A program made the translations under genes and the position numbers. From the sequence record PP400782: a stretch of DNA of 64,000 nucleotides. One strand, given 5' to 3'. Source of the stretch: Escherichia phage FL31. Within the stretch, counting starts at the first letter, position 1, and every line of letters begins with the position of its first letter. Below are positions 1 to 64,000 of this stretch, piece by piece. The notes beneath the pieces are model-generated. The model did no database searches. It worked only from the letters and a program-made list of their open reading frames with translations, and had not been told where the DNA came from.

Positions 1-354
<354 letters not shown>

Positions 355-355
<1 letters not shown>

Positions 356-654
356 TATTTTATTCCTAAGAAAGTTTCAAGAATACGAATGTTATGCTCG
401 CGCCGGTCTTTATTAATTTCAGCAACGTTTTTATTAATTGACGTACTTCTAACGTTTGAAGAAATAAATTTAATCATATGACTTTTGAGTTGTTGCAAAT
501 CCAACCCTTTTTCTTTAGCAGCTTTACGAAGAGCTTTACCTGCTTCATCTAGTGCCTTTGCTGCATCTTTGTCATAATTGACAAGTGACATTCCACGGCA
601 GATATCAATATACTCATCAGACCGTTTGATGTAATTCTCTAGTAATGTTTTCAT
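355..654 (-). CDS. hypothetical protein (99 aa)
   Basis: ORF with GAGGAAA SD; preceded by early-promoter-like element. Confidence 0.4.
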
Positions 655-683
655 CTAGATTTCCTCAATTATCCATAGGAGCA

Positions 684-712
684 TTATACTCTGCTCCCGA
701 GAGTTTGTAAAC
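684..712 (-). promoter_or_regulatory. early promoter-like element (-35 GTTTAC, 17 bp spacer, -10 TATAAT)
   Basis: Minus strand reads GTTTACaaactctcgggagcagagTATAAT; near-identical cassette at 29846-29874. Confidence 0.45.
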
Positions 713-936
713 TATTTTACTAAAGATTCAATATACTCATGAAGAGCTTTAGTAGCTACTGCCCACTTATTCTGATATTCATTTTTCAGATTAGCACGAG
801 ACTGAACTAACAAGCTGTCATTAGTCGGAGGCAAAGATTCTAATCGTTGAATCTGGCGCCCATAAATCATAGCCGCCATTTCAGATTCATAGATAAGCCC
901 TTTAATGTGTTCAAGCTGTTCTTTAGTCATTGGCAT
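712..936 (-). CDS. hypothetical protein (74 aa)
   Basis: ORF with AAGAGGAAAA SD. Confidence 0.4.
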   Translation of the reverse strand: MPMTKEQLEHIKGLIYESEMAAMIYGRQIQRLESLPPTNDSLLVQSRANLKNEYQNKWAVATKALHEYIESLVK

Positions 937-1217
937 TTTTCCTCTTTTAAACCACTACGATAATAACATAACATAGTCTTCTGGTCATGTACATATCTTT
1001 TTACGTCGTTTAACCAGATACGAAATTCTTGAGAGTCTTCAAATGGCATTCCAACCCACGGATTACCATCAATAACCTTTACTTGCCATTTCTGGTTGTA
1101 TTCGGAAATAGGCGTAGGCCATGAAGGATGTAAAGTTTCTTTAGGGCTTACTGGCACATCCTGGGTACATCCAACTAGGAGACCAATAGATAATACAACT
1201 GCGGTTAATTTAATCAT
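927..1217 (-). CDS. o-spanin, outer-membrane lipoprotein (T4 PseT.2-like)
   Basis: N-terminal signal with lipobox LLVGC; C-terminal Cys; directly follows i-spanin-like gene with ATGA overlap. Confidence 0.6.
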   Translation of the reverse strand: MIKLTAVVLSIGLLVGCTQDVPVSPKETLHPSWPTPISEYNQKWQVKVIDGNPWVGMPFEDSQEFRIWLNDVKRYVHDQKTMLCYYRSGLKEEKCQ

Positions 1218-1570
1218 TCTGAGAGCTTCCTGAGGTCTTCTGCAAAGGAATCGAAGGACCTGTTGATTTGTTTTTCGACCAATCCTGGTTTACTTGCCAC
1301 CACGTTCTTCTTCTTCGAATCCTTACGGAGCTTTTCATTTTCAGCCTTAAGTTGGTCAACTAAAACACGGTTCTTATAAGTCATTTCTTCGATTGACTGA
1401 TATTGAACCTTGAAGTCGTCTAATACTTTAGCATTGTTTTTAGCAGTCTCTTTTACTGTAGCCAATTCAGTATTCAGCGAATCGACTTTATGGTTCAGAA
1501 ATGCTATTGTTACAGTAGCAACAACCGCAAAAGCTGCCACTACAATATATGATGCATTTACTTTAAGCAT
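1214..1570 (-). CDS. i-spanin (T4 PseT.3-like), N-terminal TM helix plus coiled coil
   Basis: Hydrophobic N-terminus then charged heptad-like region (ELATVKETAKNNAKVLDDFK...KLRKDSKKK). Confidence 0.6.
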   Translation of the reverse strand: MLKVNASYIVVAAFAVVATVTIAFLNHKVDSLNTELATVKETAKNNAKVLDDFKVQYQSIEEMTYKNRVLVDQLKAENEKLRKDSKKKNVVASKPGLVEKQINRSFDSFAEDLRKLSE

Positions 1571-2058
1571 GTTTGAATAATCTCAATGATTTCGTCTCGG
1601 GATAATCCATTGATAAGAACTGTTTTAGGCCCGTCAGTTTGGATTTTGTATGATTCAAACAATACACACAACTCTTCTGCTGTATGATATGGGCTTGAGA
1701 TTCCGAGACGGTTGAATTTGTCGGTAAGAGGGTCGCAAATGATGTAGAATTTGATACCTGCGATATGTACGTTTGGTTGACTAATATTAATGAACACATT
1801 AGCGTCATATTTAGTCAAATTGTTTTGAAGAAATTCTACCATAGCATTAACTGCTTCCGGCATCGCTTCGCGTTTCTCTTCAGCGTATCGGGTGGAATAC
1901 TCTTTTTGTTTTACTTTCTTTTTAAGATTTTTGGCCAGTGTAACACGTAGGTCAGTAAGATAACCAACTGGACGTCCTTTCTTAAAGACCCGGATTCCGT
2001 CAGTTGTGTCTCCAAAAGCGGTTACGACCATATCGTTAGTAATCAATTGCATATTCAT
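1558..2058 (-). CDS. hypothetical protein (~166 aa; start taken at MNMQ with GAGGAG SD)
   Basis: ORF; first ATG of the track ORF lies in the upstream promoter region. Confidence 0.45.
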   Translation of the reverse strand: MNMQLITNDMVVTAFGDTTDGIRVFKKGRPVGYLTDLRVTLAKNLKKKVKQKEYSTRYAEEKREAMPEAVNAMVEFLQNNLTKYDANVFINISQPNVHIAGIKFYIICDPLTDKFNRLGISSPYHTAEELCVLFESYKIQTDGPKTVLINGLSRDEIIEIIQTCLK

Positions 2059-2088
2059 AATTTTCTCCTCGTATTGTTGATAAAAGCC

Positions 2089-2118
2089 ATAGTAACACCT
2101 TCCTTGGTGTTTGTAAAC
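2089..2118 (-). promoter_or_regulatory. early promoter-like element (-35 GTTTAC, -10 TACTAT)
   Basis: Minus strand GTTTAC-N18-TACTAT upstream of 1558..2058. Confidence 0.4.
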
Positions 2119-2120
2119 CA

Positions 2121-3254
<1,134 letters not shown>

Positions 3255-3270
3255 TCAGTTAGTTTTTTAA

Positions 3271-3300
3271 ATTGTACCACAATCCTTGTGGTATGTAAAC
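3271..3300 (-). promoter_or_regulatory. early promoter-like element (-35 GTTTAC, -10 TACAAT)
   Basis: Minus strand GTTTACataccacaaggattgtgGTACAAT upstream of the RNA ligase start. Confidence 0.45.
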
Positions 3301-3710
3301 TACTTTTTCTTATGTTGGATATTCCAAGGCGGGTTGAACTTTTTGATAAAAAGCGGTTCTTCAAGGTCCATTGTTGCGATGGTCATTGAACCAAGTTCGT
3401 TGGTGACTGAAAGGTCAAAACATTGGCGGGCCCAGAATTCAACCTTTTTGCCTTGCATTAAGGCATCCAAAATCATAAGTGATTTTCTTGAATCTGAAGT
3501 CTGGTCTTTTCGATTTATGGCTGTTCGATAATAGTTAATGCGTTTCTTTAAATTCTTGGTTTTACCAATATACACAAGTTCGTCATCTATAGCAATAGCA
3601 TATATGACATTTTTCTTATTAGGGACATCAACTGTTTTAATTGTTGCATCTTCTAATAGCTCCAATTCTGTATATTTAATAAAGGAATATTCGGCGGCGA
3701 TATCTTTCAT
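3300..3710 (-). CDS. denA: endonuclease II (DenA), GIY-YIG-like nuclease
   Basis: 136 aa; VYIGKTKNLKKRINYY motif; position downstream of nrdB as in T4. Confidence 0.85.
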   Translation of the reverse strand: MKDIAAEYSFIKYTELELLEDATIKTVDVPNKKNVIYAIAIDDELVYIGKTKNLKKRINYYRTAINRKDQTSDSRKSLMILDALMQGKKVEFWARQCFDLSVTNELGSMTIATMDLEEPLFIKKFNPPWNIQHKKK

Positions 3711-3716
3711 AATAAA

Positions 3717-3734
3717 GTGGGACCGAAGTCCCGT
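3717..3734 (-). terminator. UUCG-tetraloop hairpin at the nrdB 3' end (weak terminator or stability element)
   Basis: gggac-ttcg-gtccc stem-loop on the minus strand overlapping the nrdB stop; poor U tract. Confidence 0.3.
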
Positions 3735-3736
3735 CC

Positions 3737-4258
3737 TTAGAAATATTTTTTGTATGAATTGATTACATTTTGGTCTACATCATTATCAATTTGTGCGACA
3801 AGATAAGAACTGATTTCAACTTCCTGAGGAGCTGCTTGAACTAAATCAGAGTTCAGATATTCACGAATCCAAGGATACGGATGCTTGGTCGGAGCATCAG
3901 TAATTGGACATGGCAAACCACACTGTTTCATACGAGACACAGTCAAGTAATCAACAAAAGCACACATACTCTGCGTATTGATACCTGGACATGTACCATC
4001 TTTAAAGAGGTGTGCAGCCCATTCCTTCTCTTGACTATTTACTTCCATAAAAATGTCAACTGCTTCTTGTTCACATTCTTTAGCAATTTGAACCCACTCA
4101 TCACCGTCAGTACCAGATTGAAGTTGACGGATAATGTACTGAGTACCCTTGAGATGGAGTTGTTCGTCACGAGCAATGAACTTCATAATCTTTGCATTAC
4201 CTTCCATAATTTCCATGTTCTTATGGAAGTTAAAGGTACCGTTATGTTCGATTGAGCT
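3737..4258 (-). CDS. nrdB: ribonucleotide reductase small subunit NrdB, exon 2 (5' boundary approximate)
   Basis: MEGNAKI...ARDEQLHL and C-terminal region match NrdB; reading frame open upstream to the predicted 3' splice site. Confidence 0.75.
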   Translation of the reverse strand, partial: SSIEHNGTFNFHKNMEIMEGNAKIMKFIARDEQLHLKGTQYIIRQLQSGTDGDEWVQIAKECEQEAVDIFMEVNSQEKEWAAHLFKDGTCPGINTQSMCAFVDYLTVSRMKQCGLPCPITDAPTKHPYPWIREYLNSDLVQAAPQEVEISSYLVAQIDNDVDQNVINSYKKYF

Positions 4259-4375
4259 CGCTAATTCTCAACCCGTTCTCTTATGAACTGCTACATATTA
4301 CTATGCAGACCAGACTATATCACAATCCCAGAGGGATTCTCCCCATTTCGAGTCGCTTGACCCTACGTCCGAAGA

Positions 4376-5185
4376 CTAGTCGTTGAACCTTGCTTTGCAA
4401 TTGTCGCCGTGCCATCGTTTATATGTTGATGGTGATAAATCTTTCTTATCACAATATGGACAATTCAATTGAATTCTATTTGGATTTAATTTACATCTAT
4501 CATTATGTTTTAGATAAAATCCAGGACCTTTACCAATGTGACCGCAGAAATCACATGTGATTTCTTTTTGTGCAGGATGGGTTCCGTTCTTAACCATTTC
4601 TAATGTTTTTGCTGATGTTCTTTTCTTATGGTCTTCTGACAAGAAATGATGTGAACCGTCATTTACCCGTTTTGATTGAGTTTCTGACTGCATTTTACCA
4701 CCGCAAAATACATGAGTACCTTCTTTTATAGCTGCAATATTGCGTTCTTTAACTTTTGCAATATGCTCAGCTTGTTGAAAATTATGTATACCTAATGCAA
4801 CTCTATTTAAATTAGATTTACGCTGTATTTCACCGTCTAAAAGATGAAATGTACCATTTTCTATCTTAGATTTAATAGAGGCAATATTTTTAGCTCGTAC
4901 TTCAGGGATATTAAAAATCTGGATTTCTCTAGATTTTGCGGCTTTAGAAGCTAATTCAGAAATTTCTTCAGGAGAATATTTCATTCTAAGCTTTATAGCG
5001 TGACAAGCCTGGTAATCTTTTTGAGCTAAATGTATATCATAATGTTCCTGTATAGAAAGGCACATCAAATTATCTAAATCATTATTTTCACGGTTACCGT
5101 CTTTATGATGGATTTCGTATGTTCTTCCATCAGAATCTTTAGGTATAGGTCCGTTAGCATCTATCCAAATTTTTCTATAGTTCAA
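4376..5185 (-). CDS. intron-encoded HNH homing endonuclease (I-TevIII-like, full length 269 aa)
   Basis: HNH motif EIHHKDGNRENNDLDNLMCLSIQEH; repeated NIAAIK..GTH modules; C-terminal Cys-rich zinc finger; apparent TTG start with AAGAGG SD. Confidence 0.8.
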   Translation of the reverse strand: MNYRKIWIDANGPIPKDSDGRTYEIHHKDGNRENNDLDNLMCLSIQEHYDIHLAQKDYQACHAIKLRMKYSPEEISELASKAAKSREIQIFNIPEVRAKNIASIKSKIENGTFHLLDGEIQRKSNLNRVALGIHNFQQAEHIAKVKERNIAAIKEGTHVFCGGKMQSETQSKRVNDGSHHFLSEDHKKRTSAKTLEMVKNGTHPAQKEITCDFCGHIGKGPGFYLKHNDRCKLNPNRIQLNCPYCDKKDLSPSTYKRWHGDNCKARFND

Positions 5186-5212
5186 TTGTGCATCCTCTTA
5201 AAAGTATAATCA

Positions 5213-5220
5213 TATTTATA
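5213..5220 (-). promoter_or_regulatory. late promoter TATAAATA inside the intron, upstream of the endonuclease ORF
   Basis: Exact TATAAATA on the minus strand about 28 nt upstream of the ORF start. Confidence 0.5.
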
Positions 5221-5334
5221 TTATACTAATTAAAGGTGCAAGCAAAACCTTGGCTGCTAGTTTTCCTATAAAGGACTTTCCAGCAATTAAAGGAGTTTTC
5301 GATAAACGTTACCGTTTAAAGGCGCATTTTACGC

Positions 5335-6018
5335 AAAAGATACATAAAAACGAATAGCTTCTAAGGCATTAATAACGTGTAAACAGAGGTAAAGAGATTT
5401 CATTAAAGCACGTTTAGCTTCGGCTTCTTGTTTAATAGCTCGGTTTAAACGAAAATCAGCATCAGGAGATTCTTTAGCTAGTTCTACAAATTCTTTAGCA
5501 TTTTCCCAATAACGAGTTTTAACCAGAACATCATCGTAATATTTACCTATTGATTCAGCTCGTTTCATGATTGCTTCGTCTAATACAATCTCATCAAATA
5601 CCTTAGATGGATCGGTATAAAGATTTCGCATAATATGAGTGTACGAACGAGAGTGAATAGTTTCACTGAATGTCCATGTTGCAACCCACGTATCTAATGA
5701 AGGGTCGGAAATCAGTGCCATAAGTACCGCAGATGGGGCCCTGCCTTGGATAGAATCTAATAATGATTGATACTTAAGATTGTTTGTAAAGATGTCCTGT
5801 TGGAACTGAGGAAGCTTATTGAACTGCGCAGAGTCCAACATCAAGTTTACCTCTTCTGGGCGCCAGAAAAACGACAATTGCTTTTCAATAAGTTCTTCAA
5901 AAACTTTATGTCGCTGAATATCATAACGTGCGAGGCCAAGACCAGAACCAAAGAACATTGGTTCATTCAAAACATCGACTTGTTGTGTGTTAAAAACTGT
6001 ACTCATTATATTTCTCAC
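5335..6018 (-). CDS. nrdB: ribonucleotide reductase small subunit NrdB, exon 1 (3' boundary approximate)
   Basis: Class Ia R2 N-terminal region ending ...LHVINALEAIRFYVSF; track ORF stops just inside the intron. Confidence 0.8.
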
Positions 6019-6060
6019 TTAGTTATTAACTCATCCATGAGTAAATTATAATCAAAAGTC

Positions 6061-8343
6061 TTAAAGCTTACAAGCAGAACAATCTTCAGCTTTAGGTGTT
6101 TCTAATTCATAGTCATCTGTACCTGACCCATCACGGGTGTTATGATAGTAGAGGTTTTTTCCGCCAAAGTACCAGAAGTAAAGCAGATCGTCAAGCATTA
6201 CTGACATTGGCACTTTACCTTTCTCAAATACTGCAGGGTCATAGTAAGTATTAGCAGAAGCAGATTGGCACACCCATTTCAACATGATAGCAACTTGGGT
6301 CAAATAAGGTTTATTACCTTTCTTAGCAAGTTTCCACGCGTAGTCGTAAAGACTCATGTTATGTTCTATATTAGGAACAACCTGTCGGAAGTTGCCTTCT
6401 TTAGATTCTTTAATACTTACTGGACCACGTGGGGGCTCAATCCCGTTTGTAGAGTTCGATACTTGACTGCTTGACTCACAAGGCATGAGTGCAGACAACG
6501 TTGAGTTACGAATTCCATGTTCTTTGAGTTCAGCTCGAAGTTCTTCCCAGTCACAGACATAGTTCGGGGCTGCGATTTGGTCAATCTTTTTATTGTACCA
6601 GTCGATAGGTAATTCGCCTCTAGACCATTTAGTGTCTGAATAATACTCACAAGGTCCTTTTTCTTTGGCGAGTTTGATTGATGCTTTGATAAGGCCATAT
6701 TGCAATCTCTCGAACAATTCATGGGTCAAATCGTTAGCGTCTTCATATGAAGCAAAGTTAGAAGCTAACCATGCAGCATAGTTCGTCACACCAACACCAA
6801 GATTACGACGCTTTTTAGCTTTTAAAGCTTCTGGAACCGGATAATCTTGATAGTCTAACAGGTTATCAAGTGCACGTACTTGTACTTCAGCAAGTTCATT
6901 AATTTTATCTTGGTCTTGCCAATCAAATTTATCTAATACAAAAGCAGATAATGTGCATAAACCAATTTCAGCATCAGGACCATTCACATCATTAGTTGGA
7001 ATAGCGATTTCACAACATAAGTTACTCTGACGAATTGGAGCTTTTTCACGAATAAACGGAGTGTAGTTATTCGTGTTATCAACAAACTGTGGATAAATTC
7101 GAGCAGTGCCAGAACGTTCAGTCATGAACAATTCAAAGAGTTCTAGTGCTTTGATTCTTTTCTTTCTGATTGTTGGGTCTTTTTCAGCTTTCTCATAAAG
7201 CTCACGGAATTTATCTTGATCTTCAAAGAACGAGTAGTATAGTTCGCCTGACATTTCGTGAGGGCTAAATAAAGTAATATAATCATTTTTACCAAGGCGT
7301 TCCATCATAAGGTCATTAATCTGAATTCCGTAGTCCATATGTCGAATACGGTTTTCATCCACGCCTTTGTTATTTTTCAGAACTAATAGGTTCTCTACTT
7401 CTAAGTGCCACATCGGATAATACGCTGTAGCAGCACCACCACGAATACCGCCTTGAGAACAAGATTTTACTGCAGTTTGGAAATGTTTCCAGAATGGAAT
7501 AACACCTGTATGTCGAACTTCACCCATACCGATCTTAGAACCTTCTGCACGAAGCATACCAACGTTGATACCAATACCAGCTCGTTTAGAAATATATTCA
7601 ATAATTGATGCTGAAGTTTTGTTAATAGATTTTAACGAATCACCGGCTTCAATAACTACACAACTAGAGAACTGGCGAGTCGGAGTACGAGCACCTGCCA
7701 TAATTGGAGTTGGCAATGAAACTTGATGAGTAGAAACGGCATCATAAAAACGAATAATATGTTTCAAACGGTCATGAGTTTCGTCTTGGTGTAAGGCCAT
7801 ACCAATAGCCATGATAGCAAACTGCGGAGTTTCATAAATCTTACCAGTTGTTTTATCTTTAACCAGGTATTTTTCTTTAAGCTGCATAGCACCAGCATAA
7901 GTCAGGTCAAAGTCTCGTTCATGTTTAATCTGTGAATCGAGATAAATGATTTCTTCTGCTGAATATTGAGACAACAGCTCAGGGTCATATTTGCCTTCAT
8001 TAACACAGTAAGAAATATGGTCGATAAAAGCAGGTGGTTCAAACTGCTCATATACATCTTTACGAAGTGCAAACATTAGACCTTTGGCGGCGACATACTG
8101 ATAATCAGGTTCTTCGACAGAAATCGAGTTAGCTGCAACTTTAATACAAATCTTCTGAATATCTTTGGTGCTCATCCCATCAACCAGATGAGTCTTAATT
8201 TCTTCATACAATTCGTATGGGTCAATTTGTGTTCCTTCACATTGCCAAGTTAAGACTTGAATAATTTTCTGTGCATCAAAATTTTGTGATACACCACTGC
8301 TCTTAGTTACTTGCATATATTCCTCGGATAGATTGATAGACAT
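6061..8343 (-). CDS. nrdA: ribonucleotide reductase large subunit NrdA (class Ia)
   Basis: 760 aa; catalytic Cys region NLCCEIAIP and C-terminal tail consistent with NrdA. Confidence 0.95.
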   Translation of the reverse strand: MSINLSEEYMQVTKSSGVSQNFDAQKIIQVLTWQCEGTQIDPYELYEEIKTHLVDGMSTKDIQKICIKVAANSISVEEPDYQYVAAKGLMFALRKDVYEQFEPPAFIDHISYCVNEGKYDPELLSQYSAEEIIYLDSQIKHERDFDLTYAGAMQLKEKYLVKDKTTGKIYETPQFAIMAIGMALHQDETHDRLKHIIRFYDAVSTHQVSLPTPIMAGARTPTRQFSSCVVIEAGDSLKSINKTSASIIEYISKRAGIGINVGMLRAEGSKIGMGEVRHTGVIPFWKHFQTAVKSCSQGGIRGGAATAYYPMWHLEVENLLVLKNNKGVDENRIRHMDYGIQINDLMMERLGKNDYITLFSPHEMSGELYYSFFEDQDKFRELYEKAEKDPTIRKKRIKALELFELFMTERSGTARIYPQFVDNTNNYTPFIREKAPIRQSNLCCEIAIPTNDVNGPDAEIGLCTLSAFVLDKFDWQDQDKINELAEVQVRALDNLLDYQDYPVPEALKAKKRRNLGVGVTNYAAWLASNFASYEDANDLTHELFERLQYGLIKASIKLAKEKGPCEYYSDTKWSRGELPIDWYNKKIDQIAAPNYVCDWEELRAELKEHGIRNSTLSALMPCESSSQVSNSTNGIEPPRGPVSIKESKEGNFRQVVPNIEHNMSLYDYAWKLAKKGNKPYLTQVAIMLKWVCQSASANTYYDPAVFEKGKVPMSVMLDDLLYFWYFGGKNLYYHNTRDGSGTDDYELETPKAEDCSACKL

Positions 8344-8402
8344 TACTCCAAACGGGATAGTATTTATCCCGTTAATTTATTATACACTTTTAAACTGAAG
8401 CG

Positions 8403-8657
8403 TTAATTATTCTTAGCAATAATTTCTTTGTATTCTTTAGGAGTCAAGACCGTAATATCGAAATAAACCAATGGTTCTTTTTCCATACCGTAACCACCAC
8501 AAAATTCGCGATATTCATAAATTCGTTCGTGTGAATGGCAAATGAATCGTTCACCTTTAACTGTGATTTCACTATTTGGTGAAGGGATATCCAGTTCACT
8601 TGGATTTTTCATTTCAAAAATTGTGGTGCCATATGAATTAATAAAACGTAAAATCAT
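8403..8657 (-). CDS. hypothetical protein (84 aa)
   Basis: ORF between td and nrdA. Confidence 0.4.
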   Translation of the reverse strand: MILRFINSYGTTIFEMKNPSELDIPSPNSEITVKGERFICHSHERIYEYREFCGGYGMEKEPLVYFDITVLTPKEYKEIIAKNN

Positions 8658-8658
8658 T

Positions 8659-10354
<1,696 letters not shown>

Positions 10355-10416
10355 TTTATTCTCCTTCACTTTTGATTTGATAGGGCTACTATAACATAAC
10401 CCTATCTGATTATACA

Positions 10417-10809
10417 CTACTTTTTAAAAGTTTTTTGCAAAAGTTTGATGATTTCGTCGACGTTGGTTTCATCTACGATACAATGGATTTTTGTTACACC
10501 TAAAGTTATACCTTCGTTAGTAGGTTGAGGCTTTACTAAATCTACCTCAGTAAAGTATTTGAACTCGTCATGATAAATCTCAAAATAAGTTTCAATTTCA
10601 CCACCGGCAGAACATACCGTACCGTCTTCCATAGTTACACTTACTACGTTTGACGTATCGCTATCATAATCAGGTTCCATTCCGTTTACAACAAAACTAG
10701 GCCCGTGGAGTTCAATCAATTTTAACATCTTAGCGTTATTGTGTGGTGCTTCTTGAACAAAGTCGTCTTTAAATAAAGGGTTAATGATATAAGATTTTCC
10801 GATTTTCAT
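10417..10809 (-). CDS. hypothetical protein (130 aa)
   Basis: ORF with GAGGAAAT SD. Confidence 0.45.
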   Translation of the reverse strand: MKIGKSYIINPLFKDDFVQEAPHNNAKMLKLIELHGPSFVVNGMEPDYDSDTSNVVSVTMEDGTVCSAGGEIETYFEIYHDEFKYFTEVDLVKPQPTNEGITLGVTKIHCIVDETNVDEIIKLLQKTFKK

Positions 10810-10838
10810 TTTGATTTCCTCATGTTGTTGATAGGTCT

Positions 10839-10867
10839 ATACTAACACATCCAGGTAAGAAGTAAAC
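10839..10867 (-). promoter_or_regulatory. early promoter-like element (-35 GTTTAC, -10 TAGTAT) with AGACCTATCAA box
   Basis: Minus strand GTTTACttcttacctggatgtgtTAGTATagacctatcaa. Confidence 0.4.
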
Positions 10868-10892
10868 AACTTTTTCGGCAATTTACAGATAC

Positions 10893-10916
10893 TCAAAAGG
10901 GAGACCGAAGTCTCCC
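10893..10916 (-). terminator. rho-independent terminator after gene 32
   Basis: Minus strand gggagac-UUCG-gtctccc followed by a U run, 7 nt past the gene 32 stop. Confidence 0.65.
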
Positions 10917-10922
10917 AATTTA

Positions 10923-11822
10923 TTATAGACCAGCTAACAGGTCATCGAGGTCGCCATCGTCAGAAGACGAGGAACTCATGAAGTCATCTTCAGTTTTTGC
11001 AGAACCAAAGGCTTCCATGTCTTTATCAAAATCGTCAAGGTCAGAAGCAACTTTATCTGCAACAGAAGCTGCTGCGGCTGCTGCACCACCAAGAGCGGCA
11101 GTACCAAGAACTTGATTAAATTTAGTATTCAATTCTTCAAACGATTTGAACTTATCTTTAGAAGTCATTTCAGAAAGGTCAACCATTTGTTCGAACAATT
11201 CTTTCTGGAAAGATTCATCATCAATGTTTGGAATCGCAGATTGATTCAGGAATTTAGATTCGTCGTAGTTACTGAAACCAGAAACCTGTTTAACTTTCAG
11301 CACAAAGTTAGCACCTTCCCATGGGCAAGTTACATCAACAGGAGTTTCACCCATTTCAGTATCGACTGCAATCATTGCATTGATTTTGTCCCAAATCTTT
11401 TTACCGAAACGATATTTGAATACTTTACCTTCATTATCTGGAGCTTGAGGGTCTTTAACAACCAGAATATTAGCCCAATAAGAAGTTTTACGTTTCAGTT
11501 GAGAATATTCAGTTTTGTTGGTATTGTACAGGTCATTTTTACTAATGTACTGACATACAGGACAAGAGTCATAATCGCCGTGTGTAGATGAACAGGTTTC
11601 AATATACCATTTACCATTTTTCTTGAACCCGTGGTTAACAAGAATTGTAAACGGAAGTGCGTCATCTGTTTTTGCCGGCAGGAAACGAATTACCGCTTGA
11701 CCATTACCGGATGCATCGAGTTTCAGCTTCCATTCACCTTTATCTTCTGAAGAGAAACCTTTGTTACCATTCAGTTTAGCCATCTGAGCTGCGAGGTCTG
11801 CGGTACTTTTACGTTTAAACAT
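10923..11822 (-). CDS. 32: single-stranded DNA-binding protein gp32
   Basis: 299 aa; zinc-binding region [11 protein letters not shown]; acidic C-terminus; matches recalled T4 gp32. Confidence 0.95.
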
Positions 11823-11902
11823 TTTATTTGCCTTTATTTAGATTATTAATTAAATTTTACAGTTGGTTGCTACGACACTTATACCTCGTAGCTGGTATGT
11901 TT
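11823..11902 (-). promoter_or_regulatory. gene 32 5' leader: AU-rich unstructured tract next to the start codon plus upstream hairpin (translational operator-like)
   Basis: mRNA-sense leader aaccaactgtaaaatttaattaataatctaaataaaggcaaataaaATG; 7-bp stem gctacga/tcgtagc upstream. Confidence 0.45.
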
Positions 11903-11910
11903 TATTTATA
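11903..11910 (-). promoter_or_regulatory. late promoter TATAAATA upstream of gene 32
   Basis: Exact TATAAATA on the minus strand; T4 gene 32 is known to have a late promoter. Confidence 0.5.
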
Positions 11911-11939
11911 CGGTAATTCTAACACAGATAAAATAAAGC

Positions 11940-12593
11940 TTAATACTTACATGATTTGATTGTTTCTATGAACAATTTCTTAGCAGCATTTCCATCGATT
12001 TGAAGTATTTTTCGATATGCCTTTAATTTGATAGAATAATTTTGCCAGACTAAGTTATCGGTGAGTTCGTCGTGCTTATCTATAATATTCAAAAATGAGT
12101 CCAACAATAAGAAAGTCTCAAATGAAATTATATTGCTTTGTAGCAATTTGAATATGTAGCTCGACTGAACGTTGTTATTATAATCAAATATCTCTTGAAG
12201 CGCACTAACTTCAACTTTCTTACTGAAATAGTAGATGTTACGTACGTCTTCAGCAAACGTCTCTTTAGCTTGTTTGAGACGTCCAATATATTCCCTATAG
12301 AAAACTAATGCATCAGCGTCTGATATCTCACCAATCCATGCGTCTTGGTTAGCAACTAAGTTGCTTATGAATATCAAGGTGAGTTCCTTCAATTTATATT
12401 TCTCTGCTAGTTTTTCAAAGAAATATTTATCTCGGCGTTTTTGATACGCATTATCCGAAACACGCATGCACCAGTTATATTTGATTACGTCATACCGACC
12501 ATTAAAATGTTGTTTGCACATCAAGTATAGTTTGTATACCGATTTTCCGTTAATATAACGTTCTCCATCAGGAGGCATGCGTATTTTAATCAT
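11940..12593 (-). CDS. 59: helicase loader gp59
   Basis: 217 aa; synteny between 33 and 32. Confidence 0.85.
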   Translation of the reverse strand: MIKIRMPPDGERYINGKSVYKLYLMCKQHFNGRYDVIKYNWCMRVSDNAYQKRRDKYFFEKLAEKYKLKELTLIFISNLVANQDAWIGEISDADALVFYREYIGRLKQAKETFAEDVRNIYYFSKKVEVSALQEIFDYNNNVQSSYIFKLLQSNIISFETFLLLDSFLNIIDKHDELTDNLVWQNYSIKLKAYRKILQIDGNAAKKLFIETIKSCKY

Positions 12594-12928
12594 AATAAGA
12601 AATCTAACGTATTAGTTTTTTCACCACGAGCAACTGACGGGCGAAGCATGTTTTCGTCAATTGCTTCGCTTGTAATTTTTTCAACAATTCCTGTAGGAAT
12701 AAATTTAGCAAATTGTGTTTCCGGAATAGAATTTTCTTCCAAGAAAGCAGTTGTTGCTTCTAAATAAGACATACCAAATTGTTCAACCATAGATTCGATA
12801 ATGAATCCGTTTTCTTGCCGGTCAAGCAATTTAGCGATATCATCTTTATCGTGTTTTACTGCTAATTCTTGTTCAGATAAACCGGCCTCATCAACCGGTT
12901 TAATATCACTTAGTGAAAACTGTGTCAT
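12590..12928 (-). CDS. 33: late transcription co-activator gp33
   Basis: 112 aa acidic protein; synteny. Confidence 0.8.
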   Translation of the reverse strand: MTQFSLSDIKPVDEAGLSEQELAVKHDKDDIAKLLDRQENGFIIESMVEQFGMSYLEATTAFLEENSIPETQFAKFIPTGIVEKITSEAIDENMLRPSVARGEKTNTLDFLL

Positions 12929-13175
12929 AAAGCTCGACTACCTCTTCGTTTTCAGCTTCAAATTGGTCACGAGCGTCTTTATGATAAAGAGCTAACAAAC
13001 GATTAAACATTTTTCCATCGACACCAAGCTCTTCTTTAGCACGAGTACGAATGTCTTTAATCAGTTCATTATAACCAGAAATTTTAAGTTTGTTATCGGA
13101 AGCTTCCTTGACTAGTTTAGCCAGTTCTTCACCGTGCACATCTTGATTAAATTCAACTGCTTCTTTCTTAGCCAT
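12906..13175 (-). CDS. dsbA: double-stranded DNA-binding protein DsbA (start taken at MAKKE)
   Basis: About 89 aa basic protein between rnh and 33, as in T4. Confidence 0.6.
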   Translation of the reverse strand: MAKKEAVEFNQDVHGEELAKLVKEASDNKLKISGYNELIKDIRTRAKEELGVDGKMFNRLLALYHKDARDQFEAENEEVVELYDTVFTK

Positions 13176-13182
13176 GTTTACC

Positions 13183-14100
13183 TCAGAATTCATTAATTAC
13201 ACTTGTTAATTTAGAAAGACCAGATTTTACAAAATATGAATAAATCTTGCCTTTAGGTTGTTGTTTATATGAGTTATAATACTCTATAATGGTTGAAGCA
13301 ATATTATCAGGGATATAATCAAAATCAATGAGAACCAAATTTTCTTGATACCGTTTATATTCTTCTGCACTTAATAATACTTCAGCTTGAGAACGATCGT
13401 TGGCAATTGCTTCAATAATCGTTGTTTTCATGCTCGGAGTTCGTTCACCATCAACTCTGGTAAACCAGAAATCGCCACGAACTCGAACAGATGCAACACC
13501 ATCCTTACGGTCGCCTTTAAGAATTTTAGTCATGCAATCAATTTCAGCAGAACCGTTCTTAATTTTAACCCATTTTTTCTGTGGTGGCGACCACTGTTTA
13601 ACGTTAGGATATTTGTGTAATTGTGTAAAGTCACCATCTGATGCAACAATACATACCTTATGACCAGCTAATGACAAATATTTAGTTAATACACCGATAT
13701 GGTCGTCCGCTTCATACTTGTCAATATCCATTACAACGTATGGCATGTATTTCTTAATCTCATCAACAACTTGATGGAGTGCAGTAAAATATCCTTCCCA
13801 ATCCCACTTTGAAGCTTCACGATCGGTTTTACGATTTTTCTTATAATAGTAAGCAAAGTCACGACGCCAATAACCTGAAGTAGCATTATCCATACACAAT
13901 ACAAATTTTGTATAGCCTTGCTTACGGAACATCACTACGTTTTTACGAATTGAATTCAAGATTACATGTCGAACCATTGGAACAGTAATTTTATCACCGT
14001 CTTCAAAGTTGTTTAATGCGGCTGCTAATGCAATGTTACTAAAGTCAGCAAGTGCAATACCTTCTTTGTAATCTTCATCCAACATCATTTCTAAATCCAT
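13183..14100 (-). CDS. rnh: RNase H (FEN-1 family 5'-3' exonuclease)
   Basis: 305 aa; acidic active-site clusters (DGDF...); synteny next to gene 34. Confidence 0.9.
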   Translation of the reverse strand: MDLEMMLDEDYKEGIALADFSNIALAAALNNFEDGDKITVPMVRHVILNSIRKNVVMFRKQGYTKFVLCMDNATSGYWRRDFAYYYKKNRKTDREASKWDWEGYFTALHQVVDEIKKYMPYVVMDIDKYEADDHIGVLTKYLSLAGHKVCIVASDGDFTQLHKYPNVKQWSPPQKKWVKIKNGSAEIDCMTKILKGDRKDGVASVRVRGDFWFTRVDGERTPSMKTTIIEAIANDRSQAEVLLSAEEYKRYQENLVLIDFDYIPDNIASTIIEYYNSYKQQPKGKIYSYFVKSGLSKLTSVINEF

Positions 14101-14133
14101 ATGAACCTCTTGTTCAGTTAGTCAACTTGGACT

Positions 14134-14163
14134 ATAGTAACATACTAGTTCGAAAGCGTAAAT
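14134..14163 (-). promoter_or_regulatory. early promoter-like element upstream of rnh (-35 TTTACG, -10 TACTAT)
   Basis: Minus-strand hexamers with 18 bp spacer; divergent from the gene 34 late promoter. Confidence 0.35.
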
Positions 14164-14178
14164 AGTCTTTTACTCATT

Positions 14179-14186
14179 TATAAATA
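14179..14186 (+). promoter_or_regulatory. late promoter TATAAATA for gene 34
   Basis: Exact TATAAATA 34 nt upstream of the gene 34 ATG; AAGAGGA SD follows. Confidence 0.7.
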
Positions 14187-14220
14187 GTAAAATAGAACAC
14201 ATAATGATAAGAGGACTACC

Positions 14221-17200
14221 ATGGTTGACATCAAACGTAAGTTCAGGGCCGAAGATGGTCTTGACGCAGGCGGTGATAAGATAGTTAACGTTGCGCTTGC
14301 TGACCGCACAGTTGGCACCGATGGCGTGAACGTTGACTTTTTGGTGCAAGAAAACACCGTACAGAATTATGACGATACGCGCGCGTATACAAAAGATTTT
14401 ATTGTTCTTTATGATAATCGTTTTTATCAAGCTTTAAGCGATATTCCAGCTCCGGCAGGCCCTTTCTCTTTGGGTAAATGGAAGGCAACTCGTACAGATG
14501 CAGATTGGATTACAGTTCAAGGCGGAGATTTCCAATTATCAGTAGGTAACTCTATTGCGGTTGATACTTCAGCTGGCACTGATATTAATTTCACTTTGCC
14601 TCAAAATCCTTTAGATGGCGATACAGTTATTTTGTCTGATATTGGCGGTAGAGTAGGCTATGTAAAAGTTCAAATTACTGCAGCGGCTCAAAGTATTGTA
14701 AACTTTAGAGGACAACAGGTTCGTTCAGTTTTAATGACGCACCCAAAATCTAAAATGGTCTTCATTTTTAGCAACCGCCTATGGCAAATGTATATTTCTG
14801 ATTATGAACGTAATGCAGTCACAGTAACTCCTGCTAAGCCGTATCAGGCGCAACCTAACGATTTTATCATTCGTCGTTTTACATCAGCCGCTCCTATTAA
14901 TATTACATTGCCTCGCAATGCTAATAATGGCGATATTATTAATTTAGTTGATTTAGACAAATTAAACCCGTTATATCACACAATTGTCAAAACTTACGAT
15001 GATACAACTTCTATACGAGAAGCTGGTGTTCATGTAGCAGAAGGACGTAATACTGCGGAAGCGTTCTTTGTTTATGATTCTGCTAATAGCTTATGGCGTG
15101 TTTGGGAAGGTGACCAGAAATCTCGTTTACGTATAGTTCGTAATGATACTGATTTACGCCCTAATGAAGAAGTTCTTGTGTTTGGAACTAATAATGATAC
15201 AATCTCGACGGTAAATCTTACTTTGCCTACAGATATTTTGTCTGGCGATACTGTTAAAATATCGTTGAATTATATGCGTAAAGGGCAAACTGTAAAAATT
15301 AAAGCTGCTGAAGGCGATACAATTGCTACCAGTATTTCTTTATTACAGTTCCCAAAACGTTCAGAGTATCCACCTGATGCACAATGGGTTTCTGTTAGTG
15401 AGCTGGAATTTAATGGCGATACTTCGTATGTACCTGTACTTGAGTTAGCTTATATAGAAGATTATTCATCTGAAACAAAATATTGGGTAGTTCAACAAAA
15501 CACTGTAACCGTCGAACGAGTCGATGCATCGAGCAATACAACTCGAGCTCGTTTAGGTGTTATTGCTCTTGCTTCTCAAGAGCAAGCAAATGTTGATTTA
15601 GAAAATGCTCCTGGTAAAGAACTGGCTATTACTCCGGAAACATTAGCAAATCGTACAGCAACTGAAACTCGTCGTGGTATTGCTCGTATTGCAACAACTG
15701 CACAAGTTAACCAGAATACCGATTTTGCATTCCAGGATGATTTGATTATTTCTCCTAAGAAATTGAACGAACGTACAGCAACTGAAACCCGTAGAGGTGT
15801 TGCTGAAGTTGCAACTCAGGCTGAAACTAATGCTGGCACAGATGATACCACTATTATTACTCCTAAGAAATTGGATGCCCGTCAAGGTTCTGAAGTTTTA
15901 TCCGGTATTGTAAAATACACATCTACGACTGGTACTACAGCTGCTACTATTCGTGGTAATGCTGGGACTAACGTTTATAACAAATCCGTAGATAATTTAA
16001 CTATTTCTCCAAAGGCTCTTGACCAGTATAAAGCTACCCCTACTCAACAGGGCTCAGTAATTCTTGCTATTGAAAGCGAAGTTATCGCTGGCGAATCACA
16101 AGCTGGTTGGGCTAATGCTGTAGTGACCCCTGAAACTCTGCATAAGAAAACTTCTACTGATGGACGTATTGGTTTAATTGAAATTGCTACGCAAGCAGAA
16201 ACTAACACTGGAACTGATTATACTAGAGCAGTAACGCCTAAGACGTTAAATGATAGGAAAGCTACGGAAGGATTATCTGGTATAGCCGAAATTGCTACGC
16301 AAGTTGAATTTGATACTGGAACTGATGATACTCGTATCTCAACTCCACTGAAAATTAAAACTCATTTTGATTCTTCTGACCGTACCAGTGTTAATTCTGA
16401 TTCCGGACTTATTGAAGAAGGAACCTTGTGGAACCATTATACTCTTGATATTTCTAAAGCAAATGAAACACAACGTGGTACACTTCGTGTAGCGACCCAA
16501 GCTGAATCTAATGCAGGAACTTTAGATGACGTTCTTATTACTCCTAAAAAGCTTTTAGGGACTAAGTCCACTGAAACATCTGAAGGTGTAATTAAGGTTG
16601 CTACTCAAGATGAAACTGTAACGGGAACTTCCACTAATACTGCTGTATCACCTAAGAATTTAAAATGGATTGTTCAATCAGAACCATCATGGACTGCTAC
16701 TACAGCAATTCGTGGATTCGTTAAAACTTCGTCTGGTTCTATTACATTCGTTGGTAATGATACAGTTGGTTCAACACAACCTTTAGAATCATATGAAAAA
16801 AATAGCTATGCTATATCTCCATATGAATTAAACCGTGTACTTGCTAACTATTTGCCATTAAAAGCAAAAGCAGCTGATAGTAATTTGTTAGATGGTCTAG
16901 ATTCTCTTCAGTTCATCCGTAGAGACATCGACCAGACGGTTAATGGTTCTTTAAGTCTTACTAAACAGACCAACCTGAGTGCCCCTTTGGTATCTACAAG
17001 CACCGCTTCTTTTGGTTCCGAAGCATCTGTTACTCGTAGATTAACTCTTAATGACTCTAGCGGTTCCGAAATAGTTTTCACTAAAGGAACCCAATCTCTT
17101 AGTAATAAAGAGAATTTCGTTGTTAGAGTATGGGGTAATAGCGCTACAGATGGTGCCCGCGATACAGTATTTGAAGCGGGTGACGAAACCGGATACCATT

Positions 17201-18054
17201 TCTATTCTCAGCGCGCTGCTGATAATAAAGTATCATTTAATATTAATGGAACACTTTATTCAACAGGTATTGTTTCTACAAATGGATTAAATGTTACAGG
17301 TGTTTCTACCTTTACCGGGTCTATTAGTGCTACAGGCGAAATTGTTTCTAGTTCTCCTATTGCATTCAGAGCTATTAACGGTAACTATGGTGTTATGCTT
17401 TATAACGCTGGTAACAGTTCTTATATTGCATTAACTAACTCAGGTGACCAGACCGGGACGTTTAATAACTTACGCCCGATCACGATTAACAACGCCACAG
17501 GCTTAGTTCGTCTTGACAATGGTGTTCAAATCACAAGTGGTGCAACAATAACTACCGGCGGGTTAACTGTAAATAACAGAATTATTTCTAACGGCGTTAA
17601 AACTGCCACGGTTTATACCGATAAACCAACAGCTTCTACTGTAGGTTTTTGGTCTATTGACATTAACGATTCTGCTGTATATAGCCAATTCCCTGGATAC
17701 TGGACGCGTGATAACAAAGGTAACCGTGACCAAGAAATTAAATATCCTGGTACTTTGACTCAATTCGGCAATAGCTTAGATTCGCTTTATCAGGATTGGA
17801 TTTGTTATCCTACGGGTGCAAATGGTGGTAGTATTCGTTATACTCGTACCTGGCAGAAAAATAAAGATGCTTGGACTTCATTTGCAATGGTATTTGATAG
17901 TGGCAACCCACCTTCACCTAGCGATGTCGGTGCTATCCCATCTGATAATGCTGTTATTGGAAACCTTACTGTTCGAGACTTCTTACAATTAGGAAATGTG
18001 AGAATTGTTCCAGACCCGGTTAACAAAACAGTTAAATTTATATGGGTTGAATAA
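14221..18054 (+). CDS. 34: long tail fibre proximal subunit gp34
   Basis: 1277 aa; N-terminus MVDIKRKFRAEDGLDAGGDKIVNVALADRTVGTDGVN matches recalled T4 gp34. Confidence 0.9.
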   Translation: MVDIKRKFRAEDGLDAGGDKIVNVALADRTVGTDGVNVDFLVQENTVQNYDDTRAYTKDFIVLYDNRFYQALSDIPAPAGPFSLGKWKATRTDADWITVQGGDFQLSVGNSIAVDTSAGTDINFTLPQNPLDGDTVILSDIGGRVGYVKVQITAAAQSIVNFRGQQVRSVLMTHPKSKMVFIFSNRLWQMYISDYERNAVTVTPAKPYQAQPNDFIIRRFTSAAPINITLPRNANNGDIINLVDLDKLNPLYHTIVKTYDDTTSIREAGVHVAEGRNTAEAFFVYDSANSLWRVWEGDQKSRLRIVRNDTDLRPNEEVLVFGTNNDTISTVNLTLPTDILSGDTVKISLNYMRKGQTVKIKAAEGDTIATSISLLQFPKRSEYPPDAQWVSVSELEFNGDTSYVPVLELAYIEDYSSETKYWVVQQNTVTVERVDASSNTTRARLGVIALASQEQANVDLENAPGKELAITPETLANRTATETRRGIARIATTAQVNQNTDFAFQDDLIISPKKLNERTATETRRGVAEVATQAETNAGTDDTTIITPKKLDARQGSEVLSGIVKYTSTTGTTAATIRGNAGTNVYNKSVDNLTISPKALDQYKATPTQQGSVILAIESEVIAGESQAGWANAVVTPETLHKKTSTDGRIGLIEIATQAETNTGTDYTRAVTPKTLNDRKATEGLSGIAEIATQVEFDTGTDDTRISTPLKIKTHFDSSDRTSVNSDSGLIEEGTLWNHYTLDISKANETQRGTLRVATQAESNAGTLDDVLITPKKLLGTKSTETSEGVIKVATQDETVTGTSTNTAVSPKNLKWIVQSEPSWTATTAIRGFVKTSSGSITFVGNDTVGSTQPLESYEKNSYAISPYELNRVLANYLPLKAKAADSNLLDGLDSLQFIRRDIDQTVNGSLSLTKQTNLSAPLVSTSTASFGSEASVTRRLTLNDSSGSEIVFTKGTQSLSNKENFVVRVWGNSATDGARDTVFEAGDETGYHFYSQRAADNKVSFNINGTLYSTGIVSTNGLNVTGVSTFTGSISATGEIVSSSPIAFRAINGNYGVMLYNAGNSSYIALTNSGDQTGTFNNLRPITINNATGLVRLDNGVQITSGATITTGGLTVNNRIISNGVKTATVYTDKPTASTVGFWSIDINDSAVYSQFPGYWTRDNKGNRDQEIKYPGTLTQFGNSLDSLYQDWICYPTGANGGSIRYTRTWQKNKDAWTSFAMVFDSGNPPSPSDVGAIPSDNAVIGNLTVRDFLQLGNVRIVPDPVNKTVKFIWVE

Positions 18055-18062
18055 GAGGTTAT

Positions 18063-19187
18063 ATGGAAAAATTTATGGCAAGGTTTGGACATGGATACGT
18101 CCAAACGCCGTTTTTATCGGAAAGCAATTCAGTTAGATTTAAGCTAAGTATAGCGGGTTCATGCCCGCTTTCAACAACTAATCCGTATATTTTGTTCCAA
18201 AACGAGCCTTTAGGGTTGCAGTCTTTTGGTATTGGACTAAATGTTAGGGTGATAAATCCTGAAAATGGAACTATAGTTGATAGTAAATTATACAATTTTG
18301 CGCCTACAAATAATGCAACTTCGGCAGCGTTTATTTCGTTTGTTAATACATACGCGGATAATTTCATTTTCGCATTTATTTCTAATAACAAATTTAATTT
18401 GCCACCAGAAATAATTGAATGGTTTAAAGCTGCTGGGAGTTCAGTTATACCGTCAATTGAAGTTGCTAGTCTTGTTGATATTTCATATTCAGCGTTTTAT
18501 GTTTCAGGTAAAAATACTATTGCATTAGAACACATAAAATACAGTAATAAGAAAACAATTTCTGATTACGCAACTCCATTAGATATTGTATATGACTCTA
18601 TTGCTGATATAGGTGCTACCGGCTATCCTAGACGCACATATGAAGCTCTAGAAACGTTTTTATCTCCTGTTGGAGGAACTAACAATGAAATAAAAAGGAT
18701 GCCTACATCATCCCTTGTTACTCCTATCGCAAACTATGGATTAAAGCCTACAGATTTTCTTTATTTGAAATTTCAATTAATGGCTGATGAAGAATTATTA
18801 GAGGAAGGAACCACAAGACTTTCAATTCGTTTCTTTAAGTCTCCATCTAGCTCTCCTATATCATCTAAAGATATAAACTTTGATGGAACTGCTGGTGAAT
18901 GGAAGTTATACGAAGAATATGTTGAAATACCAGCCGAAGCTGATGGCTTTACGGTATATTGTTACCGTACGGCCCCAGTCGGTCAAGGTGGACTAAGAAA
19001 TGTTATTTTCACTGAAGTATCATGTAACGGAAGTATAGCAAAACCTGCCGAGTTTGGTATAAACGGTATTCGTGTTAATTACATTGATGAATCATTAACC
19101 GGTAATGATATAATGGACTTGCCTACTCAGTTATCTAACGACACAGGTAAGGTATTTGGGCAGGAATTTAAAGAGTACACAGAATAA
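18063..19187 (+). CDS. 35: long tail fibre hinge protein gp35
   Basis: 374 aa; synteny between 34 and 36. Confidence 0.8.
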   Translation: MEKFMARFGHGYVQTPFLSESNSVRFKLSIAGSCPLSTTNPYILFQNEPLGLQSFGIGLNVRVINPENGTIVDSKLYNFAPTNNATSAAFISFVNTYADNFIFAFISNNKFNLPPEIIEWFKAAGSSVIPSIEVASLVDISYSAFYVSGKNTIALEHIKYSNKKTISDYATPLDIVYDSIADIGATGYPRRTYEALETFLSPVGGTNNEIKRMPTSSLVTPIANYGLKPTDFLYLKFQLMADEELLEEGTTRLSIRFFKSPSSSPISSKDINFDGTAGEWKLYEEYVEIPAEADGFTVYCYRTAPVGQGGLRNVIFTEVSCNGSIAKPAEFGINGIRVNYIDESLTGNDIMDLPTQLSNDTGKVFGQEFKEYTE

Positions 19188-19209
19188 AGGAGACTTCGGT
19201 CTCCTTTTC
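19188..19209 (+). terminator. rho-independent terminator after gene 35
   Basis: ggagac-UUCG-gtctcc hairpin then TTTT directly after the gene 35 stop. Confidence 0.65.
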
Positions 19210-19212
19210 GCG

Positions 19213-19220
19213 TATAAATA
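19213..19220 (+). promoter_or_regulatory. late promoter TATAAATA for genes 36-37
   Basis: Exact TATAAATA about 27 nt upstream of the gene 36 ATG. Confidence 0.7.
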
Positions 19221-19246
19221 CTTTAATATTAATAAGGAGACACGAA

Positions 19247-19903
19247 ATGGCCGATTTAAAAGCCGGAAGTACAGTTGGTGGTTCCGTCATATGGCATCAA
19301 GGCAATTTTCCTTTAATGCCAGCTGGCGATGACATCCTATATAAAACATTTAAATTATACACCGAATATAACAAGCCAAAAGCGGCTGATAACGATTTCG
19401 TATCTAAAGCAAATGGTGGGACATATCTCAAAAAGGTAATCTTTAACGAAGGTGTTGCAGTCAAAACAGCAGATGACCAAACGAATGGCATTTTTTCTGG
19501 CGGTGGTGACGCCGCGACATTCGACCAAACAAACATGGATATTGTTTCGTGGTATGGTATTGGGTTTAAATCATCTCAAGGTACAGGTGAAAGAACTGTT
19601 GTAATTGATACTCGCACCGGTAATATAAGTTCTAAAGGCGTTATTGAAGCATCTCAATTCAGAGCCACAACGTTAGCACCTTTAAATAATTACGACCTTA
19701 CTCGCAAAGATTATGTTGATAGTCAAATAAATACAGTTAATGCTAATGCAAACAGTCGTGTACTCCGTTCAGGAGATACGATGACCGGCGCGCTAACCGC
19801 CCCAAACTTTTTCTCACAGAATCCTGCATCTCAACCCTCGCATGTTCCACGATTTGACCAAATTGTTATTAAGGATTCTGTTCAAGATTTCGGCTATTAT
19901 TAA
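19247..19903 (+). CDS. 36: long tail fibre distal connector gp36
   Basis: 218 aa; N-terminus MADLKAGSTVGGSVIWHQGNF. Confidence 0.85.
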   Translation: MADLKAGSTVGGSVIWHQGNFPLMPAGDDILYKTFKLYTEYNKPKAADNDFVSKANGGTYLKKVIFNEGVAVKTADDQTNGIFSGGGDAATFDQTNMDIVSWYGIGFKSSQGTGERTVVIDTRTGNISSKGVIEASQFRATTLAPLNNYDLTRKDYVDSQINTVNANANSRVLRSGDTMTGALTAPNFFSQNPASQPSHVPRFDQIVIKDSVQDFGYY

Positions 19904-19911
19904 GAGGACTT

Positions 19912-22900
19912 ATGGCTACTTTAAAACAAATACAATTTAAAAGAAGCAAAACTGCAGGAGCACGTCCTGCCGCTTCAGTATTAGCCGAAGGTGAATTGGC
20001 TATAAACTTAAAAGACCGTGTACTTTTTACTAAAGATGACCAAGGAAATATTATTGATCTGGGTTTTGCTAAAGGTGGTAGTATTGACGGGAATGTTATT
20101 CATACTGGCAATTATAACCAAACTGGCGATTATACTTTAAATGGCACCTTCACTCAGACAGGTAATTTTAATTTAACCGGTATTGCTCGAGTAACTCGTG
20201 ATATTATTGCCGCTGGGCAGATTATGACTGAAGGCGGAGAACTTATTACAAAAAGTTCAGGTACAGCGCATGTTCGTTTTCATGATTCAGCTAATCGTGA
20301 ACGTGGAATCATTTATGCCCCGGCTAATGATGGATTAACTACGCAAGTAGTTAATATCCGCGTTCAAGACTACGCCGCCGGTGATGAAAGCACCTATGCA
20401 TTTTCAGGCAGTGGCCTATTTACTTCACCTGAAGTATCAGCATGGAAATCTATGTCAACTCCTCAGATTTTGACAAATAGAGTTATTACTAATAATAAAT
20501 CTACGAGCGATTATGATATTTATTCTATGGCAGACAACGTTCCATTGTCTGAAAGCACTACTGCTATTAATCATCTCCGTGTTATGCGCAATGCTGTAGA
20601 CGCTGGTGTATTCCATGAAGTTAAAGATAATGATGGAATAACTTGGTATACCGGAGATGGCTTAGACACTTATCTTTGGTCGTTTACCTGGTCCGGCGGA
20701 TTGAAAGCAGGCCATTCTATTTCTGTTGGTACTCCTGGTGGCAATAAAGGATACTCTGAATTAGGGACTGCTTCAATTTCTCTTGGCGATAATGATACCG
20801 GGCTAAAATGGCATCAGGATGGATATTATTTCAGCGTCAATAATGGAACGAAAACATTTTTATTTAGCCCTAGCGAAACAACTAGCCTAAGAAAATTTGT
20901 AGCTGGATATTCTACTAATGGAACAGATTTAACTACTCCTCCGACTGAAAACTATGCATTAGCCACTGTTGTTACTTACCATGATAATAACGCGTATGGT
21001 GACGGTCAAACTCTTTTAGGTTATTATCAGGGCGGTAATTATCACCACTATTTCCGCGGTAAGGGTACTACAAACATTAATACTCATGGCGGTTTGTTAG
21101 TTACTCCTGGTAATATTGACGTTATTGGTGGTTCTGTTAATATCGATGGTAGAAATAATTCTTCTACACTGATGTTTAGAGGTAACACAACTGGTGCTAG
21201 TTCAGTTGATAATATGACAATTTCTGTATGGGGTAATACGTTTACTAATCCTAGTGTAGGTAATCGTAAAAACGTTATGGAAATTTCTGACGCAACTAGT
21301 TGGATGAGCTATATTCAAAGACTTACTACTGGTGAAGTAGAAATGAACGTCAATGGTTCATTTGAATCATCTGGTGTTACTGCTGGAAATAGAGGAGTTC
21401 ACACAACAGGCGAAATTTCATCCGGAGCAGTGAATGCGCTTCGCATTTGGAATGCAGATTATGGAGCTATTTTTAGACGTTCAGAAGGCAGTCTTCATAT
21501 TATTCCAACTGCTTATGGTGAAGGTAAACATGGTGATATCGGTCCACTTCGCCCGTTTAGTATGGCTTTAGATACCGGTAAAGTTACTATTCCAGATTTA
21601 CAATCAAGTTACAATACGTTTGCTGCTAACGGTTATATTAAATTTGTTGGTCATGGAGCGGGTGCCGGCGGTTATGACATTCAATATGCTCAAGCGGCCC
21701 CTATTTTCCAGGAAATTGATGATGATGCTATAAGCAAATATTATCCTATTGTTAAACAGAAGTTTTTAAACGGCAAAGCTGTTTGGTCTTTAGGTACTGA
21801 AATTAATTCGGGTACATTCGTTATTCATCATCTGAAAGAAGATGGTTCACAAGGCCATACGTCTCGTTTTAATCAGGACGGTACTGTTAACTTCCCGGGT
21901 AACGTTCAAGTTGGTGGTGGCAGAGCTATTATTGCTGAAAATGGTAACATTTTCTCTGATATCTGGGAAACATTTACTTCAGCTGGAGACACTACAAATA
22001 TTCGTGATGCGATAGCTACTCGTGTTTCTAAAGAAGGTGACACGATGACTGGTAAATTGACTTTATCTGCTGGAAATGATGCCCTTGTTTTAACTGCAGG
22101 CGTGGGTGCTTCATCGCACATCCGTAGCGATGTAGGTGGTACAGGTAACTGGTATATAGGCAAAGGCGGCGGCGATAATGGTCTAGGTTTTTACAGTTAC
22201 ATTACACAAGGCGGTGTATACATAACAAATAATGGCGAAATATCGCTTTCTCCTCAAGGTCAAGGAACATTTAATTTTAATAGAGACCGCCTTCATATAA
22301 ACGGTACACAATGGGTTGCGCATAAATCTGGCGCCTGGGGTGACCAATGGGGTTTAGAAGCTCCTATATTTGTAGATTTTGGATCCGTCAGCAATGACTG
22401 CTATTATCCTATTATTAAAGGAAAATCTGGTATTACTAACGAAGGATATTTTTCCGGCGTAGATTTTGGTATGCGACGCATTACTAATACCTGGGCGCAA
22501 GGTATTATTCGTGTAGGTAACCAGGAAAATGGCCATGACCCACAGGCTGTCTATGAATTCAATCATAACGGCACTTTTTATTCTCCTAACATGGTTCAAA
22601 CCGGCGCAAAACTATCAGCTGGTGGTGGTGACCCGGTATGGACTGGACCGTGTCTTGTTATTGGTGATAATGACACTGGGTTAGTTCATGGCGGTGACGG
22701 CCGAATCAATATGGTTGCCAATGGTATACATATTGCAAACTGGGGAGCAGGCTATCAATCTCATCCTGGGCTTTGGGATTCAACCGGTGCTTTTTGGACA
22801 GAAGTTGGAAGAGCTATCGTTTCTCATGGGCATCTCGTTCAGGCAAATGATAGTTATTCAACGTTTGTCCGTGATGTTTATGTCCGTTCTGATATTCGTG

Positions 22901-23223
22901 TTAAAAAAGACCTTGTTAAATTTGAAAATGCTTCTGAGAAGCTTTCTAAAATTAACGGTTACACTTATATGCAGAAGCGAGGCCTAGATGAAGAAGGTAA
23001 TCAGAAATGGGAACCTAACGCCGGTTTGATAGCTCAAGAAGTTCAAGCTATTTTGCCTGAATTAGTTGAAGGTGACCCTGATGGCGAAGCTTTACTTCGT
23101 TTGAACTATAACGGTGTAATTGGTTTAAATACAGCTGCAATCAATGAGCATACTGCAGAAATTGCGGAACTTAAATCAGAAATTGAAGAACTTAAAGCAT
23201 TAGTTAAATCATTGTTAAAATAA
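19912..23223 (+). CDS. 37: long tail fibre distal subunit gp37 with C-terminal intramolecular-chaperone (peptidase S74-like) domain
   Basis: 1103 aa; N-terminus [22 protein letters not shown]; C-terminal ...SDIRVKKDL...[15 protein letters not shown]... coiled-coil tail. Confidence 0.9.
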
Positions 23224-23228
23224 TAAGA

Positions 23229-23242
23229 GGGGCTTCGGCCCC
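23229..23242 (+). promoter_or_regulatory. UUCG hairpin between genes 37 and 38, next to the gene 38 SD
   Basis: ggggc-UUCG-gcccc followed by ttGGAGGtttatATG; no U run, so not a typical terminator. Confidence 0.4.
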
Positions 23243-23254
23243 TTGGAGGTTTAT

Positions 23255-24028
23255 ATGGCAGTAACAGGACCATGGGTAGGATCGTCTGCAGTAGTTAATA
23301 CAGGACAAAATTGGATGGGTGGCGCGGCCCAACGATTAAGAATGGGCATTCCGTTTTGGATGAGTAATATGATAGGTCGATCTGTTGAAATAATTCACAC
23401 GCTTGGAGCAGACCATAACTTCAATGGCCAATGGTTCCGAGATAGATGTTTTGAGGCAGGTAGTGCACCTATAGTGTTTAATATCACTGGAGATTTAGTA
23501 TCATATTCTAAAGATGTTCCTTTATTCTTCATGTACGGAGATACACCAAATGAATATGTTACTTTGAATATTCATGGTGGAGTTCATATGTGGGGACGAG
23601 GTGGTAACGGTACTGTAAACGGAAACCCAGGTACAAATGGCGGCGATGTAATCCAAAATGATATCGGCGGAAGACTTCGTATTTGGAACTATGGCGTTAT
23701 TGCATCAGGCGGCGGTGGTGGTGGTGCAGTGTCATTACAGAATAGCTGGGCGCCAAATGCTACAGCAGGTGGCGGTGGTGGTAGACCATTTGGCCTCGGC
23801 GGCGGTGGCGTTAATTGGCCGGGTGGTAATGCTAGTTATGACGCCCCGGGCGGTGCCGGTTACACTTCCCAATTCGGCGGAGGCAATGGTGGTGATGCTG
23901 GAGGTCGGGGCGGAGATGGATGGGGTAATCACTTATCTAGATCTGGCGGTGGTGCTCCTGGCAGAGCAGTATTCGGAAGTTCACCGTCATGGGGTGCTAC
24001 AGGCACAATCTACGGCTCCTGGATTTAA
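23255..24028 (+). CDS. 38: receptor-recognising adhesin gp38 (T2/T6 type, glycine-rich motifs)
   Basis: N-terminus [21 protein letters not shown]; several poly-Gly GRM blocks; C-terminal TGTIYGSWI. Confidence 0.85.
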
Positions 24029-24046
24029 ACGATAATACCTCTCAAT

Positions 24047-24054
24047 TATAAATA
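24047..24054 (+). promoter_or_regulatory. late promoter TATAAATA for holin t
   Basis: Exact TATAAATA 19 nt upstream of the t ATG; GGGAGG SD. Confidence 0.7.
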
Positions 24055-24073
24055 TTGATAAATGGGAGGTAAT

Positions 24074-24733
24074 ATGGCAGCACCAAAAGTATCATTTTCG
24101 CCTAGTGATATTTTATTTGGGTTGCTAGACCGCATTTTCAAAGATAACGCCTCTGGAAATATTCTTATTTCCAGAGTTGCTGTTGTAGTTCTTTTGTTCC
24201 TAATGGCACTAATATGGTACAAAGGGAATATTTTTATGGATTATTACGTGAGGTCGAAATATGATACTTACACAGAAGTAATTCAAAAAGAAAGAAATAC
24301 ACGATTTGAATCTGCGGCTTTAGAACAACTACAAATAGTCCACGTCACATCAAGGGCGGATTTTAGTTCGGTGTATTCTTTCAGACCTAAAAATCTAAAT
24401 TATTTCGTCGACCTTATTGCGTATGAAGGTAAGTTACCTAGCACAGTAACTGAAAAATCTATGGGAGGATTTCCTGTCGATAAAACGACAGCAGAATATT
24501 CGGTCCATTTAAGTGGACTTCACTTTACTTCTAAAACAGATTTTGCTTTCTTACCTACCAAATCAAAAACTCCGGAACTGGCATATATGTATAGTTGTCC
24601 TTACTTCAATTTGGATAACATATATGCTGGAACTGTTTCTATGTATTGGTATAAGGGGTCAGATGTGTTAAATGAAGAACGCTTGGCCGCAATATGCAAC
24701 CAAGCTGCAAGGATATTAGGGCGGGCTAAATAA
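24074..24733 (+). CDS. t: holin T
   Basis: MAAPKVSFSPSDILFGLLDRIFKDN...AARILGRAK matches recalled T4 holin along its length. Confidence 0.9.
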   Translation: MAAPKVSFSPSDILFGLLDRIFKDNASGNILISRVAVVVLLFLMALIWYKGNIFMDYYVRSKYDTYTEVIQKERNTRFESAALEQLQIVHVTSRADFSSVYSFRPKNLNYFVDLIAYEGKLPSTVTEKSMGGFPVDKTTAEYSVHLSGLHFTSKTDFAFLPTKSKTPELAYMYSCPYFNLDNIYAGTVSMYWYKGSDVLNEERLAAICNQAARILGRAK

Positions 24734-25006
24734 TTAGTTGTTAGAATACATCGTCAAATGGCGATAAATATTTTCAAAACCTTCATTGAATTCACTAATC
24801 AGTGTTTTCTTTTCTTCGGCAGTTAAATTTGTAATTAGTTTTCTGAACGAATTCTGATTTAGCTGCCGACCATCTTTTTTAATTCCAATCTCATTCAAGA
24901 ATCCGATGAAATTTGCTCGGTCTTCAACAATATCTTCCCTCGAGAATTTAATCAAAATAGAAGCAACCGTAATAATTTCACGTACAATTTCAATATCTTT
25001 ATTCAT
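24734..25006 (-). CDS. asiA: anti-sigma-70 factor AsiA
   Basis: 90 aa; MNKDIEIVREIITVASILIKFSREDIVEDRANFIGFLNEIG near-identical to recalled T4 AsiA. Confidence 0.9.
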   Translation of the reverse strand: MNKDIEIVREIITVASILIKFSREDIVEDRANFIGFLNEIGIKKDGRQLNQNSFRKLITNLTAEEKKTLISEFNEGFENIYRHLTMYSNN

Positions 25007-25052
25007 AACGTTTTATTCATTCCATTTGGTTGATATGAGTATAGTACCATTA

Positions 25053-25214
25053 TCAGTGTTGATTGTAAACAGCTTTTTCTACACTTTTAACGTAATCAGT
25101 GTAGTCTTCCTGTTCATACGAGTGTAAGGCCAAGAACGTGGCTAATAGTTCATTATAGACTAAAGCCTCACGCTCACGTTCTGCCTCTACTACGTTCTGA
25201 AGATTATGGCTCAT
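25053..25214 (-). CDS. hypothetical protein (~53 aa; start at MSHN with AAGGAA SD)
   Basis: ORF; stop/start overlap TGAtATG with upstream gene. Confidence 0.3.
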   Translation of the reverse strand: MSHNLQNVVEAEREREALVYNELLATFLALHSYEQEDYTDYVKSVEKAVYNQH

Positions 25215-25215
25215 A

Positions 25216-25503
25216 TCATTCCTTATAACTATCAATGTAGTCCTGTATGTCAAAGAATGACATTTCATATTCTAGGACATTAAGAGCCCGTTCTTCAGTA
25301 TAGTCAGAACCAAATACGATAGTGATTTCACCAGGCTTCATATGATTGAAATCGACACTAAAAGGAATACGAGAACATACTTCGTCTGCCATATCTGCAA
25401 CAACACTACGATATACTTCTCGGTTAACCTGATAAAGCTCTGCAAGTTCTTCGCAACGAATAACAAGTTCAGTGGCAGGATTTTCTTTTATTTTAGTAAG
25501 CAT
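25216..25503 (-). CDS. hypothetical protein (95 aa)
   Basis: ORF with AAGGG SD. Confidence 0.4.
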   Translation of the reverse strand: MLTKIKENPATELVIRCEELAELYQVNREVYRSVVADMADEVCSRIPFSVDFNHMKPGEITIVFGSDYTEERALNVLEYEMSFFDIQDYIDSYKE

Positions 25504-25577
25504 AGTCTTTACCCTTATGTTTTTGTTTACGTTTAGATTGAAGTTCTGATTTCTTCTTGTCCTTATGGACAGAAGCC

Positions 25578-25805
25578 TTATTGAAATCGTGTTTTGCTAC
25601 AAGATTGTTCATAATGATTTATAACCTCATTTAAACATTTATCGGTAAAAGAAAACTTTTTAGCCACAGAACATTCGATGATGTGTTCTTTCAAATCTTT
25701 AGAGTCAGTATAACCCATCTCAGTAATAAAGTGGCGAATTAAAGCTTTATTCTTATCATTAACAGAATTAAAATAATCTGCTTTAGAATCAATTATTCTC
25801 ATCAT
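25578..25805 (-). CDS. hypothetical protein (75 aa)
   Basis: ORF with AAGGAAA SD. Confidence 0.35.
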   Translation of the reverse strand: MMRIIDSKADYFNSVNDKNKALIRHFITEMGYTDSKDLKEHIIECSVAKKFSFTDKCLNEVINHYEQSCSKTRFQ

Positions 25806-26070
25806 CTAATTTCCTTAATTGATATTGCAACGAGCTAATAATTTCTTCGTTCATTTTAATATACATGTCGCGCAAGAAAGGTTTTAACCCATCACGAATA
25901 ATTGCCAACGTATCACCTTTACATAAATTAACCAAATAAGGATGATCTAAAGCATCCCAACCCGGCTGATTAGCATACATACCATAGTTTTCTTCCATCA
26001 TATGATTAAGACGTTTGATATCTTGGATACGTGATTCAATAGCATCTTTCTGGAGTTGTTTAATATTCAT
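25789..26070 (-). CDS. hypothetical protein (93 aa)
   Basis: ORF in operon. Confidence 0.4.
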   Translation of the reverse strand: MNIKQLQKDAIESRIQDIKRLNHMMEENYGMYANQPGWDALDHPYLVNLCKGDTLAIIRDGLKPFLRDMYIKMNEEIISSLQYQLRKLDDENN

Positions 26071-26531
26071 TAATAAAGGTCCTCTGAATAAAGTTCTTTC
26101 TCACTTCCACCACGTTCAATATGTACCTGTCCAGCATACGTTGCAATAATCATTGCTTCTTCACGAGTCCAGTAATTAGAGTATTGGTCGATAAAGCCTT
26201 GGTCATCGCCACAAACTTGTTGCGAGACTAATTGAGGACCAACTATATCAAGTACTTCAGCCATATCTTTAGAGTAATGACGAACTCCAGGAATAACCAG
26301 AGTTCCACCGCTCTTCAATTTAAACCTATTAGCTGCACATACTATAACACGTTGAACTTTTTGGTCATTATTCCAATAGCACGTTTGCCAACAGATTTCA
26401 GGAACTTCATTCATTATATCATCAGCAGAATAATTATAACCGTAGGACTGGAATTTTTCTGCTAGACTTTCAGGAGTCTCACGAGACAAGGCCAAATCTA
26501 ATAGCTCTAAACGTTCTTTAAATGATTTCAT
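26070..26531 (-). CDS. hypothetical protein (153 aa)
   Basis: ORF in operon. Confidence 0.45.
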
Positions 26532-26857
26532 TTAAACCATTCCTTAATACGTTGCCAAATAGATTTTTGTGCTTGTTTATTTACACCAATCGAACGAATA
26601 ACCGGTTGTGACTGCTGGTATTCTTTGTAATCTTCTTTATAGATTTCGTAAGGTGCATCAACAAATGAACTGATCGCTGCCATGTAGTTTTTACGAAGGC
26701 CAAATGGCGCGTCATTATTTTCACGAATAACCGTATATTGGCCTGCTTTAATCTTTACAATTGTCCCTAAATAAGCCCCGTGGTACCAAATATCCCATCC
26801 TTCCTGAGTAGGTTCTGCACATTTACGAAGTTCGTTAATAATATTCAGCTTATTCAT
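26528..26857 (-). CDS. hypothetical protein (109 aa)
   Basis: ORF in operon. Confidence 0.45.
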
Positions 26858-26867
26858 TATGTATTCC

Positions 26868-27500
26868 TCACAGTACGTTAGTTACAAGGGTAATGATTTC
26901 TTTGGACACATTAGGGAAGTCAATGTAAGTATATTTACCACCGATCTTAATCTTAACATCATTTTCAAGAGAAGTAAACAGCTTTGATTCAGTTTCTGAC
27001 ATGTTGTATGCAAAGATTCTAAGAGCGCCATCTCGACGAATTTCGATCTGACGAATACCTAGAACTCGTTTTGCAAATCGAACTTCCAAGTTACTACGGT
27101 TTTCACCAATTTCCTTAACTTCAACTTTATCTTTAATATTTTCAAAAACAAAGTTTGCTAGTTCATGCATTTCAGGAGTAACTCCACGTGCTTTTCTAGT
27201 GTTACGTTTCTGAAGAAGTTCTGGAGCATTTTCTTGAGCAAATAGGTCTGCAGCTTTTTGGATAATATTCATTGCTTCGCCTGTTGCTACAAGTCCATCA
27301 CCAGATTTTTCGACTAAACCTTTCTTAATCAATACACCAATGTTAGAGTTAACAACCGATGCATTGTATTCTGCTTCCAGAGCTTCACGGACATTGGCAG
27401 CAGTGGTGAAGTTGTTCTTAATGATATAAACCATTATTGCAGCAGTTTTTTCATTCAGAACGTTTTCAGAAGCTTTGATGATGTAAGTAACTTTAGACAT
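26868..27500 (-). CDS. motA: middle-promoter transcription activator MotA
   Basis: 210 aa; MSKVTYIIKASENVLNEKTAAI...NSNIGVLIKKGLVEKSGDGL matches recalled T4 MotA. Confidence 0.9.
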   Translation of the reverse strand: MSKVTYIIKASENVLNEKTAAIMVYIIKNNFTTAANVREALEAEYNASVVNSNIGVLIKKGLVEKSGDGLVATGEAMNIIQKAADLFAQENAPELLQKRNTRKARGVTPEMHELANFVFENIKDKVEVKEIGENRSNLEVRFAKRVLGIRQIEIRRDGALRIFAYNMSETESKLFTSLENDVKIKIGGKYTYIDFPNVSKEIITLVTNVL

Positions 27501-27539
27501 TTTATTTCTCCAATTTGGTTGTTTTGTTTTGATAGGTCT

Positions 27540-27568
27540 ATAATATCATGTTTGAAGCACATGTAAAC
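27540..27568 (-). promoter_or_regulatory. early promoter-like element for motA (-35 GTTTAC, -10 TATTAT) with AGACCTATCAA box
   Basis: Minus strand GTTTACatgtgcttcaaacatgaTATTATagacctatcaaaac. Confidence 0.45.
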
Positions 27569-27577
27569 TGTTTTGTG

Positions 27578-27609
27578 AGAAAAATGCACAAAAGGGAGCC
27601 GAAGCTCCC
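27578..27609 (-). terminator. rho-independent terminator after gene 52
   Basis: Minus strand gggagc-UUCG-gctccc followed by UUUUGUGCAUUUUU. Confidence 0.6.
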
Positions 27610-27685
27610 TAATCATGTTTGTCCAACCAATACAGCCAAATCACTAGTGCAGCTATTGCACCGAGAAATCCTAAGGCTAGGGCAC

Positions 27686-29011
27686 TCAAAGTGCCTCCAA
27701 GTCTTTAGTGTACTCTGTCACAACATCAGTAGACTTCCAATACTCATTTTCTTCTTTCTTAGCTTTAGCTTCTTCTGCCAGTTTACGTGCTTCATCGGAA
27801 GTGATATGGAAGATATTAAGACCTACCAGTTTATCGACATGTTCTTTATACATTTCGATTTGTGCTAGCTCTTCAGTCAAAGCTTTACGGGTCTTGCCTT
27901 GAATCACAATTTCACCGTTGATAACTTTTTTGATGAAGTGTGCCTTAGCAAAAGCCAGTTTAAATGCTTTTTCAGATTCAAGGATTTTGTTATCAATACG
28001 TTTCTGAACGTAAGTCTTACGGACTTCAACAAAATCTTTGATTAAGTCCACTACGTTATCGTAGACCGCTAATTTACCCTTTTCATTAATCACTGTGATG
28101 TTTTGTGAACGACGTTCGATGAGACTAAAATCTTTCATGATTTTTTCATGACGTAGCTCTTCATCATCAGGAAGCGAGTACTCTTTACGGAACTTCACCT
28201 TAAACCCAAAGCCGTGTTCACCGCAATCATCTTCCCATGAGATTAGACCTTTGTCTTCCAACGGGTCAAGAACCTTACTCACATACGTTTCACGGTCGAA
28301 TTTATATGGGATTTCAGTTATCTGCATTTGAGTGCGAGATGTGAACTTATATGTTCCGTGAATCTCATAACGCCCATCAACTTCATGTACTTCGCCATGG
28401 AATTCCGGGAATTCAACTTTTGGCTTAGTGACATTTTTACCTTGAAGAGCTTGTAATACAGCCTTTTTGACTGATTTAAAACTATGAGGCAGAATATTTG
28501 TTGCGTAACCGGTTGCAATACCAGATACACCATTCAAAAGAACTGTCGGAATAATAGGAAGATAGAATTTTGGCGGAATGTGTTCTTTATCTTCATGAGC
28601 TGGAGCATATTCAGTATCTTTATATACGTTATAGAAATTTTTACTTACACGAGCAAAAATATAACGAGATGCTGCAGCCTTTTGGACTGTTCTAGAACCA
28701 AAGTTGCCTTGGCCATCTAACAGTGGATAGTTGTTATTCCATGTGTTAGCCATCAATGCACCTGCATCTTGTGCAGAAGATTCACCATGGTGATAACCTA
28801 AATCTGCAACACCTCCTGCAATTGACGCAAGTTTATGAAATTTTTCTTTATTACCACGAGCCAAATCTAATGCACGATGAACCACAAAACGTTGAACCGG
28901 CTTAAATCCATCAATCATGTTCGGGATTGCACGGTTTTCAACGGTGTACATCGCATATGCTAAGGCTTCGTTATCAATAATACTTTTTAGATTACGAGAA
29001 TTCAATTGCAT
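27686..29011 (-). CDS. 52: DNA topoisomerase II medium subunit gp52 (GyrA-like)
   Basis: 441 aa; MIDGFKPVQRFVV and catalytic-Tyr region typical of type II topoisomerase A subunit. Confidence 0.9.
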   Translation of the reverse strand: MQLNSRNLKSIIDNEALAYAMYTVENRAIPNMIDGFKPVQRFVVHRALDLARGNKEKFHKLASIAGGVADLGYHHGESSAQDAGALMANTWNNNYPLLDGQGNFGSRTVQKAAASRYIFARVSKNFYNVYKDTEYAPAHEDKEHIPPKFYLPIIPTVLLNGVSGIATGYATNILPHSFKSVKKAVLQALQGKNVTKPKVEFPEFHGEVHEVDGRYEIHGTYKFTSRTQMQITEIPYKFDRETYVSKVLDPLEDKGLISWEDDCGEHGFGFKVKFRKEYSLPDDEELRHEKIMKDFSLIERRSQNITVINEKGKLAVYDNVVDLIKDFVEVRKTYVQKRIDNKILESEKAFKLAFAKAHFIKKVINGEIVIQGKTRKALTEELAQIEMYKEHVDKLVGLNIFHITSDEARKLAEEAKAKKEENEYWKSTDVVTEYTKDLEAL

Positions 29012-29015
29012 ATTT

Positions 29016-29156
29016 TCACCATATTAATGAATGAATAACCATTATAACATCTGAAATGAAAAGCACTACTTGGACTAGTCCAAACATCACACCATAGTAC
29101 AGAACCGTAAGCAACAACAAGAGCCCGAAGGCTCCTGCTAAGATTTTCTTAATCAT
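29016..29156 (-). CDS. small hydrophobic peptide (46 aa), not in supplied track
   Basis: Manual translation MIKKILAGAFGLLLLLTVLYYGVMFGLVQVVLFISDVIMVIHSLIW. Confidence 0.3.
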   Translation of the reverse strand: MIKKILAGAFGLLLLLTVLYYGVMFGLVQVVLFISDVIMVIHSLIW

Positions 29157-29302
29157 TACTCGCCTTTTAACACGTTAAGAAGAGCTAAGACCGCTAAGGT
29201 ACCTTGTGATATGGCCTGTTGAAATACTGTTGTTTCGCCTGTAACTAAAGTGTTAACGAATAAAAACGACCAACACAGCAATGCAATAATCCATGCTACC
29301 AT
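29156..29302 (-). CDS. small hydrophobic peptide (48 aa), not in supplied track
   Basis: Manual translation MVAWIIALLCWSFLFVNTLVTGETTVFQQAISQGTLAVLALLNVLKGE; T4 carries small membrane genes (ac, stp) at this locus. Confidence 0.3.
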   Translation of the reverse strand: MVAWIIALLCWSFLFVNTLVTGETTVFQQAISQGTLAVLALLNVLKGE

Positions 29303-29354
29303 TTTAATTACCTCAAAAATAAATTAAAGGCCTAACTTAATAGGCCTGTATAAA

Positions 29355-29801
29355 TTAATAACTCTGCAGAATGAATTTGAAATTATCTGCCAGAAGACGG
29401 TTCATTTCAGTGAGTGTTTGATATTCTGATGTATGGTTGCGAGTGAATGCCAGAGCCAATTGACCTTTACCATAACCAGTGGTCAGTGGTTTCATGTTCT
29501 TAGCTGCAACAAAGATTACATCATATTCAATATTGTTAGTGCCCATGGTACGGGCTAGTTGCGAACGGCCTTGACGAATGTGAGAAAGAATTGCATCCAA
29601 CCCTTGTTTAGAACGTTGACGTCCTACAAAGAACCGTGCTGCTACTTGTCGCCAATCGGATGAACCTTTAACAAAGAAGTAAAAACCTTCACGAGAACGA
29701 AACTCTTTAGAAACTTCGGAACCGTATTCGCCATTACGAACTACTGCAACAACTTCACCGCCAACTGCCAGAAGGTCTTTACGAGTTAAATATTTGGACA
29801 T
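29355..29801 (-). CDS. ndd: nucleoid disruption protein Ndd
   Basis: 148 aa; [13 protein letters not shown]...[14 protein letters not shown]...[22 protein letters not shown] matches recalled T4 Ndd. Confidence 0.85.
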
Positions 29802-29845
29802 GCTAATTTCCTCAATTGATTAATGTTTTTGTAATCCATGAGAGC

Positions 29846-29874
29846 ATTATACTCTGCTCTCAAGAGTTTGTACA
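29846..29874 (-). promoter_or_regulatory. early promoter-like element for ndd (-35 TGTACA, -10 TATAAT)
   Basis: Minus strand TGTACAaactcttgagagcagagTATAAT; paralogous to cassette at 684-712. Confidence 0.45.
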
Positions 29875-29877
29875 ATT

Positions 29878-30078
29878 TTATTCGGCCATATCAGAACGTT
29901 CAAAAAGCTCTTCAACAGTTAAACATTCAGTGTCATCTTCAATAAAGAATCGAGTCCAACACGTTGGGGCGATACAGTTATGAGTTTGTCCGGCGATAGA
30001 AGCTACACGAATAAGCTGCTGACCATTATTCAGAACAAATTTTTCACCAATTTCAACATCTTTAAAAAGCTTAGCCAT
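29878..30078 (-). CDS. hypothetical protein (66 aa)
   Basis: ORF. Confidence 0.4.
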   Translation of the reverse strand: MAKLFKDVEIGEKFVLNNGQQLIRVASIAGQTHNCIAPTCWTRFFIEDDTECLTVEELFERSDMAE

Positions 30079-30328
30079 TTTGTGTTCCTCATGTTTCAGT
30101 AAGACTACTATACCATAATCCTACCGTGATGTAAACAATTAAATTACATTAAAATATGTTAAAGCCAACCATGTTCCAGTGAACGAACATGCAATGTAAA
30201 AAACCGTATCACAAATTGTTCTTAGTACAATAAGAAGTGCATTTTTCATAAGTACCTCAACACAATTGAAAATATTATACAAATCATTGGGATACTAAGC
30301 AACCATATTCCTATCCACATTTTAGAGC

Positions 30329-30592
30329 TCATATCTCAACTTCCGCGAGTTCCATATATCCTTTGTTGATAACCTCTTTAAGGTCTTTAGAAAGGATAAC
30401 ACTAAAATGGTCGTTCATATGTCCGTTAACTAAACGAGTTATTTCGGCTTCAGATGACATATAAGGCACGTCTGAGTCCCAGTGAGATAGTCCCAAATGG
30501 GTATAAATCATCCCTTCGTCATCTGCGGTGTTGTACATTGAAACAAATTCGCCTGTTACTTTATGTTTTGCGTAGAAAAATTTAAATTTCAT
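30329..30592 (-). CDS. hypothetical protein (87 aa)
   Basis: ORF with AAGAGGA SD. Confidence 0.4.
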   Translation of the reverse strand: MKFKFFYAKHKVTGEFVSMYNTADDEGMIYTHLGLSHWDSDVPYMSSEAEITRLVNGHMNDHFSVILSKDLKEVINKGYMELAEVEI

Positions 30593-30618
30593 GATGTTAT
30601 CCTCTTTTAGATAGGACT

Positions 30619-30648
30619 ACTATATCATAGTCCTACTTAGTTGTAAAC
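30619..30648 (-). promoter_or_regulatory. early promoter-like element (-35 GTTTAC, -10 TATAGT) with AGTCCTATC box
   Basis: Minus strand GTTTACaactaagtaggactatgaTATAGTagtcctatc. Confidence 0.4.
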
Positions 30649-30660
30649 ACTTTTATGAAA

Positions 30661-31218
30661 TTAAAGATGAAGATACCACCCGTTGTAGTTGCTCTTGCGG
30701 ACGATTTTCTTTAGGTCTTCATGGTCTCCCACGAACTTTATAGAATAAGAGAAGACGTCAGGTGAGGTTTCTTTGACATCTAATATAATAATACAATCTG
30801 CGACTCGATGATTCAAGAAGGGCCCTATGTTGATTCCGTTGCCACCCGGATAATCACCACCGTATCCTGTGGTAACCGAAATCCATTTCGAATCCATCTG
30901 ATGGGTCTTTACTTCTACGCGTAGACCACAGTACTTAGGATGAGCTAAAACGTCCCATGCATACGTGTACGGGTCTTCTACGTCTTCATTACCTTTATTA
31001 ACATATCCGTCTAGCCAATTTGCTACTACATACTCTGCAAAGACTGCAACCTTACAACGTCGAACAACGTCTTCTTTTATTTGACCTGGATCTTGTTTCA
31101 ACGAGTACCGAGCAGTATCAGCAATCTTAACCTTCATTTCGCTAGTCAAAAACTCATTCGACAGGATAAATGTCGGAAGACTCTTCAGCCTCAACAGTCC
31201 CAAGTTCGTCTTTACCAT
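30661..31218 (-). CDS. hypothetical protein; possible endonuclease IV (DenB) by position and length (start uncertain)
   Basis: ORF between ndd and rIIB where T4 has denB; 185 aa if started at the second Met; no motif-level confirmation. Confidence 0.35.
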   Translation of the reverse strand: MVKTNLGLLRLKSLPTFILSNEFLTSEMKVKIADTARYSLKQDPGQIKEDVVRRCKVAVFAEYVVANWLDGYVNKGNEDVEDPYTYAWDVLAHPKYCGLRVEVKTHQMDSKWISVTTGYGGDYPGGNGINIGPFLNHRVADCIIILDVKETSPDVFSYSIKFVGDHEDLKKIVRKSNYNGWYLHL

Positions 31219-31441
31219 AGATACCTCTGATGTGTAGTTCGCCAAAATAAATGCGGTCACCTTCTTCAAGATATTCAGCATCTACCGGTGGGATTTCAAT
31301 AACAACTTCGTCGCATTCTAACCAGCCGTAGTGTGCATCACCAGGATGTTTTACCAATTTAGCACAATAAACTGATTTACACTTATGATGACCACGAAGA
31401 TTAGCAATTTTGGATTCTGATACGTCAAATGGATGAATCAT
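31154..31441 (-). CDS. hypothetical protein (95 aa); overlaps the upstream alternative start of the neighbouring ORF
   Basis: ORF directly downstream of rIIB. Confidence 0.3.
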   Translation of the reverse strand: MIHPFDVSESKIANLRGHHKCKSVYCAKLVKHPGDAHYGWLECDEVVIEIPPVDAEYLEEGDRIYFGELHIRGIYGKDELGTVEAEESSDIYPVE

Positions 31442-31452
31442 AATTACCCCTA

Positions 31453-31477
31453 AAGAAAAAAGGGGACCGAAGTCCCC
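31453..31477 (-). terminator. rho-independent terminator after rIIB
   Basis: Minus strand gggga-cUUCGg-tcccc followed by UUUUUUU. Confidence 0.65.
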
Positions 31478-31482
31478 AATTA

Positions 31483-32409
31483 TTATTCTGCAAATAATTC
31501 AGTAACGTCTGAAATTACTTCGTAACGACAAGTACGCATCTTAGCATCGCCATAGTCAACTGGGATAGATACAACATCACGTGGATGAACTTTAACTTTC
31601 ACAACTTTATCTGAGCTTGAACCAAAGTGGCGAATATAAGATTTAGCACAAACGTGGAGACCGCGAGAACAGGTTTGAGTATCATCGTCGTTAACTCGAG
31701 TACGAGGCATTGAAACAACTTTACCTGGGGAGTTATCAAATGTACCACTATAGCAGTCTAAATAGTCCTTACGAACTACTTTCCACGCATAGAAATGACC
31801 ATCTTCAGTGATTTCAATATCGTTTGCAACCAAGAAGTCGAATAAACGTTGTACAGCTTTTTCGCTTGGGTTTTCTAACAGGTTTTCAAGGAATGGCAGA
31901 TAGAATTTAAAGTCTTCGCCTTTTTCCATAGAATCAATAATACGATTAACCAGGCCAGAACGAATCTCTATACCTTGATAAAATAAACTACCACCTTCAA
32001 TAACAACATTACCGTCAACAAACTTACTAATAGCTTTCTTGATGTTAATAAGTTCGACAGCTTTACTAAGGTTTCCTGCGACCAGATTAGCTTTAATTTC
32101 TTCAAAATTTGCATGACTTGATGGAGTCGCATTGTATGCTACGCGTCCTTCAATAATTGAAATAAATTTAGATGACGCATTCCATACGATTTCAGGACGA
32201 TGGCCGCCGATAATAGGTTCATCATTTTCTGGAACTTCTTCAACTTTCGAAGTCTCATCTTCGGCTTTAAAATTCTTAACAATCTTACGAAGAGTATCTG
32301 TTGAAATGTCAAAGTAATCGGCAATTTCTTTACGGGTCCATTTGCCTGATTCAACCAGGCCGTAAGCTTCTAACTGTTCTTCTTGGGACAAGCATTTGAT
32401 ATTGTACAT
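31483..32409 (-). CDS. rIIB: rIIB membrane-associated protein
   Basis: 308 aa; synteny next to rIIA. Confidence 0.85.
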   Translation of the reverse strand: MYNIKCLSQEEQLEAYGLVESGKWTRKEIADYFDISTDTLRKIVKNFKAEDETSKVEEVPENDEPIIGGHRPEIVWNASSKFISIIEGRVAYNATPSSHANFEEIKANLVAGNLSKAVELINIKKAISKFVDGNVVIEGGSLFYQGIEIRSGLVNRIIDSMEKGEDFKFYLPFLENLLENPSEKAVQRLFDFLVANDIEITEDGHFYAWKVVRKDYLDCYSGTFDNSPGKVVSMPRTRVNDDDTQTCSRGLHVCAKSYIRHFGSSSDKVVKVKVHPRDVVSIPVDYGDAKMRTCRYEVISDVTELFAE

Positions 32410-32418
32410 AATGTTTCC

Positions 32419-34632
32419 TTATTTGGCCGCTTCCACGGCCTTCATGAATTTAACGATTTGAGCGACCTGTTCTTTTGAAAGAGTACCACGTCGTCCCATG
32501 TATTCTGACACAATATGATAATTGGTTTCGAATTCGATAACCATTTTATCATCATTATCGTAAGCATTATCTTTAAGCTTATCGAAAATTTTAGCACACA
32601 ATTCTAACTTCTTATTCAGGTCTCTGTTATCAGCACCTGCGAATCGATTCCATCCCCAACGATTATTTACTGTTGAGAGTTTTGCAAAGTCTTTACTGAT
32701 TTCTTTGTTCTTAGAGCTAAAATACTTACTAAGGAAGTTAAGCTCTTCATTACGAGTAATATGATTCAAATAAGGCTGTGCTCTACGACTTGGTGATACA
32801 TACTCATCATAATCCACTTTATCGATTAGCGTAATATAGTCATTAATTGATTTTTCGAACAAGCATTCTACTTCACCAAGTTTACGAACTTTCTTAGCAA
32901 TCTGTGGACGAACTACAGTGAACTCTTTAATACCTGACAAATCAGCAATACGGGTCAAGAAATTGGAGTCATAGTTCAACCAACCTTTATCTGAGTCAAG
33001 ACATTCAGCATTAGAACGATTACGAACTATAGCATAACCTTGGATTTCATCTGCTTCACTTGCCGGAATAAAGAGGTCTTCTGATACCCAAACATCGTTT
33101 TCATTCTTAAAGAATCGATGAGCACTTGGGGATTTAGGACGAGGCTCATTAGTCCGTTTCCTGACTTCAATCCATGGCTTAACGATTTGTAAAAGCTCTG
33201 AAGTCTTGTACATGTTAATGTTGTCGCCATCAAAGATACCTTTAAGGCGTTCCAGAAGTTTCATTGCATCTTCGTCTGTAGGGTCAACGAATAGTACGCT
33301 TTTACCAAAACCGCGTGGAACTTTACCAGTTAATTTAACCTCGTCTTTAGACATTTCAATTGAATTAAGAGCTCGCATTAATGGAACGCGTCCCTTAACG
33401 TCGTCAATAACAATTTCAACGTTTTTAATGTTAATGCCAATCAGGCTGTTAATTGAAATGGTTGATGATGAGCTACCACTTTCACGAATACGACGAAGAC
33501 GAGGGGATTCAACGATATCGTATACGACGCCAAGATTACACCACTCAGGCCCCATTTTAAAACGTTTGTACAACTCGGAATAAGTTAGTTGTTCTTTAGA
33601 GTATTTCAGTGATTCAATATTAGACCCAGCCTTTTCCATGTATTTACGAGCGGTATAGCCAAGAGAATCAATTTCACGGAACACACGACGTGGGTATTTA
33701 CAATCAATCCATTTCTTAGAATCTTCAGCGAACAATTTAGCATCGATTTCTGCAACGCGTTTATGGATATTTGCTACTGTACGTTTATCAAATGACAACG
33801 CTTCACGAGACGGGGCTACATCTAGTTCACCCATAGGGAATTTAATATAAGCTGTAGTGCATCGCGTCATCATCCATGTTTGTTCTTTAATAACACTTCC
33901 GATTGGATATACAATACCACCATAAACAGCCATGATATTACCACGTTCACCCCATGGAGCTTCCTTGGCCAAATAAACGTCATCGAATTCCGGGAAGTAT
34001 TTGATATCTTTAACACCGCGAACTTCTGCAATATCACCTAGAGGACGCATAACATATGCAATTTCGGATGCGAACTTTTCAAAATCTTCTGGATTAACCG
34101 GTACAACTACTTCTACACCCGTACGGTCATCAGGGCCCATCTTATCTACAAAGGTTGGCTTAATTTGTGGACCTGTGTCATCTTGGTAGATTACGTAACC
34201 ACGAACTTCACCATTATGATAAGAAGTAATGTTAAACGTATCGGTATATGCTAGTGGAGCTTTAGAGCCGAGTCCGAAACCACCAATGAAATCGTTACTC
34301 GATGTTTTAGTTGAAGCAAAATATGAGTTATAGATTCCTGGCTCTTCATCATTACCACGAATAGTGAAATCACTCATACCAGGACCAAAGTCTCGAACTA
34401 CAAAACGTGGGTCTAAACGACCTGGAGCCTGAACAATAAACTTATCAGTGCAACCATTAAGAATTTGTCCATCGATACAGTTTGTGATTAATTCACGTAC
34501 ACAAGCCAATTCTTTGTTTGTATAAAGGTCATTAGACAAAATCTTATAAACTTTACTATTGCCTTGAATAGTAAATGCTGTGCTTTTACCACCAGAACCA
34601 ATAATCGTTTCTTTAGCCGTTTCAATAATCAT
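32419..34632 (-). CDS. rIIA: rIIA protein (N-terminal GHKL-type ATPase-like fold)
   Basis: 737 aa; N-terminal ELITNCIDG...DFGPGM motifs; synteny with rIIB. Confidence 0.9.
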   Translation of the reverse strand: MIIETAKETIIGSGGKSTAFTIQGNSKVYKILSNDLYTNKELACVRELITNCIDGQILNGCTDKFIVQAPGRLDPRFVVRDFGPGMSDFTIRGNDEEPGIYNSYFASTKTSSNDFIGGFGLGSKAPLAYTDTFNITSYHNGEVRGYVIYQDDTGPQIKPTFVDKMGPDDRTGVEVVVPVNPEDFEKFASEIAYVMRPLGDIAEVRGVKDIKYFPEFDDVYLAKEAPWGERGNIMAVYGGIVYPIGSVIKEQTWMMTRCTTAYIKFPMGELDVAPSREALSFDKRTVANIHKRVAEIDAKLFAEDSKKWIDCKYPRRVFREIDSLGYTARKYMEKAGSNIESLKYSKEQLTYSELYKRFKMGPEWCNLGVVYDIVESPRLRRIRESGSSSSTISINSLIGINIKNVEIVIDDVKGRVPLMRALNSIEMSKDEVKLTGKVPRGFGKSVLFVDPTDEDAMKLLERLKGIFDGDNINMYKTSELLQIVKPWIEVRKRTNEPRPKSPSAHRFFKNENDVWVSEDLFIPASEADEIQGYAIVRNRSNAECLDSDKGWLNYDSNFLTRIADLSGIKEFTVVRPQIAKKVRKLGEVECLFEKSINDYITLIDKVDYDEYVSPSRRAQPYLNHITRNEELNFLSKYFSSKNKEISKDFAKLSTVNNRWGWNRFAGADNRDLNKKLELCAKIFDKLKDNAYDNDDKMVIEFETNYHIVSEYMGRRGTLSKEQVAQIVKFMKAVEAAK

Positions 34633-34644
34633 ATTTTTCTCTCA

Positions 34645-34845
34645 TCACAAGTTACGTTTAAAAATTTCTGCCACTTCGAGAAGTTCTTCTTTAGTAGCTG
34701 TATCGGTTTGTATTTTATATCGAATTTCTTTAAAGCGTTCTTTAAAGGACTCTGCTGACTCGATATCAAAAAATCTTTGGATAAGCCGGAATTCCCGGAG
34801 CACTGCTTTATCAAAAAGTTCCAAGTCCACATTATATGTTCTCAT
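34645..34845 (-). CDS. hypothetical protein (66 aa)
   Basis: ORF immediately upstream of rIIA. Confidence 0.4.
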   Translation of the reverse strand: MRTYNVDLELFDKAVLREFRLIQRFFDIESAESFKERFKEIRYKIQTDTATKEELLEVAEIFKRNL

Positions 34846-34937
34846 AATATTCTCTTCAGTAGATTCCTAGGGCACTATTACTAAAGACCATATAATCTAT
34901 CATCTTATGTGTAATAGTGCCTCAGGCGATTCAGGAT

Positions 34938-36038
34938 TTACGCTGTGAAGATTTTATCCCACATCGCAACAACCGCATCTCGGTTATACTTCTTCCATAC
35001 TGCTTCAGCACGTTTAACTCGAGCTTCGTATGTGTCAGTGAATTCTAATACAGCTTTTGTGTAAAGCGCAACTACTTCTTTCTTAGGAGTAGAGGAATCA
35101 ATTTCTACACGCACAGTATCTGGGTCATATTCGAATGTCGCGTGCGGATAATCCTTAAAAACTAACTGGATTACAGGGACACCTTTAGAGATGGCTTCAA
35201 TAGAACTATTCTCTACCGTACCTGTGTCAGGACACGTATTAATAAGTGCTTTAGCTGTTTTAAGACGTTCCATGATTTCACTGTGTGGAGCATCAATAAT
35301 AACAGGATATTTAGCTGGTGGCGCCCATTTGCTTGGACAGTATCCTGCACCATTTTCGCCTAGTGCTTTAATCGCTTCAAGAGCAACATCAGTACGACGC
35401 ATTTTAGTGTCATAACGTTGTGCACTAATAATCAGATCCGTCGCCGGAAGAACTTCAGGTTTCTCATTCAAACAAATAACCGGATAATCTTCGGCTTCAA
35501 ACAACGGATTTGCTCGCCAATAATCATAATCAATTTTGTCAGTCAGACCTGAAGTCATATAACAATATTTGCGTTCAAATTCACGGAAGGCTTTAGTAGG
35601 AGCATAACTCTTACCACCGTTCTTATGAATTTGAATAGTCTGGTCCCAAATTTGAACAATGCCACGAGATACCGGTTCAAATGGTGTTGCCATAAAATTC
35701 TTATGAACTTTAGAGAGACCCGCGTCTTTAATTGCCTGAACGGTTAGTTTGGTCGGTTCCATTGTAACAACGAAATCATACTCATTAATGCCGGCTAGTT
35801 CAACAATCTTACGAGCCATAGTATAACTCATACCTAGACTGAATTTAGTCAGATGACCAACAGGATGATGATTAACCTTCCAGTCACCAAACGTGTCATT
35901 ATCAAAGCCGATATAATCAATATCAGCACCGATGGACACAAGATATTTCAACACATTTAAATGTACTGCTTCAAGACCACCTTGTACACGTTCTGGGTTA
36001 AATGGGACTGCGCGAGATGGGATAAACATAACTTTCAT
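34938..36038 (-). CDS. GT-B fold glycosyltransferase (GT4-like); candidate DNA sugar transferase
   Basis: N-terminal GGLE motif (PERVQGGLEAVHLN) and C-terminal E-x7-E / G-x-P-V-I signature (TVENSSIEAISKGVPVIQL); lies between gene 39 and rIIA where T4 has no such gene. Confidence 0.65.
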   Translation of the reverse strand: MKVMFIPSRAVPFNPERVQGGLEAVHLNVLKYLVSIGADIDYIGFDNDTFGDWKVNHHPVGHLTKFSLGMSYTMARKIVELAGINEYDFVVTMEPTKLTVQAIKDAGLSKVHKNFMATPFEPVSRGIVQIWDQTIQIHKNGGKSYAPTKAFREFERKYCYMTSGLTDKIDYDYWRANPLFEAEDYPVICLNEKPEVLPATDLIISAQRYDTKMRRTDVALEAIKALGENGAGYCPSKWAPPAKYPVIIDAPHSEIMERLKTAKALINTCPDTGTVENSSIEAISKGVPVIQLVFKDYPHATFEYDPDTVRVEIDSSTPKKEVVALYTKAVLEFTDTYEARVKRAEAVWKKYNRDAVVAMWDKIFTA

Positions 36039-36044
36039 AATTAA

Positions 36045-36082
36045 GCCTTATTAAAATTAAAATGAAGCTCCCGAAGGAGCTT
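36045..36082 (-). terminator. terminator-like hairpin after gene 39
   Basis: Minus strand agctcc-UUCG-ggagcu overlapping the gene 39 stop, followed by a U-rich tract. Confidence 0.5.
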
Positions 36083-37898
36083 AGGACATCCATTCTTTAC
36101 GAAGTTCTGAATCATCACCCAACAACATTTCAAAGAGTTCTTTCCAATTTTCAGGAAGTTTAACTACGTCGTACACAGGGTTCTGAATCATTTCACGATA
36201 CTCTGACTTTTCAAGGGAGCCTAATCCCTTGATGTATCGAATACTATGCTTAGGCAGTGTATCTTTAACTTCTTCATACTCAGCTACAGTATAAAACCAT
36301 TTTTGAGTTTTGCCAATTTGTGCAATAATTACAGGTGTTTTAACAAAGCGAATACGTCCTTGTTCAAACAATTCAGGCCAATTACTAAAGAAAGCAAGCA
36401 AAGCAGGATAAATACTTCCAAGACCGTCATGATCGGCATCGGTCATAATTGCAATATTACGATAGTTCGTATTCTCTGCCTTTTCACCAAGAATAAGACC
36501 TGTGATAGCACAGATATCGAAGAGCTCTTTGTTCTTCATCATATCAGCATATGACATACCCCAGCTATTCATCACCTTACCACGTAGTGGGAATCCGCCG
36601 TGTAGTTCACGGTCACGAACATCAATGAGATAACCAATTGCAGAATCACCTTCTGTTAAAAACAATGTCGTATCTGCATCTTTACCACATTGGTTAGCTT
36701 TAATATGCTTATGAACCTTAGCTTTAGTTGCCTTTTTAGCTGCTTTAGTTTCTGCAGCCTTTTCTGCCGCCAATTTACGAGCTAATGCTGCTTCAACAAT
36801 AGGCATAATCAAGGCTTCGTTTTTAAGAAGTGCTTGAGCAATTTTCTTAGCATCTAATTGGATATGATTACGAATATCACCATACGTTGACGTTAAACGT
36901 TCTTTAGTCTGAGAATCAAAACGCATGTTGCTCATGTCTCTAATAAACATCAACATTGTGAGACATTCTTTAACACGAGCTTTAGTGACTTCAATACCCT
37001 TATATTTCTTTTTAATACCCGGCAAAAGATGTTCGCAGATATCGTCCATTACACATTCAACATGATGTCCACCATTTTTAGTATGGATATTATTCACATA
37101 AGTTAAATGACGGAAGCCATCTGGTGATGTTGTGAATGCTATAGAGACTTTATCATTTTCTTGAATGATGTTATCTTCACCAAATTGTTTAGCAAATCGT
37201 TTAAAATTACCGTCAACCTTTTTACCATTAAATGTGAACTTGATATCAGGATAAACGACTGCCAATGTTTGAAGTCGGTCTAAAGTAATATCTAAATAAA
37301 TTTGAGATAAATTATGCTCTTCAAATGAAGAGAAATCAGGAGTGAAGATTACTTTAGTGCCTTTATCTTTAGATTTCTTAGAAGACCATGATTTGTTTTC
37401 CATTCCGTTTGAACAGTTAACAGTGATTTCGTTTTCGCCATCTGACGTGATGCCTGTAAACAACGTAGAGAAGATATTAGTTAAACTACTTCCGACGCCG
37501 TTCATACCACCAGTCTTGCGTTCAGAATCATCACCAAAGTTACCACCAGCCTTTGGAATAGTCCAGGCTGCTACAGGCCCAGGAATTTGTTCACCTGTTT
37601 GGTCGGTAACTAAACCTTGAGGAATACCACGTCCGTTATCTTCCACCGAAACTTGATTATTTTTAATTTGCACATCAATTTTATTTGCAAACTTAAATGA
37701 TGTACGAATAGCTTCATCAACCGAGTTGTCAATAATCTCATCGATTAATTTAACCAGACCAGGAACATATTCAACTTGTTGATATTTACCAAACAAAAAA
37801 CGCTCATGTGCTTCTTTAGCAGAAGAACCAATATACATACCACTACGTTTCTTAATATGTTCTACATCTGACAATACCTTAATTTCATTTTTAATCAT
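36081..37898 (-). CDS. 39: DNA topoisomerase II large subunit, 39 and 60 equivalents fused in one ORF (GyrB-like ATPase + TOPRIM)
   Basis: 605 aa; ATPase motifs IDNSVDEA...DNGRGIP; TOPRIM LTEGDSA and IMTDADHDG; continuous frame. Confidence 0.9.
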   Translation of the reverse strand: MIKNEIKVLSDVEHIKKRSGMYIGSSAKEAHERFLFGKYQQVEYVPGLVKLIDEIIDNSVDEAIRTSFKFANKIDVQIKNNQVSVEDNGRGIPQGLVTDQTGEQIPGPVAAWTIPKAGGNFGDDSERKTGGMNGVGSSLTNIFSTLFTGITSDGENEITVNCSNGMENKSWSSKKSKDKGTKVIFTPDFSSFEEHNLSQIYLDITLDRLQTLAVVYPDIKFTFNGKKVDGNFKRFAKQFGEDNIIQENDKVSIAFTTSPDGFRHLTYVNNIHTKNGGHHVECVMDDICEHLLPGIKKKYKGIEVTKARVKECLTMLMFIRDMSNMRFDSQTKERLTSTYGDIRNHIQLDAKKIAQALLKNEALIMPIVEAALARKLAAEKAAETKAAKKATKAKVHKHIKANQCGKDADTTLFLTEGDSAIGYLIDVRDRELHGGFPLRGKVMNSWGMSYADMMKNKELFDICAITGLILGEKAENTNYRNIAIMTDADHDGLGSIYPALLAFFSNWPELFEQGRIRFVKTPVIIAQIGKTQKWFYTVAEYEEVKDTLPKHSIRYIKGLGSLEKSEYREMIQNPVYDVVKLPENWKELFEMLLGDDSELRKEWMS

Positions 37899-37940
37899 GT
37901 TGTCTCCTCGTTATGAAGGTATTCTATCATCCGAAATCTA

Positions 37941-37962
37941 AAGCAAAAAGGGCCGAAGCCCT
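37941..37962 (-). terminator. rho-independent terminator
   Basis: Minus strand agggc-UUCG-gcccu followed by UUUUUUGC, directly after the 37962..38384 ORF. Confidence 0.6.
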
Positions 37963-38384
37963 TATTTAAATTTAATTTTCTGAAGTGCATCAATTGCAGC
38001 CAAACGTCCTTGTTCACTTTTAACTGTAATGACCACATCGCCTGATACGATCACCGAACCATCAACAAATTCTATAGAGCCTTTTTTGAAATCGACAGCT
38101 GTATCTGGTTCCGGAACTTCTTCAAAGAATTTAAATTCTGCACCATAAATTAGAATATCACCTTGCATACTAATGATTGTACGTCCAGGTCCATCGGTTT
38201 CAGCGGCAATCATTGAAACACCGTAACCAATCATCTCTTCTACAATAAAATCTCTTGATAATAAAACTGTATGCAGAGTAGTGTTAAGACGTTTACCAGT
38301 CGTATTAAGAATTCTCAAGAAATTATCTTCCTGTCCTTTGATAATACGATATTTCTTACCAACTTCAAAACCTTTAAAAGCCAT
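37962..38384 (-). CDS. hypothetical protein (140 aa)
   Basis: ORF upstream of gene 39. Confidence 0.45.
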   Translation of the reverse strand: MAFKGFEVGKKYRIIKGQEDNFLRILNTTGKRLNTTLHTVLLSRDFIVEEMIGYGVSMIAAETDGPGRTIISMQGDILIYGAEFKFFEEVPEPDTAVDFKKGSIEFVDGSVIVSGDVVITVKSEQGRLAAIDALQKIKFK

Positions 38385-38386
38385 AA

Positions 38387-38566
38387 TTAACCCTTCTTAA
38401 GTAAGTCGTAAAAACCACCGTTCACATGTTTAGGAGCAGAAACCCGACGAGTAGACAGACGATGACATTCAGGGCAAACATCGTTTTCTCGTTCAGAAAT
38501 CCTTTTAATTTTTTCATATTCATGTCCGCAATCTTCAGATTGGCATTTATAGTCGTATAACGGCAT
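38387..38566 (-). CDS. small zinc-ribbon protein (59 aa, CxxC...CxxC), not in supplied track
   Basis: Manual translation MPLYDYKCQSEDCGHEYEKIKRISERENDVCPECHRLSTRRVSAPKHVNGGFYDLLKKG. Confidence 0.4.
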   Translation of the reverse strand: MPLYDYKCQSEDCGHEYEKIKRISERENDVCPECHRLSTRRVSAPKHVNGGFYDLLKKG

Positions 38567-38568
38567 TA

Positions 38569-38979
38569 TTATTCCTTAAAATGTGCTTTCAACATTTGAT
38601 ACAAAGACCATGCCTGGTCGTTATTTTCGATAGTAATCGTCATCACCGGAAATTCAGACAATTCGTCAAGTTCACTAGAATCTTGCTCTTCGGACGCTTG
38701 ATACGGATTTCCAACTTCGTCAAAGAACTCTGCTTCATTCGTGGAAAGCCAGATAAAGTTTTCATCAAGAATATCACCGCCTGTTGCGTATCCAACCATG
38801 CCGGTAGATGTCACAATTTTAGTAGGACGACCAAGATGGTCAACATCTAATACTTTAAATGGTTCCATGCCAAGACGTCGTGCATAAATCCCATTATCAG
38901 TATGGTCTTTAATAAACTCTTCTTGGGCACGTTTATCTTTAAATTGGTACCACGAGTTAACGCGGAATTTATTAGCCAT
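38569..38979 (-). CDS. hypothetical protein (start at MANKF; track start is TTG)
   Basis: ORF; start overlaps upstream stop (TAATG). Confidence 0.45.
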
Positions 38980-39206
38980 TAGTAAGTTTCCTTCCAATAA
39001 GTTGTACCGTTTTCAGTGATTTCACGGAAGATACCATAGATAGGCATTTCATCACCAAGTTTTTCGTAAACGTAAACCACTTCGGTGTAGCATAAAAATC
39101 CGGTCCAGCTTTTCTGTACAACAACTAAATCAGGATTAAACAGAACATCTTCAAACTCATCGATGTTTGAATCAGTAGTTACGTTTTTAATGATTTGACG
39201 TTTCAT
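38979..39206 (-). CDS. hypothetical protein (75 aa)
   Basis: ORF with AGAGGAG SD. Confidence 0.4.
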
Positions 39207-39234
39207 AATATTCTCCTCTTGTTTTGATAGGTCT

Positions 39235-39263
39235 ATAGTATCATAGACTATAGTTGTTGTACA
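39235..39263 (-). promoter_or_regulatory. early promoter-like element (-35 TGTACA, -10 TACTAT) with AGACCTATCAA box
   Basis: Minus strand TGTACAacaactatagtctatgaTACTATagacctatcaaaac. Confidence 0.4.
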
Positions 39264-39788
39264 TCATTTTAGCAAAATAAAATCAACTTGTTCTGCCAAT
39301 GAACGTCTAAACATTAATTGACAACTTCCGAGGATGAAATCAGGTGCTTCATAGACCGCGATGTAGTATCCTTTAGCTTTCAAGAGTTCAACATCTACCT
39401 GGTCATCAAACCATGCATAAACCGCGTCAACGCTTTCAAATCCAAAATAGAACCCTTGAGCCCAATCTTCACTCAATTCAAATGTGTACTCAATTCTATG
39501 GTATCTTAAGATATTTTGTTCAAGAAGTTTGTCTTCATTTACTGTAGGACGATTAGGGACATTATAGTTGTCGCCGTGATGGTAGAAGTTACCTGAGAGT
39601 ATTCCATGCTTATCAAGGAACTCCCATGTTTCTTCAGAGTTGTCAGTGCCGGACCAACCATAAGGTGAGCGAGGTTCTTTATTCCAAGAGGTTTCCCAAA
39701 TTCTGACGGCTTTACCGTCTTCGATAGCAATTCCTGGTAATGATTCACGTTGAGTACAAAAACTACGTTCTACGCGGTAAACTAACAT
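39264..39788 (-). CDS. hypothetical protein (174 aa)
   Basis: ORF with GAGGAG SD. Confidence 0.45.
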   Translation of the reverse strand: MLVYRVERSFCTQRESLPGIAIEDGKAVRIWETSWNKEPRSPYGWSGTDNSEETWEFLDKHGILSGNFYHHGDNYNVPNRPTVNEDKLLEQNILRYHRIEYTFELSEDWAQGFYFGFESVDAVYAWFDDQVDVELLKAKGYYIAVYEAPDFILGSCQLMFRRSLAEQVDFILLK

Positions 39789-39814
39789 ATTATTCTCCTC
39801 TGGTTGATATGGTT

Positions 39815-39843
39815 ATAATATCAAAACCAGAGGAGAAGTAAAC
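39815..39843 (-). promoter_or_regulatory. early promoter-like element (-35 GTTTAC, -10 TATTAT) nested in a 12-bp inverted repeat that includes the downstream SD
   Basis: Minus strand GTTTACttctcctctggttttgaTATTATaaccatatcaaccagaggagaataatATG. Confidence 0.45.
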
Positions 39844-39847
39844 AACT

Positions 39848-40267
39848 TTATGCGAAAGCAGCTGGGCTATATTTTTTAATTTGGAATTCAGGAACTACCA
39901 TGAACTGACCAGCGAAAACGATGTTATAAAGCTTAACACCATCTTCTACCCAACGGTCGCTAATAAATCCGGCGATTTGCTTAGTTTTCCATGGCGTTCC
40001 ATCAGTTGCCGCAGCAATAGTGAATTCATGGTCTTTTTCAACAGAAACTGATCTGCATAGTCCCCATTTGAACGCTTTTTCTTCTGGCTCAATGAACTGG
40101 CTTGAGACGTAGCCAATATTACCATTAGCATCACGAACTTTAACTTGGTTACGACCAAAAACCGGATCACTCACAGAAAGAACTTCAACCAACTTCCCGG
40201 CAACTTTAGAGCGAGAAGCAACAGATACATATACGTAATCACCTGTAGAGAGATTTACAATATTCAT
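39848..40267 (-). CDS. hypothetical protein, member C of a triplicated paralog family
   Basis: Shares VSVASRSKVAGKLVEV and RWVEDGVKLYNIVFAGQF with the two adjacent ORFs. Confidence 0.5.
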   Translation of the reverse strand: MNIVNLSTGDYVYVSVASRSKVAGKLVEVLSVSDPVFGRNQVKVRDANGNIGYVSSQFIEPEEKAFKWGLCRSVSVEKDHEFTIAAATDGTPWKTKQIAGFISDRWVEDGVKLYNIVFAGQFMVVPEFQIKKYSPAAFA

Positions 40268-40276
40268 AATAATTCC

Positions 40277-40732
40277 TTAAGCTTTACGAGGAGACACGTA
40301 GCGAGTGATTTCAGATTCTTTAACAACTCGGAAGTCACCTAAGAATACGATATTGTATAACTTTTCACCATCTTCAACCCATTGGTCACTGATGAAGCCG
40401 CACATAATATCAGTTTTGTTTGGATAACCATATTCGTCGATGAAATCAAATTCTTTATCAGTCCGGAATTCAACGCCTTTGCAAAGGGCCCATTTGAACT
40501 GTACATTAGGTTCAGTAGAAGCAAAATGAGCGCTCACATGAGTTTCCAAGAATTTAGGACTTACGTAAGCGTACTGAGTTTCAGTTTTTCCAGAACTAGG
40601 AATGATTCGAACTTTAACTTCTTTAACACGACCAGTACCATTAGTACGAAGTCCTACCACTTCAACTAGACGACCTGCAGCTTTAGAACGAGATGCAGAC
40701 GATACACGCTTAATTTCACCAATAGTAATCAT
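40277..40732 (-). CDS. hypothetical protein, member B of a triplicated paralog family (start at MITIG with GAGAGAGA SD)
   Basis: VSSASRSKAAGRLVEV and DQWVEDGEKLYNIVFLGDF. Confidence 0.5.
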   Translation of the reverse strand: MITIGEIKRVSSASRSKAAGRLVEVVGLRTNGTGRVKEVKVRIIPSSGKTETQYAYVSPKFLETHVSAHFASTEPNVQFKWALCKGVEFRTDKEFDFIDEYGYPNKTDIMCGFISDQWVEDGEKLYNIVFLGDFRVVKESEITRYVSPRKA

Positions 40733-40794
40733 AATTTCTCTCTCTTTGTTTAAGTTGAATTCATTATACTCCATCCGTCCTTGGATGTACAACA

Positions 40795-41289
40795 TTAATT
40801 AAGGATATTAACCACAGCACTACGTGGAACTACACTAAAATCACCTGCATGAACTACGTTCAGAAGTTCAACACCGTCTTCAATCCACTGATCAGTTACC
40901 CATCCATTTACTGGACCAGCGAATGGGCGTCGAATTGAAACATATTTACACAACAAATCAGTAGGCTCAATAGGCTTAATCAGAGTACCGTACATACAAG
41001 CGATATCCATATCAATACAGATATCTTTAACGGGTTCTACTTCTTCAATCAACAGTTCAAAGTCGGTGCTTGGAATGGCGGTAGTAGAAATTGTACCATA
41101 TGAATTTTTAATTTCTAAGAATAACCAAGGGCCTTCGGCTTGTTTGATGAAGTTAACAATAGTGAAACTATTACCTTGAGTGGCGCCTAAAATTTCACAA
41201 AACTTTTCATAAGCTCGCACTGAAGCACCGTACCAGTTAATTTGTTTTTCGTCTTTCAGGATGTAAGTAGCCGTAGTATTGATATTCAT
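40795..41289 (-). CDS. hypothetical protein, member A of a triplicated paralog family
   Basis: C-terminal DQWIEDGVELLNVVHAGDFSVVP shared with the two downstream ORFs. Confidence 0.5.
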   Translation of the reverse strand: MNINTTATYILKDEKQINWYGASVRAYEKFCEILGATQGNSFTIVNFIKQAEGPWLFLEIKNSYGTISTTAIPSTDFELLIEEVEPVKDICIDMDIACMYGTLIKPIEPTDLLCKYVSIRRPFAGPVNGWVTDQWIEDGVELLNVVHAGDFSVVPRSAVVNILN

Positions 41290-41355
41290 AATGTTTTTCC
41301 TGTTTGGTTAGGATAGAAAGATTATACTCCAACCGTCCTTGGTTGTAAACTGGTT

Positions 41356-42033
41356 TTATCGCTGTTTTACACTTAACGGGTCAGGATTCTCAGGGACATC
41401 TTCAAGGCCAAGCGCATAACGCTGAGCATATTTTAACATCAAAATATCTTTAGCACAATCATGAATACTATCATGGGCAACGAATCCTTTTAGCGCACCC
41501 ATCGGTAATGGACACATACTTAATCCTCGTGTCAACGAGTAAGCTTCGATTGCCGTACGAATATCGCGTTGAGCCCAGAATTTAACAGGTTCTAATTTAT
41601 CGGTATCAATATCTGGTTCAAGAACACCTTCATCACGATAGAGGTCACGAATCAAATCGACCAAGATCGGGAAGTCAAAGCTCATACCACGGCACCACAT
41701 CTGTGATTTCCATTGGTCAACTTTATTAGCTCGACAATAATCTAAAAAGATTTTAATGCCTTCAAGCGTAGTGACATCGTCTTCAGACGGGGCCAAGTTT
41801 TTACGCGCTTCCGCCGATTGTTCTTTCCACCATTTCATAGTGGATTTAGCGAAAACTCGCTTCCCTTTCTGAGAAGCTAAATTAAATTTAATTCGCTTAC
41901 CTCGTTGAACAAGTTCTTCAAATGATTCAACAACTTCAGGGTCGGAATTATATGCAATAACCGCAAGATCAATAACAGCCGCTTTTGATGTATTGCCGAA
42001 TGTTTCAAAATCTATAATAACATCAGTGCTCAT
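41356..42033 (-). CDS. dexA: exonuclease A (DexA), DnaQ-like 3'-5' exonuclease
   Basis: 225 aa; N-terminal IIDFETFG exonuclease motif; synteny next to dda. Confidence 0.85.
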   Translation of the reverse strand: MSTDVIIDFETFGNTSKAAVIDLAVIAYNSDPEVVESFEELVQRGKRIKFNLASQKGKRVFAKSTMKWWKEQSAEARKNLAPSEDDVTTLEGIKIFLDYCRANKVDQWKSQMWCRGMSFDFPILVDLIRDLYRDEGVLEPDIDTDKLEPVKFWAQRDIRTAIEAYSLTRGLSMCPLPMGALKGFVAHDSIHDCAKDILMLKYAQRYALGLEDVPENPDPLSVKQR

Positions 42034-42042
42034 AATTTTCTC

Positions 42043-43356
42043 TCAAATAAAATGGACGTCAAAACGACCACGAGTTGTGCCGACATACAATAACTGTTTA
42101 GCTAGTTCTGAATCGGCATAATGGATACACGGTGTATAAACAAAGGCAGTGTCAACAGACATACCCTGGGCCTTATGGAAGGTTGATACTGGTAGTGCCT
42201 TCACCTTAGTGAACATACGTTTAGCATCCCAGAATTCGCTCCATGGAGCTTTACCACCTTTATTCCAGAATTTGTATGTTTCTGCGGTCTTAGCCAAAAA
42301 CAAATTGAATTTATAAAGCTCTTCTTCAGAAGAAATAACCTTTATATCTTCGCGGATGTATTCTTCATCATCCCCATATGTTTCTACTGTAAGATTCCAG
42401 TATCGTATCATATATTCGCCTGAAACACCACGCGCTTTAACGAATGTAGACGTTTCTACAGCATCTCGAATACGAACGAATTGCCCGTTATTGAAAAGCA
42501 TTTCGGTCATATTTTTACCGTCTAGCTTATATGTCTTAGTAAATGGCTCTTGTAGAACAATGACTTCATCTTTAATAAATGGTTTTTCTGTTTCAAGAAG
42601 TTTTCGGCGAATAATTGAATTTAACTTGTCCACCGACTTATTTGTGAATGCCATCATTCGATTTTCGAAAAGGTCTTCAGGAGTTTTAACAACGTTAAAA
42701 TAGTTCATCATATACGATTTAAGGTCTGTATATCCATGAACACCGTGCCCATCAACTACTTTATCGTAAATCCATTTGCCATTACGAATATCAGTCGCAA
42801 CATCAATAATTGGTGCATTGCTACGTTTAACTTCTGTAAGGTTGCATTGCACGAAGTCTTTGTGAGTGAAGAAAGGACTTAGATACGCAGTTGATTCGCC
42901 TGGGTCTACCGGACGGATCTGGCATCGGTCGCCGATTCCAATTACTGTACACCATTTAGGGATACTAGCTAACATTATTTTAAACAGAGAACGGTCGCAC
43001 ATTGACGCTTCATCAAATAACAGTACACGACACAAGGCTAAGTCGGGAACCTTTTTCTGTTCAAACAATACGTTTTCTTCGTATGTAGTTGGGTTGATTT
43101 TAAGAATGCTATGAATAGTCGATGCTTCTTGACCCGCAAGTTTGCTTAGAACCTTTTTAGCAGCATGTGTAGGGGCTGCTAAAATAATACCTGATTCTCC
43201 AGAAGAAATAAGGGCTTCAACGATGAATCTAGTAAGGGTTGTTTTACCTGTACCAGCAGGCCCGTTAATAGTTACGTGATGTTTCTTTTCTTTAATAGCG
43301 TTCATAACAACGTTGAAGGCGTTTTTCTGGCCTTCAGTCAAATCATCAAATGTCAT
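42043..43356 (-). CDS. dda: Dda DNA helicase (SF1B)
   Basis: 437 aa; MTFDDLTEGQKNAFNVVMNAIKEKKHHVTINGPAGTGKTT near-identical to recalled T4 Dda. Confidence 0.95.
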   Translation of the reverse strand: MTFDDLTEGQKNAFNVVMNAIKEKKHHVTINGPAGTGKTTLTRFIVEALISSGESGIILAAPTHAAKKVLSKLAGQEASTIHSILKINPTTYEENVLFEQKKVPDLALCRVLLFDEASMCDRSLFKIMLASIPKWCTVIGIGDRCQIRPVDPGESTAYLSPFFTHKDFVQCNLTEVKRSNAPIIDVATDIRNGKWIYDKVVDGHGVHGYTDLKSYMMNYFNVVKTPEDLFENRMMAFTNKSVDKLNSIIRRKLLETEKPFIKDEVIVLQEPFTKTYKLDGKNMTEMLFNNGQFVRIRDAVETSTFVKARGVSGEYMIRYWNLTVETYGDDEEYIREDIKVISSEEELYKFNLFLAKTAETYKFWNKGGKAPWSEFWDAKRMFTKVKALPVSTFHKAQGMSVDTAFVYTPCIHYADSELAKQLLYVGTTRGRFDVHFI

Positions 43357-43664
43357 CGTAAAGTCCCTGCAATTGGAATACTAACAATATGGCCTGTGTC
43401 CAGAATTCGTTGATACAATCTTTGCGTCTCCGCATCTAGTTTAACGTGTTTCATTTCAAGCTTATTAAACCAGAACTTACGCGGAGTTTCGACCATTCTT
43501 AGAACTCCCATTTTTAAATCTGTTTTATACTGTGTTTTCAAAGTATCGAAAACTTTATCTGCAATATCCTTTCTAAAAAATACTGCAGGACGATGCTCAT
43601 CAAGTGGAACCGGGACAGTAAATCCTTCCATATCTCGATAAACTATTGCATATACATAAACCAT
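43353..43664 (-). CDS. hypothetical protein (103 aa; dda.1 position)
   Basis: ORF overlapping the dda start. Confidence 0.45.
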   Translation of the reverse strand: MVYVYAIVYRDMEGFTVPVPLDEHRPAVFFRKDIADKVFDTLKTQYKTDLKMGVLRMVETPRKFWFNKLEMKHVKLDAETQRLYQRILDTGHIVSIPIAGTLR

Positions 43665-43666
43665 AA

Positions 43667-44413
43667 TTAACCTTTAATCAGTTGGAATAATGATGCGCTA
43701 AGTGGTAAGCCACGTTTCAATTTTAATTTACCAATGAAACCAATCTTTTCAAAACGTTGCAGACCTTGGATAACTTTATCATATGTATCGAAAAGCGATT
43801 CAGCGTCAGTTAATTTAGTTTTAGTTTTCCAGTCAGAGCCTTTAAGAAGAACGTTGAGTTTAGTAAGTTCATGGCCTTCTGCTTGATGTGAGCCATTAAT
43901 GCGTGCTTTCAAAGCAACAATTCTAAGTTTAGATTCGTTAGATAAATGTTGATTTTTCATCATGTTCGCCATATGCTTAACACGATTTTCACGTTTTGCT
44001 CGGATTTTTAAAATAGTATCATAAACCTTTTTAATTTGGGTCCATTTCTTCTCGTCGAGATTAAGTTTCTCTACTTTACGGACAGAAGGATTAGCAATAC
44101 GTCTTGCAACAGCGTCACGTTTCTCAATAAGTTCTTCTAATGTTAAATCAGAACGAGCCGTGTTATATTTTTTCTTAACTGGGATAACATTACCTTTAAT
44201 GTAGCCTATATCGTTATTAAAACGTTCTAAGGATAATTTCTCACCTTCAACAGAGTTATTAAAAGATTCACCTGAGTAAGCGCAGACCTTTTGATCAAGA
44301 ATGTTTTTAAGGTAATTAAAGTCTAAGTTAAAATCCTTAGAGCGTCTCTTCGCAGAAGCTCTGGTGTGGTCAAGACGACGATTGATTTTGTTAATTTTAT
44401 TATTTGATAACAT
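43667..44413 (-). CDS. hypothetical basic protein (248 aa); possible Srd by position and size
   Basis: Synteny between the mod-like genes and dda; no motif-level confirmation. Confidence 0.45.
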   Translation of the reverse strand: MLSNNKINKINRRLDHTRASAKRRSKDFNLDFNYLKNILDQKVCAYSGESFNNSVEGEKLSLERFNNDIGYIKGNVIPVKKKYNTARSDLTLEELIEKRDAVARRIANPSVRKVEKLNLDEKKWTQIKKVYDTILKIRAKRENRVKHMANMMKNQHLSNESKLRIVALKARINGSHQAEGHELTKLNVLLKGSDWKTKTKLTDAESLFDTYDKVIQGLQRFEKIGFIGKLKLKRGLPLSASLFQLIKG

Positions 44414-44462
44414 AATATTTTCCTCTGTCTTACGGACGTTAGGTCATTTAGCTGATAAGTTT

Positions 44463-44491
44463 ATAATATCATGCCCTCAGGTAGTGTACAC
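44463..44491 (-). promoter_or_regulatory. early promoter-like element (-35 GTGTAC, -10 TATTAT)
   Basis: Minus-strand hexamers with 17 bp spacer upstream of 43667..44413. Confidence 0.4.
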
Positions 44492-44565
44492 TCCTTTTTC
44501 ATAAAATGCTTTAATTTTTTATGTGTTATAATGGTTCTGAGTTCCATCCGGTTATTCCAATCCAG

Positions 44566-45174
44566 TCAGTAACTGACAATAGTCAGATTCCAGATTGTAT
44601 AATTTCCATCTTGAATAATAGAATCTACACGCAGTGTAGTCCCTATAGGGAGCATAAATTCACATTCGTCAGATATAAGTCTAGCATTAGACCGTCTTGT
44701 CGCTTCAGGGAAAGCTCCATTGAACTCACAAGATGGCGCAGCCAGAATCATGTTAAGCATATGTTCACGGAAGTTGAAAGCAAATGGTGCATCTTTGATG
44801 CAGAACATATTAAATGTTCCGTAAAAATTATACGAAGCAAAGTTACGTGCTACACCGAACACTGGGCTGAAGCTCATTACTCTGTCAAATTTAATAATAC
44901 TACCAATGCCTTTATCATCGAGTGTGGCCATAGTTTTCTTAGAGATTCCACGATACATTGTCTCAGGAACAGAAGACGTCCAATTTCTACGAACGATTGA
45001 ACTTAACTCCTGTTGAATACAATCTGGCTTGTTTTCCATACACTGCCACAATACACTTTGTTCAATGTCGCTGAATTGACTATCAATTTCGTACTGCAAT
45101 ACATCTTGATATTCGGGGTTTTGAGCACGACGAACCATTTCTTCAATTTCACACTCGTTATACGGCATAAACAT
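44566..45174 (-). CDS. modA: ADP-ribosyltransferase, ModA/ModB family (modA position)
   Basis: R-S-E triad-like motifs: TMYRG, SFSPVF, ECEFMLP; about 200 aa; tandem with a paralog. Confidence 0.6.
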   Translation of the reverse strand: MFMPYNECEIEEMVRRAQNPEYQDVLQYEIDSQFSDIEQSVLWQCMENKPDCIQQELSSIVRRNWTSSVPETMYRGISKKTMATLDDKGIGSIIKFDRVMSFSPVFGVARNFASYNFYGTFNMFCIKDAPFAFNFREHMLNMILAAPSCEFNGAFPEATRRSNARLISDECEFMLPIGTTLRVDSIIQDGNYTIWNLTIVSY

Positions 45175-45202
45175 TTAGGTTTCTCCTGTGGTTGATAAAG
45201 GT

Positions 45203-45231
45203 ATAGTATCATCATCGGAAGAGTTTGTACA
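45203..45231 (-). promoter_or_regulatory. early promoter-like element (-35 TGTACA, -10 TACTAT)
   Basis: Minus strand TGTACAaactcttccgatgatgaTACTAT; shares the AACTCT box with cassettes at 684 and 29846. Confidence 0.4.
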
Positions 45232-45813
45232 CTAAAAATTCAACATTTTCAAATGAATGATTTTGTATAATCTAGATAAAGGGTCATATTCTAAGTCTTC
45301 AATTTCCACAATCTCAAATCTAGAGATACCTGAGACCATGTACTCTTGTTCAGATTCAATCATATCTAGGACGTCAACACGCTTTTCTTCCATAACATGC
45401 TTAGGGTTCTTTCCGGCGAGTACAATGTTAATCATGTTTTGGTAGTAATCAAAAATGAATGGAGCATTCCTGAGACTAAGAATAGTGTACGTCTGATATT
45501 CCCATCTCCCAGAGAATTGACGAGCTGTACTGAAATCAGTTGTGAACGATGTTACTCGTCCAGGAGACCAATGGCATCCAACAGAAAGAAGAGAAAGACG
45601 TTCTACTTCTTCTGGAGTTACACCACGGTAGAGTTCTACTGGTACTGTAGAAGTCATATGCTTACGAACAAGATGGTCTAATTCATAGTGGAAATCCGGG
45701 TCTTCCTTAGAATCAGTGCAAGCCCAGAGAATGTTTTGTTCTTGGCGGGTGAATTTGCTATCAATAAGATTTGTTAGGTATTCACGTTCTTGAAGTTCAG
45801 ATTGACATGTCAT
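45232..45813 (-). CDS. modB: ADP-ribosyltransferase, ModA/ModB family (modB position)
   Basis: Motifs ELYRG, SFTTDFSTA, EQEYMVSG; 193 aa. Confidence 0.6.
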   Translation of the reverse strand: MTCQSELQEREYLTNLIDSKFTRQEQNILWACTDSKEDPDFHYELDHLVRKHMTSTVPVELYRGVTPEEVERLSLLSVGCHWSPGRVTSFTTDFSTARQFSGRWEYQTYTILSLRNAPFIFDYYQNMINIVLAGKNPKHVMEEKRVDVLDMIESEQEYMVSGISRFEIVEIEDLEYDPLSRLYKIIHLKMLNF

Positions 45814-45840
45814 GATAGACCTCCATTTAAAGATAAGCCT

Positions 45841-45869
45841 ATCATAACATGAGAGGAGGGAATGTAAAC
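45841..45869 (-). promoter_or_regulatory. early promoter-like element (-35 GTTTAC, -10 TATGAT)
   Basis: Minus strand GTTTACattccctcctctcatgtTATGAT. Confidence 0.4.
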
Positions 45870-46029
45870 TACTTTTTAAGCTTTCCTACTAAAGGTCCAT
45901 CAGGGCCAGGTTGTTCTAACATGAATAACGATGCTTTAAAAAGCAATGTCAACCCTTTCACCATTCGATACCATGTCTCAAAGTCTTTTTCCTTGATTTC
46001 TAGTAAGAATTTCTCTTTCAATTTCTCTT

Positions 46030-46218
46030 TCATTTCCAAGGACTCCATGGCGGAGGGTCGTCATAATAAGAGGCAAGGTCTTTCAGGGCTTCAACAGGTA
46101 AACTAAAGCCATGACGCTGTATAATACTATCTAGTTCATCAACAAGTTCACTACGATGCACTTTAGGAGCCTCAACTTCAGGCTCGTCAAACATACTCAT
46201 AAGGTCCATATTACTCAC
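46030..46218 (-). CDS. hypothetical protein (62 aa)
   Basis: ORF. Confidence 0.3.
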   Translation of the reverse strand: MSNMDLMSMFDEPEVEAPKVHRSELVDELDSIIQRHGFSLPVEALKDLASYYDDPPPWSPWK

Positions 46219-46675
46219 CTAAATAAAAACTAGGCTGCTCGGAGAATGTTTCTAGCGCTACACCTTTTGTCTTAAAAAATTTCCAAATAGCTCGTTGCAA
46301 ATGGATTAAATCTGCTAATGATGTAATAAAGTATTTTTTGGCAAAATACTTATGGTCTCGCTTTTCAAACAAGTCTAAACGCTTTTCAGGATTCACATAA
46401 ACGGCATTTTCCGTAGATTCATAACCTAAGTCCTTTATGCCTTCTTCAAGACTAAACGGAGAATTTTTAGAACGAGTAATAGCTCCAACTCGCTCTACAC
46501 GAATTTTGTAACCTTTAGGAATCTGCAATTTGCAGAATTCTTCTACGATATATTGCGGATTATTTAGACTTTTGTTAATGAGAATAGCTATTTCTAGTGG
46601 AGTCTTATCTTCCACTGGTATATGTTTAAATGACTTGGCTTCAAGCAAATACATTTTAAATAGCATAGCATCCAT
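46211..46675 (-). CDS. hypothetical protein (154 aa; mrh position)
   Basis: ORF; synteny only. Confidence 0.45.
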   Translation of the reverse strand: MDAMLFKMYLLEAKSFKHIPVEDKTPLEIAILINKSLNNPQYIVEEFCKLQIPKGYKIRVERVGAITRSKNSPFSLEEGIKDLGYESTENAVYVNPEKRLDLFEKRDHKYFAKKYFITSLADLIHLQRAIWKFFKTKGVALETFSEQPSFYLGE

Positions 46676-46881
46676 TATAATTTCCTCGATGGTTCACCCA
46701 TATAAAGTTTTACAATACGTTCGCCTTCATCTTCGACGAGCTTTTCTTCATGTTTCTGGAATTCTTTAGCCATATTCTCTTCAAGAACATCCAGCCAATC
46801 TTCTGGACCGACACCATCGTCCCAGCTTTTAAACCATTTAACTATCTTGTTCATTCGCAGCTCCCTGAGCTTGAACCACAA
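46675..46881 (-). CDS. hypothetical protein (68 aa)
   Basis: ORF. Confidence 0.3.
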   Translation of the reverse strand: MWFKLRELRMNKIVKWFKSWDDGVGPEDWLDVLEENMAKEFQKHEEKLVEDEGERIVKLYMGEPSRKL

Positions 46882-47099
46882 TCAGAATAACTTGACCCAG
46901 AATCACCAGGCCAAGACGATACGTATGAATGATTATAACTTGAAGAGCTTGAAGCATTAACCTGTTTTGTTTTTGGACGAACAACTTCTTCCATCATTCC
47001 ATCACCGATATATTCCCAACTTTTTTCGTGTGTATCAGGAATAGGCATCATACCTTCGCCTGGTTTAACAGCAAACAACTTCTTCAGTATCGTAAGCAT
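46851..47099 (-). CDS. hypothetical Ser-rich protein (start taken at an internal Met)
   Basis: ORF; upstream part overlaps the neighbouring ORF in another frame. Confidence 0.35.
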   Translation of the reverse strand: MLTILKKLFAVKPGEGMMPIPDTHEKSWEYIGDGMMEEVVRPKTKQVNASSSSSYNHSYVSSWPGDSGSSYSDCGSSSGSCE

Positions 47100-47292
47100 T
47101 AATTGTTCCTCGAACAAAACGAACACCACCATCATCCCAACGGATTTCGGCATTAAATTTGACGTCTTCACCATCCATCATGAATGAGTGTACGACTACA
47201 TCATCGTAATATCCAAGACCGTACTTTAATGAAACTTCTTGAGCAATCAAAGCACCTAATGTGTTATTAGGTTTAATCCAACGATTTAACAT
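47065..47292 (-). CDS. hypothetical protein (~75 aa; start at MLNRW with AAGAGGAG SD)
   Basis: ORF with strong SD. Confidence 0.4.
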   Translation of the reverse strand: MLNRWIKPNNTLGALIAQEVSLKYGLGYYDDVVVHSFMMDGEDVKFNAEIRWDDGGVRFVRGTINAYDTEEVVCC

Positions 47293-47356
47293 ATTGTTCT
47301 CCTCTTGAGTAAGTAAGAATATCTTAACACAGTTTTTAGCGGTTGTAAACTGTAGA

Positions 47357-47386
47357 AACAAAAAAAGGAATCCCGAAGGATTCCTT
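47357..47386 (-). terminator. rho-independent terminator after soc
   Basis: Minus strand aaggaaucc-UUCG-ggauuccuu followed by UUUUUUU. Confidence 0.7.
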
Positions 47387-47393
47387 AAATTAT

Positions 47394-47630
47394 TTAACCA
47401 CTTACTGGTGTAGGGGTAAACATTGCAGCGTTCTTAGTTTTCCAGTCAGCTGCATCAGAAACTACAGTAGAATAAGCTGCCTTTTCTGATGGAAAGATTT
47501 GGTAATGAGAATCTGCAATCCGATGTTCGTTTGAATAAATCTCAAACGGTACAGAAACTTCCATACCTTTAACTTCTTTGCCTTCACCAGCAGGATGCGT
47601 AAAGGTTTTGATATTAACGTAACCACCCAT
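47394..47630 (-). CDS. soc: small outer capsid protein Soc
   Basis: 78 aa; GYVNIKTF and HYQIFPSEKAAYSTV match recalled T4 Soc. Confidence 0.85.
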   Translation of the reverse strand: MGGYVNIKTFTHPAGEGKEVKGMEVSVPFEIYSNEHRIADSHYQIFPSEKAAYSTVVSDAADWKTKNAAMFTPTPVSG

Positions 47631-47632
47631 AA

Positions 47633-47971
47633 TTAACTCCTTTGTTGTTTAATTACAGGTGTATTTATAATGAATTTCTTCGGGACAATAAAATATCCGA
47701 ATTTAGCTAATATAACAACATCACCGTTAATTATTACCGGAGAATAATCATCTGGAGTATTAAATTTCCAGTGGAGTCTAGTATTATATCCATCAGAGCC
47801 GAATGCTTTATTAGCCGGTCTCCCGGCTTTTTGCCATGCATAAAAATCAAGTTTCATTTGCAACCCAATCAACCACATGTAGATGGTCTGATAATTGACT
47901 AACATGCTGAAGCTGATTAGACAGGAGCTTACAAATAAGCTCACTGTTATCATTTTTAAATAGTTGGTCAA
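47633..47971 (-). CDS. hypothetical membrane-anchored protein (112 aa)
   Basis: N-terminal hydrophobic segment. Confidence 0.4.
   Translation of the reverse strand: MTNYLKMITVSLFVSSCLISFSMLVNYQTIYMWLIGLQMKLDFYAWQKAGRPANKAFGSDGYNTRLHWKFNTPDDYSPVIINGDVVILAKFGYFIVPKKFIINTPVIKQQRS
47662..47669 (-). promoter_or_regulatory. late promoter TATAAATA for soc
   Basis: Exact TATAAATA on the minus strand about 32 nt upstream of the soc ATG. Confidence 0.65.
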
Positions 47972-48019
47972 TACGTTTCTTATGAGCTTTCTTAAGCTGA
48001 CGTTTATTTAAACGAGCCA

Positions 48020-48541
48020 TTAATAACCTCGGTCTTGACGAGCAAAGTTTTCAGCATTCTTCAGATAATACAGTTTAAAGATTTCTTCGGCAGAAAGACC
48101 CAGACCTTGGAACATGTTCAGAACGAAGTGCAGAATATCAATCATTTCGAATTTAATTTCGAGCTGGTCTTCAGGAGACAGTTCATCAATACGACGATTA
48201 CGATATTCAGCATGTTGTGCTTTCCATGGCTTCCACACAGAGCTGGCAGCTTTTTCACCGTTGGACATACCACCAAGTGAAGTCAGCAGTTCACGAAATT
48301 CATCATCAATATAATCTTTCTGATTACGCAGCCAATCAACAACATCGCCAGCAGTGGCCAATTCATCAGGATGTTTGTTATGTTCAGGCTTGTCATTTGC
48401 CAAACGAACCTGTAAAGATTTCTGCATATCAAGCATTACCTGCAGTGGGTCTTTATCTTCGTGAATCAGAGCATTAAAATAAGCTTCTTCTGCTTTATCA
48501 ACACCAGAAATAAGTTGTGAACATTCGTTAAAGTGTGCCAT
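48020..48541 (-). CDS. 56: dCTP pyrophosphatase gp56 (MazG-like)
   Basis: MAHFNEC...DPLQVMLDMQ...IDDEFRELLTSLG...EIFKLYYLKNAENFARQDRGY matches recalled T4 gp56. Confidence 0.9.
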   Translation of the reverse strand: MAHFNECSQLISGVDKAEEAYFNALIHEDKDPLQVMLDMQKSLQVRLANDKPEHNKHPDELATAGDVVDWLRNQKDYIDDEFRELLTSLGGMSNGEKAASSVWKPWKAQHAEYRNRRIDELSPEDQLEIKFEMIDILHFVLNMFQGLGLSAEEIFKLYYLKNAENFARQDRGY

Positions 48542-48629
48542 TATTTTTCCTTTCAATTCAGTATAAGAGAGTTAATTCTAACATTAATTTTATAAAGCGT
48601 AATAAATAATAGGTAACTAAGGAGATATC

Positions 48630-48827
48630 ATGTTTAAACTTCCATCGTTAATCAACGCTATTAAAGGCAATAAAAAGAAAACTGCTATCGCTGCAATAGT
48701 TGTAGGTGGCATTATTTCATGGAACTTCGGGATTGCACCATTGCTAGTTGCCCATGGTGTTATGGTTCCTTCTGTTCCATTGGATACTGTAGTTGATTTG
48801 GCCTTTGCTATTATAGGGCTTGTTTAA
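48630..48827 (+). CDS. small membrane protein (65 aa), lone plus-strand gene in the early region
   Basis: Strong SD TAAGGAGAT before the ATG; hydrophobic sequence; convergent with gene 61. Confidence 0.4.
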   Translation: MFKLPSLINAIKGNKKKTAIAAIVVGGIISWNFGIAPLLVAHGVMVPSVPLDTVVDLAFAIIGLV

Positions 48828-49846
48828 ATCTTCGAATAACGAGATAATCTCATTTTAGCATGCAACCCACTTGAAATATTCTGTTTCATATATTCTAAAA
48901 TTTCTTGTGGTGTTGCATTTTCTTTCATTACCATATCATTCACATCCTTTGATCTCCATGGAGCTCGATCCCAGAACATGACACGTTCGCCTGCATCAAC
49001 TAATCGCTTCATGCGAGCTATAGTATCCGGATGCCTAGGTTCATTATCCATTACCCATACCCGACGTTCTTTAAACGGTACCACATCTAAATCTATTGAG
49101 CCGCCTGTAATAGCGATTGCATTGGGTATGAATAAACTATCAATAGGGCCTTCCATTACCCAGACGTCCCCTTCCTTAACACGTTCAACACCATAAATTT
49201 TTGTTGCAGACTCAAACGCTTTAATAGTGATATATTTCTGAGGAGCATCTTTACGAAGTGCACGTCCTTGGAATGACTCGGCCTTCCCATCTTTATTAAA
49301 AATAGGAATCACTAAACGTGGTTCGGGGATCTCTTTCTTATACGTACCAGGTTGAATCTTGTTGACCAATTTGGGCCATTCTAATGTGAACCATAATCTG
49401 TTCCACGATTCTTTAGGAATACACCGAGACTTAACATATTTCACAATAGGATGCTCTTCAGGCAACTTGTCCAGACGAGAACAAGACGGCAAAGAATTTA
49501 TAGTCTTTTTCTCTGGCTCTGGCTTAGCTTCAGGAACCTTTTCAATCTTTGGTTCCATTCTAGCTTTTTCTTTACGAACTTCCATTAGATATTCGCGATA
49601 AAGCTCTTCATCATACTCCTTTAAGTATCCGGAAATTGTATTGTGGTATTGACAGTTATAGCAATGTACATTACCAGGAGTACCGCCATAATACCAACCG
49701 CGAGCTTTCATTGCATCTGTCTGAGAGTCGCCACAAACTGGACATCGAAATGTTAATTTAAATGTGCTTGAATTATTGATTTGTCTAAAACGAGGTAGGT
49801 GAGAAAACGCACGATAAGCAAATTCATTATCTATCCATTCAGCCAT
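48824..49846 (-). CDS. 61: DNA primase gp61
   Basis: 340 aa; zinc ribbon FRCPVCGDS...CYNC; TOPRIM region; matches recalled T4 gp61. Confidence 0.95.
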   Translation of the reverse strand: MAEWIDNEFAYRAFSHLPRFRQINNSSTFKLTFRCPVCGDSQTDAMKARGWYYGGTPGNVHCYNCQYHNTISGYLKEYDEELYREYLMEVRKEKARMEPKIEKVPEAKPEPEKKTINSLPSCSRLDKLPEEHPIVKYVKSRCIPKESWNRLWFTLEWPKLVNKIQPGTYKKEIPEPRLVIPIFNKDGKAESFQGRALRKDAPQKYITIKAFESATKIYGVERVKEGDVWVMEGPIDSLFIPNAIAITGGSIDLDVVPFKERRVWVMDNEPRHPDTIARMKRLVDAGERVMFWDRAPWRSKDVNDMVMKENATPQEILEYMKQNISSGLHAKMRLSRYSKI

Positions 49847-49885
49847 AGTATTCTCCAGAGGCCTTAAATTAATAAGGCCATCTTA

Positions 49886-50380
49886 TCACAACTTATTAAT
49901 ATTTACTTTAATTCGCTTTCTTTTCTTGGAAGGAATTTGTTCGGGACCTTTATTTACGACTGCACCTGTAGTAGTTCCTGATGCAATAGCTTGAGGACTG
50001 CCACCTGAATCACCAGCAACCATATCCTCAAATAAAGGGAGTTCTTTAAATATTTCTTTCTGCTGTTCTTCGGTAATGTTATAGCGTGAAGCTACAGCAC
50101 TCCAAGCAGACATCATTGAGGCCATTCCATTAAGACCTGGAACAGTGCTCATCATTCGCTTCATTGAACGAACTGAAGCATGAAAAGGTGTATAAGCCGC
50201 TTTCTCTTCAGGAGTGGAAGGGCGTTTAAGAACACTTCCACGTTCATCGATGATTTTGGCTTCGTATGCTTTCCATTCGGTAAAAGGTTTTTGCATTAGT
50301 CGAATAAACTTATATGCATAAACAGAATCTATTGCAGTGTTAATAATACCCATAGGTACCTCCTGAGTATATTTAATCAA
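49886..50380 (-). CDS. hypothetical protein (164 aa)
   Basis: ORF. Confidence 0.45.
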   Translation of the reverse strand: MIKYTQEVPMGIINTAIDSVYAYKFIRLMQKPFTEWKAYEAKIIDERGSVLKRPSTPEEKAAYTPFHASVRSMKRMMSTVPGLNGMASMMSAWSAVASRYNITEEQQKEIFKELPLFEDMVAGDSGGSPQAIASGTTTGAVVNKGPEQIPSKKRKRIKVNINKL

Positions 50381-50570
50381 TTACAAAGATTGCTTTGTCA
50401 CCATTTATATCTGTGACTTCATATGTAGTGCCTTCATACTGTGGAATATTCCAAATTACACCATCATTAGCTTTTACGCTAATATGGCATTGGTGTTTTG
50501 AAACAACTTCATAATCTTCAAAACTTGTAAAAACACTAATTTTAGAACCAGTGCAAATTGCAGTAGTCAT
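50373..50570 (-). CDS. hypothetical protein (65 aa)
   Basis: ORF. Confidence 0.3.
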   Translation of the reverse strand: MTTAICTGSKISVFTSFEDYEVVSKHQCHISVKANDGVIWNIPQYEGTTYEVTDINGDKAIFVID

Positions 50571-50571
50571 T

Positions 50572-51231
50572 TTAACCTCGATTCATAAATGCATTAAATA
50601 TTTGGTCATCAACAGAAATTTCTAATTCGACTTCAATTGCTTCAGCCTTTTCTTCAGGTGGTAATTCGTATCCACACACTACAATTTTTTCATCGATATC
50701 AAAATATACAGAAGCAATACGATTAATGTTATTTTCAGTTAAGTCCAAATCAACATCAACATCTTTTTGGCCTACACTTAGAGGATAACTAATACGGGTT
50801 ATTTTATTATCTTTAACAAAGAGTCCACCAACATACTCTGTACTGCGTTTGAAGTTTACACGTTTCCGAATTGAAAGATATGATACATCTTTACCGTGAG
50901 CTCGGCTCATAGGACATAATGAATAGCTAGAATAAGAGATGTCAAATCCTACACCTTCAATATGAGCCAACGCGTCATGATTAAACCAATTATAATCATA
51001 TGCCAAATCCATTATATTGTAATATGTGAAAGGCACTGGATTAACATCATATGTTGTACCTTTAAAATCAGCCCAGGCAACGATTTCGTTATCTTTAACA
51101 ATTACAAAAATTACACCAATATGGTATCCGTTATTATTTTCATTCGGCGTTATATTATAACATTGTGCATTAGGAAATTTACCATATTTAAATGGTGCGT
51201 TTTTGTGCATGTAATAAATCATATTATTCAC
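50572..51231 (-). CDS. hypothetical protein (219 aa)
   Basis: ORF. Confidence 0.45.
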   Translation of the reverse strand: MNNMIYYMHKNAPFKYGKFPNAQCYNITPNENNNGYHIGVIFVIVKDNEIVAWADFKGTTYDVNPVPFTYYNIMDLAYDYNWFNHDALAHIEGVGFDISYSSYSLCPMSRAHGKDVSYLSIRKRVNFKRSTEYVGGLFVKDNKITRISYPLSVGQKDVDVDLDLTENNINRIASVYFDIDEKIVVCGYELPPEEKAEAIEVELEISVDDQIFNAFMNRG

Positions 51232-51517
51232 CTGTGATTTCGGTTACGATATCTTTGTTATCGAAATTAGGGTCACAATACAAAACATAGTTGTACTGCA
51301 TAATACCGCCAGACTTAAGTTGTTCAACAACTTTATTAACCATGTTAGGACGGTCTCGTTTAGTGATGTTCATGATATCAGAGAAGATTTGTTGTTCAAC
51401 CTCTTCTTGATTTGCAGTCATTGACCACTCACAGAGGTCTTTATCATAACCTGCCGTAACTGGAGCCGGTGCACATGATACTGCAAGTAAGATTGCTGCC
51501 AATGATAACTTTTTCAT
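51224..51517 (-). CDS. hypothetical secreted/periplasmic protein (97 aa)
   Basis: N-terminal signal peptide MKKLSLAAILLAVSCAPAPVTA. Confidence 0.45.
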   Translation of the reverse strand: MKKLSLAAILLAVSCAPAPVTAGYDKDLCEWSMTANQEEVEQQIFSDIMNITKRDRPNMVNKVVEQLKSGGIMQYNYVLYCDPNFDNKDIVTEITGE

Positions 51518-51546
51518 TTTAACTCCTTAGTTGATTTGATAGGACT

Positions 51547-51576
51547 ACTATACTATAGTCCATCTATAATGTAAAC
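51547..51576 (-). promoter_or_regulatory. early promoter-like element (-35 GTTTAC, -10 TATAGT) with AGTCCTATCAAA box
   Basis: Minus strand GTTTACattatagatggactatagTATAGTagtcctatcaaatc. Confidence 0.4.
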
Positions 51577-51580
51577 AAGT

Positions 51581-51829
51581 TTATTCTTTTTCGCGAATAA
51601 TAATTACTTGTTGAGGCTGCTGAGCCGATTTCTTTTCGGCAACGATAGACCAAATTAAAGTTCCAATCCAACCAACCATCGTCCAGTTAAAGAGTAAAGA
51701 TACAAAGAAGATTGCTGTTGTGCTTTTTGTGCCACGAATAAGTGCGATTACCCAAGGCAACATGTAAATGATGATTGAACCAATACCTGCGATTAAAACT
51801 GCTACTGAACTAGCTACGAATAATTCCAT
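51581..51829 (-). CDS. superinfection immunity protein (Imm family) homolog
   Basis: 82 aa two-TM protein with LPWVIALIRG...AIFFVSLLFNWTMVGWIGTLIWSI, resembling the Imm-superinfection family motif. Confidence 0.55.
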   Translation of the reverse strand: MELFVASSVAVLIAGIGSIIIYMLPWVIALIRGTKSTTAIFFVSLLFNWTMVGWIGTLIWSIVAEKKSAQQPQQVIIIREKE

Positions 51830-51890
51830 GTTAATTTCCTCTTGATTTGTTATGTTTATAGTATCTTGTTTTAACTTTGGTGTAAACCAA

Positions 51891-52259
51891 TTAATTAAAT
51901 TTGTTTAAACGTTCAATACACTGGACGTAGTTATTCGCGATTTGTTTCTGGGTAGGCTCTTTACCAGTTGTTTCAACATAGCGAATGAATGCGATTTCAG
52001 TGGCCTGTAGACAATGTTCTTTAACGCGTTGTTCTTTTGACAATGCTACAGTATCAGAGTCACGATAACGTTGAGCATGGGCATCAGCTTGAATCATTCG
52101 ATTACCTACAGTAACCGGGTCTTCCACTTCAACTTTAGGTTGGTCATACTGTTTAACATTCGGATTGTAAATTAATTGGCCAACGTTATTAGGGATAAAG
52201 CCATGGGCACCACATCCGGTTAATCCAAATACCATTGCTAAAGCGATTAATTTTTTCAT
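51891..52259 (-). CDS. putative lipoprotein (122 aa)
   Basis: Signal peptide with lipobox LTGC. Confidence 0.5.
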   Translation of the reverse strand: MKKLIALAMVFGLTGCGAHGFIPNNVGQLIYNPNVKQYDQPKVEVEDPVTVGNRMIQADAHAQRYRDSDTVALSKEQRVKEHCLQATEIAFIRYVETTGKEPTQKQIANNYVQCIERLNKFN

Positions 52260-52287
52260 TTCAATTTCCTCTGTAGTTGATAGAAAG

Positions 52288-52317
52288 ATAGTAACACAGT
52301 ATGTGGTGCTTGTAAAC
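52288..52317 (-). promoter_or_regulatory. early promoter-like element (-35 GTTTAC, -10 TACTAT)
   Basis: Minus strand GTTTACaagcaccacatactgtgtTACTAT. Confidence 0.4.
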
Positions 52318-52330
52318 AGTTATTTTAAAA

Positions 52331-52540
52331 TTATTGAAAACCTGCTTCGAAAACTTTCTCGTCATTAATAAATGCTTTAACTAATGCTTTGTTCACTTCA
52401 GCAAGTTGTACCGTAACCCACTCGATTTCTTCGCGATCACCTGATAACATGATATCTTTAGTGAACATCTCACCGCTTTTAAACCAACCGATAAAAGTAA
52501 CTTTAGTTAATTTGCTCATATTTCCTCGCAAAATGCCCAT
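52331..52540 (-). CDS. hypothetical protein (69 aa); overlaps the end of the upstream ORF
   Basis: ORF only. Confidence 0.25.
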   Translation of the reverse strand: MGILRGNMSKLTKVTFIGWFKSGEMFTKDIMLSGDREEIEWVTVQLAEVNKALVKAFINDEKVFEAGFQ

Positions 52541-52833
52541 TCAGCGTGATAAACTGTAGCGCCTTTAGTATCATTCATTTGAACTACATCTACCGGAGAA
52601 ATTACTCGATAGAGACGTGGTTCACCTCCATAAGAGCGTGCTGCTCGTCCTGCATAAATCTTTGCTAAACCGATATCTTCAGTAAAGAATACACGATCCA
52701 AGTTTTTCTTACGTCCAGTTTCAGACAGAACTCCTGTTTCTTCAGGAGGACAAAGCATGTTTTCGATGTTAGCTGAACTACTTGAACCGTGATAAAAAAT
52801 CTTAAATTCTGCTTTACAATCGATGGTTTTCAT
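52516..52833 (-). CDS. small Arr-like (rifampin ADP-ribosyltransferase-like) domain protein
   Basis: FYHGSSS...RVFFTEDIGLAKIYAGRA...RLYRVISPVDV aligns by eye with recalled Arr motifs (FYHGT...IYFSALMEPAVWGAELA...YIYIVEP); from memory, not searched. Confidence 0.4.
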   Translation of the reverse strand: MKTIDCKAEFKIFYHGSSSSANIENMLCPPEETGVLSETGRKKNLDRVFFTEDIGLAKIYAGRAARSYGGEPRLYRVISPVDVVQMNDTKGATVYHAEWAFCEEI

Positions 52834-52859
52834 TTTGTTCTCCAGTAGTTGATAGGTCT

Positions 52860-52888
52860 ATAATAACACAACTACTGGAGAAGTAAAC
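52860..52888 (-). promoter_or_regulatory. early promoter-like element (-35 GTTTAC, -10 TATTAT) nested in an inverted repeat that includes the downstream SD
   Basis: Minus strand GTTTACttctccagtagttgtgtTATTATagacctatcaactactggagaacaaaATG. Confidence 0.45.
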
Positions 52889-53263
52889 TTAAAAACGTAA
52901 TTTAGATACATCTGCGTTGATTTCGGTTTGGTTTGCGTCGTATGCAATTAAACGAACCGCTTTAGATGGGTCATTCAATGCATAGAAATGATGGAACATT
53001 GCTCGAACGATATCACCATTTACGAGTTCTACCTGGATAGGAGAACCTTTTTCGAGTTGGAAATGTTCATAAGCTTTGATGGTTCGCAGATAATCAAGTT
53101 TTTGATTTCCGGCTCCAACAATTTGTACGATACGTTTGCCCATGTTTTCCATACGAGATACAATAGTTTTAGGAGCAAGAATAACGTAGGTTGCCAGCGG
53201 AGAAACTACTTCAACAGTTGTGTTTTCGGTGATTGCAGTAAAAATTGCTTGAGACATATTCAT
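52889..53263 (-). CDS. hypothetical protein (124 aa)
   Basis: ORF with AAGAGGAAAA SD. Confidence 0.45.
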   Translation of the reverse strand: MNMSQAIFTAITENTTVEVVSPLATYVILAPKTIVSRMENMGKRIVQIVGAGNQKLDYLRTIKAYEHFQLEKGSPIQVELVNGDIVRAMFHHFYALNDPSKAVRLIAYDANQTEINADVSKLRF

Positions 53264-53292
53264 AATGTTTTCCTCTTGGTTTGTGTAAGTAC

Positions 53293-53322
53293 ATCATATC
53301 ATGCCTAGAGGAAGATGTAAAC
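53293..53322 (-). promoter_or_regulatory. early promoter-like element (-35 GTTTAC, -10 TATGAT)
   Basis: Minus strand GTTTACatcttcctctaggcatgaTATGAT. Confidence 0.4.
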
Positions 53323-53345
53323 CCCGAAAGGAGACCGAAGTCTCC
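53320..53345 (-). terminator. UUCG hairpin/terminator after gene 41
   Basis: Minus strand ggagac-UUCG-gucucc followed by UUUCGGGGUUUAC (moderate U tract). Confidence 0.45.
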
Positions 53346-53351
53346 TTTTTA

Positions 53352-54794
53352 TTAAAATTTTAACTCATTGGCTAAGCTATCTAGGTCAGCACGTGTTGCT
53401 TTGGCTTTACCTACGCGTTCCGTACGATTCACCTCTGCCTGACGCATCTGAGCACCTGCGTTTTCATTTACTGTGTTAGGTGTGTTCATGCCTTCTTGCT
53501 CAATCTCAACCCATTTCTGGTTGCCTTTACGTACACCCATCAGGAATTTATTCCACTTATTCTTATCACCATATCGTGATTTGATTTGTTTGATAAGTTG
53601 TTGTTCAGCTTGTGCAAGTTCTTCGGTTTCAATTACAGCCAACATGAAATCTGCCGTTGCTGGTAAACCTGCTGATTCTGCGATATCACTCATGTTCATG
53701 TCTGAAGCATCCCATGCTGCACGTCCTACTTGAGCTGCAGTCCATAGAACTGTTTCAGATTCTACTGCTAATGCACGAAGTTCTTCTGCGATAGCTTTAA
53801 CTAATGTGTAGCTATTTTCAGTGTAAACTCTGATACGACAAGACCCACAAATACCTAAGTAATCAACCATGATTACAGATGGCACAAAGTTCTTCTTAAG
53901 TTTTAACTCATTAAGCAATGCACGAAATGTATTAGCGTTAGCTCCACCAGTAGGATACTGTTTAACTACTAAACGTCCTAATGTTGTTTTTGAACGCCAT
54001 TTTTCCATCTTGGCTTTATATTCAGCATAAGATACGTTACCATCATCGATATCATCGAGTGATACGTCAAGCATGTTTGCATCTATACGCTTAGCACAAA
54101 CTTCTTCAGCCATTTCCATGGAAATATAAAGAACATTATGACCTGTTTGAAGATAATCTGCAGCAAGTGAACAAAGGCCTAAAGATTTACCGACGTTAAC
54201 ACCGGCCATTAAAACGTTTAGTGTACCTGTTTCAGCACCACCTTTAGTGATTTTATTCAAAATGTTTAATTTGAACGGGACCTTACGTGCTTTATTTAGA
54301 TAAGAAAGCCAGCGTGCTTCGTAGTCTTCCATCCAGTCATGTCCAACATAACTATCGAACGAAATTGAAAGTGCTTGACGCATAATATCAGGAATAGCTC
54401 CTACGTCAGGCATTTTCTTGTTACGTTGTTCTGGAGGTAGTTCAGCATTAGACTGAATCTCAATGATTTTGGACGTAGCATTATACATCGCTTTTTGCTG
54501 GACATATTTCTCAGTTTCTTTAACCAACCATTCGTGGTCTTCAGGAGTATCAGCCAATTTTTCAATTAGGTCTGAAGTTCCTTTATATTCGGCTTCAGTT
54601 AAAGAACTGTTATCTAAAGCCACCTTTAACGCATTGATAGATGGCATTGCATTATATTCGTTAACGTGGCTCTTTATAATTTTAAAGACATTTTTTGCCG
54701 GTCCACGCTCAAAATACTCAGAATCCATATAAGGCCAGACCTTAGAAAAATAAGCCTGGTCATATACTAGATGAGACAAAATAATTTCTACCAC
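53352..54794 (-). CDS. 41: replicative DNA helicase gp41 (DnaB-like)
   Basis: 480 aa; Walker A GVNVGKS; DnaB-family helicase motifs; synteny. Confidence 0.95.
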   Translation of the reverse strand: MVEIILSHLVYDQAYFSKVWPYMDSEYFERGPAKNVFKIIKSHVNEYNAMPSINALKVALDNSSLTEAEYKGTSDLIEKLADTPEDHEWLVKETEKYVQQKAMYNATSKIIEIQSNAELPPEQRNKKMPDVGAIPDIMRQALSISFDSYVGHDWMEDYEARWLSYLNKARKVPFKLNILNKITKGGAETGTLNVLMAGVNVGKSLGLCSLAADYLQTGHNVLYISMEMAEEVCAKRIDANMLDVSLDDIDDGNVSYAEYKAKMEKWRSKTTLGRLVVKQYPTGGANANTFRALLNELKLKKNFVPSVIMVDYLGICGSCRIRVYTENSYTLVKAIAEELRALAVESETVLWTAAQVGRAAWDASDMNMSDIAESAGLPATADFMLAVIETEELAQAEQQLIKQIKSRYGDKNKWNKFLMGVRKGNQKWVEIEQEGMNTPNTVNENAGAQMRQAEVNRTERVGKAKATRADLDSLANELKF

Positions 54795-54803
54795 GATAAC
54801 TCC

Positions 54804-55166
54804 TTAAAAGAATTTAAATTTTTTCTTGGTCCGTTCATTAAAAGCTTGTTGTACTTGCATTGTAACACATTTTTCAACATGTGGTGCAAGTTCTGCTTTT
54901 CTGTCCTGGTCAAGAACTGCAAAGTCCATTACGATTTTACCATCAACCCAGTCTAGTTTTGTAATATAGACTATATGATGAGAACCATCTTCAAGCGTAA
55001 TCAGAATCTCTTGAATGACATTTTCCATTGCTGAACGGACAATTTTAAGAGATTCATTAAACACTCGTTCTTTGCGAATGTCTTCCCCTTCCGAAGAAGG
55101 GGATTCATCAACGATTTCTAGATTTAAATCATCGAGATTATTCATCGAAATCTTCCATTTCGTCAA
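54804..55166 (-). CDS. 40: gp40 (head vertex assembly protein) by position
   Basis: 120 aa ORF between uvsX and 41, as in T4; no motif-level confirmation. Confidence 0.5.
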   Translation of the reverse strand: MTKWKISMNNLDDLNLEIVDESPSSEGEDIRKERVFNESLKIVRSAMENVIQEILITLEDGSHHIVYITKLDWVDGKIVMDFAVLDQDRKAELAPHVEKCVTMQVQQAFNERTKKKFKFF

Positions 55167-56310
55167 GGTCGTTTTCTATATCTGCTGCAGACGGAGCATC
55201 AGAAGTTTTAACCGGAACTTTAGTTGTTGCTTTGCAATTAATAAGGTCGTTAACAGCGTCATCAACTTCTTTAATAGAAGAGATAGCACCTAGTTTATAT
55301 TTAGTTTCAATTGCATCTCGGAAAGGTTTGTGTTTAAACAACGGTCCCCAGAATTCTACACAATCAGTAGCTTTAGCACGCCATGATTTTTCTTCACGAA
55401 TCATTTCGCCTGTTTCTTCGTCAAGGAATTCACGAGCATACCACCCGGCTTTAGGCTTAACTACAAAACCAATTTCAGTTGCCATTTCTAACAAGCCACT
55501 GAATGGGTCAATACCGCCATCAAAATTAACCGTGATCGGGAAAGTAGATTTCTCTTTAACTGTACGAGATTTTTCTGCTTTCAACGTGAAGTCATAACCG
55601 GTCAATTCAGTGCCATCTTTAACCTGACGTTTAGAGATAAAGAATACAGTGTTAGCCGAGTAAAGAATACCTGTACCGCCGCCCATAATCTCTTTAGGAT
55701 ACAATCCGCCAATTTCCATTGCTGTATGGTTGATTGCAACACATGGAATATCTTTAATAGTCAGATAAGGAGTCACAATGCGGAACAGAGATTTAAGTGC
55801 CTTAGCACGAGACATATCACCTACGACTTTCTCGTTCAACGCATCTTCGGTTTCTTTCTTAGATGCAGTATTACCGATTGAATCGATAAAGATAATAACT
55901 TTATCACCGCGTTCAATCGCGTCAAGCTGATTAGTCATATCAACTTTAAGTTGTTCGACAGATTGAATAGGAGTATGAACTACACGGTCTAAATCAACAC
56001 CCATTGAACGAAAATAAGATTCCGAAGCACCAAATTCTGAATCATAGAACAAACAAATTGCATCTTTATATTTCTTCATATATGCTGCAACCATGGTCAG
56101 TCCAAACAATGTTTTAAAATGTTTAGAAGGTGCAGCAAAAATAGTCAAGCCTGATTGCAATCCTGCATTCAGTGCACCACCTAGTGCAATATTCAACATT
56201 GGAATACGAGTAGGGACTTCATCACGATTATTAAACAACTTAGACTTAGTCAAGTCTGCAGTCATTTTAGAAGTAGAAGCTTTAATCAGACGAGATTTTA
56301 GATCAGACAT
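55138..56310 (-). CDS. uvsX: UvsX recombinase (RecA-like)
   Basis: 390 aa; MSDLKSRLIKASTSK...GLTIFAAPSKHFKT...REFLDEETGEMIREEKSWRAK matches recalled T4 UvsX. Confidence 0.95.
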   Translation of the reverse strand: MSDLKSRLIKASTSKMTADLTKSKLFNNRDEVPTRIPMLNIALGGALNAGLQSGLTIFAAPSKHFKTLFGLTMVAAYMKKYKDAICLFYDSEFGASESYFRSMGVDLDRVVHTPIQSVEQLKVDMTNQLDAIERGDKVIIFIDSIGNTASKKETEDALNEKVVGDMSRAKALKSLFRIVTPYLTIKDIPCVAINHTAMEIGGLYPKEIMGGGTGILYSANTVFFISKRQVKDGTELTGYDFTLKAEKSRTVKEKSTFPITVNFDGGIDPFSGLLEMATEIGFVVKPKAGWYAREFLDEETGEMIREEKSWRAKATDCVEFWGPLFKHKPFRDAIETKYKLGAISSIKEVDDAVNDLINCKATTKVPVKTSDAPSAADIENDLDEMEDFDE

Positions 56311-56363
56311 TGTATTTTTCCATAGGCATCATTATATTTTACTCATGTTTAAAAGATAAGATG

Positions 56364-56388
56364 ATTATATACTAAGGGTTATACAGCA
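56364..56388 (-). promoter_or_regulatory. possible middle promoter upstream of uvsX (imperfect MotA box + -10 TATAAT)
   Basis: Minus strand aaaTGCTGTA-N12-TATAAT; one mismatch to the TGCTT core. Confidence 0.3.
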
Positions 56389-56408
56389 TTTAAAACTTTA
56401 AATGGCTC

Positions 56409-56957
56409 TTAACGAGCCCATTTGATGATTTCTGTAATCAAACCATTACGTTCGCTTGCATTAAATCCTATAACTTTGTTAGCACCATCATGATTAAGTA
56501 ATTGATACGTTTGGATTTTGTTATGAATTGCAAACTCTTCAAAATATGAAATGACTGTATTAAAACCGAATGAAGACAAAGTAATAAGGTCGTCTTCAAA
56601 ACTTTCAGTCATTTCGTTACGTGTTAAAATAATTGTGAACACATCATGGTTTTGGCAAAGACGAACATAGTCCTGTTCATAAACGTCAAGAATCGAGTCC
56701 GCATCTTGTCGAATACGTCCATAAACCCAGTTACTAATATATCCACGGTCTAACAGATAAATCTTAGTAGGGTCTAAATAATTCAACATCGTTTCGAAAC
56801 AGCCGACTTCATTTCGAGACTTAACATCGAAACGCCCATCAACTGTTCGTTTAGGGAAATCAATCTTTACATATCTTTCACTAATTTCCATTATGTCATT
56901 AATGAAAGTTGTTTTACCAGCATTATCTGGGCCATCTACTAAAATAATTTTAGCCAT
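56409..56957 (-). CDS. P-loop NTPase, nucleoside/nucleotide kinase-like (182 aa)
   Basis: Walker A ILVDGPDNAGKTT at the N-terminus, dNK/thymidylate-kinase-like layout; between 42 and uvsX. Confidence 0.55.
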   Translation of the reverse strand: MAKIILVDGPDNAGKTTFINDIMEISERYVKIDFPKRTVDGRFDVKSRNEVGCFETMLNYLDPTKIYLLDRGYISNWVYGRIRQDADSILDVYEQDYVRLCQNHDVFTIILTRNEMTESFEDDLITLSSFGFNTVISYFEEFAIHNKIQTYQLLNHDGANKVIGFNASERNGLITEIIKWAR

Positions 56958-56958
56958 T

Positions 56959-57858
56959 TTATTCCTCGATTACGACATCTTCATATTTAGGTATATTATA
57001 CGGCGAAGAAATTAAAGCGTTAAAGTAGATGAACTCACCAAGACCTGGATGGAATACTTCTTCAGGATTTTCGAAATATTGAATCTTCGGACGTCCTTTA
57101 AGAATTTGATAGTACTCAGTTTTAGTTGGTTTAAAAATTCGAATCAACGCTTCTTCAGGATACTTATTTCTGTCGAAGCTATTATTTGGATCAGTTATAT
57201 AAAGCGGTTGACCTAATTGAATTGCGCATTCAACAACTTGTTCAAAACGATAACACGGGTCACTAATTCGAAATGGATGAAAAATACCATCTAGATGAAT
57301 AGGAGCCAAATCACCTACAAGACGCTGCATGATGGAAGGACGTATAACTTTCTGCGTTACGATAATCTTATTACCATCTGCACCAGCGTTAACCAGCACT
57401 TCTTTTTGACGTTCATTCAACACAGTAGTTTGAAGTGAACGATTAACCGACAACATATCAGTTTTTAAGAATTCATCAATATAAAAACGTGGTTTATTAG
57501 GGTCTGCAGTGATATTGAAATTGAATTCCACATCAAAAGCGCCGTCATATCCAGTGATATCTGTGATTAGAAAATCACAGTCATAATAAGCAATTAATGA
57601 ATCAACCACAAATTCATTTTCAGACCAGAAATATTTACGAGTGTTATACGCGTTATCTTTATACCATAATGGAACAAACTTAAATTCTGGAAAAAGACGT
57701 TCGCATTCTTTAATATCAGATGCATTACGTGGATATGTAATCACATCACCCGGATTAGCACGGTGCAAATGAAGTTGGAAGTTGCCATCCTTAAGGATAG
57801 CATACTGTCCAGTTTCATAAGACCGCATACTCAAAATAGGTACGCGGAAAATAGCCAT
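56959..57858 (-). CDS. hypothetical protein (299 aa) at the locus where T4 encodes beta-glucosyltransferase
   Basis: ORF translationally coupled to gene 42 (TAATG); no recognisable beta-gt similarity. Confidence 0.5.
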   Translation of the reverse strand: MAIFRVPILSMRSYETGQYAILKDGNFQLHLHRANPGDVITYPRNASDIKECERLFPEFKFVPLWYKDNAYNTRKYFWSENEFVVDSLIAYYDCDFLITDITGYDGAFDVEFNFNITADPNKPRFYIDEFLKTDMLSVNRSLQTTVLNERQKEVLVNAGADGNKIIVTQKVIRPSIMQRLVGDLAPIHLDGIFHPFRISDPCYRFEQVVECAIQLGQPLYITDPNNSFDRNKYPEEALIRIFKPTKTEYYQILKGRPKIQYFENPEEVFHPGLGEFIYFNALISSPYNIPKYEDVVIEE

Positions 57859-58574
57859 TAGTCAAGGAATCCTTTAACATAATCAAAATCACGTTCAAAC
57901 ACATGGGCACTTACCATGGTATGAGTATAATCACCAACTTCTACATCACATTCGTTAGCGATATAATGAAGTAATTTTCCTTGGAGATAAAAATCCAACT
58001 GCATAACAACAGCACAGTTCTGAGAACGCATATGACAGTGGGTATAAAGCTTACCATCACGAATATAATAAGTCACTGAGTCAGTACATGGATATTCAAG
58101 CGTTTCGTCTGAATCAAGCAAAGCCTGATCAGAACTTTCTAGAATTTGGAACACAACTCTTCGGGAGTTAGGCTTCTCTTTAAGTTCTTTTAGAAGAGCT
58201 GGTAATTGGGCCGCAATGCGAGGACCATAGAAAGTGTTGAAGTTCGCCGGCAAAACATCTGATTTTGGTTTAGAAATAAATTTAGCGACATTAGGATATG
58301 CCTTAAACGCTTCTTCTGCGTTGGTACCACCAGAAATCATAAACTTCCAGAAGTCTTCAGCATATTCATAAGAGATGCGGTTAATACGTGGGTCGGTCAT
58401 TTTGAATGATGATGGAGTGTCAACAACTACTGTCATAGACCCAATTTCATTACAACGTCCAATACGAGAATCAGTTACGAATTCCGGGTTTTCTAAAATT
58501 TCACGATTGACTGCTTTAAATGCGGTTTGAAAATCTGCGGCTTTGATATATTTCATTGTGTTATGTTTTCCCAT
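57858..58574 (-). CDS. 42: dCMP hydroxymethylase-like enzyme (thymidylate-synthase fold; gene 42 equivalent)
   Basis: TS-family core YPCTDSVTYYIRDGKLYTHCHMRSQNCAVVMQLDFY with Asp at the position that is Asn in thymidylate synthases (cytosine-type); synteny after gene 43. Confidence 0.75.
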   Translation of the reverse strand: MGKHNTMKYIKAADFQTAFKAVNREILENPEFVTDSRIGRCNEIGSMTVVVDTPSSFKMTDPRINRISYEYAEDFWKFMISGGTNAEEAFKAYPNVAKFISKPKSDVLPANFNTFYGPRIAAQLPALLKELKEKPNSRRVVFQILESSDQALLDSDETLEYPCTDSVTYYIRDGKLYTHCHMRSQNCAVVMQLDFYLQGKLLHYIANECDVEVGDYTHTMVSAHVFERDFDYVKGFLD

Positions 58575-58593
58575 GTTTACCTCAATACAATTT

Positions 58594-58618
58594 ATTATAT
58601 ACTCAATTCGTAAAGCTT
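58594..58618 (-). promoter_or_regulatory. middle promoter candidate for gene 42 (MotA box-like GCTTTA + 11 bp + TATAAT)
   Basis: Minus strand aaGCTTTAcgaattgagtaTATAATaaattgtattGAGGtaaacATG. Confidence 0.4.
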
Positions 58619-58856
58619 ATTTGAATTTCTTGGCAATGTTGATATAACGTAAAGCTTCACCATCAATACTTCCAAGAACACTATGAAGAAATGCATCGGC
58701 GTAGTATTCCAATTGAACAGGTTCTTTAATCACTTTAGCCGCTTTAGTTTCAAACAGGCCCATCAGGGCCTTTTTAAGAATTTGTTCATTAGTGTTCAGA
58801 TTCATAGTCAAAATCTCTTCATTAAGTTGGTGGTTAAAAGTTTTTCTAGAAATCAT
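58617..58856 (-). CDS. hypothetical protein (79 aa)
   Basis: ORF overlapping the end of the upstream gene. Confidence 0.35.
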   Translation of the reverse strand: MISRKTFNHQLNEEILTMNLNTNEQILKKALMGLFETKAAKVIKEPVQLEYYADAFLHSVLGSIDGEALRYINIAKKFK

Positions 58857-60013
58857 TCCGGGTACCTCAAAGCGTCATCAGAGTTAGTTATATCAATAAT
58901 AGATATAGAGTTTTCTGCTAACCCGTTTTTAGATAATTGACGTTTATAATATCTTTCACAATATGTACACGTCGTCCCGCAGATTTCATTAGCACAATCG
59001 AAATCTGGATGTCTGAACCACCTTTTTTCTAAAAAGCCATCTAACAAAGAGGTTTCAATATTTACTGTATGTGAAAACTCAGTTTCGTTTTCAAGAGTGA
59101 AAATAGTCTCTAAAGGCTTCCACAGTTCTAACAAATTACCTTCAAACTTTTCAGAAGCGTATGCTTCAAGAACTTTCAAAATGTAGTCTGTGCTACCTGT
59201 ACGTCCTGAAACTTTGAATTGAGTGATACCAATATCATTATAAAGTTTCAAATCTTGAGGACGAACAAAACGAGTTCTCAACCAGTTAAATGGGTCTGTA
59301 TCACGAGCTTTAATACAGTGCTGCATAGGATATCCGTTTAAGGATTTAGCATCATCGGCTGTAACATCAGTACTATGGAAAATATAGCAAGAGTCACGAT
59401 AGCTACAATGTGTTGTATACCCTTTACCAGCATTAGAACAGAACTCATTTACAAGAACTTCAAATATTATATTGTTCTTATTGCAAAACTCTGCTGCACG
59501 CTTCAGGAAAGAAACTGAACGGTTCTTATGAATTCCACAGCAGACCTTTTTGATATTATACTGGTCATGCAAGTATTTGATTTGAGTTACAGCATCGACA
59601 TGTAGAATTGTTGAAACTTCAATCTCAATGTCTTTATTGACTTCACGAACAATTTCCATAACAACAGGGTTAGCGATAGTAATACGCCATACGCCTATTG
59701 ACCAAAGATACTGAACATAATCCTGAATAGCTTTCTTCTTCCACTCAACTAGTTCTCTTTTTGAACCAGGATTTATCGTGTTGAGTGTATAGTTAAAGCA
59801 AATACCTAATTCGTTACAACGTTTAACGTAATCTTCTAACATCTTTTTGTCAACGTCAGGAAGCCTAAAATCAGGTCTGGCTGCTACAAAAGCCATTTCT
59901 CTTGTAGAGCCGTATACTTCATTTATCAAGCTATTAGGATAAGTTTTATTGAGCTCTACGATTTTATCAAGAAGAGCTAAATCAAAATTCGTTCCGATTT
60001 TAAAAGTATTCAT
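58853..60013 (-). CDS. hypothetical Cys-rich protein (386 aa), possible metal/Fe-S binding; part of the sugar cluster
   Basis: Cys clusters CCGIHKN, FCSNAGKGYTTHCSYRDSC, C-terminal CANEICGTTCTYC; no confident family assignment. Confidence 0.5.
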   Translation of the reverse strand: MNTFKIGTNFDLALLDKIVELNKTYPNSLINEVYGSTREMAFVAARPDFRLPDVDKKMLEDYVKRCNELGICFNYTLNTINPGSKRELVEWKKKAIQDYVQYLWSIGVWRITIANPVVMEIVREVNKDIEIEVSTILHVDAVTQIKYLHDQYNIKKVCCGIHKNRSVSFLKRAAEFCNKNNIIFEVLVNEFCSNAGKGYTTHCSYRDSCYIFHSTDVTADDAKSLNGYPMQHCIKARDTDPFNWLRTRFVRPQDLKLYNDIGITQFKVSGRTGSTDYILKVLEAYASEKFEGNLLELWKPLETIFTLENETEFSHTVNIETSLLDGFLEKRWFRHPDFDCANEICGTTCTYCERYYKRQLSKNGLAENSISIIDITNSDDALRYPE

Positions 60014-60069
60014 TTTTTTGCATCTCGCGTTAATTAATGCGATGGTTTTTGCAGGTCTTACTTAAATTA

Positions 60070-60471
60070 TTATAGATTCGGTTTATATGATTTAAATGTT
60101 TCGAATTCGCCTTTATTCATAAGAGCTTTGAATTCGTCAGGACGCATAGCTTTGTCGTCGATAATCCAATCATATACTGGTTTATGTGTTAGCAAATTAT
60201 GGTACTTCAAGCCAATGTTCGCCAAGTTCTGAATCAGACTTGGGAGAATGTCAATTGCTATACGACCAGGACCTACTGACTTCATACCGCGAGCAGTGTA
60301 AAGCGTTATGGTATGCCCTGCATCATACAGGGCATTAATGGCAGTCACCATTTCGACGTCTGGTTTGAAGTTCACGTAATCACGATTGTTATTCCACTCT
60401 GTTATACAATCATCGACATCAAAACAAAGATTAAGCATGTTTTCTACACGGTGCATTAGATTCGTTCCCAT
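60070..60471 (-). CDS. HAD-superfamily phosphatase (small, sugar-phosphate phosphatase-like)
   Basis: HAD motif I FDVDDCIT; motif II ITLYTAR; motif III/IV K...WIIDDK. Confidence 0.6.
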   Translation of the reverse strand: MGTNLMHRVENMLNLCFDVDDCITEWNNNRDYVNFKPDVEMVTAINALYDAGHTITLYTARGMKSVGPGRIAIDILPSLIQNLANIGLKYHNLLTHKPVYDWIIDDKAMRPDEFKALMNKGEFETFKSYKPNL

Positions 60472-62141
60472 TGATGAGTGATATCGCCACCGATTGGACG
60501 ATAGGAAACACCAGTTTCTTTATCAGTTAGTACCCATTTACCAGGATTTTTTGTAATCAGAGTAGCCGTTACAGGTTCTGCTACGTCATAACTAATAGAG
60601 CCGTCTTGAAGTACACGGCCCATGTTACGTAATTGCTTAGTCAGAAGTTCCATACCTTTATAATATGCGGCTACCGCTTTAAGTGGATTATTCTTGAAAT
60701 AACCACCTAATGCAATCCAGATAATTGCTACAGCCAAATGATGATATTCATTAAACGAACTCAGCTTTCCATATTTGTAAACTAATGGATTGATGTTAAT
60801 AGTCACATTACAAGTTGTTTCATCAATAGTAAACTGTCCCCAGGTCGGATTAGCATTGAATTCATCATAACCTGAAACAGCATAAAGCACTTTAGCTTCA
60901 TCATACAATTTTGGCCCGTAAATCTTGGTTTCGCCAAAATATCCACGAGGGTCGATAAACTTGACTTCGCCGTTATCAGTAATCATAGTATTACTGAAGT
61001 TCGGGTCACCATGAATAACAGAGTACTGTCCCTGAGAACGGTTATGATAACGAATAAGGTGTTCTAAAGCTTGTTTCAGCATTGGCTTCAGACGTCTAAT
61101 CTTAGTGTAGTTCACATGTGTGATTTTACCAAATGAATCAATCAATGGTTGAATGCTTTCACAACGATCAATAACTTTCGTATAGAATTCTTTAGTGAAA
61201 TCACGACGAACAGTTTCAGGACTTACAAAATAAGTGTCTGTGCTGAATTTCAGTGCATCTAAAATTGCATCAACAATTTGTGGACGAGCAAGACTTGATT
61301 TGGATTTAATATATTCAAATGCCGGCTTACCTTTAATGCGTTCCATTTCAAAGTTATTTTCATTAACAGAAACTAACTGAGGAACTGAATCTGATTTCAC
61401 TTTCAAATACCACGAAATCTCATCTTTCTGAAGAGCTCGTCCCTGTTCGGTTAATGCGAATTTAGTTACAGTTTCTTCACCAATTTCAACTGCATTAAAA
61501 CTACGATTAAGTTCACGAACTTCATGGGCCTTTTCAAGTTTAGGCATATCACCTAAATCAATTAGATTCATAAGCTCTGATTTATTGAATGCGCTGCCGT
61601 AAAGGAATTCTACGAAATCACGTCCTTTGCAGTATTCATGAATTTCCTCATCAGTAGAACCCATATAGAATTCCCAGTCTTTGAACTGATAAATTCCTAC
61701 AACATTACCACCTGTTGAACCTACGTTAGTGATATTTTCACCGTCGAAATTATACCGACATTCATCACCCTTAACATAGATTGCGTTAACATTCCAAGAC
61801 CATGAACCAAAATCAGGAATAATATCACACCAGTTAACAATTACGTTATGGCCGTCTAAATCTTTGTGTAATTTAGCAAGAGCATAAGCAGAACCATACG
61901 CTTCATCAACTGTACGAATAGTCACATTGAACCCTTCTTGCTCACAATAAGCTCGAACAGTTTCAGCAAATTTTGAATGAACTACTACAATAATTTCATC
62001 TGCGCCAAGGTCAGAATAAATTGTATACAAATTGCTCAGAATAGTGTCTTGTTTATAGTTAACAAGCACCTTAGGAATATGATGCGTTATTGGATACAAA
62101 CGAGTTGCCAGTCCAGCACCAAGAATAACAGCTTTTTTCAT
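60456..62141 (-). CDS. bifunctional sugar-1-phosphate nucleotidyltransferase (N-terminal) / sugar kinase (C-terminal, APH/ChoK-like fold)
   Basis: N-terminal GAGLATRL nucleotidyltransferase signature; C-terminal Brenner-type IHGDPNFSNTMI and VKFIDPRG kinase motifs. Confidence 0.7.
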   Translation of the reverse strand: MKKAVILGAGLATRLYPITHHIPKVLVNYKQDTILSNLYTIYSDLGADEIIVVVHSKFAETVRAYCEQEGFNVTIRTVDEAYGSAYALAKLHKDLDGHNVIVNWCDIIPDFGSWSWNVNAIYVKGDECRYNFDGENITNVGSTGGNVVGIYQFKDWEFYMGSTDEEIHEYCKGRDFVEFLYGSAFNKSELMNLIDLGDMPKLEKAHEVRELNRSFNAVEIGEETVTKFALTEQGRALQKDEISWYLKVKSDSVPQLVSVNENNFEMERIKGKPAFEYIKSKSSLARPQIVDAILDALKFSTDTYFVSPETVRRDFTKEFYTKVIDRCESIQPLIDSFGKITHVNYTKIRRLKPMLKQALEHLIRYHNRSQGQYSVIHGDPNFSNTMITDNGEVKFIDPRGYFGETKIYGPKLYDEAKVLYAVSGYDEFNANPTWGQFTIDETTCNVTININPLVYKYGKLSSFNEYHHLAVAIIWIALGGYFKNNPLKAVAAYYKGMELLTKQLRNMGRVLQDGSISYDVAEPVTATLITKNPGKWVLTDKETGVSYRPIGGDITHQWERI

Positions 62142-62182
62142 GTTGAAGTCCTCATTGGTAAGTAGGAGTATTGTACACTATT

Positions 62183-62316
62183 CTAGTTAAAGCATTCATA
62201 CTTTGCTTGTAGTCCAATCATAATCCATCCAATTACAAGTGTTGGAATCATTACCGGAGCCGTTAAGCTCCAGTAGATAGTCATGACAAGCATCAATAGT
62301 AAAAGTCCTATTGTTA
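62183..62316 (-). CDS. small hydrophobic peptide (about 47 aa), not in supplied track
   Basis: Manual translation MKAITIGLLLLMLVMTIYWSLTAPVMIPTLVIGWIMIGLQAKYECFN; GAGG SD. Confidence 0.25.
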
Positions 62317-62322
62317 TTGCTT

Positions 62323-62958
62323 TCATTGTTCGCCTCGTAACATGGCACCTAGTGCACCGCCTGGATGGAACTTAAGGAAATCATTAGAGGTAAATCCACG
62401 TTCAGACGAAAGGTTGATAGCAAACGTATCGATAAGCGCTAACAATAATGTAGTGGACATTGTCGGAGCTAAAGAGTTCTCGTCAACTTCTACCGCGATA
62501 CCGGTACAGAACGTATAATCAAAAAGAGCTTCGTATTCTTGTGGAATGTCAGGGTTACAATGTAACAGAATCTGTTTAACCTGAGGACGAATCATACGAA
62601 GATGTTTAGCAACACCTATCATTTCTTCAGTCTTACCAGAACGACTGATGTGAACTAATACATCATTAGGTGCAATAAATCCTGCGTCACCATGAGAATA
62701 ATGCCCAGTGTTCAAGTACATACTTGGGATACCGAGTGAAGCAAAAGTCTCGGAAGCTTTAGTTGCGATATTAGCGTTCTTACCAACACCTGTAATAATT
62801 ACTCGGCTTTCATAATTACTAAGTCCCGGGCGTCGAAGAGTTTCTAGAATAGCATTATAACGAGCAGGGTTTTGACTAATTACTTTGGCCATAGCGGCCA
62901 AAGAAGAAGCTTGTTTTATGATTGCGTCAATAGCGATAGTAATAGGAGTAGTTTTCAT
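62323..62958 (-). CDS. SIS-domain sugar-phosphate isomerase (KdsD/KpsF arabinose-5-phosphate isomerase-like, lacking CBS domains)
   Basis: VIITGVGKNANIATKASETFASLGIPSMYLNTGHYSHGDAGFIAPNDVLVHISRSGKTEE parallels the recalled KdsD SIS core (GKSGHIG...ATFASTGTPS...HGDLGMV...AISNSGES). Confidence 0.7.
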   Translation of the reverse strand: MKTTPITIAIDAIIKQASSLAAMAKVISQNPARYNAILETLRRPGLSNYESRVIITGVGKNANIATKASETFASLGIPSMYLNTGHYSHGDAGFIAPNDVLVHISRSGKTEEMIGVAKHLRMIRPQVKQILLHCNPDIPQEYEALFDYTFCTGIAVEVDENSLAPTMSTTLLLALIDTFAINLSSERGFTSNDFLKFHPGGALGAMLRGEQ

Positions 62959-62998
62959 ATTTCTCTCATTTAATTAGTTTACCGTCCATGACATTATA

Positions 62999-64000
62999 TC
63001 AAAAATCGAACATATCGAACAGAGATGCTTTCTTCTCGTAATCGAGTTTCGCTGCTGATGTGAATCCTTCAAGTGGTTTAATAAATGTCTTCTCAAGGAG
63101 AACAGTGTAGTCCATCCAATGAAGTACATCGTCTTTAATTAAATCTGTGATTTCAGTACCAGAAGGCCATGCGATACATTTATCACCGAATGGGTTTCCT
63201 TCACGTAAAGGCAGAACATATACTTTTTCACCTTCTACAACTTGTGGTGCATCAATATTACCTTTGATAGCTCGGTTATATGTCAGAATTCCACGAATAT
63301 GGAACGGGCATTTGGGACCAGGGAATCCACCTACGTCATATTTAGCAATGTTATTCGCAGAAGATACCGACGCGATGCTAATATAATTCAATTGACGGAA
63401 TTCTTTTTCAAACTCTTTAAAATATTCTTGTAATGATTCTTCACCTTCTTGAAGCATACGACGAATACATTCTTTAAGAGCTTTCTGTACTGCTTTAGGA
63501 GTCGAAGATTTCTGAGTCTCTAGACCCATGATTTTGAGTTTAGGCTCGGCGTAACGAGTACCTTCCATATCCCACACGTTTAATGCATAACGTTTCTTAC
63601 CAGTCCAAAATCCACCAATACCTTTAGAACCGAGCGGAGGGCCAGCGATAGCTTCTCGGTCCATGAACATTAAGTGTTGTTTATTGTTCATGTATTCGCA
63701 CATTTCACGGAAACCTTTATCAATAGCAGGTTCCATACGTTCACGAGCGAACTTATCTAAGAAGTCTACCCAATGGTTAGTATCACGGAATTTAGATTCA
63801 CCAACCTTATCGATAATTTTATCAGCAGATACGTAAATAGAGTCTGTATCACCATATAGAACGAAAGCTTCACCTTCTGTACCACAAACTTCATTCAGAT
63901 ATTCATTAACTTTACGTTCAATCCACTGTAAAGCCATTTGACCAAATGTTGTGATTGCAGTAGCATTACGCAAATCATAATAACGGAACCAAACGTTGCC
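62999..64000 (-). CDS. 43: DNA polymerase gp43, C-terminal part (gene continues beyond the window end)
   Basis: Family B polymerase YGDTDS motif; frame stays open to the window edge (…GNVWFRYYDLRNATAITTFGQ…). Confidence 0.95.
   Translation of the reverse strand, partial: GNVWFRYYDLRNATAITTFGQMALQWIERKVNEYLNEVCGTEGEAFVLYGDTDSIYVSADKIIDKVGESKFRDTNHWVDFLDKFARERMEPAIDKGFREMCEYMNNKQHLMFMDREAIAGPPLGSKGIGGFWTGKKRYALNVWDMEGTRYAEPKLKIMGLETQKSSTPKAVQKALKECIRRMLQEGEESLQEYFKEFEKEFRQLNYISIASVSSANNIAKYDVGGFPGPKCPFHIRGILTYNRAIKGNIDAPQVVEGEKVYVLPLREGNPFGDKCIAWPSGTEITDLIKDDVLHWMDYTVLLEKTFIKPLEGFTSAAKLDYEKKASLFDMFDF

Follow-up and report, generated by a model that had tools for sequence, protein, structure and literature searches.

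In the 64,000-nt stretch of Escherichia phage FL31 analysed here (PP400782; the window), the superinfection immunity gene imm is very probably that of an RB69-like Mosigvirus, which has moved together with its upstream partner imm.1 from the flank of gene 43 to a place between dmd/61.4 and sp, and for which orthology with T4 Imm predicts a role in exclusion.

Identification of an Imm ortholog

The gene under study is the following:

51581-51829, minus strand: imm, an 82-aa ATG ORF; putative superinfection immunity protein with two predicted transmembrane helices, T4 Imm ortholog

Judged by sequence comparison, the product of this ORF and T4 Imm are true orthologs. The start codon is preceded at 8 nt by a GAGG ribosome-binding site, and the product matched the Pfam family PF14373 (Imm_superinfect) with 56.9 bits (cutoff 27.9; E 1.8e-15) over profile positions 1-42 of 42, as well as PHROG 1039, “immunity to superinfection” (E 1.2e-30). 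BLASTP against T4 Imm (AAD42582), the founding member of PF14373, gave a full-length alignment with 53 of 83 positions identical (64%; 1 gap; E 4e-37), and the C-terminal tail QVIIIREKE is the same in both proteins. T4 Imm, with 83 aa, also shares the two-helix layout, the core motif and the imm.1 partner of the window protein. The assignment to the Imm family, made in a preliminary description from the letters and their translations, is thus supported by profile search and by alignment alike. The Imm of RB69 (AAP75938; AY303349 / NC_004928, 19011-19259) is 100% identical to the window Imm in tblastn.

The same description had spoken of a two-transmembrane protein, which agrees with the hydropathy profile and with structure prediction. 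Two hydrophobic stretches, at about residues 3-31 and 38-64, are separated by RGTKS and peak at 2.5 (residues 3-21) and 1.6 (residues 40-59), and a single-sequence AlphaFold model places helices at residues 2-31 and 37-81 (pLDDT 76.8); insertion of the protein into the membrane is a prediction from these two analyses. In an alignment of Imm proteins from five genera, 24 columns were invariant, including the core motif Y-x-L-P-W-x-x-A-L-x-R-G ... I-F-F ... W ... G-W ... I-W. Neither Imm nor Imm.1 matched a PDB sequence with an E-value of 1 or below, and no NCBIfam model matched Imm, Imm.1, 42.1 or Sp.

Outside Mosigvirus, the nearest Imm proteins are those of Tequatrovirus (64% identity), followed by Gaprivervirus, Gelderlandvirus and Dhakavirus at 47-51%, and PF14373 members at 34-41% identity occur in unrelated Vibrio phages and in Shigella phage DS8. 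At least 97.6% identity to the window Imm was found in 153 records, and a single record among the tblastn matches listed fell at 80-90%. The gene is single-copy per genome (805 places in 805 records by tblastn), and no second copy or remnant of imm or imm.1 was found across the whole 64 kb.

Position of imm in the window, RB69 and T4

The interval that now holds imm is made up of the following landmarks and neighbours:

53352-54794, minus strand: gene 41 helicase, bounding the recipient interval upstream
52331-52540, minus strand: dmd (PF17587, 72.9 bits)
51891-52259, minus strand: imm.1, a 122-aa predicted exported protein with DUF5481 and the lipobox LTGC, moved with imm
51224-51517, minus strand: sp (spackle), the second T-even superinfection-exclusion gene, directly downstream of imm
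48824-49846, minus strand: gene 61 primase, bounding the recipient interval downstream

The product of sp was identified by PF25676 (T4_Spackle, 144.9 bits) and PHROG 1586. Gene orders compare as follows:

Window: 41, two ORFs, dmd, imm.1, imm, sp, 61.2, on to 61
RB69 (AY303349): 41, ORF041c, ORF040c, dmd, 61.4, imm.1, imm, sp, 61.2, on to 61.1 and 61
T4: 43, imm.1, imm, 42, with an unannotated 42.1 between imm and 42; and elsewhere 41, dmd, 61.4, sp, 61.2, 61.1, 61

The placement of T4 imm between 42 and 43, given in the preliminary description, is borne out by the GenBank order of T4, and the window ORF does lie between genes 41 and 61. It stands between dmd and sp, 10.5 kb from the locus that carries 43, a SIS-domain gene and 42.1, so that the T4-type synteny, in which imm lies directly downstream of 43 and overlaps 42.1, is not the arrangement of the window. 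T4 imm follows imm.1 at 11 nt without a promoter and overlaps 42.1 by ATGA; unlike it, the window imm has its own promoter-like site within the 61 nt that separate it from imm.1, and the sp promoter comes next.

When imm was described as relocated, the change of position was real, but two corrections are needed. Since the ORF directly upstream of imm is a DUF5481 protein like T4 Imm.1, the unit that moved is the imm.1-imm pair. Further, the arrangement is not a new observation: imm.1 and imm are annotated between 61.4 and sp in RB69 AY303349, public in GenBank since 2003, and the same order recurs in about 150 sequenced Mosigvirus genomes. An explicit discussion of the relocation was not found in the literature consulted.

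The window is that of an RB69-like Mosigvirus. Across the 6 kb spanning genes 61 to 41, its identity to the 30 best-matching phage genomes, most of them RB69-like Mosigvirus, was 98.4-98.8%, and coverage of this region reached at least 80% in 150 records. RB69 has the same Imm protein, the same neighbours imm.1 and sp, and identical flanking spacers. It differs in keeping 61.4 upstream of imm.1, the region being otherwise 98.4-98.6% identical in nucleotide sequence to the window.

Relative to RB69, gene 61.4 is deleted in the window: 208 nt (RB69 19766-19973) are missing, with the joint at 52336/52338, and the 3′ end of dmd is fused to the last 16 nt of 61.4. As a result, dmd is joined directly to the imm.1 promoter. 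The best-matching genomes, AV118, mobillu and JK45, give unbroken alignments and seem to have the same deletion, so that it is polymorphic within Mosigvirus.

Direction of the move and the 42.1 ORF

Three features of the gene 43 side bear on the direction of the move:

62999-64000, minus strand: 3′ part of gene 43 (DNA polymerase), running off the window (ORF 62999-63973); ancestral imm landmark
62323-62958, minus strand: SIS-domain sugar isomerase (PF01380; RB69 ORF055c), arabinose-5-phosphate isomerase-like, lying between 43 and 42.1, where T4 has imm.1-imm
62183-62326, minus strand: 42.1-like membrane ORF, 47 aa, still near gene 43

The synteny comparison across T-even genomes that the preliminary description had proposed placed imm directly downstream of 43 in Tequatrovirus T4, Dhakavirus IME08, Gaprivervirus VR26 and Gelderlandvirus SEA1. 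A metagenomic contig of 1.5 kb (L006) carries the C-terminus of 43, a frd.3-like gene, imm.1, imm and 42.1, and its Imm is 82% identical to that of T4 and 61% to that of the window. Gene 43 of the window is collinear with that of RB69 (97.8% nucleotide identity).

42.1 is a conserved hydrophobic ORF of 47-49 aa (window 62183-62326, T4 26220-26376, VR26 24260-24403), which is unannotated in the T4 reference. The VR26 42.1-like protein is 57% identical to the window protein (E 2e-21), and the GenBank annotation of RB69ORF054c reads “similar to T4 42-imm intercistronic region”. In each case 42.1 overlaps the preceding gene by ATGA, which is imm in T4 and VR26 and the SIS gene in the window. This constant overlap, whatever gene precedes, suggests that translational coupling was kept regardless of the partner.

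Because imm lies beside 43 in four genera and in L006, and 42.1 is still found near 43 with its ATGA overlap, the gene 43 side is ancestral and the Mosigvirus position derived. On gene order and homology, 42.1 marks the site vacated by imm.1-imm. In the Mosigvirus lineage, imm.1 and imm thus left the place just downstream of 43 for their present one between dmd/61.4 and sp, and the SIS isomerase of the arabinosylation cluster fills the old slot, with 42.1 staying behind as a footprint.

The sugar cluster in the 42-43 interval

The remaining genes assigned between the gene 42 homolog and gene 43 are the following, together with the gene 42 homolog itself:

60456-62141: nucleotidyltransferase, 561 aa
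58853-60013: U32-family gene, in the same cluster as the gene 42 homolog
57858-58574: gene 42 homolog with a Thymidylat_synt domain, corresponding to RB69 gp48

RB69 gp48 is reported to be a flavin-dependent 5-hydroxy-dCMP synthase and not a dCMP hydroxymethylase (PMC13326640, 2026). Between this gene and 43 stand the U32-family gene, a 133-aa ORF, the nucleotidyltransferase, 42.1 and the SIS gene. The presence of sugar genes here had been noted from the sequence, and the U32-family gene, the nucleotidyltransferase and the SIS isomerase were indeed seen; the genes of the interval match the RB69 arabinosylation cluster (PMC6024577; PMC13326640).

The earlier reading had gone further, taking the 42-43 interval for a recombination hot-spot into which the sugar module was inserted. 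Its first half is sound: the interval between uvsX and 43 was different in every genus examined, which makes the label of a variable region fair. The recipient 41-61 interval is itself variable, since its gene order differs in VR26 and the window lacks 61.4, so that the move appears as a hop between two plastic regions. The second half is weakened by IME08, which keeps imm beside a sugar cluster, its order being 43, imm and then an RB69-like ORF cluster (homologs of 045c, 047c, 048c, 051c and 052c). Since a related sugar cluster coexists there with imm beside 43, having such a cluster is not enough to displace imm.

The causal form of this reading, in which a sugar module at the gene 43 flank replaced imm.1-imm and the copy on the sp side rescued the lost function, is possible, although we hold it to be less probable than not. 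The SIS gene sits exactly in the T4 imm.1-imm slot and has the ATGA overlap with 42.1, and SIS homologs are spread over many other phages, some of them annotated as arabinose 5-phosphate isomerase. In the distant, arabinosylating Bragavirus vB_SdyM_006, gene 43 is followed by one ORF, SIS and the nucleotidyltransferase; as SIS is on the gene 43 side there too, that side could have arrived as a block. In IME08, the gene at the corresponding position, orf44, was tried as a SIS homolog and rejected (E 0.056), and since imm holds the 43-proximal slot there, imm and SIS look like alternative occupants of it. The coexistence of sugar cluster and imm in the same IME08 interval speaks against replacement, however, as does the location of 42.1 inside the cluster, between SIS and the nucleotidyltransferase, from which it follows that the cluster was not inserted as one block. 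Moreover, an intermediate genome that would give the order of events, with both sites occupied by imm or both empty of it, was not found. An exchange of modules at the gene 43 flank that cost the original imm.1-imm can therefore be named as a reasonable partial cause, and only tentatively so.

The foreign-origin explanation, in which imm is a PF14373 paralog acquired horizontally from another phage or a bacterium after which the original imm was lost, is very unlikely. It could draw on the PF14373 members of the unrelated Vibrio phages and Shigella phage DS8, and on Imm.1, which is only 32% identical to that of T4 and mosaic in L006; against it, the ranking of Imm identities, with Tequatrovirus nearest, was judged to follow genus relatedness, the order and orientation of imm.1-imm are unchanged, and the C-terminal tail is that of T4. 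Least probable of all is an ancestral position on the sp side with the gene 43 side derived in the other genera, for although the clustering of imm and sp resembles a functional module and the sample holds five genera only, the same move would be needed in four genera and L006, the imm-42.1 ATGA overlap is common to T4 and the more distant VR26, and 42.1 lies near 43 in the window.

Besides these, three single ORFs of the window, of 561, 299 and 164 aa (60456-62141, 56959-57858 and 49886-50380), correspond to split pairs in the RB69 record (ORF053c/052c, ORF047c/046c and 61.1/ORF032c, respectively). The ORF053c/052c split in RB69 is a Sanger error (PMC6024577), and the ORF047c/046c and 61.1/ORF032c splits may be errors of the same kind.

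Junctions and promoter-like sites

The spacers around the imm.1-imm pair are the following:

52260-52330, minus strand: left junction of the moved pair, a spacer before imm.1 that carries an early-promoter-like GTTTAC-N18-TACTAT (52288-52317)
51830-51890, minus strand: imm.1-imm spacer, 61 nt, with an early-promoter-like GTTTAC-N18-TACTAT at 51858-51887 and GAGG; the same in RB69
51518-51580, minus strand: imm-sp spacer, with a promoter-like TTTACA-17-TATAGT at 51547-51575 and a stem-loop across the -10 box; right junction

The form GTTTAC-N17/18-TANNAT occurs 15 times in the window against 0.67 expected, always on the minus strand, and two of the 15 sites are those directly upstream of imm.1 and imm. 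From the motif directly upstream, early expression of imm is predicted. The promoters at the imm.1, imm and sp boundaries also fit the consensus TTTACW-N17-TAYWAT of the promoter-stem-loop cassettes of T4/PST (PMC4122927), and recombination between promoter cassettes has been described in T4-type phages (PMC2839356).

The left junction is 71.6% identical over 88 nt to the T4 spacer between 61.4 and sp, and homology to T4 sp begins 14 nt upstream of the sp ATG. The imm promoter is the best match in the window to the T4 sp promoter, by a small margin, and the promoter-like site between imm and sp resembles the T4 promoter upstream of dmd. With score margins this small in local alignments of the GTTTAC-type sites (33 against 28, 28 and 27), crossover points cannot be assigned. 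The gap between imm.1 and imm is 11 nt in T4 and 7 nt in L006, and neither contains a promoter; the 61-nt promoter-bearing spacer is specific to Mosigvirus, so that one cut-and-paste event is insufficient to account for the arrangement.

Stem-loops were significant after imm and before sp (z -2.79; -15 kcal/mol), after gene 41 (z -2.95) and before the ORF040c homolog (z -4.9), and none was significant upstream of imm.1 (z 1.11) or imm (z 0.08). In having early-promoter cassettes that bound small genes in variable regions, with significant stem-loops in those after gene 41, before ORF040c and before sp, the interval resembles the PeSL cassettes described earlier (Arbiol 2010, PMC2839356; Comeau 2014, PMC4122927). 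It differs from them directly upstream of imm.1 and imm, where the promoters lack a significant stem-loop and hence are not full promoter-stem-loop cassettes, and in that neither a recombination intermediate nor a mini-circle was seen, the link to relocation being drawn from the junctions. Most likely, imm.1-imm would have moved by illegitimate or short-homology recombination at early-promoter cassettes that bound small genes. Recombination at such cassettes would be the most economical mechanism, and it fits the location of the junctions at early promoters.

Two elements of the interval look like textbook promoter-stem-loop cassettes on their sequence. At 52834-52895, a perfect 12-bp inverted repeat (CTCCAGTAGTTG / CAACTACTGGAG) spans the -10 box before the ORF040c homolog (-21.1 kcal/mol, with the z of -4.9 given above), and at 53264-53351, just after gene 41, a terminator-like hairpin is followed by a GTTTAC promoter.

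Imm.1, the upstream partner

In both the window and T4, imm.1 immediately precedes imm and is read from the same strand. Its product was recognised by PF17578 (37.3 bits) and PHROG 1754, and T4 Imm.1 aligned to it with 32% identity (E 1e-18). Both versions have a signal peptide with a lipobox, LTGC in the window and LAGC in T4. By tblastn, Imm.1 was found only in Mosigvirus (154 records) and Tequatrovirus (502 records), and it has been listed as a group-specific marker in a published comparison (PMC5885020). A homolog search of a large protein set returned three proteins only, and the AlphaFold model built from three sequences (mean pLDDT 59.8) is confident solely in a C-terminal helical hairpin. 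SEA1 gp0042 was tried as an Imm.1 homolog and rejected (E 24).

The Imm.1 homolog of L006 (718-1086; a Logan contig of SRR30535852) is a mosaic. The N-terminal half resembles that of T4 (56% across residues 1-91), the C-terminal half looks RB69-like by eye, and the homolog is 46% identical overall to the window Imm.1. Unlike the window and T4 proteins, it has a signal of the signal-peptidase-I type (AHA|S) and no lipobox cysteine.

With its signal peptide and lipobox, and encoded beside an exclusion gene, Imm.1 is reminiscent of T5 Llp and other exported or lipoprotein exclusion factors; neither sequence similarity nor a confident structural similarity was found.

Predicted function of imm and its neighbours

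T4 Imm, an inner-membrane protein of the early class, keeps superinfecting T-even phages from passing their DNA across that membrane (GenBank notes; PMC7677548), a role that PMC11436027 also gives, citing Lu and Henning 1989. Spackle is an inhibitor of the gp5 tail lysozyme and complements T4 Imm (GenBank notes; PMC7677548; PMC11436027). The window Imm would likewise be a small inner-membrane protein, with a short basic loop connecting its two transmembrane helices, and from its orthology with T4 Imm it would be made early in infection. It would alter the entry site at the cytoplasmic membrane, so that the DNA of a later T-even phage is held in the periplasm and degraded, and it would work beside Spackle, the periplasmic lysozyme inhibitor. 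As 36% of the residues differ from T4 Imm, the specificity of exclusion may differ as well.

The stretch 50572-52540 of the 41-61 interval contains dmd (antitoxin against RnlA/LsoA), imm.1, imm, sp and adfA/61.2, which encodes anti-DarT factor A (PF23813, 397 bits). Given that dmd and adfA (61.2) share the interval with the exclusion genes, it reads as an island of counter-defence and exclusion.

The genes imm and sp are neighbours in Mosigvirus; both have a promoter-like site, and nothing resembling a terminator lies between them. One may speculate, with a low likelihood of being right, that imm.1, imm and sp form a single early envelope-directed module in Mosigvirus, in which the exported Imm.1 partners Imm and the fast, mosaic divergence of Imm.1, at 32% identity between the T4 and RB69 types compared with 64% for Imm, sets which phages are excluded. 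If this were true, Imm.1 divergence could contribute to the complete exclusion of T4 by RB69.

Taken alone, the imm finding is of little weight. It offers a tidy case of a small accessory cassette that hopped and left a footprint, 42.1, and that, in Mosigvirus, placed the two known exclusion genes next to each other.

Follow-up and report, generated by a model that had tools for sequence, protein, structure and literature searches.

Gene organization and expression signals

The window, i.e. the whole stretch of 64,000 nucleotides from Escherichia phage FL31 (sequence record PP400782) that was analyzed, contains at positions 52516–52833 on the minus strand an ATG-to-TGA open reading frame for a protein of 105 amino acids, which begins MKTIDCKAEFKIFYHGSSSS and is predicted to adopt a minimal ADP-ribosyltransferase (ART) fold. 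All neighboring genes lie on the same strand. Upstream, at 52889–53263 (minus strand), is an open reading frame of 124 amino acids with unassigned function (PHROG 10668). Downstream, at 52331–52519 (minus strand), follows dmd, which encodes the antitoxin against RnlA/LsoA and was assigned by Pfam Dmd (E = 2.6e-20), by PHROG and by the JK45 annotation. The PHROG match of Dmd begins at residue 8 of the longest open reading frame, and M8 is most likely the true start. With this start, the dmd ATG overlaps the stop codon of the ART gene (ATGA), so that both genes would form a bicistronic, translationally coupled unit. In phage T4, the ART gene and the 124-amino-acid reading frame are both missing and dmd directly follows gene 41.

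A Shine-Dalgarno sequence GGAG, read from the sequence at 52840–52843 (minus strand), is located 6 nt 5′ of the ATG (52833–52831), and the same GGAG(A) recurs in related loci. A T4-type early (sigma-70-like) promoter is predicted at 52860–52887 (minus strand) by consensus match only, with TTTACT (preceded by G, giving GTTTAC), a 16-nt spacer and a TG-extended TATTAT; transcription would start at ~52853. The candidate promoter falls exactly within the intergenic gap of 55 nt, and each of the neighboring genes is likewise preceded by an equivalent site; the seven promoter matches in the region are no excess over shuffled sequence (5.0 ± 2.3). The gap also holds a perfect 14-bp inverted repeat (52838–52882, minus strand; arms 52838–52851 and 52869–52882) with a folding energy of −22.1 kcal/mol (z = −4.4), which none of 200 shuffled sequences reached. 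The hairpin RNA would pair the Shine-Dalgarno region with the promoter spacer, and at other loci a weaker UCUCC/GGAGA pairing was found. This hairpin is possible only on read-through transcripts and not on those from the internal promoter; on the former it may regulate translation by hiding the Shine-Dalgarno sequence. Three features together suggest expression very early in infection: the predicted early promoter, the hairpin that would hide the Shine-Dalgarno sequence, and the overlap (ATGA) with dmd, an immediate-early gene.

Conservation and distribution

The protein matches PHROG 2110 from end to end (E = 3e-60), and tblastn identified the gene in 609 phage records, in 605 of them at ≥ 80% coverage. 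It is widespread in T4-like phages, and the hosts of its carriers are Escherichia, Klebsiella, Acinetobacter, Aeromonas and Vibrio. Mean column identity in an alignment of 27 T4-like ART sequences is 69%, and family members are at least 62% identical between phages from different host genera. Compared with diverged relatives, dN/dS is ~ 0.1, while synonymous sites are far diverged (pS 0.47–0.75). In the same genome pairs, dN is 0.08–0.17 for the ART gene, 0.24–0.28 for the gp41 helicase and 0.25–0.42 for Dmd, i.e. the ART value is about one third to two thirds of that of the helicase. Since the synonymous sites are so far diverged, the purifying selection on the ART gene is real, and recent horizontal transfer as the sole cause of its conservation was dismissed for the same reason. 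Some exchange of the gene between phages may have taken place, given that its pS is somewhat below that of gp41. Due to the strand shared with all neighbors, the Shine-Dalgarno sequence, the PHROG match, the spread among phages and the low dN/dS, a chance reading frame can be ruled out and 52516–52833 is a genuine gene.

The protein of the window stands alone. In relatives, however, the domain also forms part of giant phage proteins, polyvalent or virion-associated and up to 3924 amino acids long, in which its partners are ART-PolyVal (8), LPD23, portal, tape measure, CHAP, ddrB-ParB, Toprim, NUDIX and 2H domains. Such partner domains are hallmarks of injected polyvalent proteins (PMC9503650).

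Relationship to Arr

Searched on its own, the protein had no match in Pfam at E ≤ 1 and none in NCBIfam, PADLOC or PDB (phmmer; a profile of the close family found none either). The homology to Arr, the rifampin ART, became visible only once the family profile was widened with distant representatives to 53 homologues. Searched against PDB, this profile recovered Arr/ARR-2 chains only (E = 0.0015), and hhalign aligned residues 4–83 with the Arr alignment at 95.9% probability (E = 6.3e-9). The Pfam family Arr-ms (PF12120) was matched by 18 of the 53 stand-alone and by 32 of 56 multidomain relatives; relatives with 31.5, 29.4, 27.5 and 26.9 bits exceeded the gathering score of 25, the match spanning only positions 1–67 of the 99 in the profile. 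These comparisons show homology of the N-terminal 80 residues to Arr, a link that for the window protein is profile-based and transitive. The significant profile match to Arr-like ARTs which the earlier note had called for was thus obtained, and its alignment by eye with Arr holds for residues 4–83 but not for the last ~ 22 residues.

Arr (PF12120; PDB 2HW2, 9IAF, 9IBA) is likewise a very small stand-alone ART. Both proteins have in common the motifs [FY]-[YL]-H-G-[ST], G-D-x-L-x-P, E-x-G-R and [VI]-[YF]-[FI]-[ST], the latter followed by a helix and then by G-x-x-x-[VI]-[YF]-x-V-x-P-x-G. The differences are nevertheless considerable. The phage ART has 105 amino acids, Arr 140–150, and the alignment ending at residue 83 leaves the C-terminal ~ 60 residues of Arr, including the FEDDPNLTNK block, without counterpart in the phage protein. 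Among the key residues of Arr-ms, His19, Tyr49 and Asp84, the histidine is present, Arr Y49 is replaced by F49, and the FEDDPN block with the catalytic D84 is absent; the His two residues before Y49 in Arr corresponds to K/R47. The phage family also contains a G-R-K-K-N-L-D insertion that Arr lacks, and it is carried by phages, whereas Arr is found on resistance integrons or actinobacterial chromosomes. Against NCBIfam NF033144 (rifampin_ARR), with an equivalog cut-off of 130 bits, the window protein had no match at E ≤ 0.1; distant relatives scored 26 bits, a genuine Arr-2 217.8 bits. Because the equivalog match, the C-terminal half with the FEDDPN block and Tyr49 are all missing, the phage protein is, as judged from its sequence, not an orthologue of Arr and probably not a rifampicin-resistance enzyme either. 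The designation as Arr-like ART is hence appropriate at the level of superfamily and fold, where the PDB profile, hhalign and Pfam agree, but does not extend to the functional rifampin ART family. Within our best explanation, the protein is probably a sister of the Arr family in the Arr/KptA-like branch of the ART superfamily.

The closeness to Arr suggests one alternative for the function. Rifamycins target the RNA polymerase of the host, on which T4-like phages rely. An Arr-type ART acting on small molecules could therefore shield phage transcription by inactivating a rifamycin-like or other inhibitor, or an immune signaling nucleotide. Arr is indeed the closest relative in sequence, but the test against NF033144 failed and the C-terminal half of Arr with its invariant residues FEDDPNLTNK…W…H is missing. 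Moreover, the domain sits in injected polyvalent proteins, a setting that speaks for intracellular macromolecular conflict rather than drug detoxification, and we consider this function very unlikely.

Fold and candidate active site

The AF2 model of the protein is a single domain (pLDDT 83.8, pTM 0.75) in which the split beta-sheet ART fold is recognizable, with a predicted ART core of about 93 residues. Foldseek returned Arr as the top PDB match of the model (probability 1.0), and in BFVD the next match after two close family members was a viral ‘Ms Rifampin ADP-ribosyl transferase’. The FYHG[ST] motif noticed earlier is present as F13-Y14-H15-G16-S17. Conserved in the wider family are H15-G16-S17, P29-P30, E38-x-G40-R41-K42-K43-N44, F49-x-T51, Y60, R63, G69-G70 and G91. 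Among 98 representatives, H15 and G16 are found in all, position 17 is Thr in 87 and Ser in 11, F49 and T51 are each present in 95 (with Tyr instead of Phe in the other three), and Y60, 11 residues past F49, is present in 97. The protein thus contains the motifs of the superfamily, namely the NAD-binding H-G-[ST] on strand 1 and the aromatic-x-[ST] on strand 2. In diphtheria toxin, the corresponding arrangement is H21/Y54/Y65, which the phage protein equals in spacing. We propose that these strand motifs, H15-G16-S17 and F49-x-T51, would bind NAD+ together with Y60, which lies on the helix after strand 2.

At the position on strand 5 that is canonical for the catalytic acid, no acidic residue conserved family-wide was found. 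All 27 T4-like sequences of the alignment have E103, which is not conserved in distant relatives; there, an acid is more often found at position 84 (57 of 102). Being restricted to the T4-like subclade, E103 was dropped as a universal catalytic glutamate. The only acid conserved family-wide is E38, which lies in a loop modeled at pLDDT < 50. A carboxylate might aid catalysis, with E103 serving in the T4-like clade and E38 as the family-wide candidate.

A non-catalytic binder of NAD+ or an ADP-ribose derivative, acting as a sponge for NAD-derived immune signals or as a regulator, would be in line with the lack of a canonical catalytic Glu across the family, with the very small size and with conserved residues that are mostly expected NAD+ contacts. 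On the other hand, E38, R41 and R63 are conserved family-wide, and within the T4-like clade E103 is invariant. Injected polyvalent proteins contain the domain as a single-copy module beside other enzymes, an arrangement more in keeping with catalysis than with stoichiometric sequestration. We consider a purely binding role very unlikely.

Comparison with other ADP-ribosyltransferases

In its NAD lobe, Tpt1/KptA (PDB 9LD3, 7KW9) has the strand-1 motif Y-H-G-T in common with the phage ART, and the likeness is limited to this lobe. The phage protein has neither the N-terminal RNA-binding lobe nor the Arg-His-Arg-Arg tetrad of Tpt1. Three of the four catalytic residues of Tpt1 are located in its N-terminal RNA lobe. 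The Pfam family Tpt1 (PTS_2-RNA) was matched neither by the window protein at E ≤ 1 nor by any of the 53 relatives at E ≤ 0.01.

A nucleic-acid-directed ART like Tpt1/KptA, DarT or CmdT would ADP-ribosylate a phosphate or base of RNA or DNA, and might for example repair or mask RNA ends cut by host RNase toxins, beside Dmd. The adjacency of the ART gene to dmd and the basic G-R-K-K-N loop conserved across the family would suit such a role, as would one relative fused to a 2H phosphoesterase and another that adjoins a Thg1-like tRNA repair enzyme and an ADP-ribosylglycohydrolase; RNA substrates were also speculated by Iyer et al. (PMC9503650). However, such links to RNA repair are isolated cases in a set of more than 50 architectures. 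In addition to the missing Pfam Tpt1 match, 105 amino acids are too few to accommodate the N-terminal RNA lobe of Tpt1, and the protein is slightly acidic (15 Asp/Glu versus 13 Lys/Arg by sequence count). We therefore regard a nucleic-acid target as unlikely.

The anti-CRISPR ART AcrIF11 (PDB 6KYF, 8DWQ) is also a small stand-alone ART encoded by phages or mobile genetic elements and proves that a minimal ART of phages can serve as counter-defence enzyme. Its key residues are H-F-H-D with Phe in place of the first Tyr (PMC11383003); the Phe found instead of Tyr in our protein is thus compatible with an ART. No sequence relationship between the two was detected. AcrIF11 possesses a helical target-recognition region that is absent from the phage ART, and it evolves fast, with homologues ~ 27% similar, in contrast to the at least 62% identity within the family described here.

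The window also encodes ModA-/ModB-like R-S-E ARTs at 44566–45174 and 45232–45813, ~ 7 kb from the ART gene, so that the protein does, as the earlier note put it, represent an ART type additional to the Mod-like enzymes. Alt, ModA and ModB of T4 are phage ARTs as well and act on host targets at the start of infection. They are twice as large, belong to another clade (R-S-E, with YRG / S-F-[ST] / E-x-E motifs) and have no sequence similarity to the phage ART.

Pairing with dmd

A predicted ART directly upstream of dmd in T4-like phages of Escherichia, Shigella and Salmonella was described by Iyer et al. in a computational study of 2022 (PMC9503650; Viruses 14:1977). From the description of the locus, their ‘p0068-family’ ART is almost certainly the same gene. 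It was placed in the H-Y-[EDQ] clade (PMC9503650), whereas in our comparisons by profile and fold its nearest kin are Arr/Tpt1. As the literature and some GenBank records, which name homologues ‘ADP-ribosyl transferase’, already say so, the annotation as ART is known and not new.

ART and Dmd were interpreted as a putative toxin-antitoxin pair (PMC9503650). The ART would then be the toxin of a type II system that is bound and neutralized by Dmd. Section 3.7.1 of that study points to a Mod-like ART in the same dmd-adjacent position in some Klebsiella phages, and the ATGA overlap between the ART stop and the dmd start is seen in many toxin-antitoxin operons. Yet gene overlap is the norm in T4-like genomes, and Dmd lies downstream of the ART in just 11 of 66 loci, corresponding to 4 of 34 distinct neighbors; elsewhere this position is taken by a 55–60-amino-acid membrane protein, a Cys-rich acidic protein of 41–46 amino acids, a lipoprotein and others. 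T4 has dmd without the ART gene, and Dmd is known to act on its own against RnlA/LsoA. Next to ARTs which each share 89.5% identity with the window protein, the Dmd proteins are only 45% and 66% identical, and co-evolution is thus not indicated. In contrast to the published pairing, our data do not support an obligate ART-Dmd link. The rarity of the adjacency and the independent divergence of Dmd weaken the toxin-antitoxin proposal, which we likewise judge to be unlikely, slightly more so than a nucleic-acid target.

Proposed function

We propose that the protein is a stand-alone minimal ART and, most likely, an immediate-early, NAD-dependent effector directed at the host. Within minutes of the start of infection, it would transfer a single ADP-ribose onto a conserved component of the host and thereby serve host takeover or counter-defence. 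The strong purifying selection and the recurrence of the domain in injected polyvalent proteins suggest that the target is important and conserved. The structurally closest characterized enzymes, Tpt1 and Arr, modify RNA or a small molecule and not proteins; a protein target is hence not favored by similarity. An experimental paper on this ART protein was not found in the literature, probably due to the absence of the gene from T4. [quoted passage not shown] Identification of the target would define the activity of a whole uncharacterized branch within the Arr/KptA-like ARTs and would also test the published toxin-antitoxin proposal.

More speculatively, and in our view rather doubtful though somewhat less so than the nucleic-acid and toxin-antitoxin readings discussed above, the protein could be the smallest self-sufficient ART known, with a core of ~ 93 residues, a non-protein or core host acceptor and an early action together with Dmd. 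Such an acceptor, for which the end of an RNA, a nucleotide second messenger and a universally conserved part of translation or transcription are candidates, would account for a conservation at least equal to that of the replicative helicase, and in the first minutes ART and Dmd would blunt RNA-targeting abortive-infection systems. If true, this would establish a new class of ART substrates for phage counter-defence.

The bacterial context of the distant stand-alone homologues was looked up as well; their contigs are shorter than 1 kb. A scan of GTDB genomes for the ART yielded five loci only. Two of them belong to Patescibacteria and have uninformative neighbors. The other three, two contigs of ~ 170 kb and a short fragment, seem to stem from T4-like phages.

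Relationship to Arr

The reading frame at 52516–52833 on the minus strand was confirmed as an ATG-to-TGA gene encoding 105 aa (the ART; N-terminal sequence MKTIDCKAEFKIFYHGSSSS), and the FYHG[ST] motif described in the earlier note is present near its start as FYHGS. The best-supported reading is that the ART is a predicted effector of the immediate-early phase, an NAD+-dependent mono-ADP-ribosyltransferase that would modify a conserved host acceptor. As a single sequence it has no match in Pfam (E ≤ 1), PDB or NCBIfam, and a profile of its close relatives has none in the PDB. With the close-relative profile, a full HMMER scan covering 1.84 billion cluster representatives recovered 218 relatives. 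Many of them score singly above the gathering cut-off of Pfam Arr-ms (PF12120), with 31.5, 29.4, 27.5 and 26.9 bits (cut-off 25), and Arr-ms is matched by 18 of 53 stand-alone and 32 of 56 multidomain relatives. When a profile of the 53 diverse stand-alone members was searched against the whole PDB, only Arr chains were returned (2HW2 and 9IAF at E 0.0015, ARR-2 in 9IBA at E 0.021). Aligning profile to profile against true Arr proteins gave 95.9% probability and E 6.3e-9 over 74 columns, pairing ART residues 4–83 with Arr-2 residues 11–88. For the AlphaFold model of the ART (pLDDT 83.8, below 50 only in loop 36–40; pTM 0.75), Arr was the top PDB entry in Foldseek with probability 1.0; in BFVD, two close family members are followed by a 94-aa viral “Ms Rifampin ADP-ribosyl transferase”. 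The earlier note had named the lack of a significant profile match to Arr- or KptA-like proteins as an outcome that would speak against its proposal; such matches were found, and therefore the relationship to Arr is real.

This relationship holds at the superfamily level, as a minimal Arr-related ART, and does not extend to a rifampin-type enzyme. The ART has no match to the NCBI rifampin ADP-ribosyltransferase equivalog model (cut-off 130 bits), to which distant relatives score 26 bits and Arr-2 218 bits. Homology ends at residue 83, and the invariant FEDDPNLTNK-x-F-x-GN block of Arr, together with the following ~55 residues, has no counterpart in the ART. The key residues of Arr-ms are His19, Tyr49 and Asp84, of which Asp84 lies in this block; Tyr49 corresponds to Phe49 in the ART. 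Failure in the equivalog test, the missing C-terminal part and the Tyr49 to Phe49 exchange led us to reject the ART as an Arr orthologue. The earlier note had listed a small molecule, a nucleic acid or a host protein as possible targets; a small-molecule-directed and a nucleic-acid-directed ART are lesser rivals to an enzyme acting on a host acceptor. ModA and ModB are encoded at 44566–45813, and the ART is additional to them, a further ART type beside the Mod-like enzymes.

Conserved residues

All of 98 representatives, one per 50%-identity cluster, have H15 and G16 (98/98), and residue 17 is T in 87 and S in 11. Also conserved are P29 (92), P30 (90), T33 (88), E38 (95), R41 (94), K43 (84), N44 (82), F49 (95, with Y in 3), T51 (95), A57 (97), Y60 (97), A61 (96), R63 (82, with K in 13), G69 (96), G70 (94) and G91 (93). 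A signature of its own, S-E-K-G-R-K-K-N-L-D-[KR]-V-F-F-T, marks the phage family; within it, E-x-G-R is common to Arr (there E-[AD]-G-R). The corresponding aromatic residues of diphtheria toxin are Y54 and Y65, and their spacing of 11 residues equals that of F49 and Y60. Phenylalanine at the first aromatic position is shared with AcrIF11, an experimentally proven ART with the key residues H-F-H-D (PMC11383003).

E103 in the last strand is present in all or nearly all members of the T4-like clade and is not conserved outside it. In an alignment of 102 distant relatives, 57 have an acid at position 84, more than have one at position 103; position 84 aligns by motif with the conserved Glu of Arr P-x-G-x-[IF]-E. 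Because distant relatives and the T4-like clade carry an acid at 84 or at 103, and at both only occasionally, the pattern suggests that the candidate catalytic carboxylate may have changed its position as the family evolved. That the ART is a non-catalytic protein is a lesser rival to its reading as an active transferase.

Conservation and selection

The ART is a real gene under selection. PHROG 2110, labelled “function unknown”, matches it end to end (E 3e-60), and tblastn located it in 609 records of phages infecting Escherichia, Klebsiella, Acinetobacter, Aeromonas, Enterobacter, Vibrio and other hosts. A search of 5.8 billion proteins returned only small, highly similar proteins (at least 62% identity among the best 120). 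Compared with diverged relatives, the ART shows strongly diverged synonymous sites (pS 0.47–0.75), dN of 0.08–0.17 and dN/dS of ~0.1, and for the same genome pairs dN is 0.24–0.28 in gp41 and 0.25–0.42 in Dmd. In one genome pair protein identity is 89.5% for the ART, 67.9% for gp41 and 44.8% for Dmd. Since, in the closest pairs, the ART has a somewhat lower pS than gp41, part of the similarity may stem from lateral exchange between T4-like phages. Despite such possible exchange, purifying selection on the ART is at least as strong as that on the gp41 helicase.

Gene neighbourhood

The window is DNA of a T4-like phage genome (Tequatrovirus), and 4.6 kb of it (50300–54900) share ~99% identity with Shigella phage JK45 and with the O157 typing phages of E. 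coli. The JK45 counterpart of the ART, KMC32_gp036, is labelled “hypothetical protein”. The ART belongs to a tight minus-strand cluster in the order gene 41 helicase (53352–54794), a 124-aa ORF (52889–53263; PHROG 10668), ART, dmd (longest ORF 52331–52540, starting at 52540 inside the ART gene), a DUF5481 lipoprotein (122 aa; 51891–52259), an Imm_superinfect-family membrane protein (82 aa; 51581–51829), spackle, the 61.2 homologue (50572–51231; Pfam AdfA, anti-DarT factor A, E 2e-119) and 61.1. T4 has no ART, and dmd directly follows gene 41 there; the ART and the 124-aa ORF thus mark an insertion or deletion that distinguishes members of the genus. The 124-aa ORF has no informative match in Pfam, NCBIfam or PADLOC; it is present in the closest relatives and has a different 100-aa ORF in its place in others. 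Between sp and dmd T4 has only the 85-aa 61.4, so that the lipoprotein and Imm-like genes are another indel relative to T4. Within 2.3 kb lie three genes with a known or suspected role in counter-defence (AdfA, Dmd, ART) and two superinfection-exclusion genes (spackle and the Imm-like protein). In AdfA, His or Arg at one position decides DarT1 neutralisation.

Expression signals

A consensus match to a T4-type early promoter (52887–52860, minus strand; GTTTACT, 16 nt, TG-extended TATTAT) lies in the 55-nt gap upstream of the ART. Equivalent minus-strand sites (GTTTAC-N16/17-TAnnAT) occupy the other intergenic gaps (53293–53345, 52288–52316 and 51858–51886), upstream of the 124-aa ORF, of the lipoprotein gene and of the imm-like gene. 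Consensus matches in the region do not exceed the shuffled expectation, and the promoter argument therefore rests on position and not on count. A perfect inverted repeat of 14 bp (52838–52851 and 52869–52882, minus strand) has the ART promoter inside it; its RNA folds with −22.1 kcal/mol (z −4.4; 0 of 200 shuffles fold as well), and the GGAG ribosome-binding site is part of its 3′ arm. A transcript from the internal promoter, starting at ~52853, would lack the 5′ arm, and in a read-through transcript from gene 41 the hairpin would hide the Shine-Dalgarno sequence of the ART. Read-through transcripts would then be translationally silent and promoter-initiated ones active, from which we infer a putative early-only translation of the ART. 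A shorter UCUCC/GGAGA pairing recurs at related loci, a weaker version of the same arrangement lies upstream of the 124-aa ORF, and the T4 dmd promoter (T4 locus L074, 3055–3112) is likewise inside a hairpin, of 12 bp.

Pfam and PHROG Dmd matches begin at residue 8–11 of the longest dmd ORF, and the real dmd start is therefore probably the ATG at 52519–52517. The ART stop overlaps this likely start in an ATGA (52516–52519), which argues for the ART and dmd as a predicted immediate-early bicistron. A terminator-like hairpin with a weak T-tract within the ART coding sequence (52731–52748, minus strand) probably occurs by chance, such sites being as many as in the shuffled expectation.

Pairing with dmd

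The ART and dmd are almost certainly, as matched by description, the p0068-like gene pair that Iyer et al. proposed as a putative toxin-antitoxin system, and p0068-like ARTs are listed among the most frequent viral ARTs (PMC9503650). The homologues of Klebsiella phage KLB31, Pantoea phage Phynn and Vibrio phage 501E54-1 already carry the annotation ADP-ribosyl transferase. The annotation is thus already in the literature, where our search found no experimental study of the ART; as biology it is reasonably attractive. However, the toxin-antitoxin reading is a lesser rival to that of a host-directed effector: Dmd is the immediate downstream gene in 11 of 66 ART loci, and T4 carries dmd alone. 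By Pfam, four of 34 distinct downstream neighbour proteins are Dmd; others are a 55–60-aa membrane protein, a 41–46-aa Cys-rich acidic protein, a lipoprotein, a spackle-like protein and a GIY-YIG endonuclease, among others. Moreover, ARTs each 89.5% identical to that of the window adjoin Dmds only 45% or 66% identical to its Dmd. These data speak against an obligate ART-Dmd pair; the two genes rather seem to be neighbours because both reside in the hyperplastic early region that follows gene 41, although they may still be functionally linked. T4 Alt, which reportedly modifies the MazF toxin (as mentioned in 10.1101/2025.11.20.689424), would be a precedent for an ART that acts, together with Dmd, on an RNase toxin.

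Distribution and domain partners

Close ART relatives were found at only five loci in a pattern scan of 185,579 species-representative genomes. Of these, three resemble contigs of T4-like phages (two are ~170 kb long, the third is a short fragment), and the other two are in Patescibacteria MAGs (candidate-phyla-radiation; L072 4902–5348 and L073 4923–5354), where the homologues are stand-alone proteins of 143–148 aa with ~50% identity, one adjoining an IS transposase. PADLOC has no match for the ART, and the close family is therefore essentially an effector domain of phages and mobile genetic elements. Many relatives occur as modules within very large proteins of up to 3924 aa, with ART-PolyVal (8 proteins), DUF7178, NUDIX, GNAT, Toprim, lambda-type portal, tape measure, LPD23, CHAP, ddrB-ParB and 2H/Acb1-like phosphoesterase as partners. 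This repertoire is that of the “polyvalent” proteins, which are thought to be injected with DNA by phages and conjugative elements (PMC9503650). On the jumbo-phage contig IMGVR_UViG_3300026078_000017 (locus L062, 2431–4920), the gene for a 288-aa protein whose C-terminal domain is Arr-like precedes that for a Thg1-like enzyme (tRNA 5′-end repair) and faces an ADP-ribosylglycohydrolase gene; these genes may form a reversible ADP-ribosylation or RNA-repair cassette.

Follow-up and report, generated by a model that had tools for sequence, protein, structure and literature searches.

The 64,000-nucleotide stretch of Escherichia phage FL31 that we analyzed (sequence record PP400782; hereafter the window) belongs to Mosigvirus. 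The region described here is 99.2% identical to that of Escherichia phage APCEc01 by sequence comparison and approximately 99% identical to many further Mosigvirus genomes, HY126 and RB69 among them. Between uvsX and a gene for a thymidylate synthase (TS) homolog lie two genes, encoding a protein of 299 aa (hereafter GT1) and a putative kinase of 182 aa (Table 1), whose boundaries a previous sequence-only reading of the window had given exactly. The gene order in T4 is uvsX-segA-b-gt-42, and GT1 and the kinase fill the slot held in T4 by segA and the beta-glucosyltransferase gene. The stop codon of the TS homolog gene overlaps the start codon of GT1 (gacTAATGgct), in agreement with the proposed translational coupling of GT1 to its upstream neighbor, and the stop codon of GT1 is one base away from the start of the kinase gene (TAAaATG); therefore, all three genes are coupled, not just the first two. 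Both open reading frames are real genes rather than chance ones, because GT1 is found in 348 phage records and the kinase in 343 (with counts per genus equal to those of GT1), and because 30 and 37 columns, respectively, are invariant in the family alignments.

Table 1. Genes of the window discussed in the text, with predicted products (positions in the window)
Product	Positions	Strand	Remarks
GT2, predicted 366-aa GT4-like glycosyltransferase	34938-36038	-	RB69 gp3/ORF003c; HY126 PDB 9iqz, E 2.6e-248
uvsX	55138-56310		downstream of the 182-aa kinase gene
182-aa putative thymidylate-kinase-like P-loop dNMP kinase	56409-56957	-	RB69 gp45, DLP3 gp78 family
299-aa GT1, predicted compact GT-B glycosyltransferase	56959-57858	-	RB69 gp46:47 / DLP3 gp79 / Thanatos TH1_063 family
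238-aa TS homolog, flavin/O2-dependent 5-hydroxy-dCMP synthase	57858-58574	-	
79-aa open reading frame	58617-58856	-	overlaps the U32 stop by 4 nt
386-aa U32-family protein	58853-60013	-	same operon; RB69 gp50; Pfam Peptidase_U32 E 7e-11
133-aa HAD-type phosphatase	60070-60471	-	PHROG 1238 E 8e-43; RB69 gp51, analogous to HY126 AfhF
561-aa predicted bifunctional sugar kinase / UDP-arabinose pyrophosphorylase	60456-62141	-	RB69 gp52:53, analogous to HY126 AfhE
211-aa SIS-domain arabinose-5-phosphate isomerase	62323-62958	-	Pfam SIS E 1e-9; RB69 gp55; role from literature (PMC13326640)

The upstream neighbor of GT1 had been taken for gene 42, encoding the dCMP hydroxymethylase, and this identification proved incorrect. 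The TS homolog matches the HY126 enzyme of known structure (PDB 9iqc/9ir2) with an E value of 8e-160, versus 2.5e-6 for T4 gp42, and its alignment in E. coli ThyA numbering shows E143, C146, N169, and D177, whereas T4 gp42 has D169. Because of N169 (the D169N signature) and the near match to the solved HY126 enzyme, the neighbor is not gene 42; its sequence identifies it as the flavin/O2-dependent 5-hydroxy-dCMP (5hodCMP) synthase rather than a T4-type dCMP hydroxymethylase. This activity was demonstrated for RB69 gp48, and in an in vivo assay the synthase alone produced mere traces of 5-hydroxycytosine (5hoC) in DNA (PMC13326640). With a dCMP 5-hydroxylase as the coupled enzyme, the acceptor would therefore be 5-hydroxycytosine and not 5-hydroxymethylcytosine (hmC), as had been supposed. 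The sugar would be arabinofuranose.

Other genes of the pathway are found in the same neighborhood. The HAD-type phosphatase is described as converting arabinose-1,5-bisphosphate to arabinose-1-phosphate (PMC13326640, citing He et al.), and the HY126 counterpart of the 561-aa protein was reported as a UDP-arabinose pyrophosphorylase (PMC13326640). The 561-aa protein matches Pfam NTP_transferase in its N-terminal part (E 8e-10) and has weaker matches to kinase families (APH/EcKL/RIO1-like) in its C-terminal part. [quoted passage not shown] It is present in only 211 phage records, with one copy in Mosigvirus and two copies in Acinetobacter phages, matching the di- and tri-arabinosylation reported for these two groups, and GT2 is predicted to be the second arabinosyltransferase. 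Comparative genomics (348 records with GT1 and just 211 with GT2) thus points to GT1 as the first transferase, and the role of a second sugar transferase, previously suggested for the 299-aa protein, passes to GT2. No sequence similarity was detectable between GT1 and GT2 (hhalign probability of 0.6%); therefore, they are not recent paralogs.

The claim that the 299-aa protein has no recognizable motifs holds at the level of sequence but not at the level of fold. GT1 has no Pfam match at E ≤ 1 (including the Glycos_transf_1 and Glyco_trans_4 models) and no meaningful NCBIfam match; a profile built from 58 family sequences matched no PDB chain sequence, and hence no glycosyltransferase in PDB; a PADLOC search returned nothing; and the protein falls in PHROG 3891, which is annotated as "unknown function." Structure prediction, rather than sequence-level family searches, was informative. 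The predicted structure has the GT-B fold: two Rossmann-like beta/alpha/beta domains with an inter-domain cleft. In the structure comparison, sucrose-phosphate synthase 6kih had a value of 17.5, and the values for BshA, PimA, the HY126 366-aa glycosyltransferase (9iqz), and T4 alpha-glucosyltransferase were 16.7, 15.7, 14.4, and 13.1, respectively. This modeled fold independently reproduces the published assignment. In comparison with the GT4-type retaining GT-B enzymes (6kih, BshA 6n1x, and PimA 2gej), GT1 is 8-12% identical, its C-terminal domain is pared to approximately 110 residues, and its set of motifs, which includes HPGxxE, is non-canonical. Invariant in the family are SMRS near residue 10, KDGN (residues 23-26), PFRxSD (195-200), TDPN (222-225), and HPG (270-272), and the C-terminal domain contains invariant R197, K246, and H270-P271-G272 along with a usually conserved acidic residue at position 275; no second Glu of the EX7E motif is visible in the family alignment.

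Like T4 beta-glucosyltransferase, GT1 occupies the slot between a TS homolog and uvsX and is predicted to have a GT-B fold, and both enzymes would put a sugar on an oxygen of a C5-modified cytosine, protecting the phage DNA. However, the two are not homologous in sequence (the GT1 HMM has no match to T4 b-gt at E ≤ 10), and they differ in the acceptor and sugar, which are predicted to be 5-hydroxycytosine and arabinofuranose for GT1 versus 5-hydroxymethylcytosine and glucose for the T4 enzyme. They also differ in size and charge: 299 aa with an acidic pI of 5.1 for GT1 (family median, 5.2) versus 351 aa with a basic pI of 9.05. The acidic pI of the family is unusual for a DNA enzyme but not disqualifying; as a case against DNA binding by GT1, the isoelectric point is suggestive but too weak to use, and we discarded it.

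GT1 is 99% identical to its RB69 and HY126 counterparts and 46-47% identical to those of DLP3 and Thanatos, and phages carrying it infect Escherichia, Acinetobacter, Klebsiella, Serratia, Proteus, Yersinia, Shewanella, and other hosts. No functional difference from the RB69 and DLP3 proteins is apparent; the GT1 open reading frame is intact here, whereas in the RB69 GenBank entry it is split by a sequencing error. Positioned immediately downstream of the N169 5hodCMP synthase, GT1 is by orthology a member of a phage family of predicted base-proximal 5-hydroxycytosine glycosyltransferases, and we predict that it is a UDP-arabinofuranose:5-hydroxycytosine arabinosyltransferase that adds the base-proximal (first) sugar. 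A GT1 homolog (HMM E value of 1.7e-25) also follows the N169 synthase in Rhizobium phage P9VFCI, and in the family of this phage the base-proximal sugar is galactose; the GT1 family would therefore share the acceptor rather than the sugar.

A different role for GT1, that of a UDP-pentose pyrophosphorylase making the activated sugar, is suggested by its Thanatos homolog: TH1_063, which is 47.5% identical to GT1, made UDP-xylose from UTP and xylose-1-phosphate in vitro. We consider this role very improbable. The predicted fold of GT1 is GT-B and not that of a nucleotidyltransferase, a bona fide NTP_transferase domain is already present in the 561-aa protein of the operon, and GT1 also occurs in modules that lack sugar-activation genes. 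Furthermore, none of the acceptors tested with TH1_063 had a 5-hydroxyl, and the observed activity could reflect a transferase that binds UDP-pentose running in reverse or catalyzing a side reaction, or could come from a contaminant.

The kinase-like nature of the 182-aa protein, recognized earlier from its Walker-A motif, is borne out. The Walker-A stretch, ILVDGPDNAGKTT, spans residues 5-17, and the predicted structure is a P-loop NMP-kinase fold that is closest to thymidylate kinases (TMK). The motifs GPDNAGKTT, FPKRT, and DRGY vary little or not at all across the family. In a profile alignment with the vaccinia and yeast TMKs, GPDNAGKTT is matched by GLDKSGKTT (a P-loop with Asp) and FPKRT by FPQRST, and the DR motif aligns to the yeast enzyme in a weak, below-threshold second stretch. 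The protein is 14-18% identical to these enzymes (vaccinia A48R, 2v54, and yeast, 1tmk) and, at 182 aa, is shorter. It has no match to the curated Pfam model Thymidylate_kin (PF02223) and scores 15.5 bits against TIGR00041, for which the cut-off is 83; a distant member of the family, from a 356-kb phage contig, does reach Thymidylate_kin (E 3.9e-5), and PF02223 is present in several members from metagenomes. Judged from its motifs and modeled fold, the 182-aa protein is a predicted dNMP kinase of the TMK lineage. Its substrate is most likely 5-hydroxy-dCMP, which we infer from gene linkage: its phyletic linkage to 5hodCMP synthases points to a cytosine derivative rather than dTMP. In this respect, the kinase is proposed to be a functional analog of the T4 gp1 dNMP kinase, acting on a phage-specific modified dCMP.

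The TMK fold and motifs, as well as the "thymidylate kinase" label that many database records give to its homologs, would also suit a kinase for dTMP, or for dNMPs broadly, that increases the nucleotide supply and is linked to modification by genome position alone. This explanation appears improbable, as the protein fails the curated TMK models, its distribution tracks GT1 and the N169 synthases instead of T4-like phages at large, the hmC-type phages examined (T4 and PS2) have no kinase at this locus, and the gene order recurs across unrelated virus families.

In every lineage that we inspected, the genes for the synthase, GT1, and the kinase occur together as a coupled triad. The order of N169 synthase, GT1, and kinase, with genes overlapping or nearly abutting, is found in HY126, Thanatos, WSPA, KLB31, and DLP3; the same order is seen in P9VFCI, a member of Pootjesviridae, and in five metagenomic loci, jumbo-phage contigs included. 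Three metagenomic loci contain a minimal module, in which a flavodoxin-like gene accompanies the synthase, GT1, and kinase genes and sugar-activation genes are missing. Among the loci inspected, we found no lineage that breaks the triad and would distinguish a kinase that goes with the synthase from one that goes with GT1; one metagenomic locus, L013, was dismissed as an exception, as only a stretch of N in its assembly breaks up GT1. In Serratia phage PS2, which has genes for a D169 (hmC-type) synthase and beta-glucosyltransferase and no kinase, the position of GT1 is occupied by a full-length homolog that has lost every invariant motif.

We propose, with a probability of roughly 0.6, that this coupled core of 5-hydroxy-dCMP synthase, GT1, and TMK-like kinase lets the phage replace cytosine with O-glycosylated 5-hydroxycytosine. 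The TS homolog would use flavin and O2 to hydroxylate C5 of dCMP, a reaction that others have shown for the RB69 and HY126 enzymes, which are near-identical to it. The 182-aa kinase would then phosphorylate 5-hydroxy-dCMP to the diphosphate at the expense of ATP, the triphosphate would be produced by host NDP kinase, and the phage polymerase would incorporate it. GT1 would transfer the first arabinose to the 5-hydroxyl of cytosine from UDP-arabinofuranose supplied by the products of the upstream isomerase, kinase-pyrophosphorylase, and phosphatase genes, most likely on DNA after replication, by analogy with the T4 alpha- and beta-glucosyltransferases; finally, the unlinked GT2 would add the second arabinose. 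The most economical reading is that the T4 logic (gp42, gp1, and a glucosyltransferase) may have been rebuilt with a hydroxylase, another kinase lineage, and another GT-B lineage. Counting against this model are the negative assays of DLP3 glycosyltransferases, the redundancy with the RB69 kinase gp159, the lack of a Pfam glycosyltransferase family match and of a confirmed EX7E-type catalytic motif for GT1, and its acidic pI.

Two of these points are relevant to where in the pathway the sugar is added. Purified DLP3 glycosyltransferases, when assayed singly, did not arabinosylate 5hoC-DNA with UDP-Araf or UDP-Arap ("data not shown"), and the T4-gp1-type dNMP kinase of RB69, gp159, phosphorylates 5hodCMP (PMC13326640). 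On the one hand, the TMK-like kinase looks redundant, because gp159 already accepts 5hodCMP; on the other hand, it is strongly conserved, and P9VFCI encodes both kinase types, gp1-type and TMK-like. One explanation is that GT1 arabinosylates free 5hodCMP, that the second kinase takes arabinosyl-5hodCMP, which would be too bulky for the gp1-type enzyme, and that the polymerase uses a glycosylated dNTP. This would give the second kinase of RB69 and P9VFCI, otherwise without an obvious job, a substrate of its own; it would fit the acidic GT1 and the negative DNA assays of single DLP3 enzymes; and the constant adjacency of the GT1 and kinase genes, which usually overlap, suggests 1:1 production or channeling. 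If true, such pre-replicative DNA glycosylation would contrast with the post-replicative paradigm of T-even phages. We regard it as possible but unlikely: established phage pyrimidine glycosylations are described as happening on DNA; a plain 5hodCMP kinase explains the minimal modules equally well; and none of the approximately 260 family members is a GT1-kinase fusion. In addition, in metagenomic locus L012 a homing endonuclease gene sits between GT1 and the kinase gene; therefore, tight coupling is dispensable.

The DLP3 system also raises the question of whether the kinase acts on nucleotides at all. Its gp76 and gp77 work only together, while single glycosyltransferases are inactive; thus, partner dependence exists in an arabinosylation system, and the 182-aa protein might by the same token phosphorylate DNA or a sugar or be a non-catalytic partner that activates GT1. 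There is little to recommend this idea, as the invariant P-loop Lys/Thr, the P-loop Asp, FPxR, and DR are the residues of an active NMP kinase, and by established glycosyltransferase chemistry, glycosyl transfer from a UDP-sugar needs no activation of the acceptor.

Remote-homology and structure prediction yielded a GT-B fold for the 299-aa protein and a TMK-like fold for the 182-aa protein, and neither protein shows a clear case of homology to an unrelated characterized family. The idea that the locus encodes modification enzymes stands insofar as a predicted glycosyltransferase fold and a dNMP-kinase-like protein are found in a DNA-modification pathway, the latter plausibly a nucleotide kinase dedicated to the modified nucleotide; the base, the order of the sugars, and the synthase had to be revised. 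Nor is the locus new. Arabinosylated cytosine was reported in 2018 for RB69, the type Mosigvirus, and a role in it was suggested for the module of genes lying between that for DNA polymerase and uvsX. In a survey of 2021, RB69p045 ("homologs among thymidylate kinases") and p047 appear in the list of genes associated with arabinosylation, and RB69 ORF045/046/047 have been treated as such from 2018-2021 onward. Lee et al. (NAR 2026) named RB69 gp46:47/DLP3 gp79 "arabinosyltransferase 1" and RB69 gp45/DLP3 gp78 "nucleotide kinase" (PMC13326640); because both assignments were made there by structure prediction, the locus was already known and its functions had already been predicted computationally. 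Our literature search found no direct enzymatic activity for either GT1 or the 182-aa kinase. The module is a published one that has been correctly found again here, and the value of the finding lies in the GT1 acceptor and in the universal retention of a second dNMP kinase. Arabinosyl-5-hydroxycytosine DNA was reported to shield coliphages from restriction enzymes, the Brig1 DNA glycosylase, and type I CRISPR-Cas, and the common coliphages that carry it include some therapy candidates. The identity of the first-sugar enzyme and the need for an extra kinase decide how the pathway can be rebuilt in vitro and how it can be knocked out to make these phages engineerable and sequenceable.

The U32 gene of the operon offers a further lead. 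It was found in 221 phage records, with identities of 80% or more throughout, and in the published pathway it is labeled only "sugar or heterocycle reductase," with U32 and prephenate never mentioned (PMC13326640). [quoted passage not shown] RlhA is required for 5-hydroxycytidine 2501 in 23S rRNA, and TrhP is the other RNA-linked member; UbiU/V act on ubiquinone precursors and require prephenate, the demonstrated oxygen donor of that pathway. The phage protein may be an O2-independent, prephenate-dependent cytosine hydroxylase, a candidate route to 5-hydroxycytosine in the anaerobic gut. If true, this would parallel the pairing of flavin/O2 and U32/prephenate routes in ubiquinone synthesis. 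DLP3 has no U32 gene, and the leading host genera in the U32 search do not include Acinetobacter; the correlation with host is imperfect, because approximately 40 Escherichia phage records have GT1 and lack U32.

The 79-aa open reading frame next to the U32 gene has no Pfam match, and a search of 1.84 billion representative proteins gave just 6 relatives, one of which is a 42-aa protein that aligns to residues 1-34 only; the HY126 annotation at this position is 41 aa long. This open reading frame may encode no functional protein. It was considered as a chorismate mutase and rejected, being unrelated to the protein encoded at the same position in Klebsiella phage KLB31 and belonging to an orphan family of 6. 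The KLB31 gene, which is coupled between the U32 and synthase genes, encodes a genuine chorismate mutase (Pfam CM_2, E 1.3e-9), the enzyme that makes prephenate, and in Erwinia phage Virsaitis27 a gene annotated as chorismate mutase is located beside the U32 gene.

The genes of a probable module for glycosylated 5-hydroxycytosine lie in a row on a 356-kb, jumbo-phage-sized metagenomic contig, in the order AfhE-like NTP-transferase/kinase, HAD phosphatase, synthase of the N169 (5-hydroxy-dCMP) type, an unknown 200-aa gene, the predicted arabinosyltransferase GT1, and the thymidylate-kinase-like protein. Because this contig carries consecutive module genes, the modification probably extends well beyond Straboviridae and Pootjesviridae. 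In three metagenomic phage contigs with the minimal module, which has no sugar-activation genes, a Flavodoxin_2 gene stands upstream of the N169 synthase, and this proximity fits the chemistry of a flavin-dependent hydroxylase; the cluster in the Mosigvirus window has no Flavodoxin_2 gene.

Features at the module loci
Feature	Source	Position	Strand	Remark
Consecutive module genes	L001, metagenomic contig	2110-7682		
Flavodoxin_2 (NAD(P)H-dependent FMN-reductase-like)	L002, metagenomic phage contig	4539-5054		directly adjoins synthase
Flavodoxin_2 (same)	L013, metagenomic phage contig	482-982		directly adjoins synthase
Flavodoxin_2 (same)	L012, metagenomic phage contig	1182-1706		one gene between it and synthase
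U32-family gene	window	58853-60013	-	same operon as synthase
79-aa ORF	window	58617-58856	-	overlaps U32 stop
Chorismate mutase	L010, Klebsiella phage KLB31	5655-5894		Pfam CM_2, E 1.3e-9
GT1 homolog TH1_063	L005, Thanatos	5995-6897		
GT1 homolog gp042, full-length	L009, Serratia phage PS2	5001-5927		HMM E 1.8e-27
NUMOD3 homing endonuclease	L012, metagenomic phage contig	4097-5011		between GT1 and kinase

The U32-family protein appears in the NAR 2026 paper (PMC13326640) only as a "sugar or heterocycle reductase." We consider it a candidate for an O2-independent, prephenate-dependent cytosine C5-hydroxylase, which may serve as a backup for the O2-dependent flavin synthase. In KLB31, the U32 gene and the synthase flank a genuine chorismate mutase gene that is translationally coupled. 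Identity of the U32 protein does not fall below 80% in any of the 221 phage records. DLP3 lacks this protein, no Acinetobacter phage is found among its leading genera, and approximately 40 Escherichia phage records have GT1 without it. The 79-aa ORF in the window occupies a position equivalent to that of the KLB31 chorismate mutase, but the two proteins are unrelated. A search of 1.84 billion representative proteins gives just six relatives for this ORF, including a 42-aa protein that matches only residues 1-34, and the HY126 annotation at this site is only 41 aa long. The ORF may not represent a working gene.

The GT1 homolog TH1_063 has a published in vitro activity as a "UDP-xylose pyrophosphorylase." This is at odds with the GT-B fold of the protein and also with the presence in the same cluster of TH1_060, an NTP-transferase-domain protein; the acceptors in the published transfer assays had no 5-hydroxyl group. 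PS2 is a beta-GT/beta-alpha-GT phage in which gp042 comes after a synthase of the hmC type, with D169; gp042 has lost every motif invariant in the GT1 family (SMRS, KDGN, PFRxSD, TDPN, and HPG), and the kinase is missing. The protein looks like either what remains of a 5-hydroxycytosine module that was replaced or a pseudo-enzyme put to a new use. The arabinose module is intact in Serratia phage WSPA, which the taxonomy line of its record places in the same genus.

Mobile endonucleases also seem to have inserted repeatedly at the GT1/kinase locus: the slot equivalent to that of the NUMOD3 gene is occupied in T4 by the homing endonuclease gene segA.

Follow-up and report, generated by a model that had tools for sequence, protein, structure and literature searches.

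Escherichia phage FL31 (PP400782) carries a packed group of genes between DNA polymerase gene 43 and the position of gene 42, and the question raised by this locus is which pathway the group encodes. The window, that is, the whole stretch of 64,000 nucleotides analyzed here, belongs to the genus Mosigvirus, with DNA 98.7% identical to Mosigvirus genomes. An initial annotation had read four of the genes as a source of sugar nucleotide for decorating hydroxymethylcytosine (hmC) in DNA. The features on which the present analysis is based are as follows.

62323–62958, minus strand: predicted SIS-domain D-arabinose-5-phosphate isomerase, RB69 gp55 orthologue, 211 aa (Pfam, NCBIfam, phrog_5670)
62183–62326, minus strand: hydrophobic ORF of 47 aa, RB69ORF054c (phrog_3610)
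60456–62141, minus strand: AfhE-type nucleotidyltransferase/kinase fusion, RB69 gp52:53, 561 aa (domains, homology to HY126 AfhE)
60070–60471, minus strand: AfhF-type HAD phosphatase, RB69 gp51, 133 aa (TIGR01689, phrog_1238)
58853–60013, minus strand: U32-family Cys-rich protein, Fe-S, RB69 gp50, 386 aa (PF01136)
58617–58856, minus strand: ORF of 79 aa, RB69ORF049c (ORF without Pfam or NCBIfam match)
57858–58574, minus strand: ThyA-family dCMP 5-hydroxylase/5hodCMP synthase, RB69 gp48, the "gene 42" of the initial annotation (98.7% identity to RB69p048 and signature residues)
56959–57858, minus strand: candidate base-proximal arabinosyltransferase, RB69 gp46:47, 299 aa (phrog_3891, homology)
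56409–56957, minus strand: Tmk-like nucleotide kinase, RB69 gp45, 182 aa (phrog_761)
34941–36038, minus strand: putative second arabinosyltransferase, RB69 ORF003c/gp3 orthologue, adjoining rIIA and outside the noted cluster (tblastn)
48023–48541, minus strand: gp56 dCTPase (tblastn, 99.4% identity to RB69p028)

Gene content and setting of the cluster

All ORFs named in the initial annotation were recovered in the ORF list, co-oriented on the minus strand, and the tight packing between gene 43 and the gene-42 position was borne out by overlapping stop and start codons; GC is uniform across the block. The block is flanked by the C-terminus of gene 43 (62999–63973) and by the ThyA homologue (57858–58574). 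The equivalent interval of T4 is free of sugar genes; it holds imm and imm.1, where the initial annotation had named imm alone. The extent of the cluster had been drawn too narrowly: the four genes are real, but the 47-aa and 79-aa ORFs had been missed, as had the 299-aa glycosyltransferase (56959–57858) and the 182-aa Tmk-like kinase (56409–56957), with which the cluster runs on downstream of "gene 42". The block was found at a query coverage of at least 80% in 151 phage records, and the arrangement is therefore not due to chance. In more than 200 phages, it keeps the same place next to the base-modifying enzyme.

The module proteins were 98–100% identical to RB69 gp45–gp55, except for ORF049c (94%) and the Tmk-like kinase (97.8%). 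The genes, their order, the genus and the 5hodCMP-synthase signature are those of RB69 gp45–gp55 and the HY126 Afh system, and nothing of substance sets the window apart. Sequencing errors split ORFs 46/47 and 52/53 in the RB69 record; in the window, both are intact. The cluster is almost certainly the published Mosigvirus RB69/HY126-type arabinosyl-5-hydroxycytosine gene set, and no substantive evidence against this identity was found. It is a known cluster, as candidate genes had been proposed in 2018 and arabinosyl-5-hydroxycytosine was shown in 2025–26, so that the earlier statement that no such pathway had been described does not hold (Thomas 2018; Mahler 2025; He 2026; Lee 2026). The hydroxylase role of the U32 protein, discussed below, is what we infer here, and we regard the explanation as a whole, cluster identity and U32 role taken jointly, as likely.

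The two small ORFs are joined to their neighbors. The start of the 47-aa ORF overlaps the SIS stop codon; it matched phrog_3610 over its full length (E value, 7e-27) and shows 100% identity to RB69p054 across 36 aa. The start of the 79-aa ORF overlaps the U32 stop codon (ATGA). Its AlphaFold2 (AF2) model reached a pLDDT of only 66.6, shortened variants are common, and it had no match in Pfam or NCBIfam. Its assignment as an AroQ chorismate mutase was rejected (BLASTP E value, 6.9; hhalign probability against phage chorismate mutases, 0.1%). The syntenic ORF of Entb_45 does carry the CM_2 domain and the catalytic residues of an AroQ chorismate mutase.

Modified base, arabinose donor and glycosyltransferases

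The window ThyA homologue, 98.7% identical to RB69 gp48, was aligned with T4 gp42. In E. coli ThyA numbering it carries L143E, D169N and N177D, compared with L143D, D169 and N177D in T4 gp42; the 5hodCMP synthases are defined by D169N in combination with N177D and an acidic position 143, and D169N is the signature that separates them from T4 gp42. The cytosine-type Asp described in the initial annotation (N177D) was thus confirmed, but the enzyme has the signature of an O2/flavin dCMP 5-hydroxylase and not of a hydroxymethylase. RB69 gp48 makes 5hodCMP with oxygen taken from 18O2 (PMC13326640), and NMR and MS in the literature place the ether link directly on C5 of the base. Arabinosyl-5-hydroxycytosine has been measured in RB69 virion DNA, and 5-ara-dC and 5-ara-ara-dC in the Mosigvirus isolate NP (PMC13390438). 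The acceptor base is accordingly almost certainly 5-hydroxycytosine instead of hmC.

The system resembles hmC glucosylation in T4 in its dCTPase, its ThyA-family enzyme acting on dCMP, its glycosyltransferase acting on a hydroxyl handle and its slot between uvsX and gene 43. It differs in that the handle is 5-OH (D169N, flavin and O2) rather than 5-CH2OH (folate), and in that phage-made arabinofuranose replaces host UDP-glucose. The T4-type combination of Asp at 169 with alpha- or beta-glucosyltransferase was not found, as the window has N169 and lacks homologues of both transferases. The gene 56 dCTPase (48023–48541) and the lack of a beta-glucosyltransferase at its usual T4 locus had been correctly noted; the beta-gt slot is occupied by the unrelated 299-aa glycosyltransferase and the Tmk-like kinase. 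An alpha-gt gene was also not found in the usual region of RB69. From the literature on orthologues with 98–99% identity, gp56 would turn dCTP back into dCMP and so exclude dCTP, the ThyA homologue (57858–58574) would hydroxylate dCMP at C5 with flavin and O2, and kinases would lift the 5-hydroxy product to the triphosphate, which would replace C in replication. The Tmk-like kinase matched the thymidylate kinase family phrog_761 (E value, 2e-44) and is 97.8% identical to RB69p045.

Profile searches of each protein (Pfam and NCBIfam) upheld the domain labels and did not reveal unrelated proteins. The labels SIS, NTP-transferase/kinase and HAD stood, while the Cys-rich protein, which had been left unnamed, belongs to the U32 family. 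The SIS protein matched PF01380 (E value, 1e-9), KpsF/GutQ (9e-32) and KdsD (4e-30); it is a KdsD/GutQ-like protein without the CBS pair, and is 98% identical to RB69 gp55. The fusion protein, 99% identical to RB69 gp52:53, contains an N-terminal NTP_transferase domain (E value, 8e-10), weak kinase-fold matches at residues 308–409 in an APH/choline-kinase-like C-terminal domain, and the motifs GAGLATRL, IHGDPNFSN and FIDPRG. The HAD-like protein matched the capsule biosynthesis phosphatase TIGR01689 (E value, 5e-13), has a DVDD motif and is 98% identical to RB69 gp51. RB69 gp51 is annotated from Met6 (window position 60456), giving 128 aa.

The SIS gene, the AfhE-type fusion and the AfhF-type HAD gene lie next to one another in the same orientation. 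By domain content and homology, the SIS enzyme would convert ribulose-5-phosphate (Ru5P) to arabinose-5-phosphate (A5P), and homology to HY126 AfhE and AfhF suggests that the kinase half of the fusion may then form arabinose-1,5-bisphosphate, the HAD enzyme may strip its 5-phosphate and the nucleotidyltransferase half may yield UDP-arabinofuranose (UDP-Araf). In HY126, as summarised in PMC13326640, AfhE phosphorylates A5P to Ara-1,5-P2, AfhF then removes the 5-phosphate and a uridylyltransferase step follows, so that the route from Ru5P to UDP-Araf is complete without an extra enzyme; Table 1 of that paper still gives a free-arabinose order. The RB69-type cluster agrees with the earlier proposal that the phage hypermodifies its DNA with an NDP-pentose of its own (arabinose) instead of host UDP-glucose, but the order proposed there, dephosphorylation before anomeric phosphorylation, is the reverse of the published one.

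Both putative arabinosyltransferase genes were present by homology. Across the split ORFs of RB69, the 299-aa protein has 99% identity, and the gp3-type gene showed 99.2% identity over 366 aa to RB69 ORF003c (tblastn). According to published structural and syntenic evidence, the former would add the first arabinose to the 5-OH, an assignment given there as a candidate (PMC13326640), and the latter would add the second (PMC6024577; PMC13326640).

The U32-family protein

The U32 protein matched Peptidase_U32 (PF01136) with 42.2 bits, above the Pfam gathering threshold of 22.4, and its AF2 model (pLDDT, 93.9) adopts a TIM-barrel fold, with the U32 protein 5d88 as the top PDB match (E value, 5e-7). 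In the phage clade of 121 members, nine Cys residues are invariant and one is conserved at 98%. RlhA E161, C169 and C176 align with phage E190, C203 and C209, which are invariant in all 121 members; ho5C formation depends on these three residues of RlhA, on Fe-S assembly and on prephenate, supplied by chorismate mutase activity (PMC5727448). The counterparts of UbiU C169, C176 and C193, with C233 among them, are also invariant in the phage clade, whether 96 or 121 sequences are aligned. No residue of the phage protein aligns with C232, the fourth Fe-S ligand of UbiU, for which the clade-specific C192 or C158 might be stand-ins.

RlhA (ho5C2501 of 23S rRNA), TrhP (ho5U34 of tRNA) and UbiU/UbiV (anaerobic ubiquinone synthesis) share the U32 domain, TIM barrel and Glu/Cys residues with the phage protein, and RlhA and TrhP act at pyrimidine C5, as is predicted for it. 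It differs from them in an invariant C-terminal CX4CX3CX2C cluster of its own, in the absence of the RlhA DUF3656 and C-terminal domains and of a UbiT/UbiV partner, in its presumed substrate (deoxynucleotide or DNA) and in a membership drawn from phages and viral contigs. Identity to the E. coli U32 proteins is approximately 20%, and the closest paralogue was RlhA by hhalign and TrhP by hmmsearch. The best NCBIfam score for UbiU was 18.5 bits, where 440 is the cut-off, and TrhP matches were equally weak, both far below equivalog level. Judged by sequence, the phage U32 protein is a separate clade and not an orthologue of RlhA, TrhP, UbiU or UbiV. No other gene of the module is as well conserved relative to phages of other genera (79–87% identity, compared with 71–82% for the DNA polymerase C-terminus and 52–70% for AfhE).

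A chorismate mutase gene directly follows U32 in 56 phage records and encodes a genuine AroQ enzyme (Pfam CM_2, 40.9 bits; cut-off, 27), with R11, R28, K39, E52 and S84 invariant and Q88 retained. In Shewanella phage Thanatos-2, the pair has been relocated with its adjacency kept, and at another locus (L007) DAHP synthase adjoins U32 (E value, 3e-70). Within 10 kb of U32 in 33 non-T4-like IMG/VR contigs, we found glycosyltransferase (23 contigs), AfhE (16), SIS (9), DAHP synthase (6) and chorismate mutase (4) genes, three contigs having glycosyltransferase, SIS, AfhE, DAHP synthase and chorismate mutase followed by U32 in one orientation. A ThyA-type gene occurred in one of the 33, although more of them could be located farther away than the 10 kb examined. 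The neighboring genes for chorismate mutase and DAHP synthase implicate prephenate, which is the known co-substrate of U32 hydroxylases and the oxygen donor of UbiU/V under anoxia (PMC10990095).

We therefore predict, with some confidence, that the U32 protein is a [4Fe-4S], prephenate-dependent and O2-independent pyrimidine C5 hydroxylase; hydroxylation in vitro has been shown for no U32 protein (PMC10990095). It would offer an O2-independent path to the same 5-hydroxypyrimidine that the ThyA homologue makes, acting on dCMP, another nucleotide or cytosine in DNA. No chorismate mutase gene was found in the window, and Mosigviruses would draw prephenate from host PheA/TyrA; most relatives in other genera encode a chorismate mutase of their own beside U32. 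In RB69, nrdD and nrdG encode an anaerobic reductase. If the prediction is correct, the modified base could be made without air. The E. coli Dhakaviruses have the pathway without U32, and the protein is therefore not obligatory for enteric phages; U32 was also not found in Acinetobacter phage Lazarus or in any of the matches listed. No hydroxylase role for RB69 gp50 was found in the literature covered, from which He 2026 and Mahler 2025, where gp50 may be treated, were absent.

Alternative explanations and related systems

The reading in the initial annotation, in which a gene-42 hydroxymethylase makes hmC and a phage NDP-sugar arises via isomerase, HAD phosphatase, anomeric kinase and nucleotidyltransferase, can point to N177D and the acidic residue 143 shared with T4 gp42, to the ara-hmC reported in 2018 (PMC6024577) and to the free-arabinose order mentioned above. 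D169N, the action of HY126 AfhE on A5P before AfhF (PMC13326640) and the 5hodC made by RB69 gp48 all oppose it, and the ara-hmC assignment has since been termed erroneous (PMC13390438). The 5hodC enzymology and the C5 ether link refute it for RB69, and it is very improbable for the window. The possibility that capsule- or LPS-type genes were acquired by chance and have nothing to do with DNA, or that U32 is a collagenase-type protease, draws on the GenBank and PHROG labels "peptidase" and "collagenase-like protease" and on the resemblance of the HAD and SIS proteins to capsule biosynthesis enzymes. It is essentially excluded by the constant place beside a base-modifying enzyme, the arabinose measured in DNA (PMC6024577; PMC13390438) and the near loss of growth of phage Thanatos reported upon inactivation of its AfhE homologue; moreover, no peptidase mechanism is established for U32 proteins (PMC5727448).

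For the U32 protein itself, RB69 gp50 has been labelled in print only as "sugar or heterocycle reductase" (PMC13326640, Table 1), and a redox role without base hydroxylation, such as tailoring of the arabinose donor, would suit both a TIM barrel, common among sugar enzymes, and the co-occurrence of U32 with AfhE, SIS and epimerase-like genes. This role is unlikely, given that the donor route needs no further enzyme, that Acinetobacter phages reach tri-arabinosyl-5hoC without U32 (PMC13326640), that the chorismate mutase and DAHP synthase linkage indicates prephenate, and that the non-T4-like modules, with one exception in 33, have no other candidate hydroxylase within 10 kb. Hydroxylation of host or phage RNA (rRNA C2501 or tRNA U34), tuning translation and unrelated to DNA, is somewhat less likely still. 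The characterised U32 enzymes of nucleic acids act solely on RNA, and RlhA and TrhP are the nearest E. coli paralogues, but E. coli already has both, the phage protein lacks the additional RlhA regions, and U32 always lies within DNA-modification or deoxynucleotide modules (neighbors: glycosyltransferase, AfhE, Tmk-like kinase, dCMP deaminase, dNK, NT5C and TAGT).

The preferred reading, a prephenate-dependent hydroxylase beside an O2-dependent one, would parallel the E. coli pairs UbiI/H/F (flavin, O2) and UbiU/V (U32, prephenate), and TrhO and TrhP. The window differs from these pairs in that the O2-using partner has a ThyA fold and the two genes lie approximately 280 bp apart in a virus; together, the two enzymes would span the whole oxygen range with one product. 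In TET/JBP-TAGT modules, an O2/2-oxoglutarate oxidase makes the base hydroxyl that TAGT decorates. In a metagenomic relative (locus L008), but not in the window, U32 lies directly upstream of a TAGT-family glycosyltransferase, in the position of TET, with no TET domain and with a different chemistry expected of U32.

Organization and published function of the modification cluster

The initial annotation placed a four-gene nucleotide-sugar module between gene 43 and a ThyA homologue that it took for gene 42. All four ORFs exist on the minus strand at the coordinates that it assigned, and profile searches agreed with the SIS, nucleotidyltransferase/kinase and HAD labels. The module was incompletely described, as two small ORFs and the downstream glycosyltransferase (GT) and Tmk-like kinase had been missed. 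The features of the cluster and of other relevant loci in the window are listed below.

Features of the modification cluster and other relevant loci in the window
62323-62958, minus strand: SIS, arabinose-5-phosphate (A5P) isomerase (PF01380; KpsF/GutQ, E 9e-32)
62183-62326, minus strand: small hydrophobic ORF of 47 aa, matching phrog_3610 over its full length and overlapping the SIS stop codon
60456-62141, minus strand: AfhE, nucleotidyltransferase/kinase fusion (NTP_transferase, E 8e-10; weak kinase-fold matches in the C-terminal half)
60070-60471, minus strand: AfhF, HAD-like phosphatase (capsule-phosphatase subfamily, E 5e-13)
58853-60013, minus strand: U32, Cys-rich 386-aa protein (Peptidase_U32, 42 bits, cut-off 22), orthologue of RB69 gp50
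58617-58856, minus strand: small ORF of 79 aa (RB69ORF049c), translationally coupled to U32
57858-58574, minus strand: ThyA homologue; the other flank of the module is the gene 43 C-terminus
56959-57858, minus strand: 299-aa GT (gp46:47-type), downstream of "gene 42" in the same cluster
56409-56957, minus strand: Tmk-like kinase, to which the cluster extends past "gene 42" and the GT
48023-48541: dCTPase gp56
34941-36038: second RB69 arabinosyltransferase homologue (ORF003c)
32422-34632, minus strand: rIIA, 92.8% identical to RB69 rIIA

In T4, by contrast, the same interval contains only imm and imm.1, and beta-gt comes after gene 42. The GC content was even across the cluster. The 6.8-kb block matched many Mosigvirus genomes with 98.7% identity, and 151 phage records contained 80% or more of its length. 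Except for ORF049c, the module proteins were 98-100% identical to RB69 gp45-gp55. Identity to RB69 was 98-100% for the genes of the modification cluster and for gp56, imm and ORF003c, but only 92.8% for rIIA, so that parts of the window have diverged to different degrees. A promoter and terminator scan of 56300-63100 was uninformative, with fewer promoter-like sites than in shuffled controls. The 47-aa hydrophobic ORF, which may be a small membrane protein, is represented in the RB69 record by 36 aa only, annotated as "similar to T4 42-imm intercistronic region". The HAD start is ambiguous (60456-60471): the longest ORF, of 133 aa, overlaps the AfhE end by 16 nt, and the RB69 protein is annotated from Met6 (128 aa), where the ATG overlaps the AfhE stop codon.

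The module has been described before; the pathway, taken at first to be undescribed, was published between 2018 and 2026. RB69 DNA contains arabinose, and ORF055c and ORF53_52c were proposed as UDP-arabinose genes (Thomas et al., 2018; PMC6024577). The core idea that the phage makes an arabinose donor with which its DNA is hypermodified thus holds, according to the published RB69 and HY126 work. The modified base is not hydroxymethylcytosine, as had been supposed, because mass spectrometry and NMR demonstrated a sugar ether-linked to 5-hydroxycytosine (Lee et al., 2026; PMC13326640). RB69 gp48, the ThyA homologue, binds a flavin and makes 5hodCMP with oxygen from 18O2, and enzymes of this class are recognizable by a D169N substitution (PMC13326640). 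In our alignment, the window protein carries E143, N169 and D177, compared to D143, D169 and D177 in T4 gp42. Independent measurements on Mosigvirus isolate DNA gave 5-ara-dC and 5-ara-ara-dC, and the older ara-hmC assignment was called erroneous (PMC13390438). The predicted order, with dephosphorylation before anomeric phosphorylation, is reversed in the account of He et al. (2026) given in PMC13326640: in HY126, the A5P isomerase is followed by the AfhE kinase, which converts A5P to Ara-1,5-P2, then by AfhF, which removes the 5-phosphate, and finally by the AfhE uridylyltransferase, which forms UDP-Araf. A capsule/LPS moron reading of these genes was ruled out because their synteny with a base-modifying enzyme is fixed and the chemistry of the DNA has been published. 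The main value of the cluster finding is therefore that of a positive control, in which an arabinose-type DNA sugar was inferred from sequence alone.

The U32 protein as a candidate hydroxylase

RB69 gp50 appears in PMC13326640 in one table row, as a "sugar or heterocycle reductase", and is absent from the text; the discussion names the RlhA and TrhP hydroxylation pathways without a tie to gp50. Characterized U32 proteins of E. coli include RlhA, which forms 5-hydroxycytidine 2501 in 23S rRNA (PMC5727448), TrhP, which forms 5-hydroxyuridine in tRNA, and UbiU/UbiV, which hydroxylate ubiquinone anaerobically (PMC10990095). RlhA requires E161, C169, C176, Fe-S assembly and prephenate from chorismate mutase (PMC5727448). 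Prephenate is also the oxygen donor of UbiU/V under anoxia, and in air the corresponding reaction is carried out by flavin/O2 enzymes (PMC10990095).

Database searches with the window U32 retrieved phage orthologues (76-87% identical) together with a large clade of metagenomic sequences (47-58% identical). Across 121 sequences of the clade, nine cysteines were invariant and one more was conserved at 98%; E190, R206, Y210, H213, R237, K267 and R271 were likewise conserved. E190, C203 and C209 align with E161, C169 and C176 of RlhA, and C203, C209 and C233 align with C169, C176 and C193 of UbiU, whose fourth ligand has no aligned partner in the phage protein. A CX4CX3CX2C cluster at the protein end is specific to the clade. 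The AlphaFold model (pLDDT 93.9) had the U32 protein 5d88 as its best PDB match, with only generic TIM barrels besides in Foldseek, and a sequence search of the PDB gave no match. NCBIfam scores for UbiU and TrhP were weak and far under the cut-offs. Judged by sequence, the phage clade is not orthologous to any characterized U32 enzyme. The nearest characterized paralogue was RlhA by hhalign (E 9e-6) and TrhP by hmmsearch (14 bits); since the two methods disagree, no substrate inference was taken from paralogy. Between genera, no protein of the module was as well conserved as U32 (79-87% identity), compared to 71-82% for the ThyA homologue, 52-70% for AfhE and 71-82% for the DNA polymerase C-terminus.

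In Enterobacter phage Entb_45, the ORF overlapping the U32 stop codon encodes an AroQ chorismate mutase (CM_2, 40.9 bits, cut-off 27). Homologues of this type were found in 56 phage records, with hosts including Klebsiella, Serratia, Yersinia, Enterobacter, Edwardsiella, Erwinia, Proteus, Pectobacterium and Shewanella, and the gene adjoined those of U32 and the ThyA homologue in all records inspected from this set. R11, R28, K39, E52 and S84 were invariant and Q88 was kept, but R51 was not conserved. In Shewanella phage Thanatos-2, where the cluster is rearranged, U32 and the mutase were relocated as a pair. Mosigviruses, including the window, lack the mutase and have the unrelated, poorly conserved 79-aa ORF049c in its place. 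This ORF matches the Entb_45 mutase in length and position and was considered as a diverged form of it; this identity was rejected, as ORF049c had no CM_2 match, a BLASTP E value of 6.9 and an hhalign probability of 0.1%, and its homologue occurs side by side with the mutase in Yersinia and Serratia phages. No chorismate mutase gene was found anywhere in the window at E below 0.1. The AF2 model of ORF049c (pLDDT 66.6) was too poor for a fold search. Among Mosigviruses, ORF049c was mostly 80-97% identical, compared to at least 99% for U32, and it was often shortened to 47-58 aa or matched in two frameshifted pieces; HY126 is one such case. The homologues of Yersinia TG1 and Serratia 92A1, with conserved NHxLNE and YYxDAFxHS motifs, lie between U32 and the mutase.

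Based on homology and gene neighbourhood, the simplest reading is that the U32 clade is a candidate pyrimidine 5-hydroxylase with prephenate as oxygen donor, and with dCMP, another nucleotide or DNA as its possible substrate. The published hydroxylase depends on O2, although the hosts of these phages are gut bacteria and the phages themselves encode an anaerobic ribonucleotide reductase (NrdD/NrdG in RB69) and destroy dCTP. In enteric T4-like phages, the flavin/O2 ThyA-fold enzyme would act in air and the U32 Fe-S enzyme would serve as a backup in anoxia, a proposed pair that mirrors UbiI/H/F-UbiU/V and TrhO-TrhP of E. coli. An O2-independent U32 hydroxylase would explain fully modified DNA without air. 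U32 is not obligatory for enteric phages, as Dhakaviruses do without it. E. coli Dhakavirus WG01 (4440-9151 of locus L013) carries HAD and GT genes as well as AfhE (42% identity) and the ThyA homologue (78%); tblastn with the SIS isomerase gave no match in this locus, and a 166-aa unannotated ORF fills the isomerase position. In WG01, the sugar itself or the way in which it is made may differ. Acinetobacter phage Lazarus has the isomerase, AfhE, HAD and ThyA homologue without U32; no Acinetobacter phages, 57 of which have AfhE, were among the U32 matches listed.

U32 in uncultured phages

The U32 clade was also present in nine metagenomic contigs, always in a nucleotide or DNA-modification neighbourhood: dCMP deaminase-U32 (contigs up to 466 kb), U32-NT5C-dNK, U32-TAGT-dUTPase/DCD, AfhE-U32-DAHP synthase and Tmk-like-GT-U32-DNA polymerase III alpha. 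In IMG/VR, a profile scan yielded 48 U32 loci, for which genes within 10 kb of U32 were counted.

Genes within 10 kb of U32 in IMG/VR (T4-like loci; other viral contigs)
gp46:47-type GT: 15/15; 23/33
AfhE: 15/15; 16/33
SIS: 11/15; 9/33
HAD: 15/15; 1/33
ThyA-type: 15/15; 1/33
Chorismate mutase: 13/15; 4/33
DAHP synthase: 0/15; 6/33

The sole ThyA-type gene within this distance in the 33 other contigs was closer to E. coli ThyA than to the hydroxylase. Three contigs carried GT-SIS-AfhE-DAHP synthase-chorismate mutase followed by U32, in one orientation throughout. The uncultured U32-bearing phages have DNA polymerase III alpha-type replicases, and some contigs are 200-470 kb long. In these phages, an arabinosyl-hydroxypyrimidine pathway would have U32 as its sole hydroxylase, and the six-gene array would constitute a self-contained supply of sugar donor and oxygen donor.

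Taken jointly, we lean towards the view that U32 is the first virus-encoded prephenate-dependent, O2-independent hydroxylase of a DNA pathway, that enteric T4-like phages have two routes to 5-hydroxycytosine, and that many uncultured phages use U32 alone. If so, prephenate-dependent hydroxylation would reach DNA precursors, beyond RNA and quinones, and a large set of uncultured phages would be likely carriers of glycosylated hydroxypyrimidine DNA. The soluble 386-aa enzyme, whose substrate would probably be a mononucleotide, would also be tractable for a first in vitro U32 hydroxylase assay. Searches of the literature, outside He (2026), Mahler (2025) and Lauhon (2019), found nothing relevant that connects a phage U32 with chorismate mutase, prephenate or 5hoC; the lead is specific, testable and, within that literature, unreported.

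Two further arrangements were observed among the comparison loci. In the metagenomic phage locus L008 (9098-10000, 13073-14179), U32 lies directly before a gene of the TET-associated glycosyltransferase family (PF20691, E 4e-8), with a dUTPase/DCD-like gene next and a UDP-galactopyranose mutase approximately 4 kb downstream, which suggests a galactofuranosyl-hydroxypyrimidine modification with U32 in place of a TET oxidase. In L003/L004 (8001-15428), the genes after U32 encode NT5C, an NMN transporter, a deoxynucleoside kinase, AlaX-like and radical SAM/SPASM proteins, a second and more distantly related U32 paralogue, and a nucleoside deoxyribosyltransferase-like protein, an arrangement that resembles some other pathway of nucleoside modification. 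One contig also has genes for a Glu-Cys ligase and a dockerin-bearing GH43 and thus probably belongs to a Firmicute genome or prophage.

First sugar transfer

The Tmk-like kinase and the base-proximal GT were constantly paired in a recurrent block of metagenomic and IMG/VR phage contigs and also in the window (56409-57858). The first sugar may therefore be attached while the base is still part of a mononucleotide. The assignments of the 299-aa family conflict: its Thanatos homologue TH1_063 was a UDP-xylose pyrophosphorylase in vitro, with no transfer to DNA (PMC12838424), whereas the family was assigned as the putative first arabinosyltransferase in PMC13326640. The Thanatos-2 homologue of the window GT (56959-57858) is located at 6383-7285 of L017. 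The block of Tmk-like kinase, gp46:47-type GT, U32 and DNA polymerase III alpha, in this order, was seen in L021-L024, L043, L047, L054, L057 and L070; a radical SAM/SPASM gene sometimes follows Tmk, and GT and U32 often overlap or nearly abut.
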